DNA of 64,000 bases, taken from NCBI GenBank assembly GCA_964474045.1, contig CAYYRC010000009.1, positions 1,256 to 65,255 of the forward strand, in the 5' to 3' direction. Source of the DNA: an uncultured Actinomycetes bacterium. GTDB lineage: Bacteria > Actinomycetota > Actinomycetes > S36-B12 > UBA10799. This document shows, piece after piece, positions 1 through 64,000 of this stretch; position 1 is the first letter of the stretch, and each line of letters begins with the position of its first letter. The notes under the pieces were generated by a model. It was given only the letters and a program-made list of their open reading frames with translations, ran no database searches and was not told where the DNA came from. The position numbers and the translations under genes are program-made.

Positions 1-6
1 CTGGCG

Positions 7-1029
7 GTGTACGTGCGCCCGAAGAAGTGGATGATCCTGTTCGTGCCGCTGGTGCTGGTCTTCACCGCCTTGGCCGTCGGCTTCGCGGTGAACCTCAAGT
101 TCCATGCCTTCACCACGTTGGGCCCCATGCTCGGGCTCAACCCCTACGAGACCGGCGACGACGGCCTGATCGACAAGCCGGAGGGCACCTACCCGCGCGG
201 CGTCGTCGTCGACGCCACGATCCCCGGTCGGGTCAGCGGCCTCGGCGAGCTCCCCGCCAAGGTCTGGCTCCCCCCGCAGTGGTTCACCGAGCCCAGCCGG
301 ACCTTCCCGGTCGTCTTCCTGCTGCACGGCGTACCCGGCTTCGCGGTGCCCGGCCTCGATCCCAACGGCGGCCCTGCGACGCTGTTCACCAGCGCCAACG
401 CCGACAACGGAGCCCAGCTCGCGGCGACCCAGCGCGACCAGCCCGTCGTGCTCATCGCCCCCGTGAACTCCCCCATGAATGCCGACACCGAGTGTGTCGA
501 CGGCACCCAGGGCAAGTGGCAGACGTACCTGTCCACGGACCTGATCAACTGGACTGGGGCCCATCCCAGGATGCAGAAGGGCCCCGAGCACACGGGGATC
601 AGCGGCTACTCCATGGGCGGCTACTGCGCCCAGGTCACGGCGCTGCGCAACCCCTCCAAGTTCTCCATCTCCGGCAACCTGTCCGGCAGCTTCGCGCCCG
701 ACTATCCGGACAGTCAGGGCGGTTTGGCCAAGCTGTTCGGGGTCGACGACGTCAAGGCGGCCGAGGCGGACTACGACTCCATCGCCATCGTGCAGACGCA
801 GCCCGCCAGCCATTCGGTGCGGGTGTGGCTGCGCATCGGGACCGGGGACAACTCGGCGCCGGGACTCATCGAGTCCCAGCAGAAGTTCGCCGCCGCGGCG
901 CGCGACGCCGGCATGACCGTCGAGGAGTCCAAGGTGCCCGGAGGGCATGACTTCAAGGTCTGGGATCCCGGCTTCGCGGCCTGGATCCAGTGGTGCGCGG
1001 CCCTGCTCTACGGGCAGCAGCCGCAGTAG
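7..1029 (+). CDS. membrane-anchored esterase-family alpha/beta hydrolase
   Basis: 340-aa ORF with an N-terminal hydrophobic anchor (ILFVPLVLVFTALAVGFAV) and a nucleophile elbow G-Y-S-M-G-G. A C-terminal GGHDF region is typical of the putative-esterase family. The frame is open to base 1, so the true start may lie upstream of the window. Confidence 0.7.
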   Translation: MYVRPKKWMILFVPLVLVFTALAVGFAVNLKFHAFTTLGPMLGLNPYETGDDGLIDKPEGTYPRGVVVDATIPGRVSGLGELPAKVWLPPQWFTEPSRTFPVVFLLHGVPGFAVPGLDPNGGPATLFTSANADNGAQLAATQRDQPVVLIAPVNSPMNADTECVDGTQGKWQTYLSTDLINWTGAHPRMQKGPEHTGISGYSMGGYCAQVTALRNPSKFSISGNLSGSFAPDYPDSQGGLAKLFGVDDVKAAEADYDSIAIVQTQPASHSVRVWLRIGTGDNSAPGLIESQQKFAAAARDAGMTVEESKVPGGHDFKVWDPGFAAWIQWCAALLYGQQPQ

Positions 1030-1168
1030 CCGCCGCGGCGGGAGCCGGACGCGTTCCGGCCACGGCGACGCGAACGGCGGCAGTCCTCCGGAATATCGGC
1101 GACCCAATTATGGTTTACTCTTCAACTATCGCGGCGTGGATGCGCCGTCCCCAGCTGTGAGGTGCCAC

Positions 1169-2041
1169 GTGAGCTCGATCCTCTATCCGGACGCCCCCGG
1201 CGCCGCGTTCGACGGCTTCATGCGTGCCCGCGCCCACGAGGCACGGCTCCGCCCGGAGTGGAAACCCGGCGACCCGCCGCTGCCGGCCCTCTACATCAGC
1301 CACGGCGCCCCGCCGCTGTTCGACGACCCGGAGTGGATCGAGCAGCTGTTCAACTGGGCGCAGCGCCTGCCACGGCCGCGCGCGATCCTGATTGTGAGTG
1401 CGCACTGGGAGGAGTCTCCGCTCAGCCTCTCCGCCACGGGGGCGGGCACCCCACTCGTCTACGACTTCGGCGGCTTCGCCGACCGCTACTACCGCATGAC
1501 CTACCCCACCCCCGACGCGACCGCGCTGGCCGGGCTCATCGCACAGGCGCTCCCGCACGGCACCACGCTGCACCAGCACTCGCGGCGCGGCCTGGACCAC
1601 GGCTCCTGGGTGCCGCTGAAGGTCATGTATCCCGACGCGGACATCCCGGTGCTGCAGCTGAGCATGCCGACGCACGACACCCGAGCCCTGCTGGCGCTGG
1701 GACGATCGCTGCAGACGCTGCGCGGGGAGGGCGTGCTCGTGATCGGCTCGGGCTTCATGACGCACGGACTGCCCTTCATGACCTCCGATATGTGGCTGCG
1801 CAACGCGGTTCCGGCCTGGTCGTCCGAGTTCGACGCGTGGGCCGCGCAGGCGCTGGACGCGGGCGACCTGGACGAGCTCGCGGCGTATCGGAACCGCGCC
1901 CCCGGCCTCGGCTTCGCACACCCCACCGTCGAGCACTTCACCCCGCTCTTCGTCGCCCTGGGAGCAGGGGGAGGGACGGTGACGACCGCGATCGACGGCT
2001 ACCAGTTCGGCCTGGCCAAGCGCTCCATCGAGGTTGCCTGA
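1169..2041 (+). CDS. class III extradiol dioxygenase (4,5-DOPA dioxygenase extradiol / YgiD-like)
   Basis: Family hallmarks are present: LYISHGAPP, ILIVSAHWE, LVYDFGGF, LDHGSWVPL, VIGSGFMTHGL. The longest ORF (from 947) overlaps the esterase. GTG 1169 is preceded by GAGG with a 6-nt spacer; ATG 1220 is an alternative start. Confidence 0.75.
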   Translation: MSSILYPDAPGAAFDGFMRARAHEARLRPEWKPGDPPLPALYISHGAPPLFDDPEWIEQLFNWAQRLPRPRAILIVSAHWEESPLSLSATGAGTPLVYDFGGFADRYYRMTYPTPDATALAGLIAQALPHGTTLHQHSRRGLDHGSWVPLKVMYPDADIPVLQLSMPTHDTRALLALGRSLQTLRGEGVLVIGSGFMTHGLPFMTSDMWLRNAVPAWSSEFDAWAAQALDAGDLDELAAYRNRAPGLGFAHPTVEHFTPLFVALGAGGGTVTTAIDGYQFGLAKRSIEVA

Positions 2042-2224
2042 GAGCGCAGCCGCCGCGGGCGCCTCCTGGTTGCGGCGGGCACTGGTCCCATCAGCTCGCT
2101 GGGCTGCCTCGGGGCCGTCAGACCTTGCAGCAAGCCCTCCGCGTGGCCCCGCGACGGCGGCGGCTCGGATCATCCCCCGAACGTACGCTCGCGCCCGACG
2201 GGCTCGGCGCACTAACCTCAACAG

Positions 2225-3331
2225 ATGCTCGCCGTGTTCTGCTCCCCCTCCCGCTATGTCCAGGGACGTGACGCCACCGCGCAGCTGGGCATCCAGCTGA
2301 CGCACCTCGGCCTCACCGGGCCGGCGCTCATCGTCGCCAGCGACAGATGCATCCGGGACCTGGGCGAGACCTGGGCTGCATGCCTGGGCGAGGCCGACAT
2401 CGAGTTCGGTGTCCACGAGTTCGGCGGCGAATGCTCGCAGGCGAGCATCGATGCCGGGGTCGCCGCCGCGCGTGCGGCCCGTGCGACGACCGTGATCGGC
2501 GTGGGCGGGGGCAAGACCCTGGACACCTCGCGGGCGGTTGCCGCCGCGATCGGGGCCGCGACGGTCAACTGCCCGACGCTGGCCTCCAGCGATGCCCCGT
2601 GCAGCGCCCTCTCGGTGGTCTACCACGAGGACGGATCTTTCGACCGGCTGCAGTTCTACCCCCGCAACCCCGACCTGGTGCTGGTGGACACGACCCTGGT
2701 GGCGGCAGCGCCGCGGCGCTATCTGGTGTCTGGCATGGGTGACGCGCTGGCGACCTGGTACGAGGCCCGCACGGTGATCGAGGCGCACCGGCCGACCCAG
2801 GTCGGCGGCGCCACCACGCTGAGCGCCGCCGCACTCGCCGAGCTGTGCTGCCGGACGCTCTATGCCGACGGCGCGGCGGCTGCCGCCGCCGTGGACGCGG
2901 GTGTGGTGACACCGGCGCTGGAGCGCATCGTGGAGGCCAACACCCTGCTCTCCGGACTCGGCTTCGAGTCCGGCGGCCTGGCGGTCGCCCACTCCGTCCA
3001 CAACGGTTTGACCGCCGCCCCGGGCACGCACGACTTCCTGCACGGCGAGAAGGTCGCCTTCGGCCTGCTCGTGCAACTCCTGGTGGAGGGCCGCCCCGCC
3101 GAGGAGTTCGAGCAGGTGCGGGCGTTCTGCGCCACCGTCGGGCTCCCGACCACGCTGGCCGAGATCGGACTGGCCGACCTCGACGACGGCACCCTGGCGC
3201 TCATCGCCGCTGGTGCGGTGGCCGAGGGCGAGACCGCGCACAACGAGCCCTTCGAGGTGACCGCCGAACTGATCGCCGACGGCATCCGCGGCGCCGACGC
3301 GTTGGCGCGGGCGGCTACTCGATCAGGCTGA
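2225..3331 (+). CDS. gldA: glycerol dehydrogenase (iron-containing alcohol dehydrogenase fold)
   Basis: 368 aa. The N-terminus FCSPSRYVQGRDA, the GVGGGKTLDT glycine motif and the metal-ligand region HSVHNGLT / HGEKVAFG match GldA. Confidence 0.85.
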   Translation: MLAVFCSPSRYVQGRDATAQLGIQLTHLGLTGPALIVASDRCIRDLGETWAACLGEADIEFGVHEFGGECSQASIDAGVAAARAARATTVIGVGGGKTLDTSRAVAAAIGAATVNCPTLASSDAPCSALSVVYHEDGSFDRLQFYPRNPDLVLVDTTLVAAAPRRYLVSGMGDALATWYEARTVIEAHRPTQVGGATTLSAAALAELCCRTLYADGAAAAAAVDAGVVTPALERIVEANTLLSGLGFESGGLAVAHSVHNGLTAAPGTHDFLHGEKVAFGLLVQLLVEGRPAEEFEQVRAFCATVGLPTTLAEIGLADLDDGTLALIAAGAVAEGETAHNEPFEVTAELIADGIRGADALARAATRSG

Positions 3332-5597
3332 ACAGCCCTTCGTCCTCCTGCGCGTTGTGCAGCTGCAGCACCCCGTACAGCACGTAGAGGGTGCGTCGGG
3401 ACTCCTGCACCGCGTCCGCTGGATCCAGATCCGGGTCGTCGACGATCCGCCGCAGCCTCCGCACCAGCCGCTCGATCTCGGCATGCGTGCGGCTGAGGAC
3501 GCCCACCGGATCCATTCCCCCGAGGGTGTCAGCCATCGCGGGCAGCAGCTCGCGCTCCTCCTGCAGCTCGTGCGGGAGCAGGTCGCCCTCCAGGACCACC
3601 ATCAACTCGCGAACGGTGGCGAGGGGATCCGCGCCGTCCACCTGTTCCAGCCCGTCGGCCGTCGAGCGGATCCGATCGGTGATGGGCCGCACCGCCTCGT
3701 GCTCTGCGGCCGTTCGGGTCAGCAGCTCCATGCGCTCCGGCGGGATCCTGGCGCCGGTCGGGGGCCGGAAGACCTGCACCCGAAGTGCGTTGCCGATGGC
3801 GAGCAGGTCGATGACCTCCTGCAGCAGCGCGCCGACGGCGGCGGGCAGGAGCCCGAAGGCGGCCGCAGCCATGGCCACCGCCGACAGCGCCATCCCGATC
3901 CAGGCGCTCTGGGCGGCGATCCGCCGGGCGCGGCGGGCGATGAGCACGGCGTCGGCGATGCGATCGATGCGGTCCACCGTCAGCACCACGCCGGCCGCCT
4001 CCGACGATGCCGTCGCCCCCCTCCCGGCCATCGCCACGCCCACCTCCGCGGCTGCCAGCGCGGGGGCATCGTTGATGCCGTCGCCCACCATCACGACCGG
4101 TCCACGGGTGCGCTCGGCCAGCACCGCCTCGACCTTGTCCGCGGGCGTCTGCTCGGCCCGCACGGCGTCCACGCCGGCGAGTCGTCCCACTGTGTCGGCG
4201 AGGTCCGCCCGGTCTCCGGTCACGAGCACCATGCGGTCGAAGCCGGCGGCACGCAGCCGGCGCAACATGCGCGGGGACTCGGCACGCAGGGAGTCCATGA
4301 GCAGCAACGCTCCTGCGGGACGGCCGGCCAGGGCTACCAGGATGCTCACGCAGCCCTCGAGATCGGCCTCGTGGCGGGCTCGCTTTGCCCACTCCGGGCG
4401 CTCGTCGCCCAGGATCCAGCCGGCCTTGCCCACCGCAACCGGCCGTCCGTCGACGATCCCCTTGATGCCGTGGCCGTGCACCTCCTCCGGATCGCTGGGC
4501 AGCGACAGCTTCAAGTGGCGCTCGCGGGCGGCGCGGACGATGGCCGAGGCGAGGACGTGCGGGGAGGTCTGGTCCAGGCTGGCCGCAGCCGCGAGGAGCT
4601 CGTCCGGGTCGACGCCTGCTGCGACATGGATGCTGCGCAGCGAGGGGCGACCCTCGGTCAGGGTGCCGGTCTTGTCGAACAGCAGCACCCTGCCGCCCGC
4701 GAGCTGCTCCAACACCTGCCCGCCCTTGATCACCACGCCCCGCTTGGCGGCCTGCGAGACCCCGCTCACCACTGCCACCGGGACCGCCAGCAGCAATGGG
4801 CACGGCGTCGCCACGACGAGCACGGCAACCGCCCGCGCCGGGTCCCCGCTGATCAGCCACGCGACCCCTGCGATCGCCAGCGACAGCGGGATGAACCACC
4901 ATGCGATGCGGTCCGCGAAGCGCACGTAGGGCGACGACTGCGCCTGGGCAGCCTGCACCATCCTGACGACATCGGCGTAGGTGCTGTTGGCGGCGATCTC
5001 GGTGGCGATGGCCTGGACCGGGGTGCCGGCGTTGACGACGCCGCTGCGAACCGAGTCGCTGGCCGGCCGATCCACGGCCTGCGACTCGCCGGTCAGGGCC
5101 GACTCGTCGAACGTGCCCCCGTCGAGCAGCCGCACATCCACGGGCACGATCTCACCGCTGCCGATGACGAGGGTGTCCCCGACGGCCACCTCGTCGACGT
5201 CCACCAGCTCGACCCCTGTGGGCACCACCCGGTGGGCGTTGCGCGGGGACCTGGCCAGCAGCAGCTTGAGCTCGCGGCGGGCCGAGGCCTCCGCCCACTG
5301 GTCCAGCACCGTGCCGGTGCCGAGCATGACGGTGATGAGGGCAGCGGCCAGGTACTCATGGGTCAGCAGCGCGCCCAGCACCGCCAGGAACGCCAGCACG
5401 TCCACCCCGGCCGTCCGGGCGATGAGTCCGCGGACGACCGCCCCGCCGGATGCCAGCACGCCCAGCACGCCGGCCGCCAGCCAGCAGCTGTCCCGCACGC
5501 CGTCCTGACCGGCGGCGGCCGCGACGATGCCCGCAGCCAGCAGCAGGACCGCAGGGATGAGAACCACCCAGCCCCAGTGCTCCCGGAGTCGCCGCAT
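3315..5597 (-). CDS. heavy-metal P-type ATPase, P1B-5-like, with C-terminal hemerythrin-like domain
   Basis: DKTGTLT phosphorylation motif, TGDR, VGDGINDAPAL and TGES are present. The TM motif is TPCP rather than CPC, and there is no N-terminal HMA domain. The last ~132 aa carry H..E / HxxxE / HxxxxD spacing (EHEAV, PHELQEE, THAEIE, LHNAQED). ATG 5597 is preceded by GGAGG with a 5-nt spacer; the track start at 5609 is a TTG. Confidence 0.85.
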   Translation of the reverse strand: MRRLREHWGWVVLIPAVLLLAAGIVAAAAGQDGVRDSCWLAAGVLGVLASGGAVVRGLIARTAGVDVLAFLAVLGALLTHEYLAAALITVMLGTGTVLDQWAEASARRELKLLLARSPRNAHRVVPTGVELVDVDEVAVGDTLVIGSGEIVPVDVRLLDGGTFDESALTGESQAVDRPASDSVRSGVVNAGTPVQAIATEIAANSTYADVVRMVQAAQAQSSPYVRFADRIAWWFIPLSLAIAGVAWLISGDPARAVAVLVVATPCPLLLAVPVAVVSGVSQAAKRGVVIKGGQVLEQLAGGRVLLFDKTGTLTEGRPSLRSIHVAAGVDPDELLAAAASLDQTSPHVLASAIVRAARERHLKLSLPSDPEEVHGHGIKGIVDGRPVAVGKAGWILGDERPEWAKRARHEADLEGCVSILVALAGRPAGALLLMDSLRAESPRMLRRLRAAGFDRMVLVTGDRADLADTVGRLAGVDAVRAEQTPADKVEAVLAERTRGPVVMVGDGINDAPALAAAEVGVAMAGRGATASSEAAGVVLTVDRIDRIADAVLIARRARRIAAQSAWIGMALSAVAMAAAAFGLLPAAVGALLQEVIDLLAIGNALRVQVFRPPTGARIPPERMELLTRTAAEHEAVRPITDRIRSTADGLEQVDGADPLATVRELMVVLEGDLLPHELQEERELLPAMADTLGGMDPVGVLSRTHAEIERLVRRLRRIVDDPDLDPADAVQESRRTLYVLYGVLQLHNAQEDEGLFSLIE

Positions 5598-5664
5598 GTC
5601 CGCCTCCAAGTCGCTTGCCTCACGTCCAGCCTACGACTGCGCAGCGTGACGAACCGCCTGCCGC

Positions 5665-6576
5665 TCAGGGATGCTGCGCCGATTCACCCTCCCGGTGCTG
5701 GGGCGGCTCGATCTGCAGGGTGGAGTGCTCGACAGCGAAGTTCTCATGCAGGGTGCGCTGCAGCTCCGCCAGCAGCCGCGCTTGATCGTCGGCCCCGAAG
5801 CAGGAGGGCTCGACCACGATGTGGGCAGACAGCGACGGCATGCCGCTGGTGATCGCCCAGACGTGCAGGTCGTGCACAGACCGCACCCCCGGAAGCGCCG
5901 CGAGGTCGGTGCGGATGAGCTCGGGGTCCACCCCGCGGGGAGCGTTCTCCATCAGCACCCCGAACGCGTCACGCAGGAGCAAGAGCGTCCGCGGCACCAT
6001 GAAGATCGCGATCACGACGGACACGATCACGTCGGCCCGGTCGAATCCCGTCCCGAGCACCACCAACCCGGCGACCACGACGCCGAAGGAGCCCAACGCG
6101 TCGGAGAAGACCTCCAGGTAGGCGCCCTTGACCGCCAGGCTCTCCCGCGACCCGCGACGCAGCAGCAACAGGGAGGCGACGTTGGCAGCGACCCCGTAGA
6201 GCGCCGCGACGATCATGACGCCCGGCTGCACCGGCTCGGGATGGCTCCAGCGCTGCACGGCCTCGACCAGGATGTAGGCCGATACCCCCAGCAGCAGGAA
6301 CCCGTTGGCAACGGTCGCAAGGATCTCGATCCGGTACAGCCCGAAAGTGCGACTCGGTCGGGTCCTGCGGGCCGCGATGGAGATCGCGACGATGGCCAGC
6401 GCGATCCCGGCGACGTCGGTGAACATGTGAGCGGCATCAGCCAGCAGTGCCAGCGAGTTCGCCAAGAAGGCACCGATGAGCTGGACGGCCACCACCGACA
6501 GCCCCAGGCACAGGGCGACGACCAACGTGCCCCGGTTGCGCATGCCCGCGCTGCCGTGGTCGTGGCCGCCACCCAT
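5665..6576 (-). CDS. cation diffusion facilitator (CDF) divalent-metal efflux transporter
   Basis: 303 aa with a His-rich N-terminus GGGHDHG. TM2 reads LLADAAHMFTDV (HxxxD). The TM5 Asp pair and the cytoplasmic tail VHDLHVW...LSAHIVV are typical of CzcD/ZitB-type CDFs. Confidence 0.85.
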   Translation of the reverse strand: MGGGHDHGSAGMRNRGTLVVALCLGLSVVAVQLIGAFLANSLALLADAAHMFTDVAGIALAIVAISIAARRTRPSRTFGLYRIEILATVANGFLLLGVSAYILVEAVQRWSHPEPVQPGVMIVAALYGVAANVASLLLLRRGSRESLAVKGAYLEVFSDALGSFGVVVAGLVVLGTGFDRADVIVSVVIAIFMVPRTLLLLRDAFGVLMENAPRGVDPELIRTDLAALPGVRSVHDLHVWAITSGMPSLSAHIVVEPSCFGADDQARLLAELQRTLHENFAVEHSTLQIEPPQHREGESAQHP

Positions 6577-6594
6577 GGCCGGGCCCCGCCTCCG

Positions 6595-7581
6595 CTAGCC
6601 AGCCGCCGCGAGTGCCGGCGGCTCGGCCGGTCGCATGCGGGGCACGAGGTCGCCGACCGCCTCGGGGTCAGACAGGTCCGCCCGCAGCGGGACGGCGCTT
6701 GTCGCCAGGTCGGCCAGCGATGCCCACGCCAGCGCCGGCGACGACATGGACCAGAAGTAGTAGTCCCGGTTGCTCAGGTCGGCGGCGGAGATCCACCGGG
6801 TCGGGTAGACCTCGCCGGTCGGATAGGGCACCCCCGGCGGCTTGCTCACCGCCGACGCGACGTGGACGACGCCCGCGAGCGCCTCGCGGGAATCCGCCGG
6901 CGTCGGCAGGTAGTGCCGGAAGTAGCTGGCGCGCACGAAGCGGTCCTCTGACGTGATGTCGCCGGGCGCGGGCAGGTCGCCGCCGAAGGGGCGGTAGCGC
7001 GCCAGGTTGGCCAGCTGCTCGGGCATGCTGGGGCTGTTCGCCATCACCTGGTACTGCCGGCCATGGGTCACGAGCATGCGCCCGGCCACGGGTTCGAACA
7101 CCGCTGTGTCGCCGCTGGCGTCCTCCACCGACAGATGCACCCCGAGCCGCCGACCCTGCTCATCGGGAAGGGCGTGGCCGAGGCCGGTGCCGCCCACGTC
7201 CGTCGGTTCGACCCTCACTGCCCTCAGCGCCGCGACGGCCTCGTCGACGCTCGCGCAGTTGTCCAGGACGAACTGCGACCAGAGCCCCGTGGTGAGCACG
7301 GGACGGGAGTCGGGTGGCTCGTACTCGGCCGAGGTGAACATCAGGGTGTGGGCGGCCAGGCCGGCAGAGTTCAGCCCGTCCAGGTACAGCCCGCCGAAGT
7401 CGACGAGGGCGGCCGAGGAGTAGGCGGAGGTCCAGGTGAGGCCAGCCGCGGCGGAGTCGGCGCGGCGACGCAGGCCGGCGGGGAGGAACCACATCGCGGC
7501 ACTGCTCGGGAAGCTGGAATCCAGGGTGCGGCTCACCACCGCGGCGGCGGAGTTGTCACCCCAGAAGATCCGAGTGCACAT
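6595..7581 (-). CDS. linear amide C-N hydrolase, choloylglycine hydrolase (Ntn) family
   Basis: The homologous part begins at M-C-T-R-I-F-W, with an N-terminal nucleophile Cys directly after Met. The upstream extension of the 545-aa track ORF is Arg/Gly-rich and overlaps the divergent gene. Confidence 0.8.
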   Translation of the reverse strand: MCTRIFWGDNSAAAVVSRTLDSSFPSSAAMWFLPAGLRRRADSAAAGLTWTSAYSSAALVDFGGLYLDGLNSAGLAAHTLMFTSAEYEPPDSRPVLTTGLWSQFVLDNCASVDEAVAALRAVRVEPTDVGGTGLGHALPDEQGRRLGVHLSVEDASGDTAVFEPVAGRMLVTHGRQYQVMANSPSMPEQLANLARYRPFGGDLPAPGDITSEDRFVRASYFRHYLPTPADSREALAGVVHVASAVSKPPGVPYPTGEVYPTRWISAADLSNRDYYFWSMSSPALAWASLADLATSAVPLRADLSDPEAVGDLVPRMRPAEPPALAAAG

Positions 7582-7683
7582 GCGGCCAGGGTAGGGGGTT
7601 GGCGCGGCCGAGGGGCGTGTGGAATCGTTGGCCTCGTCGGCGCCCTCGCCACAGCATCCGCGCGACCCAACCCCGGAGACACC

Positions 7684-8568
7684 ATGGACTGCACCCGCCC
7701 GCACGTCGTCATCACCGACACCGCCACCGAGGTCGGCGAGGCCACGATCCTGGCCGCCCTGAACTCGGGGTTCCACGTGTTCGCGGCCTTCGGCGCGGGC
7801 GGCCCGGTGGCCGACATGGACCACGTGGACCTCACCGCCATCGAGATCGACGACTGGACCCCGGAGGGCTTCTCGGCCGCTGCCGATGTGGTGGCCGAGC
7901 ACGTCGGCGAGGCCGGTCTGGACGGGCTGGTGAGCATCGCCGACACCGTCGTGGCGAAGCCGCTGGAGGCCATGTCCGCCGAGGAGCTGCTCGAGTTGTA
8001 CCGCGGCGACGTGGCGATGCCGCTGGCGCTCACGCAGTCGCTGCTGCCGCTGCTGCGCCAGGCGCCCGGGCGGATCGTCTATGTCGGGCCGATCGGGCGC
8101 AAGGCCAGCGTTCCCTTCGCCGGCGCGATGCAGTCGTCCACCGCGGCCCTTGCGGTGCTGAGCAGCCAGCTCCGCCGGGAGCTGGCGCCCTGGGGGATCA
8201 ACGTGGGCATGGTGGCCCCGGAGAGCATCCACGCCACTGCGGCCGAGCGCATGCAGGCAGATGCCTCAGAGGTCCAGGGCAGCCTGAGCGACGAGCACGT
8301 CGAGCTCTACGGCGAGGCCTACCAGAGCGCCATGGGGTCTGTGGTCGATGAGGACCGCGAGGACGTCTCCCCCGGCATGGTGGCCTACGTGGTGGTGGAG
8401 TCCCTCACCGCGCCCACCGCGCCGACGAAGTCGACGAAGGTCACCAAGCCGGCTGCCGGCGGACGCTTGAGCGGAATCGGCAACCTGAGCAAGCTGCCCG
8501 CCTCGCTGCAGCAGCTGGCGGCCCGCAGCATGTCCGGCCTGCCCGGAGTCGGCAGCTCGGGGCGCTGA
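7684..8568 (+). CDS. SDR-fold protein with degenerate cofactor and catalytic motifs
   Basis: Rossmann-like layout (VVITDTATEVGEA...; GRIVYVGPIG...; INVGMVAPE). The positions expected for TGxxxGxG, Ser, Tyr and Lys read TDTATEVG, P/G, M and T. The start is at MDCTRPHV (ATG 7684). Confidence 0.6.
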   Translation: MDCTRPHVVITDTATEVGEATILAALNSGFHVFAAFGAGGPVADMDHVDLTAIEIDDWTPEGFSAAADVVAEHVGEAGLDGLVSIADTVVAKPLEAMSAEELLELYRGDVAMPLALTQSLLPLLRQAPGRIVYVGPIGRKASVPFAGAMQSSTAALAVLSSQLRRELAPWGINVGMVAPESIHATAAERMQADASEVQGSLSDEHVELYGEAYQSAMGSVVDEDREDVSPGMVAYVVVESLTAPTAPTKSTKVTKPAAGGRLSGIGNLSKLPASLQQLAARSMSGLPGVGSSGR

Positions 8569-8580
8569 GCCCCGGGGGGT

Positions 8581-10293
8581 TCAGAAGTTCGCCCGCTGGG
8601 CGATCAGCGAGCCCCAGGCCCCCACCCCGGTGTTGATGCCCGGGCGCTGCGCCGGGTCCATCCACCGCAGCATCCACTCCATGTCGGCCTGTCCGACCGA
8701 GATGCAGCCACCGGTGGGCTCGCCGTTGCTGACGTGGAAGAAGAAGGCCGAGCCCGCCTCGCGGTTGCGCTCGACGTTGTAGTCAAGCGCCACTGCGTAG
8801 TTGTACGGCTGACCGATCCAGTGGAGGTTCTCGCTGCCGACACCGGGCGAGGCCTGGCTGCGGACGTGGGTGTTGTAGGTGGGACTGTTCTGGTCGCCGT
8901 CCCACCAGTCCCAGGAGTCGGCCTTGAAGTAGGGCATGCGGGTGCCGGGGTTGGCCAGGTTGCCGAACGCCTGCGACAGCGTCCACGGCCCTTGCGGGGT
9001 GCGGGCGGAGTAGGCGTCGGCCACGCCGGAGCCCTGCTCGCCGACGAACCCCGCCATCGGGCCGCGCACTTGTGCGAAGCGGCCGTCCGGCTGGCGCTGC
9101 CAGGCCGAGATCACCGCGGCGGTGGCGGCGTTGGCCGCCACGGTCACCGTGACCAGTTGGTTGGGGCCGGTCCAGTCCTTGGACGACTCAAGCTTCCGAG
9201 CGGGTAGCACGGCAGCAAGGTCGGCGGTCAGGGCCGTCAGGTCGATGATCAGATGCGCCTGGGTGGTGGTGTAGACGCAGATGTCGGCCGCCGCGTCGGA
9301 GGCGAGGACAGCGTAGTTCGCCTGGCTGCGGCCACCGGCGAACTGCAGTGCGGACGCGGTCGGCCGCGGCTGGTCGCAGGGGTAGGCGGTCAGGTGTCCC
9401 GCCCCGGCCGCTCCCGTCACGGTCAGGTTGAGCAGGGCCTTCGCGCCGGACACCCCGAGGTTGAGCCGCCGGACGCTGCCCGCAGCCATCGGCGCCCCCG
9501 GGTCCACCCGGGTGTCCAGCCGGCGCACTGGTGCCGCCACGACGATCCCGGGGGCGGTTCCGGTCAGGTCGAAGAGCAGGTGCGACGTGGAGGAGGTGTA
9601 GATGCAGAACTCGCCGGCGGCGTTGGTGCGCACGGCCGCGAAGTTGGCGATCACCTCACCGGCCAGGAAGTTCAGCGAGCTGGCCAGCGGCCGCGGCCCG
9701 TCGCAGGGATAGGCAGTGGCGAATCCCCCGTTCGCCGCGCGCACCGCCGTGAGGTTGCCCAGCACCGTCGTGGCGGCGCGACCCGTGCGCACCACCACGA
9801 CGCTGCCGCCGGAGATCGGCGCCGCGCCGTCGCCGGGCAGCCGGGTGTCCAGCACCCGCGCCGGTGAGCCGGCGTCCACCGCCCGCTCCGCGGAGGCGGT
9901 CAGGTCGAAGATCAAGTGGGCCGTCGTCGTCGTGAAGGCGCAGACGCCGCCGCTGGAGCCGGCACGGGCCATCGCCAGGTTGCCGACCGTCTGCCCCGCC
10001 CGGAAGTTCAGCGACGACATGGCCTGGCGCGGGCTGTCGCAGTCGAAGAGGACGGCATGGCCGTCCCCCTCCGGAGCCGTCACGATGAACTCCCCGAGCA
10101 CCGTCTGCCCCGCCGGCACGCCCGTCAGCACGCGCACAGTGGACCCGGCGGGAACCTTCGGCGGGTTCCCCGGCAGCGCCGCCGCCGATGCCGGGGCCGG
10201 CGCGGCGACGCCCGCAGCGGCAAGCCCCAGCAACCCTGCAGCTAGAGCCACCACCGGCCGCCGCCCCCACGCCCGCAGCACGCCACCCGACAT
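8581..10293 (-). CDS. secreted protein: three ~100-aa repeats plus a C-terminal L,D-transpeptidase-like (YkuD-type) catalytic domain
   Basis: Signal peptide MSGGVLRAWGRRPVVALAAGLLGLAAAGVAAPAPASA. Three repeats (9199-10137) share RxLDTR...NLT...YPCD...S(L)NF...AN...C.Y...H(L)..DLT. The C-terminus has FFFHVSNGEPTGGCISV (the H...GC active-site pattern). The start is ATG 10293. Confidence 0.65.
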   Translation of the reverse strand: MSGGVLRAWGRRPVVALAAGLLGLAAAGVAAPAPASAAALPGNPPKVPAGSTVRVLTGVPAGQTVLGEFIVTAPEGDGHAVLFDCDSPRQAMSSLNFRAGQTVGNLAMARAGSSGGVCAFTTTTAHLIFDLTASAERAVDAGSPARVLDTRLPGDGAAPISGGSVVVVRTGRAATTVLGNLTAVRAANGGFATAYPCDGPRPLASSLNFLAGEVIANFAAVRTNAAGEFCIYTSSTSHLLFDLTGTAPGIVVAAPVRRLDTRVDPGAPMAAGSVRRLNLGVSGAKALLNLTVTGAAGAGHLTAYPCDQPRPTASALQFAGGRSQANYAVLASDAAADICVYTTTQAHLIIDLTALTADLAAVLPARKLESSKDWTGPNQLVTVTVAANAATAAVISAWQRQPDGRFAQVRGPMAGFVGEQGSGVADAYSARTPQGPWTLSQAFGNLANPGTRMPYFKADSWDWWDGDQNSPTYNTHVRSQASPGVGSENLHWIGQPYNYAVALDYNVERNREAGSAFFFHVSNGEPTGGCISVGQADMEWMLRWMDPAQRPGINTGVGAWGSLIAQRANF

Positions 10294-10414
10294 GGGGTCA
10301 CCCCTTCCACGATGGGCACGGCGAGTCAGCACCGGGTCCCTGTGACCGAGGTTATCGGCCACGCAACGCCACCGCTGCAGTTCCGCACCCGGGCGCCGGC
10401 GCCGGGTCGCCGCC

Positions 10415-10904
10415 TTAGCTGGAGAGCGTGCCGATCTTGAACTCGGCGAGCTCCTGCGCAGGCTCGGACTGGCCGCTGTGCTGCTTGTTGAAGGCCTGGG
10501 TGGCATCGGTGCCGCACAGGTCGATGATGCGCTGAGCGCCCCCGGGGTGCTCGTTCTCCCACGCGGTCAGGTTGTAGACGTTGTTGCTGACCACCGCCCA
10601 ACAGTCGCCGGCGGTGGCGTGCTGCTGCACGTCCTGCATCGTGTAGGTACCGCTGCTGGCTGAGGCAGACGCGCTGGACTTGGCGGACTCCGCCGCCTCA
10701 CCTGACTCGGAAGCCTCGGCGGCTGCGGAGGTGGCGGTTGAGGCGACGGCCTTGGCCGAGCTCGCCGCGGCACTGGCGCTGGCGGTGGCGCTGGCGGTGG
10801 CGGTGGCGGTGGCGGATGAGGTCGAGCCCGAGCCGCAGGCGGCCAGGGACAGCGCCGCAACCCCGGCGGAGGGCGAGGGTGGCGACGGCGGGGCGGAGCG
10901 GCAT
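10415..10904 (-). CDS. cytochrome b5-like heme-binding lipoprotein (apparent +1 frameshift inside the signal peptide)
   Basis: The C-terminal domain has the HPGG motif and a second His (FNKQHSG), preceded by an Ala/Ser/Thr linker and the lipobox LSLAAC. ATG 10904 is preceded by GGAGG (7-nt spacer) but lies in the -1 frame relative to the lipobox and domain. The only in-frame start is ATG 11056, which adds ~60 non-signal residues. Confidence 0.6.
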
Positions 10905-10998
10905 GCGAAACCTCCGGAGACTAGGTGTGTGCGTGTCCACGGTACGCAGTCACCGCGCTCAGCAGGCAATCCGCCCCTGGCCCGGTCAGGATCGGCGC

Positions 10999-12003
10999 AT
11001 GACGCGTTTCGCCGTTTTCGACACCAAGCCGTACGACCGCCAGACCATCGGGCCACTCGCAGAGCAGGCCGGGGTCGACATCGCCTTCCACGAGTTCCGG
11101 CTGGACGAGGAGACCGTGCCGCTCGTCCGCGACGTCGACGGCGTCTGCGTGTTCGTCAACGACCATCTGACCGCCGACGTGATCGCCGCGCTGGCCGACT
11201 CCGGCGTGAGGCTGATCTCGCTGCGCTGCGCGGGATTCAACAATGTCGACCTGGCCGCGGCTCAGGCCAACGGCATCCGCGTCGTCCGGGTGCCGGCCTA
11301 CTCCCCCTACGCGGTGGCCGAACATGCCGTCGCGCTGCTCATGGCGCTCAACCGCAAGGTCGCCAAGGCCCACAACCGGGTGCACGAGCTGAACTTCTCA
11401 CTGCACGGTCTGGTGGGCTTCGACATCCATGGCAAGACCATCGGCATCATCGGCACAGGAAAGATCGGCAAGGTCGCCGCCCAGATCCTGTCGGGCTTCG
11501 GCACCACGGTGCTTCTCTACGACCCCTTCCCGGACGAGAGGTGGGCCAAGAAGAACGGGTTCACCTACCTCAGCTTGAAGGAGCTGGCGGAGCGCTCGGA
11601 CATCATCTCGCTGCACACCCCGCTCACGCCGGAGACGCTGCACCTGGTCGGTCCGCAGTTCCTGCGCACCGTCAAGCGCGGCGTCTACATCATCAACGTC
11701 AGCCGCGGGGCGCTGGTGGACACCAAAGCCCTCATCAAGGCCTTGAAGAAGGGACGCGTCGCCGGGGTCGCCCTGGACGTGTACGAGGAGGAGGAGGGGG
11801 TGTTCTTCGAGGACCACTCGGGGCACATCCTGCAGGACGACACCCTGGCGCGGCTGCTCACATTCCCCAACGTGGTGATCACGGCGCACCAGGCGTTCCT
11901 GACCGAGGAGGCGCTCAACGAGATCGCGGAGGTGACGGTGGAGAACATGCGCCGATTCGCGGCCGGGCAGAAGCCGTTGGCCGGCACGGTCCTGGAGGCC
12001 TAG
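10999..12003 (+). CDS. ldhA: D-lactate dehydrogenase / D-isomer-specific 2-hydroxyacid dehydrogenase
   Basis: 334 aa from MTRFAVFDTKPYD. It has the GIIGTGKIG NAD motif, and the SPYAVAEHAVALLMALNRK and ITAHQAFLT regions are typical of LdhA. Confidence 0.85.
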   Translation: MTRFAVFDTKPYDRQTIGPLAEQAGVDIAFHEFRLDEETVPLVRDVDGVCVFVNDHLTADVIAALADSGVRLISLRCAGFNNVDLAAAQANGIRVVRVPAYSPYAVAEHAVALLMALNRKVAKAHNRVHELNFSLHGLVGFDIHGKTIGIIGTGKIGKVAAQILSGFGTTVLLYDPFPDERWAKKNGFTYLSLKELAERSDIISLHTPLTPETLHLVGPQFLRTVKRGVYIINVSRGALVDTKALIKALKKGRVAGVALDVYEEEEGVFFEDHSGHILQDDTLARLLTFPNVVITAHQAFLTEEALNEIAEVTVENMRRFAAGQKPLAGTVLEA

Positions 12004-12027
12004 CCACCACTCGGTAGACGCATCGCC

Positions 12028-12057
12028 AAACAATCAACCTGCGTACGGATTGTTTTT
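12028..12057 (+). terminator. weak hairpin plus T-run downstream of ldhA
   Basis: AAACAATC / GATTGTTT 8-bp stem with a 12-nt loop, followed by TT. The stem is A/T-rich, so it is weak. Confidence 0.3.
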
Positions 12058-12065
12058 ACGGTTCG

Positions 12066-12084
12066 TTCATCTTGGCTTCACATT
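12066..12084 (+). promoter_or_regulatory. candidate PhoP/PhoR-type direct-repeat box upstream of pit
   Basis: TTCATCTT-GGC-TTCACATT is an 8-nt direct repeat at 11-nt periodicity. It lies in an unusually A/T-rich 243-bp intergenic region, ~165 nt upstream of the pit start. Confidence 0.25.
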
Positions 12085-12246
12085 GTCCCGATAAACATCG
12101 GCCACTAGGGGCCGACCTGCGTGAACAGACGCATACGCGTGCGGATTTCGTGCCACGATTCCTAACGAAAGCCTCATCCAGATTTAACAACGACAACCCA
12201 GCCAAACGGCTGGGACGAACCATTCCGACACTGCAAAGGGCCTCCA

Positions 12247-13530
12247 GTGGATCTCGCACTCCTCGCAGTCATAGGCATCGTCGCCTTGGCTCTCGTATTC
12301 GACTTCACGAACGGCTTCCACGACGCCGCAAACTCGGTCGGCACCGTGGTCGCGACGCGCGCGCTCCCCGTCAAGTGGGCACCCGCGTTCTCTGCGTTCT
12401 TCAACTTCGCGGCGCTCTTCATCGTCGGCACGGCCGTCGCCAACACCGTCAGCAAGACCGTCGACAAGTCGCACTCCTCCGTGGGTGTGATCTTCGCTGC
12501 GCTCTTCGCGGCCATCGCCTGGAACTACATCACCTGGTTCGTGGGCATGCCGTCCTCGTCCAGCCACGCCATCATCGGCGGCCTGGTGGGCGCCGGCATC
12601 GCCGCTGGCGGCATGGAGGCGATCGCCTGGGACAGTGTCAAGAAGACGGCCCTGTTCATCGTGATCTCGCCCCTCGTCGCCTTCGTGGTGGCGTTCCTGA
12701 TCATGTACCTCGTCTGGGCGATCCAGAAGCTGTTCAAGATGCATGACGACCACCCCGTGTTCAAGGGCGCCCAGTTGGTCTCGGCGGCCGCGCTGTCCTT
12801 CGGCCACGGCGCCAACGACGCGCAGAAGACCATGGGCGTCATCGGCGCACTGCTCCTGGGCGCGGGCTACATCGAGATGAACGGCAAGAACCTCGCCATC
12901 CCGCTGTGGGTCGAGATCGCCGCCTACACCGCCATCGCCATCGGCACGCTGTGGGGCGGGTGGAAGATCATCGAGACCATGGGCCTGAAGATCACCACCC
13001 TCCACGCCAACTCCGGCGCGGCCGCCAACGTCGGCGCGTCGGTGTCGATCTTCGGCGCCACCTACGGCTGGCTCTTCGGCTTCCACGCCCCCATCTCGAC
13101 CACCCACGCCGCGGCCAGCTCCGTGGTCGGCGCCGGTGTCGCCTCCGGCAAGGGAGCCAACTGGAAGGTCGTGGGCGAGATGGTCATCGCCTGGGTCGTC
13201 ACCATCCCGGCCGCCGCCACGGTCGGCTTCCTGGTGTACTGGCTGACGCAGCTACCCACCGTGCTGTCATGGATCGCGGTGGGAGCGCTGGTCCTCGCCT
13301 TCGGGACGTGGGTCGTCTGGGCAATGCGCAACAGCGTCCACGCCGCCGACATCGAGGAGGAGATCCCCACCGAGACCGAGCTGTCCGAGTTCGACACCGA
13401 CCCGGTGCCGCACCTGGTCGGCGGCGGCCCGGTGGGCGAGGGCCACGGCCTGGACTTCCACCTGGACAAGCCCGAGACCATCACCGGGCTGGACGAGGCT
13501 CCACGTTCGGAGCCTCCGGCCGGCAAGTAG
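12247..13530 (+). CDS. pit: inorganic phosphate transporter, PiT family
   Basis: 427 aa with the duplicated PiT signature (FDFTNGFHDAANSV and FGHGANDAQKTMG). It is multi-TM and starts at GTG. Confidence 0.9.
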   Translation: MDLALLAVIGIVALALVFDFTNGFHDAANSVGTVVATRALPVKWAPAFSAFFNFAALFIVGTAVANTVSKTVDKSHSSVGVIFAALFAAIAWNYITWFVGMPSSSSHAIIGGLVGAGIAAGGMEAIAWDSVKKTALFIVISPLVAFVVAFLIMYLVWAIQKLFKMHDDHPVFKGAQLVSAAALSFGHGANDAQKTMGVIGALLLGAGYIEMNGKNLAIPLWVEIAAYTAIAIGTLWGGWKIIETMGLKITTLHANSGAAANVGASVSIFGATYGWLFGFHAPISTTHAAASSVVGAGVASGKGANWKVVGEMVIAWVVTIPAAATVGFLVYWLTQLPTVLSWIAVGALVLAFGTWVVWAMRNSVHAADIEEEIPTETELSEFDTDPVPHLVGGGPVGEGHGLDFHLDKPETITGLDEAPRSEPPAGK

Positions 13531-13567
13531 CGGCTCCAACCGACACACTCGCCACCAGGGCGAGCAG

Positions 13568-13605
13568 CTGCGGCGCACAACCCGACACCGGGTTGTGCGC
13601 CGCAG
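13568..13605 (+). terminator. perfect 17-bp stem / 4-nt loop hairpin downstream of pit
   Basis: CTGCGGCGCACAACCCG-ACAC-CGGGTTGTGCGCCGCAG, followed by CACTTTGG (a short T run). Confidence 0.6.
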
Positions 13606-13628
13606 CACTTTGGTCCACCCTCGGACAC

Positions 13629-14009
13629 ATGGAGCAGGAGACTCAGAGCGCACCCTCCGAGTCCCACGACCGGATCGGAGCCCGGGTGCGCAGCGCGCTG
13701 AGCGGTATCCCCGCGCCGCTGCGCAAGGTGCTCGTCATCGTCGCGGGCTCCGTGCTCATCATCGTGGGGCTGGCGCTCGTCGTGCTGCCCGGCCCCTTCA
13801 CCTTGCCGCTGGTGATCGCCGGCGTCGCGGTCCTGTCCACCGAGTTCGCCTGGGCCTCTGCGGTGCTGGAGGAGGGGCAGCGCCGCAGCAAGGAGCTGAT
13901 CAGGATGCTGGCCAACCCCTGGGCGCTGCTCGCCGTGGTCATCCTGGTCGCGGCCGCCGCCCTGGCCGCCTACAGCTGGTGGCGACCGGGCTGGTGGCAC
14001 AGCGGGTGA
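13629..14009 (+). CDS. small two-TM membrane protein, PGPGW-domain-like
   Basis: 126 aa from MEQETQ. It has two hydrophobic hairpin segments with LVVLPGPFTLPLVIAG. The upstream part of the 367-aa track ORF overlaps pit and is not credible. Confidence 0.55.
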   Translation: MEQETQSAPSESHDRIGARVRSALSGIPAPLRKVLVIVAGSVLIIVGLALVVLPGPFTLPLVIAGVAVLSTEFAWASAVLEEGQRRSKELIRMLANPWALLAVVILVAAAALAAYSWWRPGWWHSG

Positions 14010-14013
14010 GCGG

Positions 14014-14772
14014 GTGAGCCTCGCGGAGCTGGCTCCGGGTGTGCTGGTGGCGACTGCCCGGACGTACAGCACCACCTCGACGGTGCTGCTCGACGGCCAC
14101 GGCGGCGCCGCGGTGATCGACCCGGCGTGGCATCCCGACGAGCTGGCCGCCCTGGCCGCCGAGGTGGCCGCGATGGGCCTAGCGTGCGCCTTGGGGGTGG
14201 CGACGCATGAGCACTACGACCACGTCCTGTGGCACCCGGGGCTCGGCGCAGTGCCGCGCTGGGCCAGCGCCGCCACAGTCGGGCGCTATGCCGCCGACCG
14301 CGGCGCCCTGCTGTCGCCGGCGGCGGAGTTCCTTACCCCCGAGCTGCTCGACCTGGCCGGCCGGGGGCTGCTGCCGCTTCCCGGTGCGGCGCTCCCCTGG
14401 TCCGGCCCCGAGGTCGAGGTGATCACGCACGACGCCCACGCGCCCGGGCACCTGGCGCTGCTCACCCATGGCGGGGTGCTCGTCGCCGGCGACATGTTGA
14501 GCGACATCGAGCTGCCGATGCCCGCCGACGACGACCAGACCCTGGACCGCTACCGAGGCGGGCTGGAGGCCCTGGCACGGGCGGTGTCCCGCGCCCGTTG
14601 GCTCATCCCCGGTCATGGCACCCCGACTGCCGAACCCCGGCGCCGCCTCGACGCTGATCGCCGGTACCTCGATGCGATCGCAGCCGGCAGGACGATCGAC
14701 GACCCCCGGGTCGCCTTGCCCGGAATGGCCGAGCTGCACGCGGCGAACCTGCGACGGGCAGCGGCGGGCTAG
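14014..14772 (+). CDS. MBL-fold metallo-hydrolase
   Basis: HEHYDH (HxHxDH) motif, downstream His (HDAHAPGH) and a C-terminal PGHG. Confidence 0.8.
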   Translation: MSLAELAPGVLVATARTYSTTSTVLLDGHGGAAVIDPAWHPDELAALAAEVAAMGLACALGVATHEHYDHVLWHPGLGAVPRWASAATVGRYAADRGALLSPAAEFLTPELLDLAGRGLLPLPGAALPWSGPEVEVITHDAHAPGHLALLTHGGVLVAGDMLSDIELPMPADDDQTLDRYRGGLEALARAVSRARWLIPGHGTPTAEPRRRLDADRRYLDAIAAGRTIDDPRVALPGMAELHAANLRRAAAG

Positions 14773-14837
14773 CGCGATTCGATAACGTCGGCCCGCTGGC
14801 CTACGCTGGCGGCGGAGCGGCAGCGAGCGGAGGTCCC

Positions 14838-15722
14838 ATGCAGTTCGACGACAGCAACCTGGATACCTCGCAGCTGGAGGACCGCCGCGGGGGCGGTGGC
14901 GGCGGCATGGGCGGGATGGTGGGCGCCGGCGCCGGCGGCCTGGGCATCATCGGCGTCATCATCGCGATCATCTACATGTTCATGGGCGGCGACCCGTCGA
15001 CCGTCATGGTGGGCACCGACGGCACCACGACGACCAGCGGCAGCAGCTCGCAGACCACGCAGGACATCGCAGCCACCTGCAAGACCCAGCAGGACATCAT
15101 GAACAACGACGCCTGCTTCGTGCTGAAGACCTTCAACGAGACGAACGAGGTCTGGCAGCAGAACCTGCAGGGCTACACGAATCCCAAACTCGTCTACTAC
15201 TCCGGGGGGACGCAGACGGGCGGCTGCGGCTCGGCCTCGTCCAACGCCGGGCCGTTCTACTGCCCCGCGGACCAGAAGGTGTACATCGACCTGAACTTCC
15301 TGAACCAGCTGCAGAAGCAGTACGGCCTGCCTGGACGCAACGCGCAGGCGTACATCGTGGCCCATGAGGTCGGCCATCACATCCAGCAGCAGACCGGCAT
15401 CGAGGCGAAGGTGCGCAAGCTGCAACAGCAGAACCCGTCGCAGGCAAACGCGTTGAGCGTGAAGATGGAACTGCAGGCCGACTGCCTGGCTGGCGTGTGG
15501 GCGCGCAAGGCCAACGACAACGGCAACGTGCGCATCACCCAGGACGAGTACAACCAGGCCCTAGTGGCCGCTGCGGCCGTGGGCGACGACGCGATCATGT
15601 CCAGCGCCGGCATGCGCGTCAACCAGGAGAAGTTCACCCATGGCAGTTCCGCTCAGCGCCAGCAGTGGTTCACCACCGGGTTCAGCACCGGCGATGCCAA
15701 CAAGTGCAACACCTTCGGCTGA
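14838..15722 (+). CDS. YpfJ-family neutral zinc metallopeptidase (membrane-anchored)
   Basis: N-terminus NLDTSQLEDRRGGGGGG followed by a TM segment. It has the HEVGHH (HExxH) motif and the C-terminal HGSSAQRQQWF typical of the family. Confidence 0.85.
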   Translation: MQFDDSNLDTSQLEDRRGGGGGGMGGMVGAGAGGLGIIGVIIAIIYMFMGGDPSTVMVGTDGTTTTSGSSSQTTQDIAATCKTQQDIMNNDACFVLKTFNETNEVWQQNLQGYTNPKLVYYSGGTQTGGCGSASSNAGPFYCPADQKVYIDLNFLNQLQKQYGLPGRNAQAYIVAHEVGHHIQQQTGIEAKVRKLQQQNPSQANALSVKMELQADCLAGVWARKANDNGNVRITQDEYNQALVAAAAVGDDAIMSSAGMRVNQEKFTHGSSAQRQQWFTTGFSTGDANKCNTFG

Positions 15723-15739
15723 GGCTGGCCCTCCCGCCC

Positions 15740-16501
15740 TCAGGCGGCCGACCAGCCGCCGTCGGCCGCCACGACCGCGCCGTTGACGTTGCCCGCCTCG
15801 GCGCAGCCCAGCCACGAGATCACCGAGGCGATCGCCTCCGGCTGAGCTATGGGCCCCATGACCCCCATGGAGGCCACGGCACGCTCCATGGCCCACTGCG
15901 AGACCGGCATGGCTGAGGCACCGATGCCGGTCGCCACCGGGCCGGGCAGCACGGCATTGCAGCGGATGCCCTGGGGGCCGTAGAAGTAGGCCACGTGGCG
16001 GACGAGGCCCAGCAGCGCGTGCTTGGACGCGGTGTAGGCCACGCCGGCCGTCCCGCCGCGCAGCGACGCCTCGGAGGCGACCATCACCACCGACCCCGTG
16101 CCCCGCTCGCGCATCCCTGGCAGCACCGCCCGCGTGAGCCGCATGGGCCCGTTGAGGTTGACAGCCAGGACATTGGCCCAGAGCTCGTCGGTGACTTCGT
16201 CCAGCGGCGCGAAGTGGTCCATGATCCCGGCCACGTTGGCGAGCAGATCAACGGGTGCGCCACCGACCTGGCCCAGGACGGCTTCGACGTCATCCTGGAC
16301 GGTGATGTCCGCGGTGACCGGCTCGGCGTGCAGGCCCTGGGCGGCGAGCAGGTCCTGCGTCTCGCCGAGGCCCGCGGCGTTGACGTCGCAGCCGATCACC
16401 CGGGCACCCTCGGCCGCCAGCTGCAGCACCGTCGCCCGGCCTATGCCCGACCCGGCGCCGGTGACGATCGCCGTCTGGCCGGCGTGGCGCTGTGCGTCCA
16501 T
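15740..16501 (-). CDS. SDR family oxidoreductase (classical)
   Basis: TGAGSGIGRA, NVAG, and S...YTASKHAL (intact Ser-Tyr-Lys triad). Confidence 0.85.
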   Translation of the reverse strand: MDAQRHAGQTAIVTGAGSGIGRATVLQLAAEGARVIGCDVNAAGLGETQDLLAAQGLHAEPVTADITVQDDVEAVLGQVGGAPVDLLANVAGIMDHFAPLDEVTDELWANVLAVNLNGPMRLTRAVLPGMRERGTGSVVMVASEASLRGGTAGVAYTASKHALLGLVRHVAYFYGPQGIRCNAVLPGPVATGIGASAMPVSQWAMERAVASMGVMGPIAQPEAIASVISWLGCAEAGNVNGAVVAADGGWSAA

Positions 16502-16657
16502 CGTTGTCCTCCTCGGATCGTCCGCCGGCGGTGGACGCCGGGCGTTGCAGGTTCGTCTCTCGGTGCCACCTGCGGTATCGACGCTACCCGCGGGCGGCGC
16601 CCGCCGGAAGTGTCCGCATCACGGCATGCCCCCCGGGCGCAACTATGCTCCGTTCGC

Positions 16658-18085
16658 ATGAGCACCTTTCATGCAGTTCGCGACGATGCCCTGGGCAGCC
16701 ACGACCTCGTCGGACTGCTGGCGGCACTGCGATCAGGCGCGGTCTCCCCCGCCGAAGTCCGGTCCGCTGTCGTCGAGCGGGCGCGGGACGCGCAGGTGGA
16801 GCTCAACGCCGTCGCCGCGTGGGGCGACCAGCCCGACGGCGGCGGGCCCGCCCCGGACCCCGAGGGCCCGCTGGCCGGTGTGCCGACATTCGCCAAGGAC
16901 AACGAGGACGTGGAGGGCCTGCGCACCTCGTTCGGCTCCCGGGCCACCGCGGATCGCCCCGCCCTGAGGTCGTCGGACTTCTCCCGCACCCTTGCGGGCC
17001 TGGGTTCACAGATTCTGGGCAAGACCACGATGCCGGAGTTCGGCCTCACTGCCACCACTGAGCCGCTGGCGTTCGGCCCGACCCGAAACCCCTGGCGCCT
17101 CGACAGCACGGTCGGCGGATCGTCGGGCGGCTCGGCGGCGCTGGTGGCGGCCGGGGTGGTGCCCTACGCCGGCGCCAACGACGGCGGCGGCTCGATCCGC
17201 ATTCCCGCGGCCTGCTGCGGGCTGGTCGGCCTCAAGCCCACCCGCGGTCGCCTGGTCTCGCCGGAGGCCTCGCGCGGGCTGCCGGTGCCGCTGTCGACCG
17301 AGGGCGTCGTGACGCGGACGGTGCGCGACAGTGCCCTGTTCTACTCGCTCGCCGAACGGATGGTCCGCCACGACGGGCTGGTCGCCACCGTGGACACCTC
17401 GCTGCCGCCCATCGGGCACGTGGAGGGTCCGCTGCCAGAGCGCCTGCGCATCGGGTACTTCGACGCGAGCCTGACCGGGCCCGCCGAGCCGGAGGTAGCC
17501 GACGGGGTGCGGCGCACGGCGCTGGCCCTGGCCGACGCCGGCCACCACGTCGAGATCATCGACTTCCCCTTCGACCAGCAGTTCGGCAGGGACTTCCTGC
17601 GCTACTGGGCGCTGCTCGCCTTCGCGATCCGCCGCGGCGGCGCCAGGCTGCACGGCGATGGGTTCGACGCCCGGGCGTTGGAGCCGTTCACCAACGGTTT
17701 GGCGGATTTCTTCACCCGCGTGGCGCCCATGACGCCCGCGAGCATCTGGCGGCTGCGCCAGTTCGGTGCCGGGTACAGCGAGGCGTTCGAGCACTTCGAC
17801 GTCCTGCTCAGCCCTACGACGGCGTCGACCGCGCCGCGGATCGGCCAGTTGGCCGGGGACTTCCGCGACCACATCGTGCGGCTGCTCCGCTTCGCGTCCT
17901 ACACCGCGATCCAGAACGTGGCCGGCGCCCCGGCGATATCGATGCCGGTGGGCCTGGACGCCGACGGGCTTCCCATCGGCGTGCAGCTGGCGGGGCTGCC
18001 CGGCGCGGAGCGCATGCTGCTCGGCCTGGCCTATGAGGTCGCCGCGGCGACGCCGACACCGAGCTCCCCGGCCGACCTGCTCTGA
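16658..18085 (+). CDS. amidase (amidase-signature family)
   Basis: 475 aa from MSTFHAVRD. It has the GGSSGGSAALVAAG signature and GSIRIPAACCG. TATGCT lies 8 nt upstream of the ATG, which suggests a leaderless or short-leader mRNA. Confidence 0.85.
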   Translation: MSTFHAVRDDALGSHDLVGLLAALRSGAVSPAEVRSAVVERARDAQVELNAVAAWGDQPDGGGPAPDPEGPLAGVPTFAKDNEDVEGLRTSFGSRATADRPALRSSDFSRTLAGLGSQILGKTTMPEFGLTATTEPLAFGPTRNPWRLDSTVGGSSGGSAALVAAGVVPYAGANDGGGSIRIPAACCGLVGLKPTRGRLVSPEASRGLPVPLSTEGVVTRTVRDSALFYSLAERMVRHDGLVATVDTSLPPIGHVEGPLPERLRIGYFDASLTGPAEPEVADGVRRTALALADAGHHVEIIDFPFDQQFGRDFLRYWALLAFAIRRGGARLHGDGFDARALEPFTNGLADFFTRVAPMTPASIWRLRQFGAGYSEAFEHFDVLLSPTTASTAPRIGQLAGDFRDHIVRLLRFASYTAIQNVAGAPAISMPVGLDADGLPIGVQLAGLPGAERMLLGLAYEVAAATPTPSSPADLL

Positions 18086-18160
18086 GCCGCGCTGGAACGC
18101 CTCCACAACGCGGCCGAACCGGTAGTTTGGGCCGGAAAGCCAGCAACAGCAAGGGGTGAG

Positions 18161-20302
18161 GTGCCCGTGTCGGATCGAGCTCGCCGGGCCGCGTCGTGGA
18201 CGCTCCTCGTCGTCGCCACGATCGTGCTCGCCGTGGGTGCCCTGGCCTGGTCGCTGAACGATGCGGTCGGTGACAGCGACCGCTTCGCCGCCCGCGTGAA
18301 CGCCGTCCGGCACGATCCGGCCGTGGCGGCGCAGGCGGGCCAGGCGGCCGCCACCGAGCTCGTGGCCCTCAAGCCCGACCTCATCGCGGTGAAGCCGCTG
18401 CTCGAAGGTGTCAGCACTTGGGTGGTCGGCAGCTCGGCGCTGGACGGCGCGTTCCAGGCGGCCATCCGCACTGCGCACCGCTCGGTCACCTCGTCCGAGG
18501 GCAACACCCTGGCGCTGCGACTCGTCGACCTGGGGGCGGCCGTCACCGGGGCACTGTCCGCGATGAGCCCGGAGGTCGCGCAGAAGATCCCTCCCGACCT
18601 GTCGATCACACTGTCCGAGATCGGTTCCGGCGACATGCTGGCGCCAATCGTCAAGGCGATCGACACCGTCGCCGTCCTGGCCTGGACCGTGCCGCTCGCG
18701 GCCGTCGTGCTGCTGGTGGCGGCCGTCTTCGTCAGCCCCATCCGCCGCCGCGGGGTCCTCCGCGCCGGCGGTGCCGCCCTCATCGCGTCCGGTGTGGTCG
18801 GCCTCGTGATTGTGGCCATCGCCGCTGCTGCTTACGTGCAGCCCACGAGCAGCCTCACGGGGGCCTTCGCCCACGCGGCCTGGCGCGAGTTCCGCGGTGC
18901 CCTGCTCGTGCCCTTCCTGGTGCTGGGCGTCGGCGGCCTGGTCCTGGTGGCGGCGGCCGGGGCACTGCTGCCGCGTTTCCACGTCCGCGCGCTCCTGCAG
19001 CGCACGTGGCAGGCGGCCACGCGCACCGAGGCGCGGCCCGGAATGGGCGTCCTGCGGGCCCTCGCCCTCGTCTCGGTGGGCATCGCCGCCATCGTCTGGC
19101 CCGCCATCGCGGCGCAGGTTGTGCTCGTGGTGGCCGGGGTGCTGCTGGTCCTGGTGGGGATGGCCGAGATCTCGCGCATCTCCGATGCCCGCATGGCGGC
19201 CGAGGCGGAGCTGGGCGAGCGCATCGACGCCGTACCGGTCAGATGGCTCGTCCCCGCCGGTGTGGGACTCGCCATAGCCGTGCTGCTTGGCGGCGGCATC
19301 GCGCTCATCGCCCGCCCGGCGCCCGACACCACCGCGGTGGCCGCCGCCGCCGCGGTGAACGATCCCGAGGGTCCGTGCAACGGCCACCGCGAGTTGTGCG
19401 ATCGCCGATTCGACGAGGTCGCCTTCCCCGCAGCGCACAACGCCATGTCGGCTGCCGACCTGCCCGGCTGGTATCTGCCTGAGCAGCCGACCAGCCTGGT
19501 CGGCGCCCTGCAGGCGGGGGTGCGGGTGCTGCTGTTCGACACCTGGTACGGCCAGCCGGCCGCCAAGGGCGTCATCACCGTCCCGGGTGACCGCGACGCA
19601 GCCGAGGCCGAGGCCAGGGCCAAGTTCGGCGACGCCACGGTGGACTCGGCCCTGCGCGTCGTCGGCTCCCTCCAGTCCACCCCGACCGGACCCACCCGGC
19701 CCTACATGTGCCACACGCTGTGCGAGCTCGGCGCCACCGAGCTCGCCCCGGCCATGGCGGCCGTCCGGGCCTGGATGGACGCCCACCCACGCGAGGTGGT
19801 GACGTTCTTCATCCAGGACGTCGTGACACCAGCCGACACCGCCGCGATCCTCTCGCGGACCGGCCTGGCCGACATGGCCTACACCCCGCAGCCGGGGCAG
19901 CCCTTCCCGACGCTGGGACAGATGGCGGACTCCGGCAAGCGCCTGCTGGTGCTCATGGAGAACCGCGGCGGCGGCACGGAGTTCCCCTATCTGCTGCAGG
20001 GCTTCGACTGGGTGCAGGAGACCCCGTACACGTTCAAGTCCGCCGCCGACTTCAGCTGCGCGGCCAACCGGGGCAAGCCCGATGCCCCGCTCTTCGAGGT
20101 CAACCACTGGCTCGCCGGGTTCGGCTCGCTGGTGTCAGACGCGGCTGCCGTGAACGCCGCCGACGTCCTGGGCCCCCGGGTCCAGCAGTGCCAGGCGGAG
20201 CGCGGCCAGATCCCCAACTTCGTGGCGGTCAACTACTACAACCTGGGCGATGTGTTTGGCGTCGTCGACCGCCTCAACGGGCTGGGCGGCGGGTCGCAGT
20301 GA
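18161..20302 (+). CDS. polytopic membrane protein with C-terminal PLC-like phosphodiesterase (PI-PLC X-domain-like) region
   Basis: The N-terminal ~400 aa contain several TM segments. The C-terminal part has CDRRFDEVAFPAAHNAMS...VRVLLFDTWY, which resembles the PLC-like TIM-barrel HN(S/A) motif. The start is GTG 18161 or GTG 18167 (GAGG 5 nt upstream). Confidence 0.5.
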   Translation: MPVSDRARRAASWTLLVVATIVLAVGALAWSLNDAVGDSDRFAARVNAVRHDPAVAAQAGQAAATELVALKPDLIAVKPLLEGVSTWVVGSSALDGAFQAAIRTAHRSVTSSEGNTLALRLVDLGAAVTGALSAMSPEVAQKIPPDLSITLSEIGSGDMLAPIVKAIDTVAVLAWTVPLAAVVLLVAAVFVSPIRRRGVLRAGGAALIASGVVGLVIVAIAAAAYVQPTSSLTGAFAHAAWREFRGALLVPFLVLGVGGLVLVAAAGALLPRFHVRALLQRTWQAATRTEARPGMGVLRALALVSVGIAAIVWPAIAAQVVLVVAGVLLVLVGMAEISRISDARMAAEAELGERIDAVPVRWLVPAGVGLAIAVLLGGGIALIARPAPDTTAVAAAAAVNDPEGPCNGHRELCDRRFDEVAFPAAHNAMSAADLPGWYLPEQPTSLVGALQAGVRVLLFDTWYGQPAAKGVITVPGDRDAAEAEARAKFGDATVDSALRVVGSLQSTPTGPTRPYMCHTLCELGATELAPAMAAVRAWMDAHPREVVTFFIQDVVTPADTAAILSRTGLADMAYTPQPGQPFPTLGQMADSGKRLLVLMENRGGGTEFPYLLQGFDWVQETPYTFKSAADFSCAANRGKPDAPLFEVNHWLAGFGSLVSDAAAVNAADVLGPRVQQCQAERGQIPNFVAVNYYNLGDVFGVVDRLNGLGGGSQ

Positions 20303-21627
20303 TGGCCTGGCTGCTGCTCGTGCTGGCACTGCTGCTGGTGGCCGCGTGCGCACTCTTCGTGGCCGCGGAGTTCTCGTTCGTCACCGTCGACCGCGCCAGC
20401 GTCGACCGGCTCGCCGACGACGGCGACACGCGCGCGAAGGGTCTGCAGGAGGGGTTGGCGTCCCTCTCGACGCAACTCTCCGGCGCGCAGCTCGGGATCA
20501 CCGTGACGAGCCTGGTGATCGGCTTCATCGCCGAGCCCTCCATCGCCACATTGCTGCGCCCGCCCCTGAGCTCGTTCGGCTGGTCGGAGTCCACAGTCTC
20601 GGCCGTCGCGGTCGCTCTCGCCCTCATCATCGCCACCGGGGTGTCGATGGTGCTGGGCGAGCTGGTGCCGAAGAACTGGGCCATCTCCGAGCCGATGCGC
20701 GTCGGACGGGCGGTCCAGGGGGCCATGCGCGGCTTCACGCGTGCCGCCCGGCCGATCATCAACCTGCTCAACGGCAGCGCCAACGCGGTTCTGGGGTGGT
20801 TCGGCATCGAGGCCAAGGAAGAGCTCGCCTCGGCCCGCTCCCCGGAGGAGCTCGCCTCGCTGGTGGAGCGCTCCGCGGAACAGGGCACGCTCGACGAGCA
20901 GACCGCCGACCTGGTCACCCGCTCCATCGTCTTCAGCCGGCTGACCGCGGAGGACGTCATGACCGCCCGGCCGCGGCTGGTCTTCGCCCATGCCGACCAG
21001 AGCGCCGCCGAACTGCTGCGGCTGTCGCGGTCCAGCGGCCACGCCCGATTCCCCGTCGCCGGCGAGGGCATGGACGACGTCATCGGAATGGTGCACTTCA
21101 AGGACGCCCTGCGGATCCCGCGACCGGAGCGCGCGAGCACGAGCGTGGCCACGATCATGCATCCGGTCCTGGCCGTGCCCGAGGCCCTCGAGCTCGACGC
21201 CCTCATGGACGCCCTGCGCGCTGACCCGCTCGCCGCGGCGCTCGTGGTGGACGAGTACGGCGGGACCGCCGGCGTCGTCACCCTGGAGAACCTGGTCGAG
21301 GAGATCATCGGCGAGATCCACGACGAGCAGGACCTGCCCCGCGACGAGGTCCTGCAGCGCGCAGACGGCTCCTGGCTGCTCGCCGGTCGGCTACGACCGG
21401 ACGAGGTCTCGGCGGCCCTGGCGGTCGACCTGCCCGAGGGTCTGGCCACCGAGACCCTGGCCGGGCTGTTGATAGAGCGGCTGGGCCGCATGCCGCAGGT
21501 GGGCGACTCGGTGACGGTTGCGACCGAGCACGGGAGCCGCGCGGTGCGCCTGACGGTCACCCGGCTCGACGGCCGGCGCGTGGATCGGATCGTGGCGGTC
21601 GTCGCCGATGCCGGGAGTCCGACGTGA
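20302..21627 (+). CDS. CNNM/HlyC/CorC-family transporter (DUF21 + CBS pair + CorC_HlyC)
   Basis: 441 aa from MAWLLLVLALLLV, with AAEFSFVTVDR (DUF21), a CBS pair and a C-terminal transporter-associated domain. Its ATG overlaps the upstream stop (TGATG). Confidence 0.85.
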   Translation: MAWLLLVLALLLVAACALFVAAEFSFVTVDRASVDRLADDGDTRAKGLQEGLASLSTQLSGAQLGITVTSLVIGFIAEPSIATLLRPPLSSFGWSESTVSAVAVALALIIATGVSMVLGELVPKNWAISEPMRVGRAVQGAMRGFTRAARPIINLLNGSANAVLGWFGIEAKEELASARSPEELASLVERSAEQGTLDEQTADLVTRSIVFSRLTAEDVMTARPRLVFAHADQSAAELLRLSRSSGHARFPVAGEGMDDVIGMVHFKDALRIPRPERASTSVATIMHPVLAVPEALELDALMDALRADPLAAALVVDEYGGTAGVVTLENLVEEIIGEIHDEQDLPRDEVLQRADGSWLLAGRLRPDEVSAALAVDLPEGLATETLAGLLIERLGRMPQVGDSVTVATEHGSRAVRLTVTRLDGRRVDRIVAVVADAGSPT

Positions 21628-22667
21628 GCGACTACACCGGGATCCTGCTGGCCGTCGTTCTGCTGTTGGCCAATGGGTTCTTCGTCGGGGCGGAGTTCGC
21701 GATCATCTCCGCGCGACGGACCCAGATCGAGCCGCGCGCGCAACGCGGGTCGGCCACAGCGCGGGTGACGCTGCGCGCCATGGAACAGGTCTCGCTCATG
21801 CTGGCCGGCGCCCAGTTGGGCATCACCGTGTGCTCGCTGGGCCTCGGTGCCGTGGGCGAGCCGGCCGTGGCGCATGTGCTGGAGGGCCCGTTCGAGGCGC
21901 TGGGGGTTCCGGCCTCGCTGCGCCATGCAGTGTCGTTCGCCCTCGCGCTGTCCATCGTCGTGTTCCTGCACATGCTGGTGGGCGAGATGATCCCGAAGAA
22001 CGCGTCGCTTTCGCAGCCCGAGCGAGCGGCGTTGCTGCTCGGCCCCCTGCTCTACTGGTTCGTCTGGCCGCTGCGGCCCCTCATCTGGATGCTCAACAGC
22101 GCCTCCAACGGGATCCTGCACCTGCTTCGTGTTCCGATCAAGGGCGAGGTGGCCTCGGCGTTCACCCGGGAGGAGGTCGCCGACCTCATCGCCGAGTCGG
22201 GTCGCGAGGGGCTGCTGCGCCCAGCCCAGCACGAGCGGGTTCAAGGTGCCCTGGAATTCACCGCCCAGACCGTCGGCGACGTCGCCCAGCCGACCTCGGA
22301 CTTCGTGACGATCAACCCGGAAACCACGATCGGGGAACTCGAGGAACTGGCCGCCGAATCCGGCTTCTCACGCTTCCCGATGCAGTCGACCACTGGGGAG
22401 TTCGTCGGCTTCTGCCACGTCAAGGACCTTGTGGACTCCCCCGCCGACCGTCTGCACGAGCGCATCCCGAAGGCCGCTGTTCGGACGATGTCGACCATCT
22501 CCAGCGACGCCAACCTGCGCGACGCGGCCGTGGCCATGGCTGCCCACGGAAGCGGCTCTCACATCGCGGTGGTCACCACGGAGGGGCGCCCTGACGCCCT
22601 GGTCACGCTCGACGACGTGGTGGGCGAGCTCATCGGCGAGTTCCGGCAGCGGGCTCCGCGCGATTGA
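21624..22667 (+). CDS. CNNM/CorC-family transporter paralog (DUF21 + CBS pair)
   Basis: GAEFAIISARR (DUF21) plus a CBS pair; no CorC_HlyC tail. GTG overlaps the upstream stop (GTGA). Confidence 0.85.
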   Translation: MSDYTGILLAVVLLLANGFFVGAEFAIISARRTQIEPRAQRGSATARVTLRAMEQVSLMLAGAQLGITVCSLGLGAVGEPAVAHVLEGPFEALGVPASLRHAVSFALALSIVVFLHMLVGEMIPKNASLSQPERAALLLGPLLYWFVWPLRPLIWMLNSASNGILHLLRVPIKGEVASAFTREEVADLIAESGREGLLRPAQHERVQGALEFTAQTVGDVAQPTSDFVTINPETTIGELEELAAESGFSRFPMQSTTGEFVGFCHVKDLVDSPADRLHERIPKAAVRTMSTISSDANLRDAAVAMAAHGSGSHIAVVTTEGRPDALVTLDDVVGELIGEFRQRAPRD

Positions 22668-22677
22668 GCGGCCGCGC

Positions 22678-22695
22678 GGCCGCCGACGGGCGGCC
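22678..22695. terminator. GC hairpin between convergent genes
   Basis: GGCCGCC-GACG-GGCGGCC lies directly between the stop codons at 22667 and 22696. It is preceded by tandem GCGGCCGC sites. There is no T run. Confidence 0.3.
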
Positions 22696-23082
22696 TCAGC
22701 CAGCGGCAGGGGCTTCGTCGGCCTCGGCAGCGGGGGCGGGCGCCGCTTCCGCCGCGGCGGCCGGAGCGGGGGCAGCGGCCGGAGCCGCAGCGGCGGACTT
22801 GGCCGCGCGCCGCTTGCGCGTCACCACGTAGGCTCCCACTCCGATCGCCGTGATGACGAGGACGGCGGCGACGCCTGCACCTACCTTGGCCACCTTGGTG
22901 CCTTCCTCGACCCCGCGCTGGGCGATGTCCAGGCCGCGGTCCGCCTGGTCGAGCAGCCGCTCCGAGCTGCCCAGCGCCCGATCGGCCAACCCCATCGCCA
23001 CCTCGCCGGACGCGACCCCCTGGCGCAACTCGGCGACGCCCTCATGCGCCGACGCGAATACGGACTCCACCGAGCTGCTCAT
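22696..23082 (-). CDS. hypothetical single-TM protein with Ala/Pro-rich C-terminal tail
   Basis: 128 aa from MSSSVESV (ATG 23082, GGAGG 4 nt upstream). It has a helical N-terminal part, the TM segment AGVAAVLVITAIGVGAYVV, and then an (A/P)n tail. I recognised no family. Confidence 0.5.
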   Translation of the reverse strand: MSSSVESVFASAHEGVAELRQGVASGEVAMGLADRALGSSERLLDQADRGLDIAQRGVEEGTKVAKVGAGVAAVLVITAIGVGAYVVTRKRRAAKSAAAAPAAAPAPAAAAEAAPAPAAEADEAPAAG

Positions 23083-23167
23083 CGATCCTCCAGGTTGGTT
23101 GCCGAGCACTGACACGCACTCCTGTCACTATCTCAACACAATCCGCGCGGCGTCCGCGCGTCGTCGG

Positions 23168-24526
23168 TCACCGCCGCGGCGGCGGGAAGGTCGGATCGGA
23201 CGGGGGCGCAGCCGGCTCGGGCGGGGGTGGGTCAAGCGGCGGCTGCCACCCGGCAGGAGGAGGCACCTGTCCCGGGGCCTGCTGGTGTGATGGCGGCGGG
23301 TACGGCCCCGGCTGTGGAACCGTTGCCGGACCCGGCTGCGGGGGGCGCCATGGCTGCGGTTGCGGCTGCGGCTGCGGCCAGGGCTGCCGAAAGTGGGGCT
23401 GCTGCGGCGGCCCGCTCGGGGGCGGCAGCGCGCTCAGCGGGTTCGCCAGCACATCGGGTCCGGCCGATGGAGCCGGAGCAGCCTGGTCCGCGGGCGCGTC
23501 TGCCTGGAAGGCGGGTGGGGGGTCTTGGTCAGAGTCGACGGCATCGGTCGCGGCGGCCTCGTGCACGTGCCAACGACCCTGCGCGTCAGGCGCGGCGACG
23601 AGCGCCGCATCCGAGTCGCTCTCGGGCGGCGCAGCCGGATCTTGCAGGAACTGCCGATCGACGACCTGGGTCGCCGGAGGCGACTGCGGATCGGCCTCGT
23701 CCGCCGACGGCAACTCAGGCTTGACCGCCCAGGCTCGGATGCGCACGTAGTCAGCCCACCACTGCCCCTCTGGATCCAACAGCGAAGGCGCCAGCAGCTC
23801 CGCCGTGCGGGCGAACACGCGGTCGCGCGTCTCGACGCCGATACCCAAGACGTTCATCAGGCCACCCCGGAACGTCCGCAGCCAGGACTCCAAGCCGGCC
23901 AGCAGCGGGGTCGGGCGCGGCACGATCTCGCACGTCACATTCTGGAAGCCCGCCGCCAGCAGGATCGCCGAGTACTGACGCGCCGTCGGGTAGAACTGAT
24001 CCTGCGGCAGAGTCGTGTAACCCGCCTCCCCGAGCGCCACCCGCAGCGCCACCCGGATGGCCGCGATGTTGCCGAAACCGCCGAACTCCAGCGCGATGCG
24101 CCCTCCCGGCCGCAGTGCCCGGAACATCGCGCGCGCCGCCCCCTGGCCGTCGAGAACCCAATGCAGGACGGCGTTGCTGAAGATCGCATCGAACTCGTCG
24201 GCGAACTGCATGCTCAGGACGTCGCCGTGCCACACCTCGAGGTTGCGCGAGCGCGCATGGGCGACGAGGGCCTCAGAAGCGTCGAGGCCAACGACCTGTG
24301 CCCCAGCCTCCTGCAGCTGCACGGTCAGCGAGCCGTCCCCGCAGCCAACATCCAGGATCCGCTCGCCCGGCTGCACGCCCAGCGACTGCAGGATGAAGGC
24401 GCCGTGCGCCGGCACGAAGGCACCGACCGACGCGTAGTCGGCCGGGTCCCACTGGCTGCTGGGGTTCACGCCGTCGTCGCCCACCGGGGCGACAGCGGGA
24501 GGGGCAGCGGCGGCCTCGAAGGACAT
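23168..24526 (-). CDS. class I SAM-dependent methyltransferase with ~180-aa Pro-rich C-terminal extension
   Basis: Motif I is ILDVGCGDGSL, and FSNAVLHWV is also present. The tail contains PQPQPQPQPWRPPQPGP. The start was chosen at MSFEAAA (24526); ATGs at 24592 and 24568 are also possible. Confidence 0.7.
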   Translation of the reverse strand: MSFEAAAAPPAVAPVGDDGVNPSSQWDPADYASVGAFVPAHGAFILQSLGVQPGERILDVGCGDGSLTVQLQEAGAQVVGLDASEALVAHARSRNLEVWHGDVLSMQFADEFDAIFSNAVLHWVLDGQGAARAMFRALRPGGRIALEFGGFGNIAAIRVALRVALGEAGYTTLPQDQFYPTARQYSAILLAAGFQNVTCEIVPRPTPLLAGLESWLRTFRGGLMNVLGIGVETRDRVFARTAELLAPSLLDPEGQWWADYVRIRAWAVKPELPSADEADPQSPPATQVVDRQFLQDPAAPPESDSDAALVAAPDAQGRWHVHEAAATDAVDSDQDPPPAFQADAPADQAAPAPSAGPDVLANPLSALPPPSGPPQQPHFRQPWPQPQPQPQPWRPPQPGPATVPQPGPYPPPSHQQAPGQVPPPAGWQPPLDPPPPEPAAPPSDPTFPPPRR

Positions 24527-24623
24527 GCCCTCATCGTTGCGCGTCCGGTGGCCGGCGCGCGACCCCATTGCACCTACTGAGCGCGATTGCACCTGCCGCG
24601 CGCGGTGGATTGCGGCGCCCGGC

Positions 24624-24899
24624 CTAGGTCGAGCTCTTCTTACCGGTCAGGTTCAGGTAGATCATCACCACGATGACGGCCACGATGACCTCGATCGCGA
24701 GCTTGATCCAGTCGATCCCGCGAGTGTCGCCGACACCCAGCCACGTGGCGATCACGCCGCCCACGAGGGCACCGACGGCGCCGATGACGATCGTCATGAA
24801 GACGCTGACGTTCTGCTTGCCCGGCATCACCAGCCGTGCCAGCGGCCCGATGATGCACCCGGCCAGCAACGCGCCCAGAATTGTCCACACCCACTGCAT
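24624..24899 (-). CDS. GlsB/YeaQ/YmgE-family stress-response membrane protein
   Basis: 91 aa with three Gly-rich TM segments (WTILGALLAGCIIGPLA, IVIGAVGALVGGVIATWLG). The second ATG is preferred because GGAGG lies 5 nt upstream. Confidence 0.8.
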   Translation of the reverse strand: MQWVWTILGALLAGCIIGPLARLVMPGKQNVSVFMTIVIGAVGALVGGVIATWLGVGDTRGIDWIKLAIEVIVAVIVVMIYLNLTGKKSST

Positions 24900-24984
24900 A
24901 GCTACCTCCATCGCCCATTCGGAATGGGCGAACTCTGGCAGATCGATCCGACCGTTCGCACTGGTTTTCGAGCAAACCCTTTCG

Positions 24985-25686
24985 TCAAGCCGTGTAGTCG
25001 GTCCAGGCCCTGCCGTCCCAGTAGCGCTGGCGCGCTGCGCCGCCGGCGGGGTCCGGGTACCACCCCGCCGGCGGCGCGCGCTCCGGCACCGGGGTGGCGC
25101 TCGCCACCGGAGCCGGTCGGCGCCGCCGCACCATCGCCGCGATGAGCAGGCCCAGGCCCACCAGCGCCACCAGCAGGCCCAGGGCCACGAGCACCAGCCA
25201 CGGCACGGCGCTCGTCAGGACGGCGGCCAGGCTCGGGCCGATCACGACCTCGGTGGCCTCGGATCCTTGAATCCGCACGGTGTAGCGGCCCGCCTCCTCG
25301 ATGGTGAACCGGGCGACTGACTCGAACACCAGCGCTCCACGGGAGAGCGTCTCCGTGGGACCCGCGCCACGCACCGTGACGGCCCCCGATGGACCTGAGA
25401 TCGAGATGGACGCCGGAGCCAACTGCACTGCAGTGCCGTCCGCCCTCTGATACACCGAGTATTCGCCGGCGTCGAAGTCGAACGTCGCCTCGCTCGGGGC
25501 GGCGATCGCGTCGGCCCCGAGCAGCCCGATGATCGACGCCCCCGCACTCAGCCCGCCCAGGACCGCCGCGAGGAGCACAAGCAGGCCCCCCGCCAGGGTG
25601 GCGACCGCGGCAACGAGCAGCCCGCGACCCCGCCCCGCGGCTTCACCCGGTTTCGCCGACGCAGGCGTCGCAGCAGTCTGGGCCAC
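24985..25686 (-). CDS. DUF2510-domain membrane protein
   Basis: The C-terminus GWYPDPAGGAARQRYWDGRAWTDY is the DUF2510 signature. There are two TM segments. GTG 25686 is preceded by GGGAGG (7-nt spacer). The upstream 247 codons of the track ORF overlap the divergent gene. Confidence 0.7.
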   Translation of the reverse strand: MAQTAATPASAKPGEAAGRGRGLLVAAVATLAGGLLVLLAAVLGGLSAGASIIGLLGADAIAAPSEATFDFDAGEYSVYQRADGTAVQLAPASISISGPSGAVTVRGAGPTETLSRGALVFESVARFTIEEAGRYTVRIQGSEATEVVIGPSLAAVLTSAVPWLVLVALGLLVALVGLGLLIAAMVRRRRPAPVASATPVPERAPPAGWYPDPAGGAARQRYWDGRAWTDYTA

Positions 25687-25773
25687 CCGCCATACCTCCC
25701 GCCGCCGGCGCCATCGCCGGACCGACCGCCCGACCGGCGCATCCCGGTGCGCTGAGCATAGCCTGGGCGGACT

Positions 25774-26418
25774 ATGGAGATCTTCGACGAAATCGCCGCC
25801 GAGCGGCGCGTGACTGCCGAGTTCCTGGCGGGCCTGGACGCCGACCAGCTGGCGACGCCCAGCCTCTGCGAGGGCTGGACCGTGCACGACGTCGGCGCCC
25901 ACCTGCTGATGCCGCTGGTCACCCCGATGCCCAAGGTGGTCCTCGCCATGGTCACCCATGGCCTCAACTGGGACGGCGCCAACCGATCCCTCACCAAGGG
26001 CGTCGCCGCGCGCAGCACCGCGGACATCGTCGCCGGCCTGCGGCAGCACGCCGACAGCCACTTCACGCCGCCGGGGGCGGGACCAGAGGCACCCCTGACC
26101 GATCTGCTCATCCACGGCGGCGACATGCGTGTTCCGCTGGGGCTGACGCGCGACATCCCCGAGCAGCGTCTGCGCATCGCGCTGGACTACGTCGCCTCTG
26201 GCAAGGCGCGCGGGGTGGTCCCGGCGGATCGGGTGTCGGGCCTGCGCCTCGAGGCCGACGATGTCGCGTGGGCCGGCGGCGATCCCGATGGGAGCGTCGT
26301 GTCCGGACCGGGCGAATCCCTGCTGCTGGCCGTCGCCGGGCGCCCCGCGGCGCTGGCCGAGCTGGCCGGCCCCGGTCTCGCCGAGCTCGCCGCACGCATC
26401 TCCCCTGAGCGGGGCTGA
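25774..26418 (+). CDS. maleylpyruvate isomerase-family mycothiol-dependent (DinB-like) enzyme
   Basis: The N-terminal pattern AAERRVTAEFLAGLDADQLATPSLCEGWTVHDVGAHL is typical of this actinobacterial family. Confidence 0.8.
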   Translation: MEIFDEIAAERRVTAEFLAGLDADQLATPSLCEGWTVHDVGAHLLMPLVTPMPKVVLAMVTHGLNWDGANRSLTKGVAARSTADIVAGLRQHADSHFTPPGAGPEAPLTDLLIHGGDMRVPLGLTRDIPEQRLRIALDYVASGKARGVVPADRVSGLRLEADDVAWAGGDPDGSVVSGPGESLLLAVAGRPAALAELAGPGLAELAARISPERG

Positions 26419-26425
26419 CCCCGTC

Positions 26426-27343
26426 ATGAGGTCTTTCCAGGTGGAGCCCCGCGCCGAGGCGCCCGGCGTGACGCTGACGTGCTACCTGCTCGACGACTCC
26501 CGCGAGTTCCAGTCGGGGCGCCGGCGGCCCGCGGTCGTCGTGCTTCCCGGAGGCAGCTATCTGAGCACCTCGGACCGCGAGGCCGAGCCGGTAGCCCTGC
26601 GCTGGGCATCCCTGGGTTACCACTGCTTCGTGCTCCGCTACTCGGTCGGCTATCCGGGTCCGTTGCTGGACGGCTCGTCGCGCACCGGTGCGCCCAACCC
26701 CGGAGCCGTGTTTCCCGGCCCGCTGGTGGACCTGGCGGCTGCGCTGGCGACCATCAGGAGCCACTCCGTGGAGTGGCTGGTGGACACCGAGCGCCTGGTG
26801 CTCTGCGGGTTCTCCGCCGGCGGCCACCTGGCCGCGATGCTCGGCACGACCTGGCACGACCCAGCTACCGCCGTCCTCACCGGCGTGCCCACGGCTGACC
26901 TGCGAGTCGCCGCCCTCGTTCTGGGCTACCCGGTCACCGACTACGAGGACTGCCGGGCAGCGGTCGAGGCCTCCGGCGACGAGGTCCGCCGCAGCCACTG
27001 GCGGGAGGGGAACATGGCCCTCTTCGGGGTCGGCGAACCGGACCCGGAGACGCTCGTGCGGCTGAGCCCCTCCCGGCTGGTGACCTCCGCCATGCCGCCG
27101 GCGTTCCTCTGGCACACGGCGGCAGACGCCCTGGTGCCGGTGTCACAGTCGCTGCTGATGTCGCTCGCGCTTGCCCGGGCCGGCGTGGCACAGGAACTGC
27201 ATGTGTTCAGCGACGGACCGCACGGCCTTGCCCTGGCAGATGCAGTGACCGCCGGCCGGGCCGAGCAGATCGAGCCGCGGGCGGCGCAATGGCTCACGCT
27301 GGCGGCTGGCTGGCTCGCCCGGGTCCTCGCCGACGTCAGCTGA
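26426..27343 (+). CDS. alpha/beta hydrolase (acetyl-esterase/lipase-like)
   Basis: 305 aa from MRSFQVEP, with VVVLPGGSY, the nucleophile elbow GFSAGGH, and a C-terminal HVF..GPHG. Confidence 0.8.
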   Translation: MRSFQVEPRAEAPGVTLTCYLLDDSREFQSGRRRPAVVVLPGGSYLSTSDREAEPVALRWASLGYHCFVLRYSVGYPGPLLDGSSRTGAPNPGAVFPGPLVDLAAALATIRSHSVEWLVDTERLVLCGFSAGGHLAAMLGTTWHDPATAVLTGVPTADLRVAALVLGYPVTDYEDCRAAVEASGDEVRRSHWREGNMALFGVGEPDPETLVRLSPSRLVTSAMPPAFLWHTAADALVPVSQSLLMSLALARAGVAQELHVFSDGPHGLALADAVTAGRAEQIEPRAAQWLTLAAGWLARVLADVS

Positions 27344-28022
27344 CGGTGGCGGTCTCGATGGTGATGGGGAGGGCGGGCGGGCCGTCCATGGCGCCACCCT
27401 GGACGCCGGCGGCGGCGACCTTGTCGACGACGTCCATGCCCGACGTCACCTTCCCCCACACGGTGTAGTCCGGCGGGAGGGTGGTGTCCTTGTAGACGAT
27501 GAAGAACTGCGAGCCGTTGGTGTCAGGCCCGGAGTTGGCCATCGCGACGGTGCCTGCCGGGTAGTTGTTGGCCCCGTTGGCGGGCAGGTTCTCGTCCGGG
27601 ATCTCGTAGCCCGGCCCACCGGTGCCGTTGCCCTTGGGATCGCCGCACTGGAGCACGAAGATCCCCTGCGTGGTGAGCCGGTGGCAGTTGGTGCCGTTGA
27701 AGAAACCCTTGCCCGCCAGATAGGCCATCGACGCGTCTGTGACGGGGGCCTTGGGGTCCATGGCGATGGTGATGTCGCCCTGGTTGGTGGTGAGCTTCAG
27801 CGAGGCGCCGTCGGCCACAGGCGGGAACGATGGCAGCGCCGAGGCCGATGCGCTCACGCTGGCCTCCCGCGGCGACGCGGTGGCCTTAGAGCTCGCACTC
27901 CCAGCAGCGGTTCCCCCGCCCGAGCCGCAACCGGCCAGCACCAGCCCGACCGCCACTGCGACAACTGCGGAAACTGCGGGGGACGCCACCGCCCCAGACT
28001 GCCGCCCTGGGCGTGCAAGCAT
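27336..28022 (-). CDS. cyclophilin-type peptidyl-prolyl cis-trans isomerase, lipoprotein
   Basis: Lipobox LAGCGSG and the cyclophilin core FHRL-like NCHRLTT, QCGDPKGNGTGGPGY, GTVAMANSGPDTNGSQFFI. Confidence 0.9.
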   Translation of the reverse strand: MLARPGRQSGAVASPAVSAVVAVAVGLVLAGCGSGGGTAAGSASSKATASPREASVSASASALPSFPPVADGASLKLTTNQGDITIAMDPKAPVTDASMAYLAGKGFFNGTNCHRLTTQGIFVLQCGDPKGNGTGGPGYEIPDENLPANGANNYPAGTVAMANSGPDTNGSQFFIVYKDTTLPPDYTVWGKVTSGMDVVDKVAAAGVQGGAMDGPPALPITIETATVS

Positions 28023-28127
28023 GTGCCAACTCCGTTCGATGTGCCAGTGGAATGACCGACGCTACCCGCAACGTGCGCCGCGGCCCGTGCGACCCGCCGA
28101 CGCCCCGCGAGCGCATACCATGGTCCG

Positions 28128-28721
28128 GTGGAGAGCTCGGCGCTATTGCTCACCGGGATCGGCCTCGCCTCGGCCGCGGGGCTCAACGCCTATATCCCGC
28201 TGCTGATAGCCGGCCTGCTGGCGCACTTCGAGGTCTTCACGCTGGCCCCGCCCTATGACGTGCTGGCCTCCACCCCTGCCCTCGTCATCCTCGCCGTCCT
28301 GCTGGCGGTCGAAGTCCTCGCCGACAAGATCCCGGCGGTCGACTCGATCAACGACGTCGTGCAGACGCTCATGCGGCCAGCTTCCGGCGCGGTGCTGTTC
28401 GCGGCCGCCTTCGGGGCGGACAGCACTTGGACCCAGGCGGCTGCCCTGATAGCCGGGATGGTGACCGCAGGCACCGTCCACGGCGCGAAGGCCGCGGCCC
28501 GACCCGTCGTCAACGTCAGCACCGGCGGCGTCGGGGCCCCTGTCGTCAGCACGGTTGAGGACATCACGTCGGTGGTCCTGACGCTGGCGGCGATCTTCGT
28601 GCCGGTGCTCGTGCTCGTGCTGCTCGCGGCGATGGCCTGGCTGGGCTGGCGCCTGCGCCGGCGCTGGCGGGAGCGCAGGGCTCAGCGGCAACCAGAGCCT
28701 CAGCCCCAGATTCAGCCCTGA
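28128..28721 (+). CDS. DUF4126-domain membrane protein
   Basis: GLNAYIPLLIAGLL...LAVEVLADKIPAVDS pattern, multi-TM, with an Arg-rich C-terminus. Confidence 0.7.
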   Translation: MESSALLLTGIGLASAAGLNAYIPLLIAGLLAHFEVFTLAPPYDVLASTPALVILAVLLAVEVLADKIPAVDSINDVVQTLMRPASGAVLFAAAFGADSTWTQAAALIAGMVTAGTVHGAKAAARPVVNVSTGGVGAPVVSTVEDITSVVLTLAAIFVPVLVLVLLAAMAWLGWRLRRRWRERRAQRQPEPQPQIQP

Positions 28722-28739
28722 CTTCGGCCCAGCACCGCC

Positions 28740-29237
28740 CTACCCACAGGTCAGCGTCTTCGCGCGCGGGCGCTCGCTGACGGTGAGGACGCAGGAGCCG
28801 TCGTCGGCGTAGAGGCTCAGCGACGTCCCACCCGCAGTGTCCTGCAACTGCAGCGACACCCCGGCCTGGGAGGCCATCTGGGTGAACTCGGGGACGATCG
28901 CCCTGGCGGCCAGCTGGTCGCCCATGCCGGTCGGGGCGGCGCAGTCGACCGAGCGGTAGACGTACTCCCCGACCGCAACCAGGCCCAGATCCCCGGAGTG
29001 GACCTGGGATGCGGCCGAGACGCAGCCGGCCTCGTCCGCCCGAGGCGACGTGGAGGCTGCGGCGGCAGACGCCTTCGGGCTGGAGGCCCGCGCGACTGCA
29101 GGCGCCGAAGCGCTGGGCGAGGCATCGGTCGGGGCTGCTGCGCGGAGCATGCTGCAGCCACTGACGAGCAGCACCGCTGCCGCCGCCGCGACGGCAGCCG
29201 ACGAGGGTGGACCCCAACCAGCCATGAACCTCCTCAC
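28740..29237 (-). CDS. hypothetical lipoprotein
   Basis: Signal peptide with lipobox LLVSGC, an Ala/Ser/Pro linker, and four further Cys. I recognised no family. ATG 29225 is an alternative start. Confidence 0.5.
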   Translation of the reverse strand: MRRFMAGWGPPSSAAVAAAAAVLLVSGCSMLRAAAPTDASPSASAPAVARASSPKASAAAASTSPRADEAGCVSAASQVHSGDLGLVAVGEYVYRSVDCAAPTGMGDQLAARAIVPEFTQMASQAGVSLQLQDTAGGTSLSLYADDGSCVLTVSERPRAKTLTCG

Positions 29238-29314
29238 CGGCCACCACGATAGGGGCGCGGGCCGGCGGTGGCGCGCCTGCTCAGCGTCGCCGACCGATCG
29301 CCTAGGGTGTCGTC

Positions 29315-29899
29315 ATGCGATCATCCACGACCGCCAGGGGCGCCACAGCCGTGGCCCTGCTGCTCGGCGGCGCGATGCTCATGGGTGCCTGCGGGGGGTC
29401 AGCGTCCGACGGGTCCACCGCATCGGGCTCCGCATCTGCCTCAGCCTCGGCCAGCGCGTCCAACCCCTATGGCTCCGCCCCGGCGGTGGATCCCCCTGGT
29501 CCCGATGACGCCGTCCTGACGATCCAGGGGGCGGACGGCAAGCAGGTCCAGCTGACGTATGCCCAGCTGCAGGCCATGGACTCGCAGACGATCACGATCG
29601 AGGAGCCCTTCGTCAAGAAGCAGGAGACGTTCACCGGCGTGCCCATGTCGGCGCTGCTGGCGCTGGCGGCCATCCCGAGCACCGCCACGGTCAACACGGT
29701 GGCGCTCAACGACTATGCCTACGCCGCCCCCGCCTCGCAGTTCACCGATGCGCAGGCCCTTGTCGCCTACAAGGTGGACGGCAAGGACATCCCGCTGACC
29801 GAGGGCGGCCCGGTCCGCATCGTGTTCCCGACCGGCACCGCGCAGTTCGGCAACCTCGATGCCTGGAACTGGAGCCTCGAGACAATCCAGCAGCAGTAA
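29315..29899 (+). CDS. lipoprotein with molybdopterin-oxidoreductase-like (Oxidored_molyb-type) domain
   Basis: Lipobox LMGACGG. The pattern LTYAQLQAM...TFTGVPMSALL...ALNDYAYAAP...GGPVRIVFP resembles small stand-alone Mo-oxidoreductase-fold proteins. Confidence 0.55.
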   Translation: MRSSTTARGATAVALLLGGAMLMGACGGSASDGSTASGSASASASASASNPYGSAPAVDPPGPDDAVLTIQGADGKQVQLTYAQLQAMDSQTITIEEPFVKKQETFTGVPMSALLALAAIPSTATVNTVALNDYAYAAPASQFTDAQALVAYKVDGKDIPLTEGGPVRIVFPTGTAQFGNLDAWNWSLETIQQQ

Positions 29900-29923
29900 C
29901 CCCATGGCCGGCCCAAGCGACTC

Positions 29924-32335
29924 ATGAGCGCAAACCGCAGCCGGGGCAGCCTCGGGTGGAGGGTTGCCATCTCGGCCCTCGCAGTGGTCCTCGTCGTGCT
30001 GACGGCGCTCCTGCTGGAATCTTCGATCACGGCGACCCGGCAAGCCTCGCAGCAGGCCCAGTTCGCGTTGTCGACCGAGTCCGCGGCCGCCGACCTCGTG
30101 TTCACCCAGCGCGAGGTGGACAACCTCCTGATCACGGCCAACGAGTATCTGGCCGGAACGTCGACGCGGCGCGATGTGCAGGTGGCCCGGGCGCTGCTCG
30201 AGCGACGGCTGGCCGTCGCCAGCGACCAGGGCGACAACCCGGCGAAGTCCGATGTCGGCCTGCGCACCGCCCTGAGCCAGTTCGACGCGCAGCTGCAGGA
30301 GATGCCCAGCGGCACCCTCGAGGCCTCGGATCGCGACCAATGGGCACTGTTGATCGAGCCACCCCTGATCGCGCTGAACACCCGCGGAAAGCAGCTCTTC
30401 ACCGAGTACGAGCGCAGCGCCTCGCAGCGCTCCAAGGAGCTCGCCGAGCGCCGCGCCGAGGAACAGTTGGAGCTCACGCTGCTCACCATCGCCACCGTCG
30501 TCACGGCGCTGGCGCTCATCGCGACCATCGCCACGCTGACGGTGCGCAACCAACGCCGGGCCAAGCGTCGCCTCGCCGCCGAGGAGTCCCGGCTCAACAC
30601 CGCGCGCGCCCAGCTCGGCCGAACCGCCCTGGTCCTGGAGGAGCAGTCCCGCGTGCTGGACTCGATCGCCACCGGCGCCGAGGTGCAGGCGATCGTGCCC
30701 GTGGTGGCGAGACTGGCCGCCCTCACGACGGACGATGCGGTCGGCCAGGTCCGGTGCGGGTCGATCGTGCTCGCCGTCTTCCCCGAGGACGCCCCACCCG
30801 GTGCCAGCGAGGTGCCCCGTTGGTCGCGCACGCTCGACGGGCTCTGCGGCGAGGCGCCCGCCGAGACCGGCGTGATCGAGGTCTACGCCCGGCAGCCGCT
30901 GTCCGACCAGGGTGTCGAGGAGGCCGAGTCGTGCGCCGACTTGCTGCGCATCGCGATCGAGCGCGACCGCAGCTCGGCGGCACTGGTGCAACAGGCCCGC
31001 CACGACTCCCTGACCGGCCTGCCCAACCGCGCGACCCTCATGGCAGAGCTGGAGTCCGCCGTGACCGAGCGCCGGCGGATCAGCCCGCGCGACAGGGACA
31101 CCGAGCGACTCAGCCTGCTGTTCGTCGACCTCGACCGCTTCAAAGACGTCAACGACACCCTGGGCCACGAGGCCGGGGACCGGCTGCTGATAGAGGTGGT
31201 CGCGCGGCTCCAGGGCGCCGTGCGGCAGAACGACCGGGTGTACCGACTGGCCGGGGACGAGTTCGTCGTGCTGTGCCCGGACCTGCCTGACGACGCCGCG
31301 GCCGAACAGCTGGCGCAACGCCTGCTGGTGTCGCTTGCGGAACCGTTCACCATCAGCAACACCCCGGTATGGGTGGAGGCGAGCATCGGCATCTCGCAGC
31401 TGCGGCCGGACAGCAGCGCCGACGAGCTGCTGCGCGAGGCCGATCTGGCCATGTACCGGGCCAAGCAGGATGGACGCGGGCGCTGGCACGCCTTCGACGA
31501 CGAGCTGGCGACCGCCGCCCACAGCCGGCTGCACCTGAGCAAGGCGTTGCGCAAAGCGGTGGACCAGGAGGAGCTCCGCCTGCTCTATCAACCCGTCGTG
31601 GACATGGCCGACGGCAGGATCGAGGGATTCGAGGCGCTCATCCGGTGGGATCGCCCGCAGCACGGGCTGATCGGCCCGGAGCACTTCCTGGAGATGGCGG
31701 AGGAGACCCGCGACATCCTGGGTATCGGCCGCTGGGTGGTCGCCGAGGCGGCGCGGACCCTCGCCCAGTGGCGGGCCGCCGGGCTCCGCGACGACATCAG
31801 CATGGCGGTGAACGTCACCGCCCAGCAGCTGCGCGACCCGATGTTCATCCACGACATCATCGCCACCATCGCCCGCGAGGGCATCCCCTCGCGCTGCTTG
31901 TCGCTCGAGCTCACCGAGCACAGCCTGATCGACGTGCCCCTCGTAGCCGAGTCGCTGGGCAGGGCGCGGGCCGCGGGGATCCGGCTGGCACTGGACGACT
32001 TCGGCACCGGCTACTCGTCCCTCACGCAACTCGAGGGCTTGCCAGTCGACGTCGTCAAGGTGGACCGGCAGTTCGTCGTGCGGCTGGCCGACGGGGGGCA
32101 CCGACACGAGGTCTTCCTCAGCGCACTGGTGGAGCTCGTGTCGGCGCTGGACCTGGAGCTCATCGTCGAGGGGGTCGAGACCGAGTCGGAGCGGGATGCG
32201 CTGATCGCAGCTGGGTTCCAGATCGGCCAGGGGTACTTGTTCGGCCGTCCGACCACCCCCGCGGCGGCCCTCGCCCTCGCCCTGGCCGACAGCGGCGTCG
32301 GCGGTGCCCAGCCTGGACTCCGAGTGGACCAATGA
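29924..32335 (+). CDS. membrane-bound GGDEF/EAL protein (diguanylate cyclase / c-di-GMP phosphodiesterase)
   Basis: Two TM segments flank a ~160-aa extracytoplasmic helical region, followed by a GAF-like segment. The GGDEF domain has AGDEF and an RxxD I-site. The EAL domain carries EALIRW, ELTE, DDFGTGYSS, EGVE and QGYLFGRP. Confidence 0.9.
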   Translation: MSANRSRGSLGWRVAISALAVVLVVLTALLLESSITATRQASQQAQFALSTESAAADLVFTQREVDNLLITANEYLAGTSTRRDVQVARALLERRLAVASDQGDNPAKSDVGLRTALSQFDAQLQEMPSGTLEASDRDQWALLIEPPLIALNTRGKQLFTEYERSASQRSKELAERRAEEQLELTLLTIATVVTALALIATIATLTVRNQRRAKRRLAAEESRLNTARAQLGRTALVLEEQSRVLDSIATGAEVQAIVPVVARLAALTTDDAVGQVRCGSIVLAVFPEDAPPGASEVPRWSRTLDGLCGEAPAETGVIEVYARQPLSDQGVEEAESCADLLRIAIERDRSSAALVQQARHDSLTGLPNRATLMAELESAVTERRRISPRDRDTERLSLLFVDLDRFKDVNDTLGHEAGDRLLIEVVARLQGAVRQNDRVYRLAGDEFVVLCPDLPDDAAAEQLAQRLLVSLAEPFTISNTPVWVEASIGISQLRPDSSADELLREADLAMYRAKQDGRGRWHAFDDELATAAHSRLHLSKALRKAVDQEELRLLYQPVVDMADGRIEGFEALIRWDRPQHGLIGPEHFLEMAEETRDILGIGRWVVAEAARTLAQWRAAGLRDDISMAVNVTAQQLRDPMFIHDIIATIAREGIPSRCLSLELTEHSLIDVPLVAESLGRARAAGIRLALDDFGTGYSSLTQLEGLPVDVVKVDRQFVVRLADGGHRHEVFLSALVELVSALDLELIVEGVETESERDALIAAGFQIGQGYLFGRPTTPAAALALALADSGVGGAQPGLRVDQ

Positions 32336-32373
32336 CTCTGCACGGCAGGTCGATGCAGCCCTAGCCTGAGGAC

Positions 32374-33060
32374 ATGGAACCAAACGCCGCAGGGCCGCCG
32401 CCGGGATACTCGGTCAGTCCGCCGCCGGGCGGAGCCCCGCCCAGCGGCCCACCAGCGCGCGCCGAGTGGTCGGGACTGGGCGTCAGCCTCGGCGGCCGGG
32501 TGCTCCTGCGCGACTTCACCGCCAGCGCGTTCGACGGCCAGGTCGTCGGCGTCGTGGGGCCAGCCGGCACCGACCTCGACGCCGTGCTGTTGGCGCTGGC
32601 AGGCCGGTTCGGCCCCGTGACCGGCTCGGTGGTCATCCAGGGGTCGCCCGAGTCCGTCAGCCTCGGCGGCGTGCCGGAGGAGGAACACCTGGACCCGCTC
32701 CTCACCGTCCACGAGACGCTGGCCGAGGTCAGCCGACCCAGCGCAGACGGCTCCACCCGACAGTCAGCCGACTGGTCGCTCATGGCCACCGGCCTCACCT
32801 CCCGCGTGGATGCCCGCATCCGAGACCTCAACGTCGAGGAGAGGTTCCGCCTGGGCATCGCGATGGGGGCGGCGTCGGGAGCGTCGTTGATCGTGACCGA
32901 CCTGTCGAGGGTGGCCGGACACCAGGCCAGCGACGAACTGTGGACCCTCCTGCGCCAGCTCGCCGCCAGCGGCCGGGTGGTCGTCGTGGCCGCCCCTGAC
33001 CGCCACGAGTTCATGAACCTCGTCATACCCGTCCCGGCTTCCCTGGAGGCAGCGCGATGA
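32374..33060 (+). CDS. ABC ATPase-like protein with degenerate catalytic motifs
   Basis: The layout is collinear with ABC NBDs, but each motif is altered. Walker A reads GPAGTDLD, the signature motif reads LNVEERFR, and Walker B plus the catalytic Glu reads LIVTDLS. The N-terminus is Pro-rich. Confidence 0.55.
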   Translation: MEPNAAGPPPGYSVSPPPGGAPPSGPPARAEWSGLGVSLGGRVLLRDFTASAFDGQVVGVVGPAGTDLDAVLLALAGRFGPVTGSVVIQGSPESVSLGGVPEEEHLDPLLTVHETLAEVSRPSADGSTRQSADWSLMATGLTSRVDARIRDLNVEERFRLGIAMGAASGASLIVTDLSRVAGHQASDELWTLLRQLAASGRVVVVAAPDRHEFMNLVIPVPASLEAAR

Positions 33061-34889
33061 TCGGCTCCAGCATCACCCACGGCCTGACCCGCTGGTTCCG
33101 CGGGCCGCGGATCGCCGTCGGACTCGTCCTGCTGCTGCTCACCGCGGCCGTCACGGCAGGTCTGACCATCTGGTCGAACTGGAACCCTGTCGGCAACACC
33201 GCCGACCTGCCAGCCGCGCTGGTGGACGAGGACGTCCCGGCTACCGTGGGTGGGGCAACCGTCGACGCCGGCAAGAAGCTGGCGCAGGAGATGCTCTCGC
33301 AGGCGTCGTTGAGCTGGACGCAGACCGACATGGCCGACGCCCAGGCAGGCCTGGACACCGGGCGCTTCGCCGTCGTCTTCCGCATCCCCGCCGACTTCAG
33401 CGCCAACGTCGCGAGCCTGCGGACCGATGCTCCCGAGCAGGCGACGATCGACGCGTACACCAACGACGCGACCAACTACCTGGCCGGCGATCTGGCGGCC
33501 GACGCCATGGTCAGCGTCGAGAAGGACATCGGCGCCAAACTCTCCCTCAACTTCATCGACACGGTCTACGGCGCCCTGCCGCAGGCGAAGAAGCAGGGCG
33601 AGACCGCAGTGGCCGGCGCCAAGGCCGTCAACGACTCGGCGAAGCAGGCTCAGGCGCAGGCCACCACCACCACCGAGCAGGCCAACCAGGTCGCCACGGC
33701 CGGTGATGCCGCTGCCAAGGCCGCGGCGGACGCCGTGACCGCGGGCAAGCCGCTGCCGCAGGAGGTCACCGCCCTCGCCGCCTCCGTCCAGGACCTGACG
33801 ACCTCCGTGTCGGCGATGTCCAGCGGGGCAAAGGCGATCGACAGCAACCTCGCCGCGCTGCAGCAGCAGCTGACCGCCAAGAACCTGCCCGACCTCGCAG
33901 CCCAGCTCGGCGCCATCCGCACCAACTACAACACTGTGGTGCTGGCGCCCATGGCCCAGGCCGCCACCAAGGGGGCCGCCGTCGGCACGGCGGTGAAGAA
34001 GCTCGACGCCGACGTCCAGGCGACCACCGGAAAGGCCGCGTCCGCGCAGGCGGCTGCCGCCGGCCTTCTCTCCTCGGCGCAGCAGACGGCCACCAGCGCG
34101 GCTGCCACGCAGACCACGCTGGACAGCCAGACCGTCCCCGAGTCCACAACCCTCTTCCAGGGTCTGTCGGCGGCGGCCGCGCAGGTTCCCCCGATCTCGG
34201 ATGCCCAGCGCGCGACGCTCACCAAGGTGCTGGCGCAGCCCATCGACGTCGTGAACCAGCGCCAGAACGCGGTGCAGTACTTAGGCGAGGGCTTCGCTCC
34301 CTACTACATCCCGATCGGGCTGTTCGTGGGCGCGGTCGCGCTCTTCCTGTTCCTCGCGCCCGTCAGCCGTCGCCTGCTCGACTTCGGGTTCGCGCCGATC
34401 AAGGCTGCCTTGAGCGGTTGGACCCCTGCCTTCGTGCTCGCCGTGGGGCAGGTCGCCCTGGTGGCTCTCGTCGTCGTCCTGCTCGGCATGAAGGTGGCCG
34501 CCTGGCTGCCTTTCCTCGGCATCCTGCTGCTTTCGGCGGCGTGCTTCCTGGCGATCGTGCAGCTCCTCAAGGTGGCCTTCGGCGCCGGGGGCGTGATTGC
34601 GGCGCTGTTGCTCTTCATCGTGCAGGCCACGGCATCGGCCGGCACCTTCCCGCTGCAGTCGCTGCAGCGCATCTTCATCTGGCTGCACCCCTTCATGCCG
34701 ATGTCCTACTCGGTCGACGGGATACGGCGCAGCATGGCCGGCGGCCCGCTCACGCCCTTCCTCTGGACCGACGCCGCCGTGCTGCTCGGGGTGACCGTCG
34801 TGTGCCTCGCCATCACCACGGCCCTGGCTGGTCGGCAGCGCCGCCTGAACGCCGCCCGGCTGCAGCCGACGCTGGTCTTCGACTCGTGA
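33057..34889 (+). CDS. YhgE/Pip-domain membrane protein (ABC-2 permease-like)
   Basis: N-terminal TM segment, the YhgE/Pip N-domain pattern (PAALVDED...FAVVFRIPADFS), a long Ala/Gln/Thr-rich helical ectodomain and a C-terminal multi-TM block. Its ATG overlaps the upstream stop (ATGA). Confidence 0.8.
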   Translation: MIGSSITHGLTRWFRGPRIAVGLVLLLLTAAVTAGLTIWSNWNPVGNTADLPAALVDEDVPATVGGATVDAGKKLAQEMLSQASLSWTQTDMADAQAGLDTGRFAVVFRIPADFSANVASLRTDAPEQATIDAYTNDATNYLAGDLAADAMVSVEKDIGAKLSLNFIDTVYGALPQAKKQGETAVAGAKAVNDSAKQAQAQATTTTEQANQVATAGDAAAKAAADAVTAGKPLPQEVTALAASVQDLTTSVSAMSSGAKAIDSNLAALQQQLTAKNLPDLAAQLGAIRTNYNTVVLAPMAQAATKGAAVGTAVKKLDADVQATTGKAASAQAAAAGLLSSAQQTATSAAATQTTLDSQTVPESTTLFQGLSAAAAQVPPISDAQRATLTKVLAQPIDVVNQRQNAVQYLGEGFAPYYIPIGLFVGAVALFLFLAPVSRRLLDFGFAPIKAALSGWTPAFVLAVGQVALVALVVVLLGMKVAAWLPFLGILLLSAACFLAIVQLLKVAFGAGGVIAALLLFIVQATASAGTFPLQSLQRIFIWLHPFMPMSYSVDGIRRSMAGGPLTPFLWTDAAVLLGVTVVCLAITTALAGRQRRLNAARLQPTLVFDS

Positions 34890-35554
34890 CGGCCCCGGCG
34901 GCCCCGTCGGCAGGCGAGCACTGGGACGAGGTCTATGCAGGCCACCGCGAGGACGGGGTGAGCTGGTATCAGCCGGCGCCCGAACCGTCGCTGCGCCTGC
35001 TGCGCGCGGCCGCGCCGAATCCCGCGTCGGTGATCGACGTCGGGGGCGGGCGGTCAAGGCTCGCCGGTGCCCTGGCGGCCGCGGGATGCCGGGACGTGAC
35101 GGTGCTGGACGTGTCCGCCACGGCGCTCGCCGACCTGGCCGCCTCGTTCGCCGCGAGCGGCGGCGACCCGGCAGCCATCGAGCTTCAGGTGGCCGACATC
35201 CGCACCTGGACACCCGACCGACGCCGGCTCCTGTGGCACGACCGCGCAGTCTTCCACTTCCTGGTGGACGGGACCGACCGCGACGCCTATGTCCGCGCGG
35301 CGACGGAAGGGGTCGAGCCGGGAGGCGCCCTGGTGATGGGGACATTCGCGCCCGACGGCCCGCGGCAGTGCTCGGGATTGCCCACCGCCCGCTACTCCGC
35401 CGACGATCTGGCCCGCTTGTTCGCGGACGGTTTCGACCTCGAGGCGACCGAGGCACACCTCCACACGACGCCGTGGGACGCCGGGCAGAGCTTCACCTGG
35501 GTGGTCCTGCGCCGACGGGGACCCGGACCCCGCCAGCCGGCTCCGAGGACCTAG
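34886..35554 (+). CDS. class I SAM-dependent methyltransferase
   Basis: 222 aa from GTG 34886, which overlaps the YhgE stop (GTGA). Motif I is VIDVGGGRSRL, and VLDVS is also present. Confidence 0.75.
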   Translation: MTAPAAPSAGEHWDEVYAGHREDGVSWYQPAPEPSLRLLRAAAPNPASVIDVGGGRSRLAGALAAAGCRDVTVLDVSATALADLAASFAASGGDPAAIELQVADIRTWTPDRRRLLWHDRAVFHFLVDGTDRDAYVRAATEGVEPGGALVMGTFAPDGPRQCSGLPTARYSADDLARLFADGFDLEATEAHLHTTPWDAGQSFTWVVLRRRGPGPRQPAPRT

Positions 35555-37659
35555 CCGGCGTGGCTGGGCGCGGCATGCTCCCGGTGTGAGGGCCCCTTCG
35601 GATACACGGGCAGCGGGCCGGTTGCCGGCGGCTCCGGCTGCAGCCCCACACGGAGCAACTCCTCCAAGTCGTCCTCGGTGGTCGGCCCGTCCTCGCCGCG
35701 CCACTTGCCGAGCGTGGTGAGCACCTCCTGCCGGGCCTGGTCCCGCTCGTCGCCGGACTTCGCGTTGGCCGCCGCCCAGCGACGGTTGATCTCCCACGCC
35801 CGCTCGCGCAGTCGGAGCGCCCACTCGATGCGGTCGCGCTGGGGCTGGGTGCGCGGCAGGCGCCACACCTCGCTGATGATGTCGGGCAGGACGTCGCGGT
35901 AGTCGTGGCCGCCTTCGGCGAAGATCCCCGGGGTCGGGGTGAGGGCGTTCATCATGTCGATGAATGTGGCGAAGAACGTGGTCACGGGCGTCCAGCTGGT
36001 CCCGTGCGGGGAGCCCGGGGGCCGCTGTTCCTCCGGCCCGAGCCACGGCGGCCGTCGCCACACCACCTCGGCCCCGAACTTCGGGATCGGGTCGTCGCCG
36101 TTCTGCAGCGCCAGGTACCGCACGTTGGCCCGATCCTGAGCGGGCAGCGCCTTCCAGTCCTTGATGGCCCGCGGCAGGAAGAGCGCGCCGGGCCCCACCT
36201 CGGGCGGCTCGGCAACGGTCCGCTCCCCCCAGACCTCGCGCCGCCACTCCGTGGCGTCCGGGGTGCCGATCCAGATCGCCGAGTCGAAGCCGGAACCCTC
36301 CAGCCCGAAGGTGTACGTGCCGCGGAACATCTCCTCGCTGACCTGCGAGCCCAGCGACTCCCCGAACAGCAGGAAGACGGGCCGGTCCTTCGGGTCGCGC
36401 TCCGCGAGCCGTTTGTTGAGGCCGTCCAGCACCATCCTCGTCTGGTCGGTGCCGGTGCCCACCTTGGTCAGCGACAGCGACGACGGCAGCACCGAGTACT
36501 GGATGGCGGCGCTGGCGCAGTCGCCACCGGTCAGGTACTCCAGAGTCTCGTCTGCGACGTAGTTGACGTAGCCGGAACCGGTCGGCGAGAAGAGCGCGAA
36601 GACCCTCCGGTCAAGGGCGTTGGTGCGGTCGACCTCGTCCAGCAGAGCCTGCGCCCGCTCGTGGGGGGTGGCCGATCCGCCCAACGACGCATACACGCGG
36701 ATGGGCTGCTTGGCATCCGTCGTGCCCATCACGGCGTCGATACCCGCCGGGGTGAGCGCCATGCTGAGCCAACGCCGGCCCTCGCGGCTCAGCGTGTCCC
36801 AGGCGACCCCGGACGCGGGGCTGCCCGTCACCTCGGGCGTGGCAGGCGGCGTGGCGTGCGCGGGCTCCATACCCTCGCCCCCTCGGGTGAGCTTGGCCGC
36901 GACCGTCGTCACGGCCAGCCATCCCAGGCCGTAGGTGGCCGCAGTGGCGCCGACACGTCCCAGAGTGCGGTGCTCAGCCGGGGATCCGCCCAGCACGAAG
37001 CTCGCGCTGTGCGCGAAGCCCCTGCTCAGCGCCGCCTCGCCGCGGGCCAGCCCGAACGACAGCAGCGTCACGACGACCCCGATGGCACCGGCCGTCATCG
37101 GCGAGACCTCGCGCACGTCGTCCTCGAAGAACTTGCCGGGCGCCACGAGCGAGCCCGGCGCCTGCTTCCAGGGACGGGTGTAGAGCCAGGATCCCGCCCC
37201 CGCAACAGCTGAGGCGCCGAGCATGGGAAGCCCCATGCCCCGCCCCTTGAGGAGCATCCCCAGCCCGATCGACGCCAATCCCGCACTCCCCGCCGCCGCC
37301 ACGCTGCCGGCCGCGAGACGGCCGATCGGACGGCGGGCAGGCTCGTGCTCGCGCCATCGCAGAGCCGCGGCCACACCCAGTCCGGCGGCCGCCGCGGTGG
37401 CATCCACGGCAGCCAGCGTGGCCACGTTGGTGCGCCCGCCGCCGAACCGGCGCGACACCGCGGCCAGCATCGAGTGGACCGAGATCCCCAGGCCGTAACC
37501 CGCAGCGGCGGAGACGCCGGTGATCACAGCCTGGTCAACCGTGTTCCGCGTGAGCAGGTTGGGCTGGTAGGACCGCCCCGATGCCACCGCGGAGAGCAGC
37601 AGCGCAGCACGTCCCGAGTGATCCAGAGCGTTGAGGTCGCGTTCGTCGAAGAAACCCAT
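35551..37659 (-). CDS. membrane-anchored alpha/beta hydrolase (Abhydrolase_9-like)
   Basis: 702 aa from MGFFDERDL. An N-terminal polytopic membrane domain is followed by a hydrolase domain with the nucleophile elbow GESLGS. Confidence 0.75.
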   Translation of the reverse strand: MGFFDERDLNALDHSGRAALLLSAVASGRSYQPNLLTRNTVDQAVITGVSAAAGYGLGISVHSMLAAVSRRFGGGRTNVATLAAVDATAAAAGLGVAAALRWREHEPARRPIGRLAAGSVAAAGSAGLASIGLGMLLKGRGMGLPMLGASAVAGAGSWLYTRPWKQAPGSLVAPGKFFEDDVREVSPMTAGAIGVVVTLLSFGLARGEAALSRGFAHSASFVLGGSPAEHRTLGRVGATAATYGLGWLAVTTVAAKLTRGGEGMEPAHATPPATPEVTGSPASGVAWDTLSREGRRWLSMALTPAGIDAVMGTTDAKQPIRVYASLGGSATPHERAQALLDEVDRTNALDRRVFALFSPTGSGYVNYVADETLEYLTGGDCASAAIQYSVLPSSLSLTKVGTGTDQTRMVLDGLNKRLAERDPKDRPVFLLFGESLGSQVSEEMFRGTYTFGLEGSGFDSAIWIGTPDATEWRREVWGERTVAEPPEVGPGALFLPRAIKDWKALPAQDRANVRYLALQNGDDPIPKFGAEVVWRRPPWLGPEEQRPPGSPHGTSWTPVTTFFATFIDMMNALTPTPGIFAEGGHDYRDVLPDIISEVWRLPRTQPQRDRIEWALRLRERAWEINRRWAAANAKSGDERDQARQEVLTTLGKWRGEDGPTTEDDLEELLRVGLQPEPPATGPLPVYPKGPSHREHAAPSHAG

Positions 37660-37690
37660 GCGTGAATCCTGCCACGAGCCTGCGACGCAT

Positions 37691-37711
37691 TGCGGTCTGC
37701 GGCGGACCGCA
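37691..37711 (-). terminator. short hairpin downstream of the DUF3046 gene
   Basis: TGCGGTC / GACCGCA 7-bp stem with a 7-nt loop and no U tract. Confidence 0.25.
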
Positions 37712-37738
37712 CCCGCCGAGCGTCGCCGACCTAGGCCG

Positions 37739-37927
37739 TCATCGCTCCCGCGGCGGCAAGCCCAACTCCGCCCAGACCGCCCGCCACACGGTCTTGGCCC
37801 CGGTCCCGTTCGCCAGTGCCTCGCTGGCGGTGCGCCCGCCCAGCTCGGCCAGCACGTGGTTGTCCGCCCAGTACTGGGCATAACCAGGGCCCAGGGCGCC
37901 CTCCATCCGGTGCCAGAACTCCGTCAT
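37739..37927 (-). CDS. DUF3046-domain protein
   Basis: 62 aa: MTEFWHRMEGALGPGYAQYWADNHVLAELGGRTASEALANG...VWRAVW. This is the small conserved actinobacterial protein usually found next to recA. Confidence 0.75.
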   Translation of the reverse strand: MTEFWHRMEGALGPGYAQYWADNHVLAELGGRTASEALANGTGAKTVWRAVWAELGLPPRER

Positions 37928-37972
37928 CCGCACGTGGGCAATTAGATCACCGCCACGGCGAGGTGCGCGGGG

Positions 37973-37994
37973 TGTCGGACCCAGCGGGCAGGAT
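37973..37994 (+). promoter_or_regulatory. RecA-NDp / PafBC-type promoter-like motif in front of lhr
   Basis: TGTCGGAC-N8-CAGGAT compared with the consensus tTGTCRgtg-N8-TAnnnT. The -10-like hexamer ends 6 nt before the lhr ATG at 38001, which implies a leaderless transcript. Confidence 0.35.
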
Positions 37995-38000
37995 GAGGCC

Positions 38001-41000
38001 ATGGACGCGTCCCGCTCGGCCGATACCCGCGCGGCTGACGGCGACGACGCACTCGCGGCCATGTCGCCGGCGGCAGGAGCATGGTTCGCGGGCGCATTCG
38101 AGGCCCCGACGCCGGCGCAGATCGGCGCCTGGAAGGCGATCCGTTCGGGCGACTCGGCGCTCGTCATCGCCCCCACGGGGTCGGGCAAGACGCTTGCAGC
38201 CTTCTTCAGCGCCCTCGACGAGCTCAGCACCCGCAACACCGCCCAAGGCCGACCGGCGCGGGAACAGCGGACCAGCGTGCTCTACATCTCCCCGCTGAAA
38301 GCCCTGGCCGTGGACGTACAGCGCAACCTGCGGGCGCCACTTGCGGGACTGCGCCAGGAGGCAGCGCGGCTGGGCGGCCAACCTCCCGACATCACCGTGG
38401 GGCTGCGAACCGGGGACACGCCGCCCGACGAGCGCCGGCGGCTGGCCCGCACCCCGCCGGACATCCTCATCACCACGCCGGAGTCACTCTTCCTGCTGCT
38501 CACCTCGGCCGCCCGGGAGTCCCTGCGCGGCGTGCGGACGGTCATCATCGACGAGATCCACGCTGTCGCCGGCACCAAGCGGGGGGCGCACCTCGCGGTC
38601 TCGCTCGAGCGGCTCGATGCCCTGCTGCCCGGGCCCGCAGCCCGGATCGGCCTCTCCGCCACGGTTCGCCCCGCGTCGGAGATGGCGCGATTCCTGGGCG
38701 GCGGCCGGCCGGTGCGGATCGTCGCCGAGCCGGCGCAGAAGGAGCTGGACATCTCCGTGATCGTCCCCGTCGAGGACCTGGGCGAGCTCGGGCCGACGCT
38801 GGCAGCGCCGGACGGGTCGGTCGCCGGTGCTGCCGCGGGGAGCGCCGGGTCCATCTGGCCGCATGTCGAGGAGCGGGTCGCCGACCTCATCGCCGAGCAC
38901 CACTCCACCCTGGTGTTCGTCAACTCCCGTCGGCTGGCCGAGCGCCTGACGAGCCGCCTGAACGAGATCGCCGCGGACCGCGCCGCGCCGGCGGCAGACG
39001 CCACCGCGCCCGTGATCGCCCGCGCCCACCACGGCTCGGTCAGCAAGGAGCAGCGCGCGCTTATCGAGGAGGACCTGAAGGCCGGGCGGCTGCCCGCCGT
39101 GGTGGCGACCAGCAGCCTGGAGCTAGGCATCGACATGGGCGAAGTTGACCTCGTGGTGCAGGTGGAGTCCCCACCCACGATCGCCGCCGGGCTGCAGCGA
39201 GTGGGACGCGCGGGGCACCATGTGGGCGCGGTGAGCCGCGGTCGGATCTTCCCCAAGTACCGCGCCGACCTGCTGCAGGCGGCCGTCGTGGCCAGCCACA
39301 TGCGCGAGCGCCGGATCGAGCACCTGCGCATCGGGGAGAATCCGCTGGACGTCCTCGCACAGCATGTCGTGGCCGCCGCCGCGATGGACGACTGGCAGGT
39401 CGACGACCTGGCAGCGCTGGTGCGCCGCGCGGCGCCGTTCCAGTCGTTGCCCGAGTCGTCGTGGTTGGCCGTGCTGGAGATGCTCGCCGGCGCCTACCCG
39501 TCCGACGTGTTCGCCGAGCTGCGGCCCAGGCTGGTGTGGGACCGCGACCGCGACGTGATCAGCGGTCGGCCGGGGGCCCAGCGGCTGGCGGTCACCAGCG
39601 GCGGGACCATCCCAGACCGCGGGCTCTTCGCCGTGTACCTAGCCGGCGGCGCAGGCGGCAGGCTGGGCGAGCTGGACGAGGAGATGGTCTACGAGTCGCG
39701 CGTCGGCGACGTGTTCGCGCTCGGGGCCGCCAGCTGGCGCATCGAGGACATCACCCACGACCGAGTGCTGGTGTCCCCCGCGCCGGGCGTCCCCGGACGC
39801 ATGCCGTTCTGGCACGGCGACGCCCTGGGTCGGGGTGCGGAGCTGGGCCGGGCCATGGGTGCGTTCGTGCGCGAGGTCAGCGCCCTGTCCCCGTCCGAGG
39901 CCGTGGAGAGGCTGCGCGGCGAGGGGCTCGACGAGCTCGCCGCCGCGAACCTGACCGCGTACCTGTCAGAGCAGCTCGCCGCCACCGGGGCGCTGCCAAC
40001 CGATCGCGCGCTGCTGCTGGAGCGCTTTCGCGACGAGCTCGGCGACTGGCAGGTGGTCCTGCACTCCCCTTTCGGCGCAGCCGTGCACGCGCCATGGGCC
40101 CTGGCCGCCGCGGCGGCGCTGCGCGAACAGCTGGGCGTGGACGTCGCGGCGTTCCACAGCGACGACGGCATCGTGCTGCGGATTCCGGACGGCGAGGACG
40201 ACGTGGTCTGGGACGACGTCCGCGCAGCCGTTCTCGTCGATCCCGGCGAGGTCGATCGCATCGTGACGGCTGAGGTGGGCGGCAGCGCCTTGTTCGCCGC
40301 CCGTTTCCGGGAATGCGCCGCGCGGTCGCTGCTGCTCCCGCGTCGGCAACCCGGCAAGCGCGCTCCGCTGTGGCAACAGCGTCGGCGCAGCGCCCAGCTG
40401 CTCGCCATCGCGGCCGAGTACCCGGGGTTCCCGGTGGTGCTGGAAGCCATGCGGGAATGCCTGCAGGACGTCTACGACCTGTCGGCCCTGCGCGAGCTGC
40501 TCACCGGTCTGGGCAACGGCTCCATCGCCCTGCGAGAGGTATCCACCGAGCAGCCAAGCCCGTTCGCGCGGTCGCTGCTGTTCGGATACGTCGAGGCCTT
40601 CATGTACGAGGGCGATTCCCCTCTGGCAGAACGACGCGCGCAGGCGCTGGCCCTTGATTCCTCGCTGCTGGCCGAGCTCCTGGGGACCGTCGAGCTGCGC
40701 GAGCTGCTGGACGCCGAGGCGATGGCTGCAGTCGCGGCGGAGGTCGGTTGGCGAACCGCCGAGCGTCCGCTGCGCGACGTCGAAGACCTTGCTGACGCAC
40801 TCCGGGTGCTGGGACCGTTGGCCGACGCCGACCTCGTACTGCGCGGGGCGGACCCAGGATGGGCACGGGCGCTGGTGGCGGCCAGGCGCGCCATCGAGGT
40901 CCGGATCGCCGGCGAGCAGCGCTTCGCGGCCGTGGAAGACGCCGGCCGGCTGCGCGACGCCCTGGGGACAGCCCTGCCCGTCGGCGTGCCCACCGCCTTC

Positions 41001-42596
41001 ACGGAACCAGTGTCCGATCCCCTCGGTGACCTGCTCGCACGGTACGCGCGAACGCATGGGCCGTTCACCGCCGACGAGGCGGCGGCCAACCTGGGGATCG
41101 GACGGGCCGTCGCGGAGGACACGCTGGAGCGGCTGAGCGGCACGGGCCGCGTCGTCACGGGCGAGTTCCGACCTGGGGGCGCCGGCCGCGAGTGGTGCGA
41201 TACCGAGGTGCTGCGCCGCGTCCGTCGTCGGAGCATCGCCGCCCTTCGCCGCGAGGCCGAGCCCGTGCCGCAGGCGCAGTACGCCTCGTTCCTGCCGAGG
41301 TGGCAGGGGGTGGGCGGCGATGCCCGCGGGGCCGACGGCCTCTTTGCCGCTATTGACCGCCTCGCCGGCTGCCCGGTCCCGCTGTCGGCCCTGGAGAGCC
41401 TCGTACTGCCCAGCCGCGTTCGCGACTACAGCCCTGCGCAGCTCGATTCCCTGACGTCGGCCGGGGACGTGATCTGGACGGGCGCGGGCGGGCTGCCCGG
41501 CGGCGATGGCTGGGTCGTCTTCGCACCCGCCGACGCTCCCGAGCTGCTGCCGGACGCACTTCCGCTGGCGGACTCCGTCTCGCACCCTGACCTAGCCGCC
41601 GCCGTGCTGGGCGCCGTGGACGTCGGCGGCGGCTGGTTCCACGGCCAGATCCTGGCGAACCTGAGTGCGGCGCAGCCCGAGGGTTTCACCGCTGACGCTC
41701 TGGCCGACACGCTGCTCGAGCTGCTCTGGGCGGGATGGATCAGCAACGACACTCTGGAACCCGTCCGGCGCCGCCTCGGCCGACGCCCGGCGCGCCGGAC
41801 CGGCGGCCCGCCGCAACTGACCTCGCCGCTGACCTCGCCGCCGGCCGCAGGCACGCGGAGCCGCCGTCCCGGGGCGGTCCGGCGCGGCCGGGTGCGGCCG
41901 GATTCCCGCACCGCAGCGAGGGCAAGCCTGCTGCCGGGGCGTTGGTCCGCGGTACCGCGGGGCAGCCTCGATCCGACCGTCCGCGCGGCGGCAGGGGCCG
42001 AATGGCTGCTCGCCAGGCACGCGGTACTCACCCGGGGGGCCCTGTCCATGGAGCGCTACCCAGGGGGCTTCACGACGGCTTACAAGGTTCTCAGTCAGAT
42101 GGAGGAGTCCACCGGAGGCTGCATCCGCGGCTACGCCATCGAGGGGCTGGGCGGCGCCCAGTTCACCACGGCGACGGCCGTCGACCGGCTTCGCGCCCAC
42201 CAGCCTGGGGAGTCCGCGGGAGCTGGCACGGGCCTGCTGCTGGCTGCGGCCGACCCGGGGCAGCCCTACGGCGCGGCGCTCCCCTGGCCTGCGCGCGCGG
42301 CGGCCGAGGCGAGCGGTCACCGCCCGGCGCGGAAGGCGGGGGCGTCGGTGGTGCTGGTGTCCGGACGTCCGGTCGCCTACCTGGAGCGCGGCGGCCGCTC
42401 GCTGCTGACGTGGACGGACGACCCGGCTGAGCTGGCAAGCGCCGCGGGGGCCTTCGCCGAGGCCGTGCGCGCGCGCCGCCTTGGCGCGGTGTCCATCCAG
42501 CGTGTCGACGGAGCGGGCATCGCGGACTCGGCGGCCGGTGCCGCACTCCTGCAGGCCGGGTTCGTCTGGACGCCCCGCGGCATGCGGCTCCGTTGA
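38001..42596 (+). CDS. lhr: ATP-dependent DNA helicase Lhr (full-length, with C-terminal extension)
   Basis: 1531 aa with APTGSGKTLAAF (motif I), IIDEIHA (DExH), ATSSLELGID and QRVGRAGH. Lhr-core winged-helix and domain-4 regions are followed by a ~650-aa C-terminal extension. Confidence 0.95.
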   Translation: MDASRSADTRAADGDDALAAMSPAAGAWFAGAFEAPTPAQIGAWKAIRSGDSALVIAPTGSGKTLAAFFSALDELSTRNTAQGRPAREQRTSVLYISPLKALAVDVQRNLRAPLAGLRQEAARLGGQPPDITVGLRTGDTPPDERRRLARTPPDILITTPESLFLLLTSAARESLRGVRTVIIDEIHAVAGTKRGAHLAVSLERLDALLPGPAARIGLSATVRPASEMARFLGGGRPVRIVAEPAQKELDISVIVPVEDLGELGPTLAAPDGSVAGAAAGSAGSIWPHVEERVADLIAEHHSTLVFVNSRRLAERLTSRLNEIAADRAAPAADATAPVIARAHHGSVSKEQRALIEEDLKAGRLPAVVATSSLELGIDMGEVDLVVQVESPPTIAAGLQRVGRAGHHVGAVSRGRIFPKYRADLLQAAVVASHMRERRIEHLRIGENPLDVLAQHVVAAAAMDDWQVDDLAALVRRAAPFQSLPESSWLAVLEMLAGAYPSDVFAELRPRLVWDRDRDVISGRPGAQRLAVTSGGTIPDRGLFAVYLAGGAGGRLGELDEEMVYESRVGDVFALGAASWRIEDITHDRVLVSPAPGVPGRMPFWHGDALGRGAELGRAMGAFVREVSALSPSEAVERLRGEGLDELAAANLTAYLSEQLAATGALPTDRALLLERFRDELGDWQVVLHSPFGAAVHAPWALAAAAALREQLGVDVAAFHSDDGIVLRIPDGEDDVVWDDVRAAVLVDPGEVDRIVTAEVGGSALFAARFRECAARSLLLPRRQPGKRAPLWQQRRRSAQLLAIAAEYPGFPVVLEAMRECLQDVYDLSALRELLTGLGNGSIALREVSTEQPSPFARSLLFGYVEAFMYEGDSPLAERRAQALALDSSLLAELLGTVELRELLDAEAMAAVAAEVGWRTAERPLRDVEDLADALRVLGPLADADLVLRGADPGWARALVAARRAIEVRIAGEQRFAAVEDAGRLRDALGTALPVGVPTAFTEPVSDPLGDLLARYARTHGPFTADEAAANLGIGRAVAEDTLERLSGTGRVVTGEFRPGGAGREWCDTEVLRRVRRRSIAALRREAEPVPQAQYASFLPRWQGVGGDARGADGLFAAIDRLAGCPVPLSALESLVLPSRVRDYSPAQLDSLTSAGDVIWTGAGGLPGGDGWVVFAPADAPELLPDALPLADSVSHPDLAAAVLGAVDVGGGWFHGQILANLSAAQPEGFTADALADTLLELLWAGWISNDTLEPVRRRLGRRPARRTGGPPQLTSPLTSPPAAGTRSRRPGAVRRGRVRPDSRTAARASLLPGRWSAVPRGSLDPTVRAAAGAEWLLARHAVLTRGALSMERYPGGFTTAYKVLSQMEESTGGCIRGYAIEGLGGAQFTTATAVDRLRAHQPGESAGAGTGLLLAAADPGQPYGAALPWPARAAAEASGHRPARKAGASVVLVSGRPVAYLERGGRSLLTWTDDPAELASAAGAFAEAVRARRLGAVSIQRVDGAGIADSAAGAALLQAGFVWTPRGMRLR

Positions 42597-42706
42597 GCGC
42601 CTTCAGATTGGCGCGGCAGATCTCGGGAATACCCCGCCCCCCGGTGAAGGTTGAAAGGTGCGGACGGCTGGTGCTGTCGTATCCTTAACGCGCGAGGAGG
42701 TGTTCC

Positions 42707-42967
42707 GTGGTTGTTCTGCGCACGATGATCGGCGACGAGCTCCGATCCCGACGACTGGACCAGGGCCGGACCCTGCGCGACGTCAGCGGAGCGGCGCGTG
42801 TCTCGCTGGGCTACCTCAGCGAGGTTGAGCGCGGCCAGAAAGAGGCCTCGAGCGAGCTTCTCGCCGCTATCTGCGGCGCCCTCGAGGTACCGCTGTCCGA
42901 TGTTCTTCGGTCGGTGAGCGACAAGGTCGCCCGGGTCGAGTTCCCGGCCACCCCCCGCCTGGCCTGA
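42707..42967 (+). CDS. clgR: XRE-type HTH transcriptional regulator ClgR
   Basis: 86 aa, with [48 protein letters not shown]. It sits in the conserved position next to cinA-pgsA. GTG start with GAGGAG 8 nt upstream. Confidence 0.8.
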
Positions 42968-43013
42968 CTCCCATCCCGGCCTAGCCTGACTCGCATCCCA
43001 GTCTGCTGCGCGA

Positions 43014-43523
43014 TCAGTGCGAGCCGCCGGGGGCCAGCGATGCCAGCGCCAGCCCCAAGGCCTCGTCCACCGCGGCGGCGCGGACGGCGGCTCTGCCACC
43101 TTTCAGCTGAAGCGATCGGACGTAGGCCGTGCGAACACCCTGCACACTCATGTCGATCCCAATGAACACTGTGCCTGGGAGTGCCATGCCCTGGGCGTCC
43201 GGACCCGCCGCACCCGTGGTGCTGATGCCCACATCCGCCCCGAGCCGCTCCCGCACACCGCGAGCCATCTGCGCCGCCACCTCGGCGTCCACCGGACCGC
43301 GCTCGGCGAGCAGCGCCGCATCCACGCCCAGCAGCTTCGCCTTCACGTCGGTGGCATAGGCGACTATGCCGCCACGGAAGACATTGGAGGCCCCCGGCAC
43401 GGCCACCACGGCGGCCGCGACCAGCCCGCCCGTAAGCGACTCCGCCGTCGCCAGCCAGAGCCCGCGTCGCCCCAGCTCGTCCACCAGGTCGGATGCTCCG
43501 GCCCGCTCCGCCGAACTCGTCAC
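43014..43523 (-). CDS. CinA-family protein (nicotinamide-nucleotide amidohydrolase PncC-like domain)
   Basis: LATAESLTGGLVAAAVVAVPGASNVFRGGIVAYATDVK is the CinA C-terminal domain signature. Confidence 0.85.
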   Translation of the reverse strand: MTSSAERAGASDLVDELGRRGLWLATAESLTGGLVAAAVVAVPGASNVFRGGIVAYATDVKAKLLGVDAALLAERGPVDAEVAAQMARGVRERLGADVGISTTGAAGPDAQGMALPGTVFIGIDMSVQGVRTAYVRSLQLKGGRAAVRAAAVDEALGLALASLAPGGSH

Positions 43524-44140
43524 CCGACGCCCCGGACCGTCTTCCCCTGCCGCAGCCGAACCGCCCGCACCGCATAGTCGATACCGGTTACCACAGTGAG
43601 AACCACCGCGATTCCCATTACGACCTCGGCCACGACTTCGGCCGCTCCGGACAGCGGCAGCAGGTAGAGCACGATTGCCAGAATCTGGGCGGCCGTCTTC
43701 GCCTTGCCGCCGCGGCTAGCCGCGATCACGCCAGAGTTGATCACCCAGAACCGCAACAGAGTAACGGCGATCTCGCGCACCAGGATGACGACCGTGACCC
43801 ACCACGGCAACTCGCCGATGACGGACAGTCCGATGAGGGCTGTGCCGGTCAGCAGCTTGTCGGCGATGGGGTCGGCGATCTTCCCGAACGTCGTGACGAT
43901 GTGACGTTTCCGGGCGTAGTAGCCGTCCAGCCAATCCGTGATCGAGGCGACGATGAAGATCACCGTCGCCAGCAGGCGGCCGGTGGTGTCGGCGCCGCCG
44001 TCTGACATCAGGGCGATGCCGAACGGGACCACGAGCACCAGTCGGAAGGCGGTCAGGGCGTTGGGGAGGTTGACCAGTCCCGAGTTGCTCGTGGGAAAGG
44101 CGAGCGCATCCGCCCGCGGCGGCTTGGCCTGCGGGCTCAC
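43520..44140 (-). CDS. pgsA: CDP-diacylglycerol--glycerol-3-phosphate 3-phosphatidyltransferase
   Basis: The CDP-alcohol phosphatidyltransferase motif is [27 protein letters not shown]. The protein is multi-TM, with a 4-nt overlap with cinA. Confidence 0.9.
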
Positions 44141-45534
44141 CGGGCGACCTCCGCGATCAGGTCGGCCCCCTCGCTGTCGATGAAGCGCACATCGAGCACA
44201 TCACCCACCGACACATCAATGGCAGTCGTCGGGCGCAGCGTCGTGGTGGCGTCCTCGGGTCCCTGGTGGGCGCACCGGCCCTCAGCTCCGGACCCGTCGG
44301 CGGCGACCGACTCCACCAGCATCCTCCCCAAGTGGCCGATGCGGGCCTCGGCCGCATCAGCCATGACCGCATCGGCCAGGCTCGCGATGCTGTCAACCCG
44401 CGCAGCCACCTCTGCCGGGTCGAGGTGCCCCGGCAGCGACGCCGCCTCGGTTCCGTCCTCGTCGGAGTAGCCGAACACGCCGATGGCATCCAGGCGGGAG
44501 GCCGACAGGAACTCGGCGAGCTCGGCCAACTCCTGCTCGGTCTCGCCAGGGAAGCCGATGATGAAGTTCGATCGCAGGCCGGCCTGGGGCGCCTCAGCTC
44601 GGATCCGATCGATCAGATCCAGGAACGCAGCCCCGTCGCCGTAGCGGCGCATGCGCCGCAGCACCGCGCGCGAGGCGTGCTGGAAGCTGAGGTCGAAGTA
44701 CGGGGCGACACCAGGCGTGCGGGCAACCGCGGAGATCAGCCCCGGGCGCATCTCGGCGGGTTGCAGGTACGACACCCGGACCCACTCCAGGCCCGGCACG
44801 GCCCCGAGCTCCGGCAGCAACCCCTCCAGCAGCCGCAGATCCCCCAGGTCCTTGCCGTAGGAGGTGCTGTTCTCGCTGACGAGCACAACCTCCCGGACGC
44901 CGTCGGCCGCCATGGCGCGCACATCGGCAAGCACGTCCGCCGGGCGTCGCGACACGAAGGCACCGCGAAAGGAGGGGATGGCGCAGAAGGTGCAGCGGCG
45001 GTCGCAGCCCGAGGCGAGCTTCACCGGCGCGCTGGGTCCGGTGCCGAGCAGGCGGTGCCCGCCGAGCACCTCGTGACCAGGCGCGGCGGGCCCTGATCCG
45101 GATCGCTCGATCGGGCTGATCGGCAGCAGGCGGCGACGGTCGGAGGGCAACCTCGGCTCGGGCGGCCGACCGGCCAGGATGTCCTGCAGGCGCTCAGAGA
45201 TGGCCGGGTAGTCGTCGAAGCCGAGGACTGTGGCTTCTGGCAGCTCGGCGGCCAACTGCGCACCGTAACGCTCGGCCATGCAGCCGACTGCCACGACGGC
45301 TGGGCCGTCGCCGTCGGCATCATCGGCAGCGGCCAGGATCGTCTGCACGCTCTCCGCCTTGGCCTGCTCGATGAACCCGCAGGTGTTCACGAGGACGACG
45401 TCGGCGTCCTCGTCGTCGGCAACCAGGCGCCAGCCGTCGGCGGCCAGGCGCCCGGCGAGCGCCTCGGAGTCGACGTCGTTGCGGGCGCAGCCGAGGGTGA
45501 GCAGGGACACCCGACGCGGCGTCGGCTCGGTCAC
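44137..45534 (-). CDS. rimO: ribosomal protein S12 methylthiotransferase RimO (radical SAM)
   Basis: N-terminus [13 protein letters not shown], the radical-SAM cluster [11 protein letters not shown], and a C-terminal TRAM-like domain. There is a 4-nt overlap with pgsA. Confidence 0.85.
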
Positions 45535-48116
45535 CCGTCGCCGCGCAGGTCCGCGATGACATCAGGCAAGTCGTCGGGCGTGACGAGGACCTCGCGCGCC
45601 TTGCTGCCCTCGGACGGCCCGACGATGCCGCGAGTCTCCATCAGGTCCATCAGCCGCCCCGCCTTGGCGAAGCCGACGCGCAGCTTGCGCTGGAGCATGG
45701 ACGTGCTGCCGAACTGCGAGGTCACCACCAGCTCGATGGCGCTGCACAGCAGGTCCAGGTCGTCGCCGATGTCCTCGTCGACGTCGGCCCGAGTTGCCGC
45801 GGGAGCCACGACGTCCTCGCGGAACTGCGGCGCCATCTGCTCCTTGCAGTGCTCGACCACGGCGTGGATCTCGTTGGCGGGGATGAAGGCGCCCTGCAGT
45901 CGGATGGGCTTGCTCGACCCCATGGGAAGGAAGAGGCCGTCGCCCTGCCCGACGAGCTTGTCCGCACCTGGCTGATCCAGGATGACGCGACTGTCGGTGA
46001 CGCTCGACGTCGCGAACGCCAGCCGGCTCGGCACATTCGCCTTGATCAGCCCGGTCACGACGTCCACGCTGGGCCGCTGGGTGGCGAGCACCAGGTGGAT
46101 GCCGGCAGCTCGGGCGAGCTGGGTGATGCGGACGATCGCGTCCTCGACATCGCGCGGCGCCACCATCATCAGATCGGCCAATTCGTCGACGATCACCACG
46201 AGGTATGGGTAGGGCGCCAGGACGCGCTGGCTGCCCGCCGGCGGGGTGATCCTCCCCTGCCGGACGGCCTTGTTGAACTCGTCGATGTGCCGGAAGCCGA
46301 ACGCCGCAAGGTCGTCGTAGCGGGTGTCCATCTCCTTCACCACCCACTGCAGCGCATCGGCGGCCCGCTTGGGGTTGGTGATGATGGGCGTGATGAGGTG
46401 CGGGACGCCCTCGTACGCGGTCAGCTCGACCCGCTTGGGGTCGATCAGGATCAGGCGCACCTCCTCCGGCGTGGCCCGCATGAGGATCGAGGTGATGAGG
46501 GTGTTGATGCAGGACGACTTGCCCGCGCCGGTGGCGCCAGCCACCAGCAGGTGCGGCATCCGGGCGAGGTTCGCGGTGACGAAGCCGCCCTCGACGTCCT
46601 TGCCCAGGCCCACCACCATCGGGTGCGAGTCACTGGTGGCCACCGCGCTGTTGAGCACGTCGGCCAGCGACACGATCTCACGGTCCGCGTTGGGGATTTC
46701 GATTCCGATCGCGGACTTGCCGGGGATGGGCGAGAGGATGCGGACGTCGGCGCTGGCCACGGCGTAGGCGATGTTCTTGCTGAGCGCGGTGACGCGCTCG
46801 ACCTTGACGCCCGGGCCCAGCTCGACCTCGTAGCGGGTGACGGTGGGCCCACGGGTGTAGCCGGTGACCGCTGCGTTGATCTCGAACTGCTCGAGCACCT
46901 CGGTGAGGGCGTCGACGACGCGCTCGTTGGCGCGGGTGCCCGACTTCGGCGGCGGCCCCGGCACCAGCAGGTCGGCTGACGGCAGCGTGTAGAGCACGTC
47001 CCCGGACAGCGGCAGTTGCTGCGGCTCCCGCGGCCTGGGATGCGGAGCCGGGACATCGCTCGCGCCCGCTGCGGAGGACGGGTTCTCGGTGTCGACCGAC
47101 GTGCCCGGCTGACCCTCGTCAGCGGTTGCCGGCGACCGCCGGGCGGGGGTCGCCAGCTCGGAGTCCGCCGTGTCAAAAGCCTCGGCGGCCACGTCCAGGG
47201 GATCGGCGCCGACAGGCCTCGCCGACCGGCGCCGGGACGTCTCGGACGCGCCTTTCGGTCGGGGCTGGACGCTCACGGCGCTCTCGAACGGCTCCTGGCC
47301 CAACGCGTCGTGCCGAGACCCGTCGCCATCGTCGGCCAGGGCGCTGGCGGCTGCGAGGTTCCCACGCGACCGCCGTCGGGGGGAGGCGGACCTGTGCCGC
47401 AGCCGCGCGACTGCGCCGCGGGCCTTCCGGACGGCCTGGGCCGGGGTGGTGGCGGTGATCATCAAGGCTCCCGCGACGTACAGCGCGATCATTGCGATCA
47501 TCGTGACGGCCGTTCCCACGGCGGATGCCAGCGGCGCGGTGACCGCCCATCCCAGCCAGCCGGCGCCATCGCGGATACCGGTCCCCGAGCTCGGCTGGGG
47601 CACCCCGGCGGCACAGTGCCAGGTACCGAGGAGCGCGACGACCACAAGGATCCAGCCCACAGCTTCCGGACGCGTCATGCGATGGTCCGGTGAGCGCCAC
47701 AGCACGACGGCGCCGATGAGCAGCCCGAACGGAACCACGACCGCGAGCCGTCCGGCCGCGCCCATCACGATCGAGTCCACCAGGCCCAGCCCCGGCAGCT
47801 GGATGTCCGTGAACACGGCAAGCCCCGACACAACCGCCGCCAACAGGAGCAGCAGCGCCGTGCCGTCGTAGCGGTGCCGCTGCGACGAGTCGGCGCGCGT
47901 CACCTTCCGGACGATGTTGCCGGTCAACGTGGCGACGGCCATCCAGGCGCTGCGCACGAGCCGCGCGATCGCGGCCAGCACGGAGCTGAAGGTCGATCCC
48001 CCGCCCGATCCGGGATCCCCGCCGGCCGAACCCATTCCGCCACCTGCTGCGCGTGGCGCGGCGGCCGATCCCGGGCGGGTCCGGGTCGGGCGTGACGTCG
48101 AGGACTTGGTTGCCAT
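45531..48116 (-). CDS. ftsK: DNA translocase FtsK
   Basis: N-terminal TM block, a Pro/Ala linker, and a motor domain with [28 protein letters not shown] and TQRPSVDV. It ends in a C-terminal gamma domain ([21 protein letters not shown]). The start was chosen at MATKSS (48116). Confidence 0.9.
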
Positions 48117-48194
48117 AGTGCCCCGATGGTATCCGCCAGGCCCGACACATCCCGTTGGGAACACGCGCCGGGGTCCGGGCGCTCCCGGGCGGCG

Positions 48195-49889
48195 CTACTC
48201 CTCGATGACCACCGGGATGATCATCGGCCGGCGGCGATGCTGGCCGCTCACCCACCGTCCCACCACGCGGCGCGTGATCTGCTGCAGCTGGTGACGGTCG
48301 CTGCCGCCTTCGCGCATCGCGTCCTCGAGCGCGCCGCGGACACGGTCGGCGACATCCCCGAACACGTCATCGTCCTCGCTGAAGCCGCGGGCATGGAACT
48401 CCGGACCCACCGCCACCTTGCCGGCGACCGCGTCTACCACCACGAAGACCGAGATGAAGCCCTCCTCACCCAGGATCCTGCGGTCGGTCATGGCGGCTTC
48501 GCTGATGTCGCCCACGCTGGATCCGTCGACGTAGACGTAGCCGCAGGGAACGGCGCCGGCGACGCTCACGCGGCCCTTGCGCAGGTCCACGACCATCCCA
48601 TCGTCGACCACCACGATCTGATCTTCCGGGACACCGGACCTGGCGGCGAGCCTGGCGTTGGCCCGCAGATGGCGCGGCTCGCCGTGCACGGGCATGACGG
48701 CCTTCGGCTTGACTACGTTGTAGACGTACATCAGCTCGCCCGCGGCGGCATGCCCGGACACGTGCACGAAGGCGTTGCCCTGGTGCACCACGCGGGCGCC
48801 CAACCTGGTCAAGCCGTTGATCACGCGGTTCACAGAGTTCTCATTGCCGGGGATCATCGACGACGCGAGCACGATCGTGTCGCCGGGCCCGACCGCGATC
48901 CGGTGGTCCCGGTGCGCGATGCGGCTGAGCACGGCCATGGGTTCGCCCTGCGACCCCGTGCAGATGAGCACGACCTCATCGTCGGGGAACTCGTCGATCC
49001 GGTCGGCGGCGACCAGCGTGCTGCCCGGGATCCGCAGATAGCCCAGATCGCGGGCCACGTTCATGTTGCGCACCATCGAGCGTCCGATGAAGGCGACCTT
49101 GCGGCCATGGGCAGCGGCGGCGTTGATGATCTGCTGCACGCGGTGGATGTGCGAGGCGAAGCAGGCCACGATGATCCGGCCGTCGGTCTCGTCGAAGACC
49201 TGTTCGAGCACCGGCTGGATGTCGCCCTCGGAACGGATGAAGCCCGGCACCTCGGCGTTCGTCGAGTCGACCAGCAATAGATCCACGCCGGCGTCGCCCA
49301 GGCGCGCCAGAGCGTTGAGGTCGGTGATCCGGCCGTCCAGCGGCAGCTGATCCATCTTGAAGTCACCGGTGTGCACGACTGTGCCCGCCCCCGTGGTGAT
49401 AGCGACCGCCAGGGCGTCCGGGATGGAGTGGTTGACGGCCACGAACTCGACGCTGAAGGGGCCGAGTTGTTCGCGCTGGCCCTCGCGGACCTCCAACGTG
49501 TAGGGCTTGATGCGGTACTCGCGCAGCTTCGCCTCGATCAGGGCCAGCGTCAGCCTGGAGGCGATGATCGGGATGTCCTCGCGCTCACGCAGCAGATAGG
49601 GCACGGCGCCGATGTGATCCTCGTGCCCGTGGGTGAGGATCACGGCCTCCACATCGTCCAGGCGATCGCGGATGTAGTCGAAGTCGGGCAGGATCAAGTC
49701 GATGCCGGGCTGGTCCTCCTCCGGGAACAGCACGCCGCAGTCGACGATGAGCAGGCGGCCTTCATACTCGAAGACGGTCATGTTCCGGCCGATCTCGCCC
49801 AGGCCGCCGAGGGCGACGATGCGCAAGGTTCCGGGCTCCAGCGGCGCCGGCAGGCCGATGCCGGGGTGCGGGTGCGCGGCGCCGCTCAT
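48195..49889 (-). CDS. rnj: ribonuclease J
   Basis: Beta-lactamase/beta-CASP fold with LGGLGEIGRNM, THGHEDHIG and HVSGHA. Its ATG overlaps the dapA stop (ATGA). Confidence 0.9.
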   Translation of the reverse strand: MSGAAHPHPGIGLPAPLEPGTLRIVALGGLGEIGRNMTVFEYEGRLLIVDCGVLFPEEDQPGIDLILPDFDYIRDRLDDVEAVILTHGHEDHIGAVPYLLREREDIPIIASRLTLALIEAKLREYRIKPYTLEVREGQREQLGPFSVEFVAVNHSIPDALAVAITTGAGTVVHTGDFKMDQLPLDGRITDLNALARLGDAGVDLLLVDSTNAEVPGFIRSEGDIQPVLEQVFDETDGRIIVACFASHIHRVQQIINAAAAHGRKVAFIGRSMVRNMNVARDLGYLRIPGSTLVAADRIDEFPDDEVVLICTGSQGEPMAVLSRIAHRDHRIAVGPGDTIVLASSMIPGNENSVNRVINGLTRLGARVVHQGNAFVHVSGHAAAGELMYVYNVVKPKAVMPVHGEPRHLRANARLAARSGVPEDQIVVVDDGMVVDLRKGRVSVAGAVPCGYVYVDGSSVGDISEAAMTDRRILGEEGFISVFVVVDAVAGKVAVGPEFHARGFSEDDDVFGDVADRVRGALEDAMREGGSDRHQLQQITRRVVGRWVSGQHRRRPMIIPVVIEE

Positions 49890-50785
49890 GCGACCATCGA
49901 CATTCCGGCAGCGGCCAGATCTGCGAGCAGGCGTTCCTTCTGTCCCTCGTCGGCGGGCAGCAGCGGCAGCCGCGGGGGGCCGGCCGGCAGACCCCGCAAC
50001 TCGAGCGCAGCCTTAGTCAGCGTCACAGCGGGGGCGCGGAACAGACCCACGGCCACCGGCTCGGAGTCGTAGAAGATGGTGGTGGCGGTCCGGGTGTCCC
50101 CGGCGCCGAAGGCCGACAGCATGGAGCGCAGGCGGTCGGCGATCAGATGCCCGGCGACGCTGACGAAGCCCACTGCGCCGATCGAGAGGAACGGCAGGTT
50201 CAGGGCGTCGTCGCCGGAGTACCAGAGCAGGTCCGAGGCCCGCAGGACGGCGGTCGCTGCGGCCAGGTCCGCCTTGGCGTCCTTCACCGCGACGATGCGC
50301 GGGTGCTCTGCCGCGCGGAGCAGCGTGTCCACGCCGATGGGGACCGCCGACCGGCCGGGGATGTCGTAGAGCATGACGGGGAGCTCCGTGGCATCGGCGA
50401 TGGCGGTGAAGTGCGCCAGGATGCCCTCTTGGGAGGGCTTGGAGTAGTAGGGCGTCACGACGAGCAGGCCGTCGGCGCCGGCCGCTTCCGCCTGCCGCGC
50501 GAGCTCGATGCTGTGCCTGGTGTCGTTTGTGCCCACGCCGGCGATGAGCGGGACGTCCGGGCCCACAGTGGAGCGGACAGCCCGCAGCAGCTCGGCCTTC
50601 TCTTCGTCGGTCGTGGTCGGTGCCTCGCCAGTGGTGCCGTTGAGGACGAGGCCATCGTTGCCCAAGTCGATCAGGTGCTGCGCCAGCCGTGCGGCCCCGT
50701 CAAGATCGACCTCGTGGTCGGCCGTCATCGGCGTGATCATCGCCGTGTGCACGGCTCCCAGCGAGGGGGTCGAGAGGTTCGGCAT
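49886..50785 (-). CDS. dapA: 4-hydroxy-tetrahydrodipicolinate synthase
   Basis: TAMITPM, NGTTGE, VIAGVG and a Schiff-base Lys region (IVAVKDA). Confidence 0.9.
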   Translation of the reverse strand: MPNLSTPSLGAVHTAMITPMTADHEVDLDGAARLAQHLIDLGNDGLVLNGTTGEAPTTTDEEKAELLRAVRSTVGPDVPLIAGVGTNDTRHSIELARQAEAAGADGLLVVTPYYSKPSQEGILAHFTAIADATELPVMLYDIPGRSAVPIGVDTLLRAAEHPRIVAVKDAKADLAAATAVLRASDLLWYSGDDALNLPFLSIGAVGFVSVAGHLIADRLRSMLSAFGAGDTRTATTIFYDSEPVAVGLFRAPAVTLTKAALELRGLPAGPPRLPLLPADEGQKERLLADLAAAGMSMVA

Positions 50786-50858
50786 GGTGACCAGGCTACC
50801 TGTGCGCGCTCACGGCGCCGCGCATCATCGCCGCCCGTGGCGCCTGGAGGGCGGCGGG

Positions 50859-50957
50859 CGCGTGGCTGGCGGGTGCCTGGCGCGTGGCTGGCGGGTGCCT
50901 GGCGCGTGGCTGGCGGGCGCCCCTGGCGCGTGGCTGGCGGGTGCCTGGCGCGTGGCC
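50859..50957. repeat. intergenic tandem repeat, ~4.4 copies of a 22-bp unit (two 11-bp half-units)
   Basis: CGCGTGGCTGGCGGGTGCCTGG occurs at 50859, 50881 and 50927. There is a 24-bp variant at 50903 and a partial copy at 50949. Each unit reads GTGGCTGGCGG + GTGCCTGGCGC. Confidence 0.85.
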
Positions 50958-50976
50958 GTATCCGGTCCGTGGGGGC

Positions 50977-51705
50977 CTACGGCTGCACCCGGCCGTGGGC
51001 TTCGAACGCGGCGTGCGTGAGCGGCATGAGCCGCGCCCACTCGGCCTCCATCTGCTCGGCGACCATCTCGATCTCGCGCTGCGGGAACGAGGGGTTGCGC
51101 GAGGACTCGCGGGCGGTTCGCAGCGACAGGAAGTTCATCAGGGCCCGGGCGTTCATTGTCACGTACATGGACGAGTAGGTCCCGACGGGGAGCACGACGC
51201 GCGCGACCTCGCGCGCGACTCCCGCAGCCAGCATCTGCTGGTAGGCCTCGTAGGCCTGGGTGCAGGACTGCTTGACCGCCTCGGTCACCAGTTGGTGCTG
51301 CTCCGGGGTGCCGTCGACGAACTCGTAATGACCCGGCTTGCCCTGCTGGACCAGCTTTCGCTCGGGTCCCGGTACGTAGAAGACGGGGCGCAGCTCTCGA
51401 TAGCGGCCGGACTCCTCGTTATACGAAGCGATTCGGTGGCGCATGAACTCCCTGAACACAAAGATCGGCGCCTGCACGAAGAACGTCATCGAGTTGTGCT
51501 CGAACGGCGAGCCGTGGCGGTCGCGCATGAGGTAGTTGATGAGACCCGCCGACCGCGAGGCGTCGGCCTCGACGTCGGCCAACGACTGCTCGCCCTTGGT
51601 CGACACCCGGGCCGCGAAGAGCACGTCGGCATCGCTGGCGGAGGCCTTGACCAGTTCCACGGTCATGTCGGAGCGGAACTCGATCGGTGCAGCGCTGTCA
51701 GCCAT
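50977..51705 (-). CDS. thyX: FAD-dependent thymidylate synthase ThyX
   Basis: 242 aa from MADSAAPIEF, carrying the ThyX motif RHRIASYNEESGRY. Confidence 0.9.
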   Translation of the reverse strand: MADSAAPIEFRSDMTVELVKASASDADVLFAARVSTKGEQSLADVEADASRSAGLINYLMRDRHGSPFEHNSMTFFVQAPIFVFREFMRHRIASYNEESGRYRELRPVFYVPGPERKLVQQGKPGHYEFVDGTPEQHQLVTEAVKQSCTQAYEAYQQMLAAGVAREVARVVLPVGTYSSMYVTMNARALMNFLSLRTARESSRNPSFPQREIEMVAEQMEAEWARLMPLTHAAFEAHGRVQP

Positions 51706-51734
51706 GTGCCACACCCTAGGACCTGAGTCGTCCG

Positions 51735-51833
51735 CCAGCCCGCGAACCCCTCCCCCCCTCCCCCGCAACTGCAGGCCTTTGTCAGCCAAGGGTCGGCTTC
51801 GGAGCGCGATTCTGCTGACAAACGCCTGCACTT
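51735..51833. repeat. copy A of a ~99-nt repeat containing a 67-nt imperfect palindrome
   Basis: CCAGCCCGCG, then a C-rich tract, then arm AACTGCAGGCCTTTGTCAG (51767-51785). A 29-nt spacer follows, then arm CTGACAAACGCCTGCACTT (51815-51833). Confidence 0.8.
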
Positions 51834-51902
51834 GCGCATGGTGGCGGCGGCGATCGCCGACCCGCCCGATTCCGCGTCCGGTCGGAGCTGTCCACAATCC
51901 TC

Positions 51903-52961
51903 GTGGTGGGCCTTACGCGTCTGTCGACGCCCGCGCAGCCTGGCGGGATGCCGAGCCTGCGTCGATGGACCCCGCCGGCCATCCCATTCCGCGCCGAACA
52001 CGTGCCCGTCGGCCGAGAGTTCCTGCGCACCGCCGAACAACGAGGTGACGTCATGCGGCTGGCGCCGGGGGTGTACATCGCCGCGACCGCTGTCGGCACC
52101 GATGCCCGTCAACTCCACCTGCTGCAGGCGCTCGCACGGCAGCTGCGCCACGAGAACCCCATCGCGGCAAGCCACGAGACGGCCGCGCTGCTGCACGGCC
52201 TCCCCCTGCGCAGCCTCAACGCCGTGCCGGTCCAGCCCCGGTTCACCCTGGATCCATCGCAGGGCAGCAACCGGCCGGGCACTCCTTCGATCCGCGTCGT
52301 ACCGCTGCCGCCGGAACACGTGGTGACCGTGACCCATGGTCAGCTTGAGGGCCTGCGGGCAACCGACCTGGAGCGCACCGCGCTGGACCTGGCATCGGAG
52401 GCGGATCTGCCATTCGCCCTCATGGCCCTGGACCATGCCGCGCGAACGATCGCGCTGCAGTCGTGCATCGAGCACGAGCTGCGTGGCGGCGACGTGAACT
52501 GCGCACTGCTCATGAAGGGCCGCCAGCGCATGGAGTCCCGCCATGCGAGCCTCAGCCGGCGCGGGCGGCGTCGCCGCCGAGAAGCGCTGGCGTTGGTCGA
52601 CCCCCGCCACGAGTCGCCAGGTGAGTCCGCATCATGCGCCCGGATCTACCTGGCGGGCCTACCCGCCCCGGTGCCGCAGGCGCCCGTTGTGACTGGGATC
52701 GGTGTGTTCTACGGCGACTGCTATTGGCCGGAGTTCGGCGTCGTCGGCGAGTGCGACGGCGCCCTCAAGTACGCGGGCGGGACAACAGGCGCGTCCCAGG
52801 CAGCTGCAGACGAGCGCCGACTGGCCGAGAAGGACCGCGAGAATGCCATCAGGCGCACGGGCCTGAAGGTGGTGCGATGGATGGCAGCGGAAGCGATGTA
52901 CGCCCCCGATGCCTGGCTGGCCGAACTGGCAAGCGCACTACGCGCCGGGGGTTGGCGCTGA
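51903..52961 (+). CDS. hypothetical protein: AbiEi-like N-terminal region fused to a DUF559 / restriction-endonuclease-like C-terminal region
   Basis: The N-terminus ends in GDVMRLAPGVYI, which fits the AbiEi-type wHTH pattern G.l.R...GVY. The C-terminus CYWPEFGVVGECDG...DRENAIRRTGLKVVRW resembles DUF559. ATG 51948 is an alternative start. Confidence 0.5.
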   Translation: MVGLTRLSTPAQPGGMPSLRRWTPPAIPFRAEHVPVGREFLRTAEQRGDVMRLAPGVYIAATAVGTDARQLHLLQALARQLRHENPIAASHETAALLHGLPLRSLNAVPVQPRFTLDPSQGSNRPGTPSIRVVPLPPEHVVTVTHGQLEGLRATDLERTALDLASEADLPFALMALDHAARTIALQSCIEHELRGGDVNCALLMKGRQRMESRHASLSRRGRRRRREALALVDPRHESPGESASCARIYLAGLPAPVPQAPVVTGIGVFYGDCYWPEFGVVGECDGALKYAGGTTGASQAAADERRLAEKDRENAIRRTGLKVVRWMAAEAMYAPDAWLAELASALRAGGWR

Positions 52962-52964
52962 GAC

Positions 52965-53064
52965 CCAGCCCGCGCCAGGCCCCCCTTCTCTCCTCCAAAC
53001 TGCAGGCCTTTGTCAGGCCAACAGAGCCGGTTGCCCTCGGCTTGCCTGACATAGGCCTGCAGTT
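52965..53064. repeat. copy B of the ~99-nt repeat / 67-nt imperfect palindrome
   Basis: CCAGCCCGCG, then a C/T-rich tract, then the identical arm AACTGCAGGCCTTTGTCAG (52998-53016). A 29-nt spacer follows, then arm CTGACATAGGCCTGCAGTT (53046-53064). Confidence 0.8.
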
Positions 53065-53065
53065 T

Positions 53066-53137
53066 CGGGTCGGGTGAGGTGGGGCGGAGATGGGGTGGGG
53101 TGGGGCGGAGGTGGGGTGGGGGTCGGGTGGGGGGGGG
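53066..53137 (+). repeat. G-run tract (two ~21-nt units plus a G9 run), G-quadruplex-capable on the plus strand
   Basis: GGTGGGGCGGAGATGGGGTGG / GGTGGGGCGGAGGTGGGGTGG followed by GGGTCGGGTGGGGGGGGG. At least seven runs of four or more G lie within ~60 nt. Confidence 0.8.
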
Positions 53138-53142
53138 AAACG

Positions 53143-53180
53143 GCGATGGGCGCCACCCCGGCCGGGGTGGCGCCCATCGC
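53143..53180 (-). terminator. perfect 38-bp palindrome downstream of the SGNH/FN3 gene
   Basis: GCGATGGGCGCCACCCCGG|CCGGGGTGGCGCCCATCGC lies 16 nt after the stop. On the minus strand it is followed by CGTTTCCCCCCC. Confidence 0.6.
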
Positions 53181-53195
53181 GAGTGGCACCGGGAG

Positions 53196-56100
53196 TTACC
53201 CGATCGGTGCCGAGAAGTAGCCCAGCACGTCCACGACAGCGTGGGCGCCCTGACCTGGGCTGAACAGGCTGATCTTGCTGCCGTCCGGGGTCACGTCCAC
53301 GCCGAGCATGCTCGCGTTGGCGCGGTTGTGGCCGGCGGAGGGCCAGTTGATCAGAGATGCCTGCGGCGGCGTGTCACCGGTCGGGAAGGCCCGGAAGTGA
53401 TCACGCGTGGTGCCGGCAACCTCGGTGAGGTTGAACGCGATCGCCTTCGCATTGGAAGGAATCACGTCCCACTCGTAGATGTTGCCGTTCTCATCGATCT
53501 CGTTCGAGATCACGGTGGCCTTTGCCGGGTGACTGACGATCCCAGCCTCGGGGCCGACACGGCTGTCGAACGTGCGGACAGGGTCGATCGGGAAGTAGCG
53601 CAGCCCCGAACCGTCCGTGACGAAGTAGCCCTGGATGTCGACCATCACCTTGGCCTCACGAGCACTGCCGCTGTAGATGACGACCTTGCCGTCATCGCCA
53701 GGCCGCACTACCGAGGAGTTGGCGACGACGTCACCCTGGCCGAACCAGTTGAGTGCACTGGTCGGGGTCAGCGCGCCCGGCGTCGCCGAGTAGGGCTGCA
53801 CCCGCAGGTGACCGGAAGCAGTGCCGTCCGCCTCGGTGAGGTTGTAGACCACGGCGTTCACCTTGGTCATGTCCACACCGGGGATCGGCGCACCGGTCTT
53901 GTCCTTGCCGAGGTCGACGACGACGCCCGAGGCGACCGTGCCGTTACCCGGCTGGACGACCTGCTCGAAGGCCCGAACCGGGGCTGCGAGCGGGGTGAAG
54001 GTGCCCGTCACCGCCGGCGGCGGCGTGTCCTGCGGCTGGGGCTGCGGGCCGGACTGAACCAGCTTCACGGCCTCGTGCAACCGGTAGTAGCCGACCACAT
54101 CGACGGTGAAGTTCGCCTGGCCCACGGCGCGCAACTTGAACTTGCCGTCGGCGACCGTCACGTTGATGCCGTTGGCGAGTCGCTCACCCTCGACCCAGTT
54201 CATCACCGAGGTGGCCTGCGGCAGGACATCTGGCGCATTGCCGGGGTAGAGCTCGGCGTGACCGGGCCCGTTGGGGTTGGCCATCGTCAGGTTGATCGCC
54301 AGCGCAGTCGCGTCGGCCGGCACCGGGTTGCCCGGCAGGTTCCGGACGTCGTAGGTGACCGTCTGCATGTTGAGCGGAGCATTGTCCACGAGCCTCAGCG
54401 GCTCGGGGAGCGTCGTGAGCTCCGAGCCGATCGGGCCAGGAGTGACCTCGAAGGGCGTTCCCGCACTGACGCCGCCAGACGTGCGCTCGCGCAGCTCCAT
54501 GGAGAGCTTGACGTCGCCGGGCAGGTCGTCGATGTACAGCGGCGGCGTGGTGTCGCCGATGAGCTGCGTCCAGTCCTGAGCGACGCTCGCCGGTGCGACG
54601 ATGCGGTACTCGTAGGAATCGACGCCGACTCCGCCCGTGTCACCCTCGGTGACGTCGAGCTCAGCCGAGTACTTGCCCGGGGTCACGGAGTTGATCGTGG
54701 GCGGCAGCGGCACGGGGGCCGGGGTGCCGGTCATGACATCCGAGACCGGACCGGAACCAACAGCGTTCACGGCACGCACGTAGATCTGGTAGATCGAGCC
54801 GTTGATGAACTCATTGAAGCCGCCGCCGATGTCCGGGCCCTGGGTCAGCAGCGCCGGTTGCTCGGGGTTGTCCGGGGTTCCGCTACCCGCGGGGACGTCG
54901 ATCCAGTCGCCGTCCGGCGCGTCGGCCGCAAAGCCGTACTGGTACTTGGTGACGTGCGGGTTGCCCAGATCCGTCGGTGCCGTGAAGGAGAGCTTCAGAG
55001 CCTTGTCGGCGGACCCGACCGAGGTGATCGTCGGCTTGCCCGGCACCGTCTTGAAGGCGATGTCGTTGACCGAGGTCAGCTCCATCGCGGGCCGACCCTT
55101 GGCGTCCTGGCTCTTGTCGGCCTTCTGGGCGCAGGTGACGATCTTGTTGTCGCCCGCTGCCAGCGCGGCATCGTTGCAGGCAGCGAGTGCGCGCTGACCC
55201 CAGTAGTTGGGGTGCAGCGGGTTCTGGGTGCGGTCGTCGTTGCTGAGCTGGTCGCTCAGGATGACGGGTGTGGCCCACTCGCTCTTCTGGCCGTTGTAGC
55301 CCGCATTGGCCGGAGCCGGCGAGCCGATGGCGTACTCGGCTGTGGTGAGCGCGTTGCTGTGGGCCGGGTCGGCGGAGATGTGGTTGACCGTCTTCACGTT
55401 CCAGGGACCATCGACAACGCCCCCCTCGCAGAGCTTGTGCCCGGCGAAGGCGTTCGTGTTGTCGACATAGGTCACCGGCGTCGTGCCCAGAGCACCCTTG
55501 GACTCCTCGATGGCACCCTTCATCGCGCCTGAGAGGCGCGGGAAGACCGTGTCGTAGATCCACTTCAAGTCATCGTTGTACATGGCACAGCCGCCCTTGT
55601 TCTGACGGTCGTACCCGCTCTCCTTGAAAGCCGGCACCTCGGCAACGGGCATCGGCACCTGTTGGTAGACCAGCTTCCAGTCGGTGCGCGCATAGCCGGC
55701 GGCATCCATCGCGGTCACGATGTTGGCCACAGCGCCCTTGATCTTGTTCTTGATCACCAGCATGGCCTCTGGCGTGACCTTGTTGATGTTGTCAGCCTTG
55801 GTGTGGCAGTGGTAGCCGAACCAGCCGAGCGTGAAGCCCTTGATGCAGCTCGAGGCGATGTCGGCGAAGCCGGCGTCGTTACCGCCGATCGACAGCGCGA
55901 CGACCTTGACGCGCTTGGTCTTCGCGAAATCCTGGAGAAGTTGGGCCTGGCCGACGGTCCCACCCACGGGCTCGAAGTCGATCCCCGGCTTGACGTGGTT
56001 GCCGGATCCGACCTGCGAGTTCGTCGTGGCGCCGGAGCAGGCGAGGTTGGCCATCTTCAGACCGTTCGCGCCATCGTTGAGGCCGTTGGTGGCGCCCCAG

Positions 56101-56477
56101 TAGGAGCGGTGGCAGTAGCGGATGGTCTCCTCGGAGTTGATGTCCGCCCAGTCGGCCTTGTCGCCGTAGACGAGACCGGAGTACCCCCAGTTGGTCTTCG
56201 GCCCGATCGTCGTGCTGCGGGCGGCAACCTCCCAGTTGGTCCAGCTACCCGAGGGCGTGGCATCGGCGTAGCCGCGGTTCGAGGTGATGGCGCCTTCGCC
56301 GGAGATGTACGAGTCGCCGAGCGCGACCACGTACTGATCCCCGCCGGGGATCGCCTGGGGCGCGGGGTTCGGCGTTGCCTGTACCGGCAAGGCCGCCGCG
56401 CCGAGGGCGGCGGTGGCGGCGACGGCGGGAAGCCCTATCCATCGCACCCCCCGGCCCACTGACGAGCGTAATGACAT
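53196..56477 (-). CDS. large secreted SGNH/GDSL hydrolase with two FN3-like domains and three C-terminal ~125-aa repeats
   Basis: Signal peptide ...AALPVQA. SGNH blocks are GDSYISGEG, SIGGND and a DxxH-like block (NPLHPNYWG). Two FN3-like segments (PGKPTITSV..., PLPPTINSV...) are followed by three repeats (53199-54398). ATG 56477 is preceded by GGAGAGGAG. Confidence 0.8.
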   Translation of the reverse strand: MSLRSSVGRGVRWIGLPAVAATAALGAAALPVQATPNPAPQAIPGGDQYVVALGDSYISGEGAITSNRGYADATPSGSWTNWEVAARSTTIGPKTNWGYSGLVYGDKADWADINSEETIRYCHRSYWGATNGLNDGANGLKMANLACSGATTNSQVGSGNHVKPGIDFEPVGGTVGQAQLLQDFAKTKRVKVVALSIGGNDAGFADIASSCIKGFTLGWFGYHCHTKADNINKVTPEAMLVIKNKIKGAVANIVTAMDAAGYARTDWKLVYQQVPMPVAEVPAFKESGYDRQNKGGCAMYNDDLKWIYDTVFPRLSGAMKGAIEESKGALGTTPVTYVDNTNAFAGHKLCEGGVVDGPWNVKTVNHISADPAHSNALTTAEYAIGSPAPANAGYNGQKSEWATPVILSDQLSNDDRTQNPLHPNYWGQRALAACNDAALAAGDNKIVTCAQKADKSQDAKGRPAMELTSVNDIAFKTVPGKPTITSVGSADKALKLSFTAPTDLGNPHVTKYQYGFAADAPDGDWIDVPAGSGTPDNPEQPALLTQGPDIGGGFNEFINGSIYQIYVRAVNAVGSGPVSDVMTGTPAPVPLPPTINSVTPGKYSAELDVTEGDTGGVGVDSYEYRIVAPASVAQDWTQLIGDTTPPLYIDDLPGDVKLSMELRERTSGGVSAGTPFEVTPGPIGSELTTLPEPLRLVDNAPLNMQTVTYDVRNLPGNPVPADATALAINLTMANPNGPGHAELYPGNAPDVLPQATSVMNWVEGERLANGINVTVADGKFKLRAVGQANFTVDVVGYYRLHEAVKLVQSGPQPQPQDTPPPAVTGTFTPLAAPVRAFEQVVQPGNGTVASGVVVDLGKDKTGAPIPGVDMTKVNAVVYNLTEADGTASGHLRVQPYSATPGALTPTSALNWFGQGDVVANSSVVRPGDDGKVVIYSGSAREAKVMVDIQGYFVTDGSGLRYFPIDPVRTFDSRVGPEAGIVSHPAKATVISNEIDENGNIYEWDVIPSNAKAIAFNLTEVAGTTRDHFRAFPTGDTPPQASLINWPSAGHNRANASMLGVDVTPDGSKISLFSPGQGAHAVVDVLGYFSAPIG

Positions 56478-56561
56478 CGTGCTTCTCCTCTCCCCCGCAC
56501 ACGCAAGCACGTCTGCGGATCCAACCGTTGCGTCATAACAGCGACTACTGAAACGTAGCCG

Positions 56562-56592
56562 CCGGTTCCGACTCTTCTCCGACCGGAACCGG
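56562..56592 (-). promoter_or_regulatory. hairpin in the putative 5' leader of the SGNH/FN3 gene (or terminator of the upstream oxidase gene)
   Basis: CCGGTTCCG / CGGAACCGG 9-bp stem with a 13-nt loop. On the minus strand it is followed by CGGCTACGTTTCAG. Confidence 0.35.
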
Positions 56593-56604
56593 GAGAGGGC
56601 GTGA

Positions 56605-56632
56605 ATTATCCAGTCGGACCTAGGGGTATCAA
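56605..56632 (-). promoter_or_regulatory. sigma-70-like promoter candidate (TTGATA-16 nt-GATAAT on the minus strand)
   Basis: The reverse complement of 56627-56632 is TTGATA and that of 56605-56610 is GATAAT. It lies in an A/T-enriched 230-bp intergenic region, ~125 nt upstream of ATG 56477. Confidence 0.35.
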
Positions 56633-56708
56633 CCGTTCGGAGGATTGCTTTACATCCCCCTGACGATTCCTTGAAGCAGGAGCCATAGTGCGCGGCTTCA
56701 GAGCGACC

Positions 56709-58337
56709 TCAGCCCAGCCCGAGCACACCCGGATTGAGGATTCCGGCGGGGTCGAGCTCGGCCTTGACGGCGCGCAGCACCCCCAGGCCCACGGGGCCGA
56801 TCTCAGCCGGCAGCCAGGGGGCATGGTCCCTGCCGACGCCGTGGTGATGAGTGATGGTGGCGCCAGCCGCGACGATCGCGTCGGAGGCGGCCGCCTTGGC
56901 GCGGCGCCACTGTGCGGCAGGGTCGTCGGCCGCGGGCGCGACCACGGTGAAGTAGAGCGACGCCGACGAGTCGTAGACGTGCGAGATGTGCGACATCACC
57001 CAGGGCTCGCGGCCGTCCAGGCCGAGGGCGCCTGAGAGCGCCTCGCGCACCGACTGCCGCAGATCGAGCAGCCGCGACCATGTCGTAGCCGTCTCCAGGG
57101 TCTCGACCAGGTAGCCCGCGTCCATCAGGTCGTCGCGGAGCAGCGGACCGTCGAAGCGGTGCCGGCGCCACGCCTCGCCGACGGTCGGACCCAGCGAGAC
57201 CCCACCATGGCGCCGGAGAATCCGCAGCGACGCCAGCCGGCGCGCCGCGACCGCCGCCCGATCGCCATCCCAGCCCAGGATCGCGAGGGCCGGTGAGTCG
57301 GAGACCCGGCGAACGCGCAAGTAGGCCTCCAACGCGTTGCCGACAGTCCCGCCAGGCCCGCTCATGGCCAACGTGGCCGCGGTCTCCTCCGGATCACTCA
57401 GCCGCATGACGTCGGCGGTGGCTCGGTTCTGGGCCAGCTCCCGGAAGGCTGCCACACCGCGCGCGTAGTCACTGAACAGCACGGCGGTGTAGGACGAGGT
57501 AGCCGGCAGCGGGCGCACCCGCAGCGTCACACTGGTGATCACCCCGAAGGCGCCCTCGGAACCCACGATGAGCCCGCGAAGGTCGGGGCCGGCGGCGCTG
57601 CGCTCAACGTTGCCCGCTCGCATCGTGCCGCGCGGGGTGACGAGCTCGACAGACTCGATCATGTCGTCGCTGCGGCCGTAACCGGTGGACGACTGGCCCG
57701 CCGACCGCGTGGCGGCGTAGCCCCCGATGGTCGCTCGCTGCCACGACTGCGGGTAGTGGCCCAGCGTCAGACCGCGGGTGGCCAGGATCCGCTCCAGGTC
57801 GGGACCGATGATCCCGGGACCCACGGTGACGAGCATCGACTCGCCGTCGATGTCCAGCACGTCCGCCATGCGCCCGGTGTCCAGCGCGATAGTCGGCCGC
57901 TCGATGGCGCCGGCTCTGAGCCCGCCCACCACGGAGGTGCCACCGCCCCAGGTGACGACCGCGAGGCCCAACTCCTCGGCGACCCGAAGGACCGCGCCCA
58001 CCTCTTCGGAACTGCCGGGCTGGACCACCGCGTCGGGAGCGGCGAGGGACCCGCTCCGACGTGCCACCAGGTCCAGATAGGACAGCCCGCCGGCCCGGCG
58101 GCGCCGGGCATCGTCGGACGTGTCGACGTGAGCCTCCCCGACGGCACTGGCCAGCGCGACGAGCTGCTCGGCGGACGCCCTCGACGGCGGGACCTCGACC
58201 GCGTCCCAGGCTGCGGCCGGCTGCGGGTTGCCGGGCCCCAGGTGGTCGGCCAGGAACTCCTCGGTGGCGGGGGACAGTCCCTCGCCCTTGCCCCGCCCCC
58301 ACCGCGTCGGATCGACGTCGAGCTCGAACTCTGCCAT
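56709..58337 (-). CDS. FAD-binding oxidoreductase (FAD-linked oxidase; alkyl-DHAP synthase / GlcD-like)
   Basis: The FAD-binding PCMH domain contains VVTWGGGTSVVGG, and a C-terminal FAD-oxidase domain ends in HHHGVGRDH. ATG 58337 is preferred (GAGGA 4 nt upstream). Confidence 0.85.
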   Translation of the reverse strand: MAEFELDVDPTRWGRGKGEGLSPATEEFLADHLGPGNPQPAAAWDAVEVPPSRASAEQLVALASAVGEAHVDTSDDARRRRAGGLSYLDLVARRSGSLAAPDAVVQPGSSEEVGAVLRVAEELGLAVVTWGGGTSVVGGLRAGAIERPTIALDTGRMADVLDIDGESMLVTVGPGIIGPDLERILATRGLTLGHYPQSWQRATIGGYAATRSAGQSSTGYGRSDDMIESVELVTPRGTMRAGNVERSAAGPDLRGLIVGSEGAFGVITSVTLRVRPLPATSSYTAVLFSDYARGVAAFRELAQNRATADVMRLSDPEETAATLAMSGPGGTVGNALEAYLRVRRVSDSPALAILGWDGDRAAVAARRLASLRILRRHGGVSLGPTVGEAWRRHRFDGPLLRDDLMDAGYLVETLETATTWSRLLDLRQSVREALSGALGLDGREPWVMSHISHVYDSSASLYFTVVAPAADDPAAQWRRAKAAASDAIVAAGATITHHHGVGRDHAPWLPAEIGPVGLGVLRAVKAELDPAGILNPGVLGLG

Positions 58338-58371
58338 GTGTCCTCGATTCAGCATTGGCCCCGGAAGGTGC

Positions 58372-58406
58372 TGTTACTATGTTACACATGGCGTCTCTGC
58401 GTAACA
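58372..58406. promoter_or_regulatory. candidate TetR operator: three TGTTAC hexamers (two direct, one inverted) overlapping divergent -10 elements
   Basis: TGTTAC at 58372 and 58380, and GTAACA at 58401. TACTAT (58375-58380) lies 7 nt before ATG 58388. On the opposite strand TAACAT overlaps the same hexamers. Confidence 0.3.
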
Positions 58407-59016
58407 GTGAAAGCGTGGGCTCCCGTGCCGCCGAGCGCCGAGCCGCAGCGGTGGGACCGTCGGCAGCCGTCGCAGCCGATCCCGTCCTCGCGGCCGGCTA
58501 CGACGTGCTGCTCGATGTGGGTCCGGGCAAGGCGACGATGGCCGAGGTGGCGAGGCGGGCCGGCATCTCGCGGATGACGCTCTACCGCCGCCACGACCAG
58601 ATGCGCACCCTCATCAGCGAGGTGCTCACCGCCGAGCTGGCCGTCGTCATGGCGGACTCGGTCGCGAACGCCGGCCAGGCACCGGGTCCGGCGAGGGTGG
58701 CGGACATCGCCACCGGGGCCGCCCGTGCGATCGCCGAGCACCCGCTGATGCTCCGGCTCATCGAGCTGGACCCGGCCACGCTGCTGCCGCTGCTCGTGAC
58801 CCGCCGGGGCTCAACCCAACGAGCAGCCGAGAGCATCCTGGCCGACGTGCTCGCCTCCGAGCCCGGCCTGGTGCTCGACGCCGAGGCCGACGTCGTCGCG
58901 CGCACCATCGTCACGGCTGCCTCCGCCTTCGTCTTCACCGAGTCCCTGGCGCGCGCCGAGGGCGTCGCCGGCGACCGCTGGCCGCAATTCCACCGAATGA
59001 TCGAGGGATACCTGAC

Positions 59017-59020
<4 letters not shown>
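58388..59020 (+). CDS. TetR-family transcriptional regulator
   Basis: The HTH reads ATMAEVARRAGISRMTLYRRH. The start is ATG 58388 (possibly leaderless) or ATG 58379. There is a 4-nt overlap with glpD. Confidence 0.8.
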
Positions 59021-60546
<1,526 letters not shown>

Positions 60547-60586
60547 ACCGCGAGGTGGCTCAGCGAAGGGGTCCTAGAATCGTCGG

Positions 60587-61315
60587 GTGAGCGAAGCCCA
60601 GTCCTGGCAAGCCCAGCCTGGGACGACTCCGCCCTGGGCTATCCGTCGCCGCCGCATCCTGCGCGACTCGGCGGCGATCGGCCTGGCCGTCGGCATCTAC
60701 GGACTGTCCTTCGGGGCCATCGCCGTCGCTGGAGGCTTCAGCATCTGGCAGACGATGGCGCTGTCGCTGGTGATGTTCACCGGCGGGTCGCAGTTCGCCT
60801 ACATCGGTGTCGTGGCCGCCGGCGGCAGCGCGATTGCGGCCGCGGTGGCCGCGCTGCTGCTGGGCGCCCGCAACACCCTCTATGGGGTTGCCGTGAGGCC
60901 GCTGGTGCCGAGCCGGGGCCTCCGCCGCGTCGCCGCCGCCCAGCTCACGATCGACGAGTCCACGGCGATGGCCCTGGCGCATGAGGACCCGCTTGACCCG
61001 AGGGCCGCCCGAACCGCCTTCTGGGCGACGGGGCTGGCGGTCTTCGCGGGCTGGAACATCGCCACGCTCGTCGGGGCGTTGGGCGCGGCGTCCCTGGGCG
61101 ATCCGGGGGTCTGGGGCCTGGACGCCATGGTCCCCGCCGCCTTCCTCGCGCTGGCCTGGCCGCGCCTGAAGACTCGCCGATCCGTGATGACGGCCCTGGC
61201 CGCCGCCACGGTGGCCATCGTGGCGGGCCTTTTCGCACCGCCGGGCGTGCCCGTGCTGCTCGGCGGATTGGTAGCGGTGGCCGCGGGCCTCATGCCGGGG
61301 CAGGTCACCCGTTGA
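60587..61315 (+). CDS. azlC: AzlC-family branched-chain amino acid exporter subunit
   Basis: GLAVGIYGLSFGA...LVMFTGGSQFA pattern; multi-TM; GTG start. Confidence 0.8.
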   Translation: MSEAQSWQAQPGTTPPWAIRRRRILRDSAAIGLAVGIYGLSFGAIAVAGGFSIWQTMALSLVMFTGGSQFAYIGVVAAGGSAIAAAVAALLLGARNTLYGVAVRPLVPSRGLRRVAAAQLTIDESTAMALAHEDPLDPRAARTAFWATGLAVFAGWNIATLVGALGAASLGDPGVWGLDAMVPAAFLALAWPRLKTRRSVMTALAAATVAIVAGLFAPPGVPVLLGGLVAVAAGLMPGQVTR

Positions 61316-61623
61316 ACTCGCTGGTCCTCGTGGCGACATCCGTGTTGGCGTGGCTGCAGAAGTACGCCGGCCACGCCGTCCCGGAGCGCTGGGTCAGCGG
61401 ACCGCGGATCAGCCGCATCACCGCGCTGCTACCCGTGGCGCTGCTGGCAGCCCTGATTGCGGTAAGCGCCCTGACGAGCGACGGCGTGGTGAGCGTCGAC
61501 GCCAGGGTGGCCGGCCTCGCCGCGGCGTTCGTGGCGCTGCTGCTGCGGGCGCCCTTCCTGGTGGTGCTCATCGTCGCGGCCGCGACGGCCGCTGCGCTGA
61601 GGGCGCTGGGGCTGGCCGCGTGA
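61312..61623 (+). CDS. azlD: AzlD-family small membrane protein
   Basis: 103 aa and hydrophobic. The TTG start overlaps the azlC stop, giving the canonical azlCD pairing. Confidence 0.7.
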   Translation: MNSLVLVATSVLAWLQKYAGHAVPERWVSGPRISRITALLPVALLAALIAVSALTSDGVVSVDARVAGLAAAFVALLLRAPFLVVLIVAAATAAALRALGLAA

Positions 61624-61672
61624 GTCTGGACCGCGGATGTCCCCTCAACGCCTGACCGCGTCGCGGGCGTGC

Positions 61673-64000
<2,328 letters not shown>

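Follow-up and report, generated by a model that had tools for sequence, protein, structure and literature searches.

A PruR-DcpA-like sensor pair beside a degenerate ABC domain and a YhgE/Pip protein in an uncultured actinobacterium

Introduction

Five genes which lie close together on one strand invite the question whether their products build one machine or belong to separate systems which happen to be neighbours. The question is raised by a locus in a contig stretch of 64,000 nucleotides, here called the window, from an uncultured freshwater actinobacterium; the annotation of its close relatives is Candidatus Nanopelagicales. An earlier note, based on the letters of this DNA, described a compact cluster at positions 29315-35554 and proposed that it encodes an envelope machine with a link to c-di-GMP. 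Direct reading of the sequence, together with profile searches, confirmed every coordinate, gap, overlap and domain call given for that cluster (Table 1).

Table 1. Features of the locus, in window coordinates
Feature	Position	Strand	Fold and profile matches
PruR-like lipoprotein	29315..29899	+	small SUOX/Oxidored_molyb fold; Pfam Oxidored_molyb E = 8e-14
DcpA-like GGDEF-EAL enzyme	29924..32335	+	Pfam GGDEF 9e-43, EAL 3e-63
Pseudo-NBD	32374..33060	+	minimal ABC NBD fold; Pfam ABC_tran only E = 1e-3
YhgE/Pip protein	33057..34889	+	TIGR03061 6e-37, TIGR03062 3e-50, ABC2_membrane_3 7e-14
Class I SAM methyltransferase	34886..35554	+	Methyltransf_25 E = 4e-7, 31.2 bits vs cut-off 27
Membrane-anchored Abhydrolase_9 serine hydrolase	35551..37659 (probable start)	-	Abhydrolase_9 1e-54, Abhydrolase_9_N 2.5e-13

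Gene junctions

The PruR-like gene ends with TAA at 29897-29899 and is followed, after a gap of 24 nt, by the ATG of the GGDEF-EAL gene at 29924. This gene ends with a TGA at 32335, and 38 nt separate it from the ATG of the pseudo-NBD gene at 32374. The 38-nt gap contains neither a promoter consensus nor a terminator consensus nor a stable hairpin, and co-transcription across 32335/32374 is thus possible in this genome. The pseudo-NBD and YhgE genes overlap by 4 nt (ATGA, 33057-33060) with a GGAGG 7 nt upstream, and the YhgE and methyltransferase genes overlap by another 4 nt (GTGA, 34886-34889). The CTAG at 35551-35554 holds both stop codons of the convergent methyltransferase and Abhydrolase_9 genes.

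The PruR-like lipoprotein and its GGDEF-EAL partner

A pterin-responsive control of c-di-GMP by PruR and DcpA has been described in Agrobacterium tumefaciens and other Proteobacteria (Greenwich et al., PNAS 2024, PMC11194511). PruR is secreted and has a sulfite-oxidase-like fold, in which the molybdenum-binding cysteine is missing and a Pro-Trp motif is found in its place. It binds reduced pterins by means of a stacking Tyr and Trp and a hydrogen-bonding Asn (Y104, W160 and N102 in A. tumefaciens). The PruR gene lies directly upstream of the gene for a protein with two transmembrane helices, a periplasmic loop of 138-150 aa and a GGDEF-EAL or GGDEF output; the loops of the proteobacterial DcpA proteins carry an invariant WX7E motif, and some homologues, e.g., VC1934, combine a degenerate GGDEF with an intact EAL domain (PMC11194511).

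The first gene of the window cluster encodes a protein with a signal peptide and a lipobox, the cysteine of which (Cys26) is conserved in at least 90% of a family alignment of 30 sequences. The mature protein is free of cysteine, and the molybdenum ligand is therefore absent. The Oxidored_molyb match spans profile positions 9-145 of 169. A search of the PDB placed the four pterin-binding proteins of the PruR family at the top (7kom, 7kp2, 7rkb and 7kos/7kou, with E from 3e-10 to 8e-9) and true sulfite dehydrogenases behind them with only E = 0.02. P98, Y134 and W186 do not vary in the 30-sequence alignment, and at least 90% of the sequences have N132. The segment ALNDY aligns residue by residue with 7kom, 7rkb and 7kos, while 7kp2 reads ALNKY. 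The residues N132, Y134 and W186 correspond to the pterin contacts N102, Y104 and W160 of A. tumefaciens PruR, where W186 is equated with W160 from its position rather than from a structural superposition. At the site of the Pro-Trp motif the proline is invariant, but the second residue is Phe in the actinobacterial members and Trp in the proteobacterial ones. Judged by these residues, the protein would be a non-catalytic, extracellular ligand binder with a SUOX-like fold, and its ligand is probably a pterin or a similar heterocycle.

The partner protein is arranged as TM1, an extracytoplasmic helical loop, TM2, a cytoplasmic linker, GGDEF and EAL; the hydrophobic segments lie at residues 8-39 and 181-208, which makes the loop about 141 aa long. 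Inspection of the motifs gave AGDEF in place of GGDEF, an RxxD site which is present, and intact EAL motifs; due to the AGDEF motif and the intact EAL domain the protein is probably mainly a c-di-GMP phosphodiesterase. An ortholog in lineage L019 is 59% identical. The N-terminal 350 aa resemble the N-terminus of a GGDEF-only protein of L021 (30% over 337 aa, E = 2e-23) and that of a histidine kinase of L023 (E = 9e-9), and each of these two proteins is encoded after a PruR-like gene. The pattern W.{7}E, i.e., the WX7E motif, is absent from the first 210 residues of the partner proteins of the window, L019 and L021, the loops of which share a (F/Y/L)x(Q/M)RE segment instead. We suggest that the lipoprotein would dock on the loop of about 141 aa and thereby shift the balance of the GGDEF-EAL enzyme.

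Genes 29315-32335 thus match a sensor pair of the PruR-DcpA type: a small secreted SUOX-like protein without the molybdenum-binding Cys is encoded directly upstream of a GGDEF-EAL protein with two transmembrane helices, Asn-x-Tyr and a C-terminal Trp are kept at the places of the pterin contacts of PruR, the topology and loop length of the partner fit those of the DcpA homologues (a fit of layout, not a demonstrated homology of the loops), and a degenerate GGDEF with intact EAL is found as in VC1934. There are also differences. The host is an actinobacterium whereas PMC11194511 covers Proteobacteria only, the window protein is a lipoprotein and PruR a free periplasmic protein, PW reads PF and the loop is without WX7E, and in the family of the window the sensor loop is also fused to histidine kinases. 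The statement of the earlier note that no described pathway combines the parts of the cluster does not hold for its first two genes, since a pair of this type has already been described (PMC11194511).

The arrangement seen in the window is also present in L019 and L021. At the L021/L022 loci a PruR-like gene immediately precedes a GGDEF gene and overlaps it by 4 nt. A histidine kinase gene follows the PruR-like gene in L023 and on two plasmids, one from Klebsiella, where the overlap is again 4 nt, and one from Agrobacterium; in Deinococcus the PruR-like gene is found two genes upstream of the kinase gene. The sensor loop is homologous across the differing output domains (GGDEF-EAL, GGDEF, histidine kinase), and its fusion to kinases suggests that such extracellular sensor partners form a broader family. 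Elsewhere these pairs of PruR-like gene and sensor gene are found in unrelated genome contexts and without a YhgE gene. If the assignment is true, a PruR-DcpA-type pair in Actinomycetota would extend pterin-linked control of c-di-GMP past the Proteobacteria.

The pseudo-NBD

The product of the third gene reaches only 19.9 bits against Pfam ABC_tran, under the cut-off of 25. Its relationship to ABC proteins, claimed in the earlier note, was confirmed by other means: a profile of its family matched the NBDs of ABCA4, ABCA7, ABCA1, ABCG1 and NosF in the PDB with a best E of 2e-20, and an AlphaFold2 model (pLDDT 88) gave an NBD fold, for which the top Foldseek hits were the NBDs of LolD, CcmA, MacB, FtsE and ABCG1 (probability 1.00 for these and for CbiO). 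Alignment also bore out the claim that every catalytic motif is degenerate. The lysine of Walker A, the glutamine of the Q-loop, the LSGGQ signature, the glutamate of Walker B and the histidine of the H-loop have all disappeared. The Walker A site has the sequence GPAGTDLD, the signature site LNVEE and the Walker B site VTDLS, there is no Gln at the Q-loop, and one His lies three residues off the H-loop column.

An exhaustive search with the pseudo-NBD gave 1527 matches at E <= 1e-3, the best 150 of which were listed. Among these best 150 the nearest relatives beyond its own cluster are a few small (199-223 aa) degenerate proteins, and a canonical Walker A is present in 124 of 149 matches, mostly ABC ATPases. 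The dN/dS of the pseudo-NBD is 0.12-0.13, which is close to that of the neighbouring genes and means purifying selection. Taken from its motifs, the protein should be incapable of hydrolysing ATP and, in this clade, probably does not bind it either. This points to a protein which lost its catalytic residues long ago and yet is maintained by selection.

The YhgE/Pip protein

The fourth protein begins with a TM helix, which is followed by an alpha/beta domain close to the membrane, by a helical stalk that takes up about 230 residues (143-375) and by a TM bundle of ABC-2 type at the C-terminus. It scores 126.9 bits with TIGR03061 (cut-off 96) and 170.8 bits with TIGR03062 (cut-off 102). Its AlphaFold2 model has a pLDDT of 69, and partial Foldseek matches were obtained to 3cni, an ABC type-2 transporter domain, and to the membrane domains of ABCH, ABCG5/8, ABCG25 and ABCA1. 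An identity as EsaA was considered and rejected, the protein having 61 bits with TIGR03929 against a cut-off of 122 and a neighbourhood without secretion-system genes.

The YhgE/Pip family (TCDB 9.B.74) includes Lactococcus Pip, Bacillus YueB, Enterococcus PIP and the type VIIb secretion subunit EsaA. The window protein shares with it the N-terminal TM, the large extracytoplasmic domain with a helical stalk and the C-terminal ABC-2-related bundle, and it matches both TIGR models and, weakly, the N-terminal model of EsaA. It differs by its length (610 aa vs about 830-980 aa in three Bacillota loci examined), by a predicted structure without a beta-rich head domain, by a stalk which is not hypervariable (dN/dS 0.18), and, with respect to EsaA, by a locus with no type VII secretion genes nearby. 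A further difference is that the actinobacterial YhgE genes examined always come with an NBD-like gene, whereas no annotated NBD gene adjoins YhgE/Pip at the three Bacillota loci. In the literature which we found, YhgE/Pip proteins are characterised only as phage receptors and as type VIIb secretion subunit; no account of their native function was found in the searchable literature, nor any paper describing a pair of dead NBD and YhgE.

The pseudo-NBD and YhgE/Pip as a pair

The survey of this pair covered about 10 lineages of the clade of uncultured actinobacteria and 5 outgroup genera. The pair is present in 10 of 10 lineages, with all catalytic motifs lost throughout, and also in Streptomyces, Cellulomonas, Rhodococcus, Arthrobacter and Tsukamurella, where the NBDs are just as dead. 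At every locus examined the two genes are adjacent or overlapping; at the actinobacterial loci a single NBD-like gene adjoins YhgE, and in none does it have canonical motifs. Of the coupling proposed in the earlier note, what stands is that these two genes form a conserved and translationally coupled pair.

The region 32374-34889 would be a relic of an ABC-2 transporter. YhgE/Pip would have kept the ABC-2-type membrane bundle and project its long helical stalk into the wall, and the pseudo-NBD may act as a structural or regulatory cap, keeping a YhgE/Pip dimer joined, rather than as a motor. The likeness to ABC-2, or type V, exporters is seen in the profile matches of the pseudo-NBD, which are best to ABCA and ABCG NBDs and NosF, in the match of YhgE to ABC2_membrane_3, and in the order and translational coupling of the two genes, as is usual for an operon of ATPase and permease. 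The difference is that the residues for ATP binding and hydrolysis are all replaced in the whole actinobacterial family, which makes the usual ATP-driven pumping impossible for the complex. The mechanotransmission ABC systems FtsEX, MacB and LolCDE, which have large domains outside the cytoplasm, are similar in that FtsE, MacB and LolD are among the top structural matches of the modelled pseudo-NBD and that in YhgE, too, a large extracytoplasmic domain is inserted between TM1 and TM2. However, the motion of their outer domains needs ATP hydrolysis while the motor of the window pair is dead, and their membrane fold is type VII as opposed to ABC-2.

The methyltransferase and the Abhydrolase_9 hydrolase

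The methyltransferase gene is restricted to the window and relatives at 78-100% identity; outside the window it was detected only in L017 and, at 70% identity, in L003, and eight other lineages lack it. Its dN/dS is 0.22. It is a recent, lineage-specific addition.

The hydrolase has an intact GxSxG nucleophile motif (GESLG). Its open reading frame reaches 37881, but the alignments with homologues begin no earlier than residue 29 and mostly at 52-103, downstream of the start of the frame, for which reason the true start is probably Met75 at about 37659. The overlapping stop codons confirm that it converges on the cluster, as described before, and it is a persistent neighbour in the clade: orthologs with 62-85% identity are convergent to YhgE in L003, L004, L006, L013, L019 and L020, so that, with the window, it accompanies the pair in 7 of 10 lineages; at that position it is missing only in one subclade (L008, L010, L012). 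The adjacency is kept in L013, where both outer flanks differ, and in L020, where the upstream flank differs. No Abhydrolase_9 gene was found beside the pair in the five outgroup genera. Within the clade the hydrolase is a long-standing neighbour and a possible partner of the pair.

One machine or two modules

We consider it reasonably probable that the stretch holds two independent modules side by side, a sensor of the PruR-DcpA type and a relic of dead NBD and YhgE, together with accessory genes in a syntenic region. The alternative closest to the earlier note is that all five plus-strand genes form one operon for a YhgE/Pip envelope machine under c-di-GMP control, e.g., by c-di-GMP binding to the dead NBD; a degenerate nucleotide pocket can at times be put to new use as a ligand sensor. 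The single strand, the gaps of 24 and 38 nt, the two 4-nt overlaps and a 32335/32374 junction without terminator-like element or stable structure are what such an operon would have. The order PruR-like, GGDEF-EAL, NBD, YhgE is also kept in L019 (the four genes at 49-59% identity, YhgE at only 51%, and the hydrolase at 67%), which together with the terminator-free gap makes co-transcription and a regulatory link possible. This is at variance with the distribution of the genes. The GGDEF-EAL gene occurs in 3 of 10 lineages, which form one branch of the tree with a weak bootstrap of 64%, and the PruR-like gene in three (window, L019, L004) or possibly four, as L003 is cut at the contig end. In L004 the PruR-like gene and the neighbours are retained and the GGDEF-EAL gene is lost or lacking. 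The pair is found without any c-di-GMP gene in 7 of 10 lineages and in all five outgroup genera, PruR-like/sensor pairs occur in unrelated contexts, the spacer between EAL and NBD varies (38 nt in the window vs 114 nt in L019), and the methyltransferase is confined to close relatives. We therefore regard one operon with one function as improbable. Since each module occurs without the other, the tie of a five-gene machine to c-di-GMP was not upheld, nor was the inclusion of the methyltransferase; what stands of the single machine is the dead NBD/YhgE pair and its hydrolase neighbour. The neighbourhood as a whole is conserved in part. It should be noted that flanking synteny (PPIase, DUF4126, DUF2510) is common to much of the clade, which weakens neighbourhood arguments within it.

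Other readings concern the second module. The functional unit might be a triad of pseudo-NBD, YhgE/Pip and Abhydrolase_9, with the methyltransferase added in the window lineage, which remodels an envelope lipid or wall polymer, YhgE/Pip presenting or positioning the substrate for the hydrolase. The persistence of the hydrolase even where the flanks are altered, its absence from that position only in one subclade, its intact catalytic motif and its strong sequence conservation favour this; we nevertheless find it unlikely, as the convergent orientation precludes co-transcription and both the outgroup genera and that subclade have the pair with no hydrolase beside it. That the pair is still an energised transporter exporting an envelope component, either because the dead NBD heterodimerises with a canonical NBD encoded elsewhere or because another energy source is used, seems to us very unlikely. 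One degenerate ATP site is a well-known feature of some ABC transporters, the YhgE bundle still matches models of ABC-2 type transporters, and a TetR gene lies directly downstream of the pair in the Streptomyces and Cellulomonas loci, as in many efflux operons; but at the loci examined the only NBD-like gene beside YhgE never has a canonical motif, with Q-loop, signature, Walker B glutamate and H-loop all gone the pseudo-NBD would have no working composite ATP site to contribute, and the YhgE/Pip proteins of Bacillota manage without an annotated adjacent NBD. A bolder and rather doubtful proposal is that YhgE/Pip proteins of Actinomycetota are obligate complexes with a dead ABC domain, an ATP-free, envelope-spanning "pseudo-ABC" device in which the former ATPase serves as a cytoplasmic scaffold or ligand sensor and which in the window lineage would be wired to an extracellular pterin-type signal by way of c-di-GMP and would work jointly with the Abhydrolase_9 hydrolase.

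Apart from these readings, the pair itself bears on a family which is widespread in Gram-positive bacteria, and the dead ABC partner offers a concrete and testable handle on its function. It raises the questions of what a dead ATPase contributes to a membrane domain of ABC-2 type and whether a ligand binds to this ATPase. Every actinobacterial YhgE/Pip examined was paired with an ABC domain which is devoid of catalytic residues and under purifying selection, and the comparison suggests an evolutionary series from a working ABC-2 pump by way of the pseudo-ATPase complex of Actinomycetota to the orphan YhgE/Pip of Bacillota.

Layout of the locus

Direct reading of the sequence agrees exactly with the six open reading frames and the junctions claimed in the earlier note, and its domain calls were each upheld by profile searches (table). 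Gene 1 ends with TAA (29897-29899), and after a 24-nt gap follows the ATG of gene 2 at 29924; the TGA of gene 2 ends at 32335, and a 38-nt gap separates it from the ATG of gene 3 at 32374. Genes 3 and 4 overlap by ATGA (33057-33060) with GGAGG ahead of it, genes 4 and 5 by GTGA (34886-34889), and the convergent stops of gene 5 and the hydrolase gene both lie within CTAG at 35551-35554. The hydrolase homologues align in tblastn from residue 29 at the earliest, mostly from residues 52-103, and its true start is therefore probably Met75 at ~37659. The G+C content is ~70-74% without a compositional break, and the nearest entries in the databases are MAGs with the label Actinobacteria or Candidatus Nanopelagicales.

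Against co-expression of the five genes the earlier note had set a promoter or terminator between 32335 and 32374. The 38-nt spacer holds no terminator-like or structured element: folding at the junction was no better than in shuffles (z = +0.66), as was the result of the promoter and terminator scans. Judged from its sequence, read-through transcription across the spacer is plausible in the window genome. A scan of the whole window with Rfam gave zero RNA families, thus no c-di-GMP riboswitch is present.

Coordinates of the genes discussed, with profile-search matches (E-values) or descriptions
Feature	Source	Coordinates	Strand	Match or description
Gene 1, PruR-like lipoprotein	window	29315-29899	+	Oxidored_molyb 8e-14
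Gene 2, GGDEF-EAL enzyme	window	29924-32335	+	GGDEF 9e-43, EAL 3e-63
Gene 3, pseudo-NBD	window	32374-33060	+	ABC_tran 1e-3, sub-threshold (19.9 bits, cut-off 25)
Gene 4, YhgE/Pip	window	33057-34889	+	YhgE/Pip N-terminal model 6e-37, C-terminal model 3e-50
Gene 5, class I SAM methyltransferase	window	34886-35554	+	Methyltransf_25 4e-7
Hydrolase gene	window	ends at 35551	-	Abhydrolase_9 1e-54
DUF4126 gene	window	28128-28721	+	membrane protein
DUF4126 gene	L006	8645-9250		membrane protein
DUF4126 gene	L008	8660-9367		membrane protein
ORF divergent from gene 1	window	28740-29225	-	160 aa
Longer ORF, other frame	window	28564-29247		227 aa
Lhr-type helicase	window	38001-42596	+	1531 aa; DEAD, Helicase_C, Lhr winged-helix, DEAD_assoc
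PruR-like gene	L004	8699-9298
TetR-family regulator	L014	10130-10756
TetR-family regulator	L015	10015-10557
TetR-family regulator	L016	5426-5968
Glutamate decarboxylase	L028, Rhodococcus	6093-7472
gadC and gad genes	L032, Listeria	59-2989
Amino-acid permease	L033, Enterococcus	955-2400
DUF308 (HdeD-like) protein	L033, Enterococcus	4867-5427
Glutamate decarboxylase	L033, Enterococcus	6663-8033
Pseudo-NBD	L029, Arthrobacter	3862-4890		342 aa

The pair of pseudo-NBD and YhgE/Pip

The conserved unit of the locus is gene 3 plus gene 4. Ten distinct YhgE ortholog lineages with 37-87% identity were obtained from look-ups of the encoding contigs and a genome scan, and all window genes were scored against them by tblastn. 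A first, broader YhgE alignment had no usable conserved stretch for scanning the collections; the YhgE-alignment scans gave 5 loci in the genome collection and 2 in the metagenome collection, so that the neighbourhood statistics rest on ~10 lineages. The pseudo-NBD gene lies directly upstream of YhgE in all ten, mostly with a 4-nt overlap. Outside this clade of uncultured relatives the same pair is found in Streptomyces, Cellulomonas (two loci), Rhodococcus, Arthrobacter and Tsukamurella, where all the upstream proteins are degenerate at 5/5 motifs and many have Arg for the Walker A Lys (e.g., GPSGSGRT). Three plasmid YhgE/Pip loci of Bacillota have no annotated NBD gene adjoining, which is indicative only, the PLSDB gene tables being incomplete.

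The question raised by the earlier note whether gene 3 is ABC-related could be answered in the affirmative in three ways. When 1.84 billion representative proteins were searched exhaustively, 1527 matched at E <= 1e-3, the best relatives beyond the query's own cluster being a handful of 199-223 aa proteins with 31-52% identity; a small-family profile matches the NBDs of ABCA4, ABCA7, ABCA1, ABCG1 and NosF (best E = 2e-20); and the AlphaFold2 model (pLDDT 88) matches the NBDs of LolD, CcmA, MacB, FtsE, CbiO and ABCG1 with probability 1.00. A canonical Walker A is present in 124 of the best 149 of the 1527 matches, and 24 of the other 25 lack the signature as well. None of the long matches, among which NBD-YhgE fusions were sought, fits a YhgE profile. 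The alignments also bear out that every catalytic motif of gene 3 is degenerate: Walker A reads GPAGTDLD with the lysine gone, LNVEE stands in place of LSGGQ and VTDLS in place of the Walker B D-E, and the Q-loop glutamine and the aligned H-loop histidine are missing. By sequence and model the product is ABC-derived and catalytically dead, and it very likely does not hydrolyse ATP. The gene is not decaying; its dN/dS (0.13 against the ortholog in L003, a relative whose contig ends at the PruR-like position, and 0.12 against locus L001) is comparable to that of the EAL region (0.12-0.17), YhgE (0.18) and the hydrolase (0.11).

The model of the gene 4 protein (pLDDT 69) has an N-terminal TM helix, an alpha/beta domain at ~51-136, long helices at 143-375 and a C-terminal helical bundle. 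A PDB sequence search gave no match and the Foldseek matches are partial with E above 1e-3 (3cni, a domain of a putative ABC type-2 transporter, and the membrane domains of ABCH, ABCG5/8, ABCG25 and ABCA1), hence the searches turned up no solved homologue of the protein as a whole. A hypervariable, phage-receptor-like stalk was rejected, as the dN/dS of the stalk is 0.18 compared to 0.14-0.24 elsewhere in the protein; enterococcal PIP is reported to have a hypervariable phage-binding region (bioRxiv 10.1101/2020.08.17.254201), whereas the window stalk is without diversifying selection.

The TCDB family PIP (9.B.74) is related to ABC-2 (PMC3924187). The picture is that of an ABC-2 operon whose ATPase would have died early in Actinomycetota and yet been retained, and the pair is best described as a system of ABC-2 or YhgE/Pip kind whose pseudo-ATPase is conserved. 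No description of such a dead-NBD/YhgE pair was found in the searchable literature, and searches pairing YhgE with ABC, with Streptomyces or with mycobacteria turned up no functional study. Going by the anatomy, the pseudo-NBD would cap a YhgE/Pip dimer on its cytoplasmic side as a structural or regulatory subunit, the stalk would extend into the wall, and ATP would not be used; we give the scaffold role of the pseudo-NBD an even chance.

A TetR-family regulator directly follows the pair on the same strand in three Streptomyces and Cellulomonas loci (L014-L016), which suggests ligand-responsive control there. The Rhodococcus glutamate decarboxylase gene lies directly downstream of the YhgE/Pip gene, the Listeria gad genes just upstream and the Enterococcus genes around it; such neighbours in three distant genera may hint at a link of YhgE/Pip to pH or acid stress. 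The Arthrobacter pseudo-NBD has a C-terminal tail of tandem 8-residue repeats (consensus VELVETPS, some copies variant), a low-complexity tail unusual for an NBD-like protein.

The probable PruR-DcpA-type pair

The earlier note knew of no described pathway for these parts, which for genes 1 and 2 is at variance with the description of PruR and DcpA. PruR, which binds pterins in the periplasm, has a degenerate SUOX fold that lacks the molybdenum-binding cysteine; its gene is upstream of dcpA, whose product has a 138-150 aa periplasmic loop between two TM helices and a GGDEF-EAL or GGDEF-only output (Greenwich et al. 2024, PMC11194511). Going by sequence, genes 1 and 2 are likely such a pair. 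Among solved structures, a PDB sequence search places gene 1 nearest to the four of the PruR family (7kom, 7kp2, 7rkb, 7kos/7kou; E = 3e-10 to 8e-9), with sulfite dehydrogenases next at E = 0.02. Alignment is exact over the ALNDY segment, where PruR has its pterin-contacting Asn and Tyr; across 30 aligned sequences Y134, W186 and P98 do not vary and conservation of N132 is 90% or more, and the mature protein has zero cysteines. The TM segments of gene 2 (8-39 and 181-208) enclose a loop of ~141 aa.

The window pair differs from the PruR-DcpA of Proteobacteria, the only hosts mentioned in PMC11194511, in its actinobacterial host, in the lipoprotein anchor of gene 1, in PF where the described PruR has PW, and in the absence of the WX7E motif from the partner. 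As such a pair it is a known system in a phylum new for it. Gene neighbourhoods elsewhere support the PruR-DcpA assignment independently. A 55% gene 1 homologue in L021/L022, loci of different context, shares a 4-nt overlap with a GGDEF-only gene, and a 41% homologue in locus L023 is followed by a histidine kinase; relatives on Klebsiella, Agrobacterium and Pseudosulfitobacter plasmids lie directly before kinases, and a Deinococcus relative lies two genes upstream of a kinase. Homology links the N-terminal sensor region of gene 2 with the corresponding region of the L021 GGDEF protein (30% over 337 aa, E = 2e-23) and with that of the L023 kinase (E = 9e-9). The PruR-like lipoprotein thus travels with one sensor loop, whatever the output domain. 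A Streptomyces plasmid match to gene 1 was set aside, being a full-length SUOX-type enzyme beside an FAD/NAD reductase.

The window and lineage L019 enzymes both read AGDEF at the GGDEF motif, RxxD is present and the EAL motifs are all intact, from which we infer that the enzyme is mainly a phosphodiesterase. By analogy, the ligand-bound lipoprotein would touch the sensor loop of gene 2 and thereby shift the enzyme activity. In lineage L004 a PruR-like gene is located directly upstream of the pseudo-NBD gene without a GGDEF-EAL gene, and its product has Asp for the otherwise conserved pterin-contacting Asn (VDDY versus LNDY); the protein may be an orphan sensor, either decaying or repurposed.

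Relation between the modules

The earlier note proposed that the five genes form one envelope machine on a YhgE/Pip scaffold, tied to c-di-GMP, and named recurrence of their order as a check. The recurrence holds for genes 3 and 4. The GGDEF-EAL gene is at the locus only in the window, L003 and L019 (a 59% ortholog), one branch with 64% bootstrap in the YhgE neighbour-joining tree (L013,(L020,((L019,(window,L003)),(L006,(L004,(L008,L010,L012)))))); the PruR-like gene is found in the window, L019 and L004, and the methyltransferase only in the window, L003 and locus L017. Upstream, most lineages have the backbone DUF2510(-), PPIase(-), DUF4126(+) in common, and order conservation within the clade is therefore partly plain synteny. 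On balance the c-di-GMP module and the YhgE module appear to be neighbours and not parts of one machine, and they are rather probably independent.

The hydrolase is present in 7/10 lineages and missing only in the L008/L010/L012 subclade. It is kept beside the pair in L020, and also in L013, though both flanks differ there (PHO4 and TerC upstream; SfLAP, acetyl-CoA hydrolase and GPAT downstream). On balance it is a more credible partner of the YhgE module than the c-di-GMP module is. PDB searches with the methyltransferase and the hydrolase gave distant relatives only or none, and the literature search found no functional study of Abhydrolase_9.

Flanking genes

In most lineages the DUF4126 gene lies ahead of the locus, in the same orientation. 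The L008 copy ends just 16 nt short of the pseudo-NBD gene, and there it may share a transcript with the pair. The 160-aa ORF begins MAGWGPPSSAAVAAAAAVLLVSGC, has a lipoprotein-type signal and is without Pfam match; a 157-aa gene in L004, also without Pfam match, occupies its position, and tblastn detects no similarity between them. Since the 227-aa ORF uses a different frame and overlaps with the DUF4126 gene, it is probably spurious. The large helicase just past the hydrolase has no counterpart at this position in the related loci, so that a synteny breakpoint lies beside the hydrolase.
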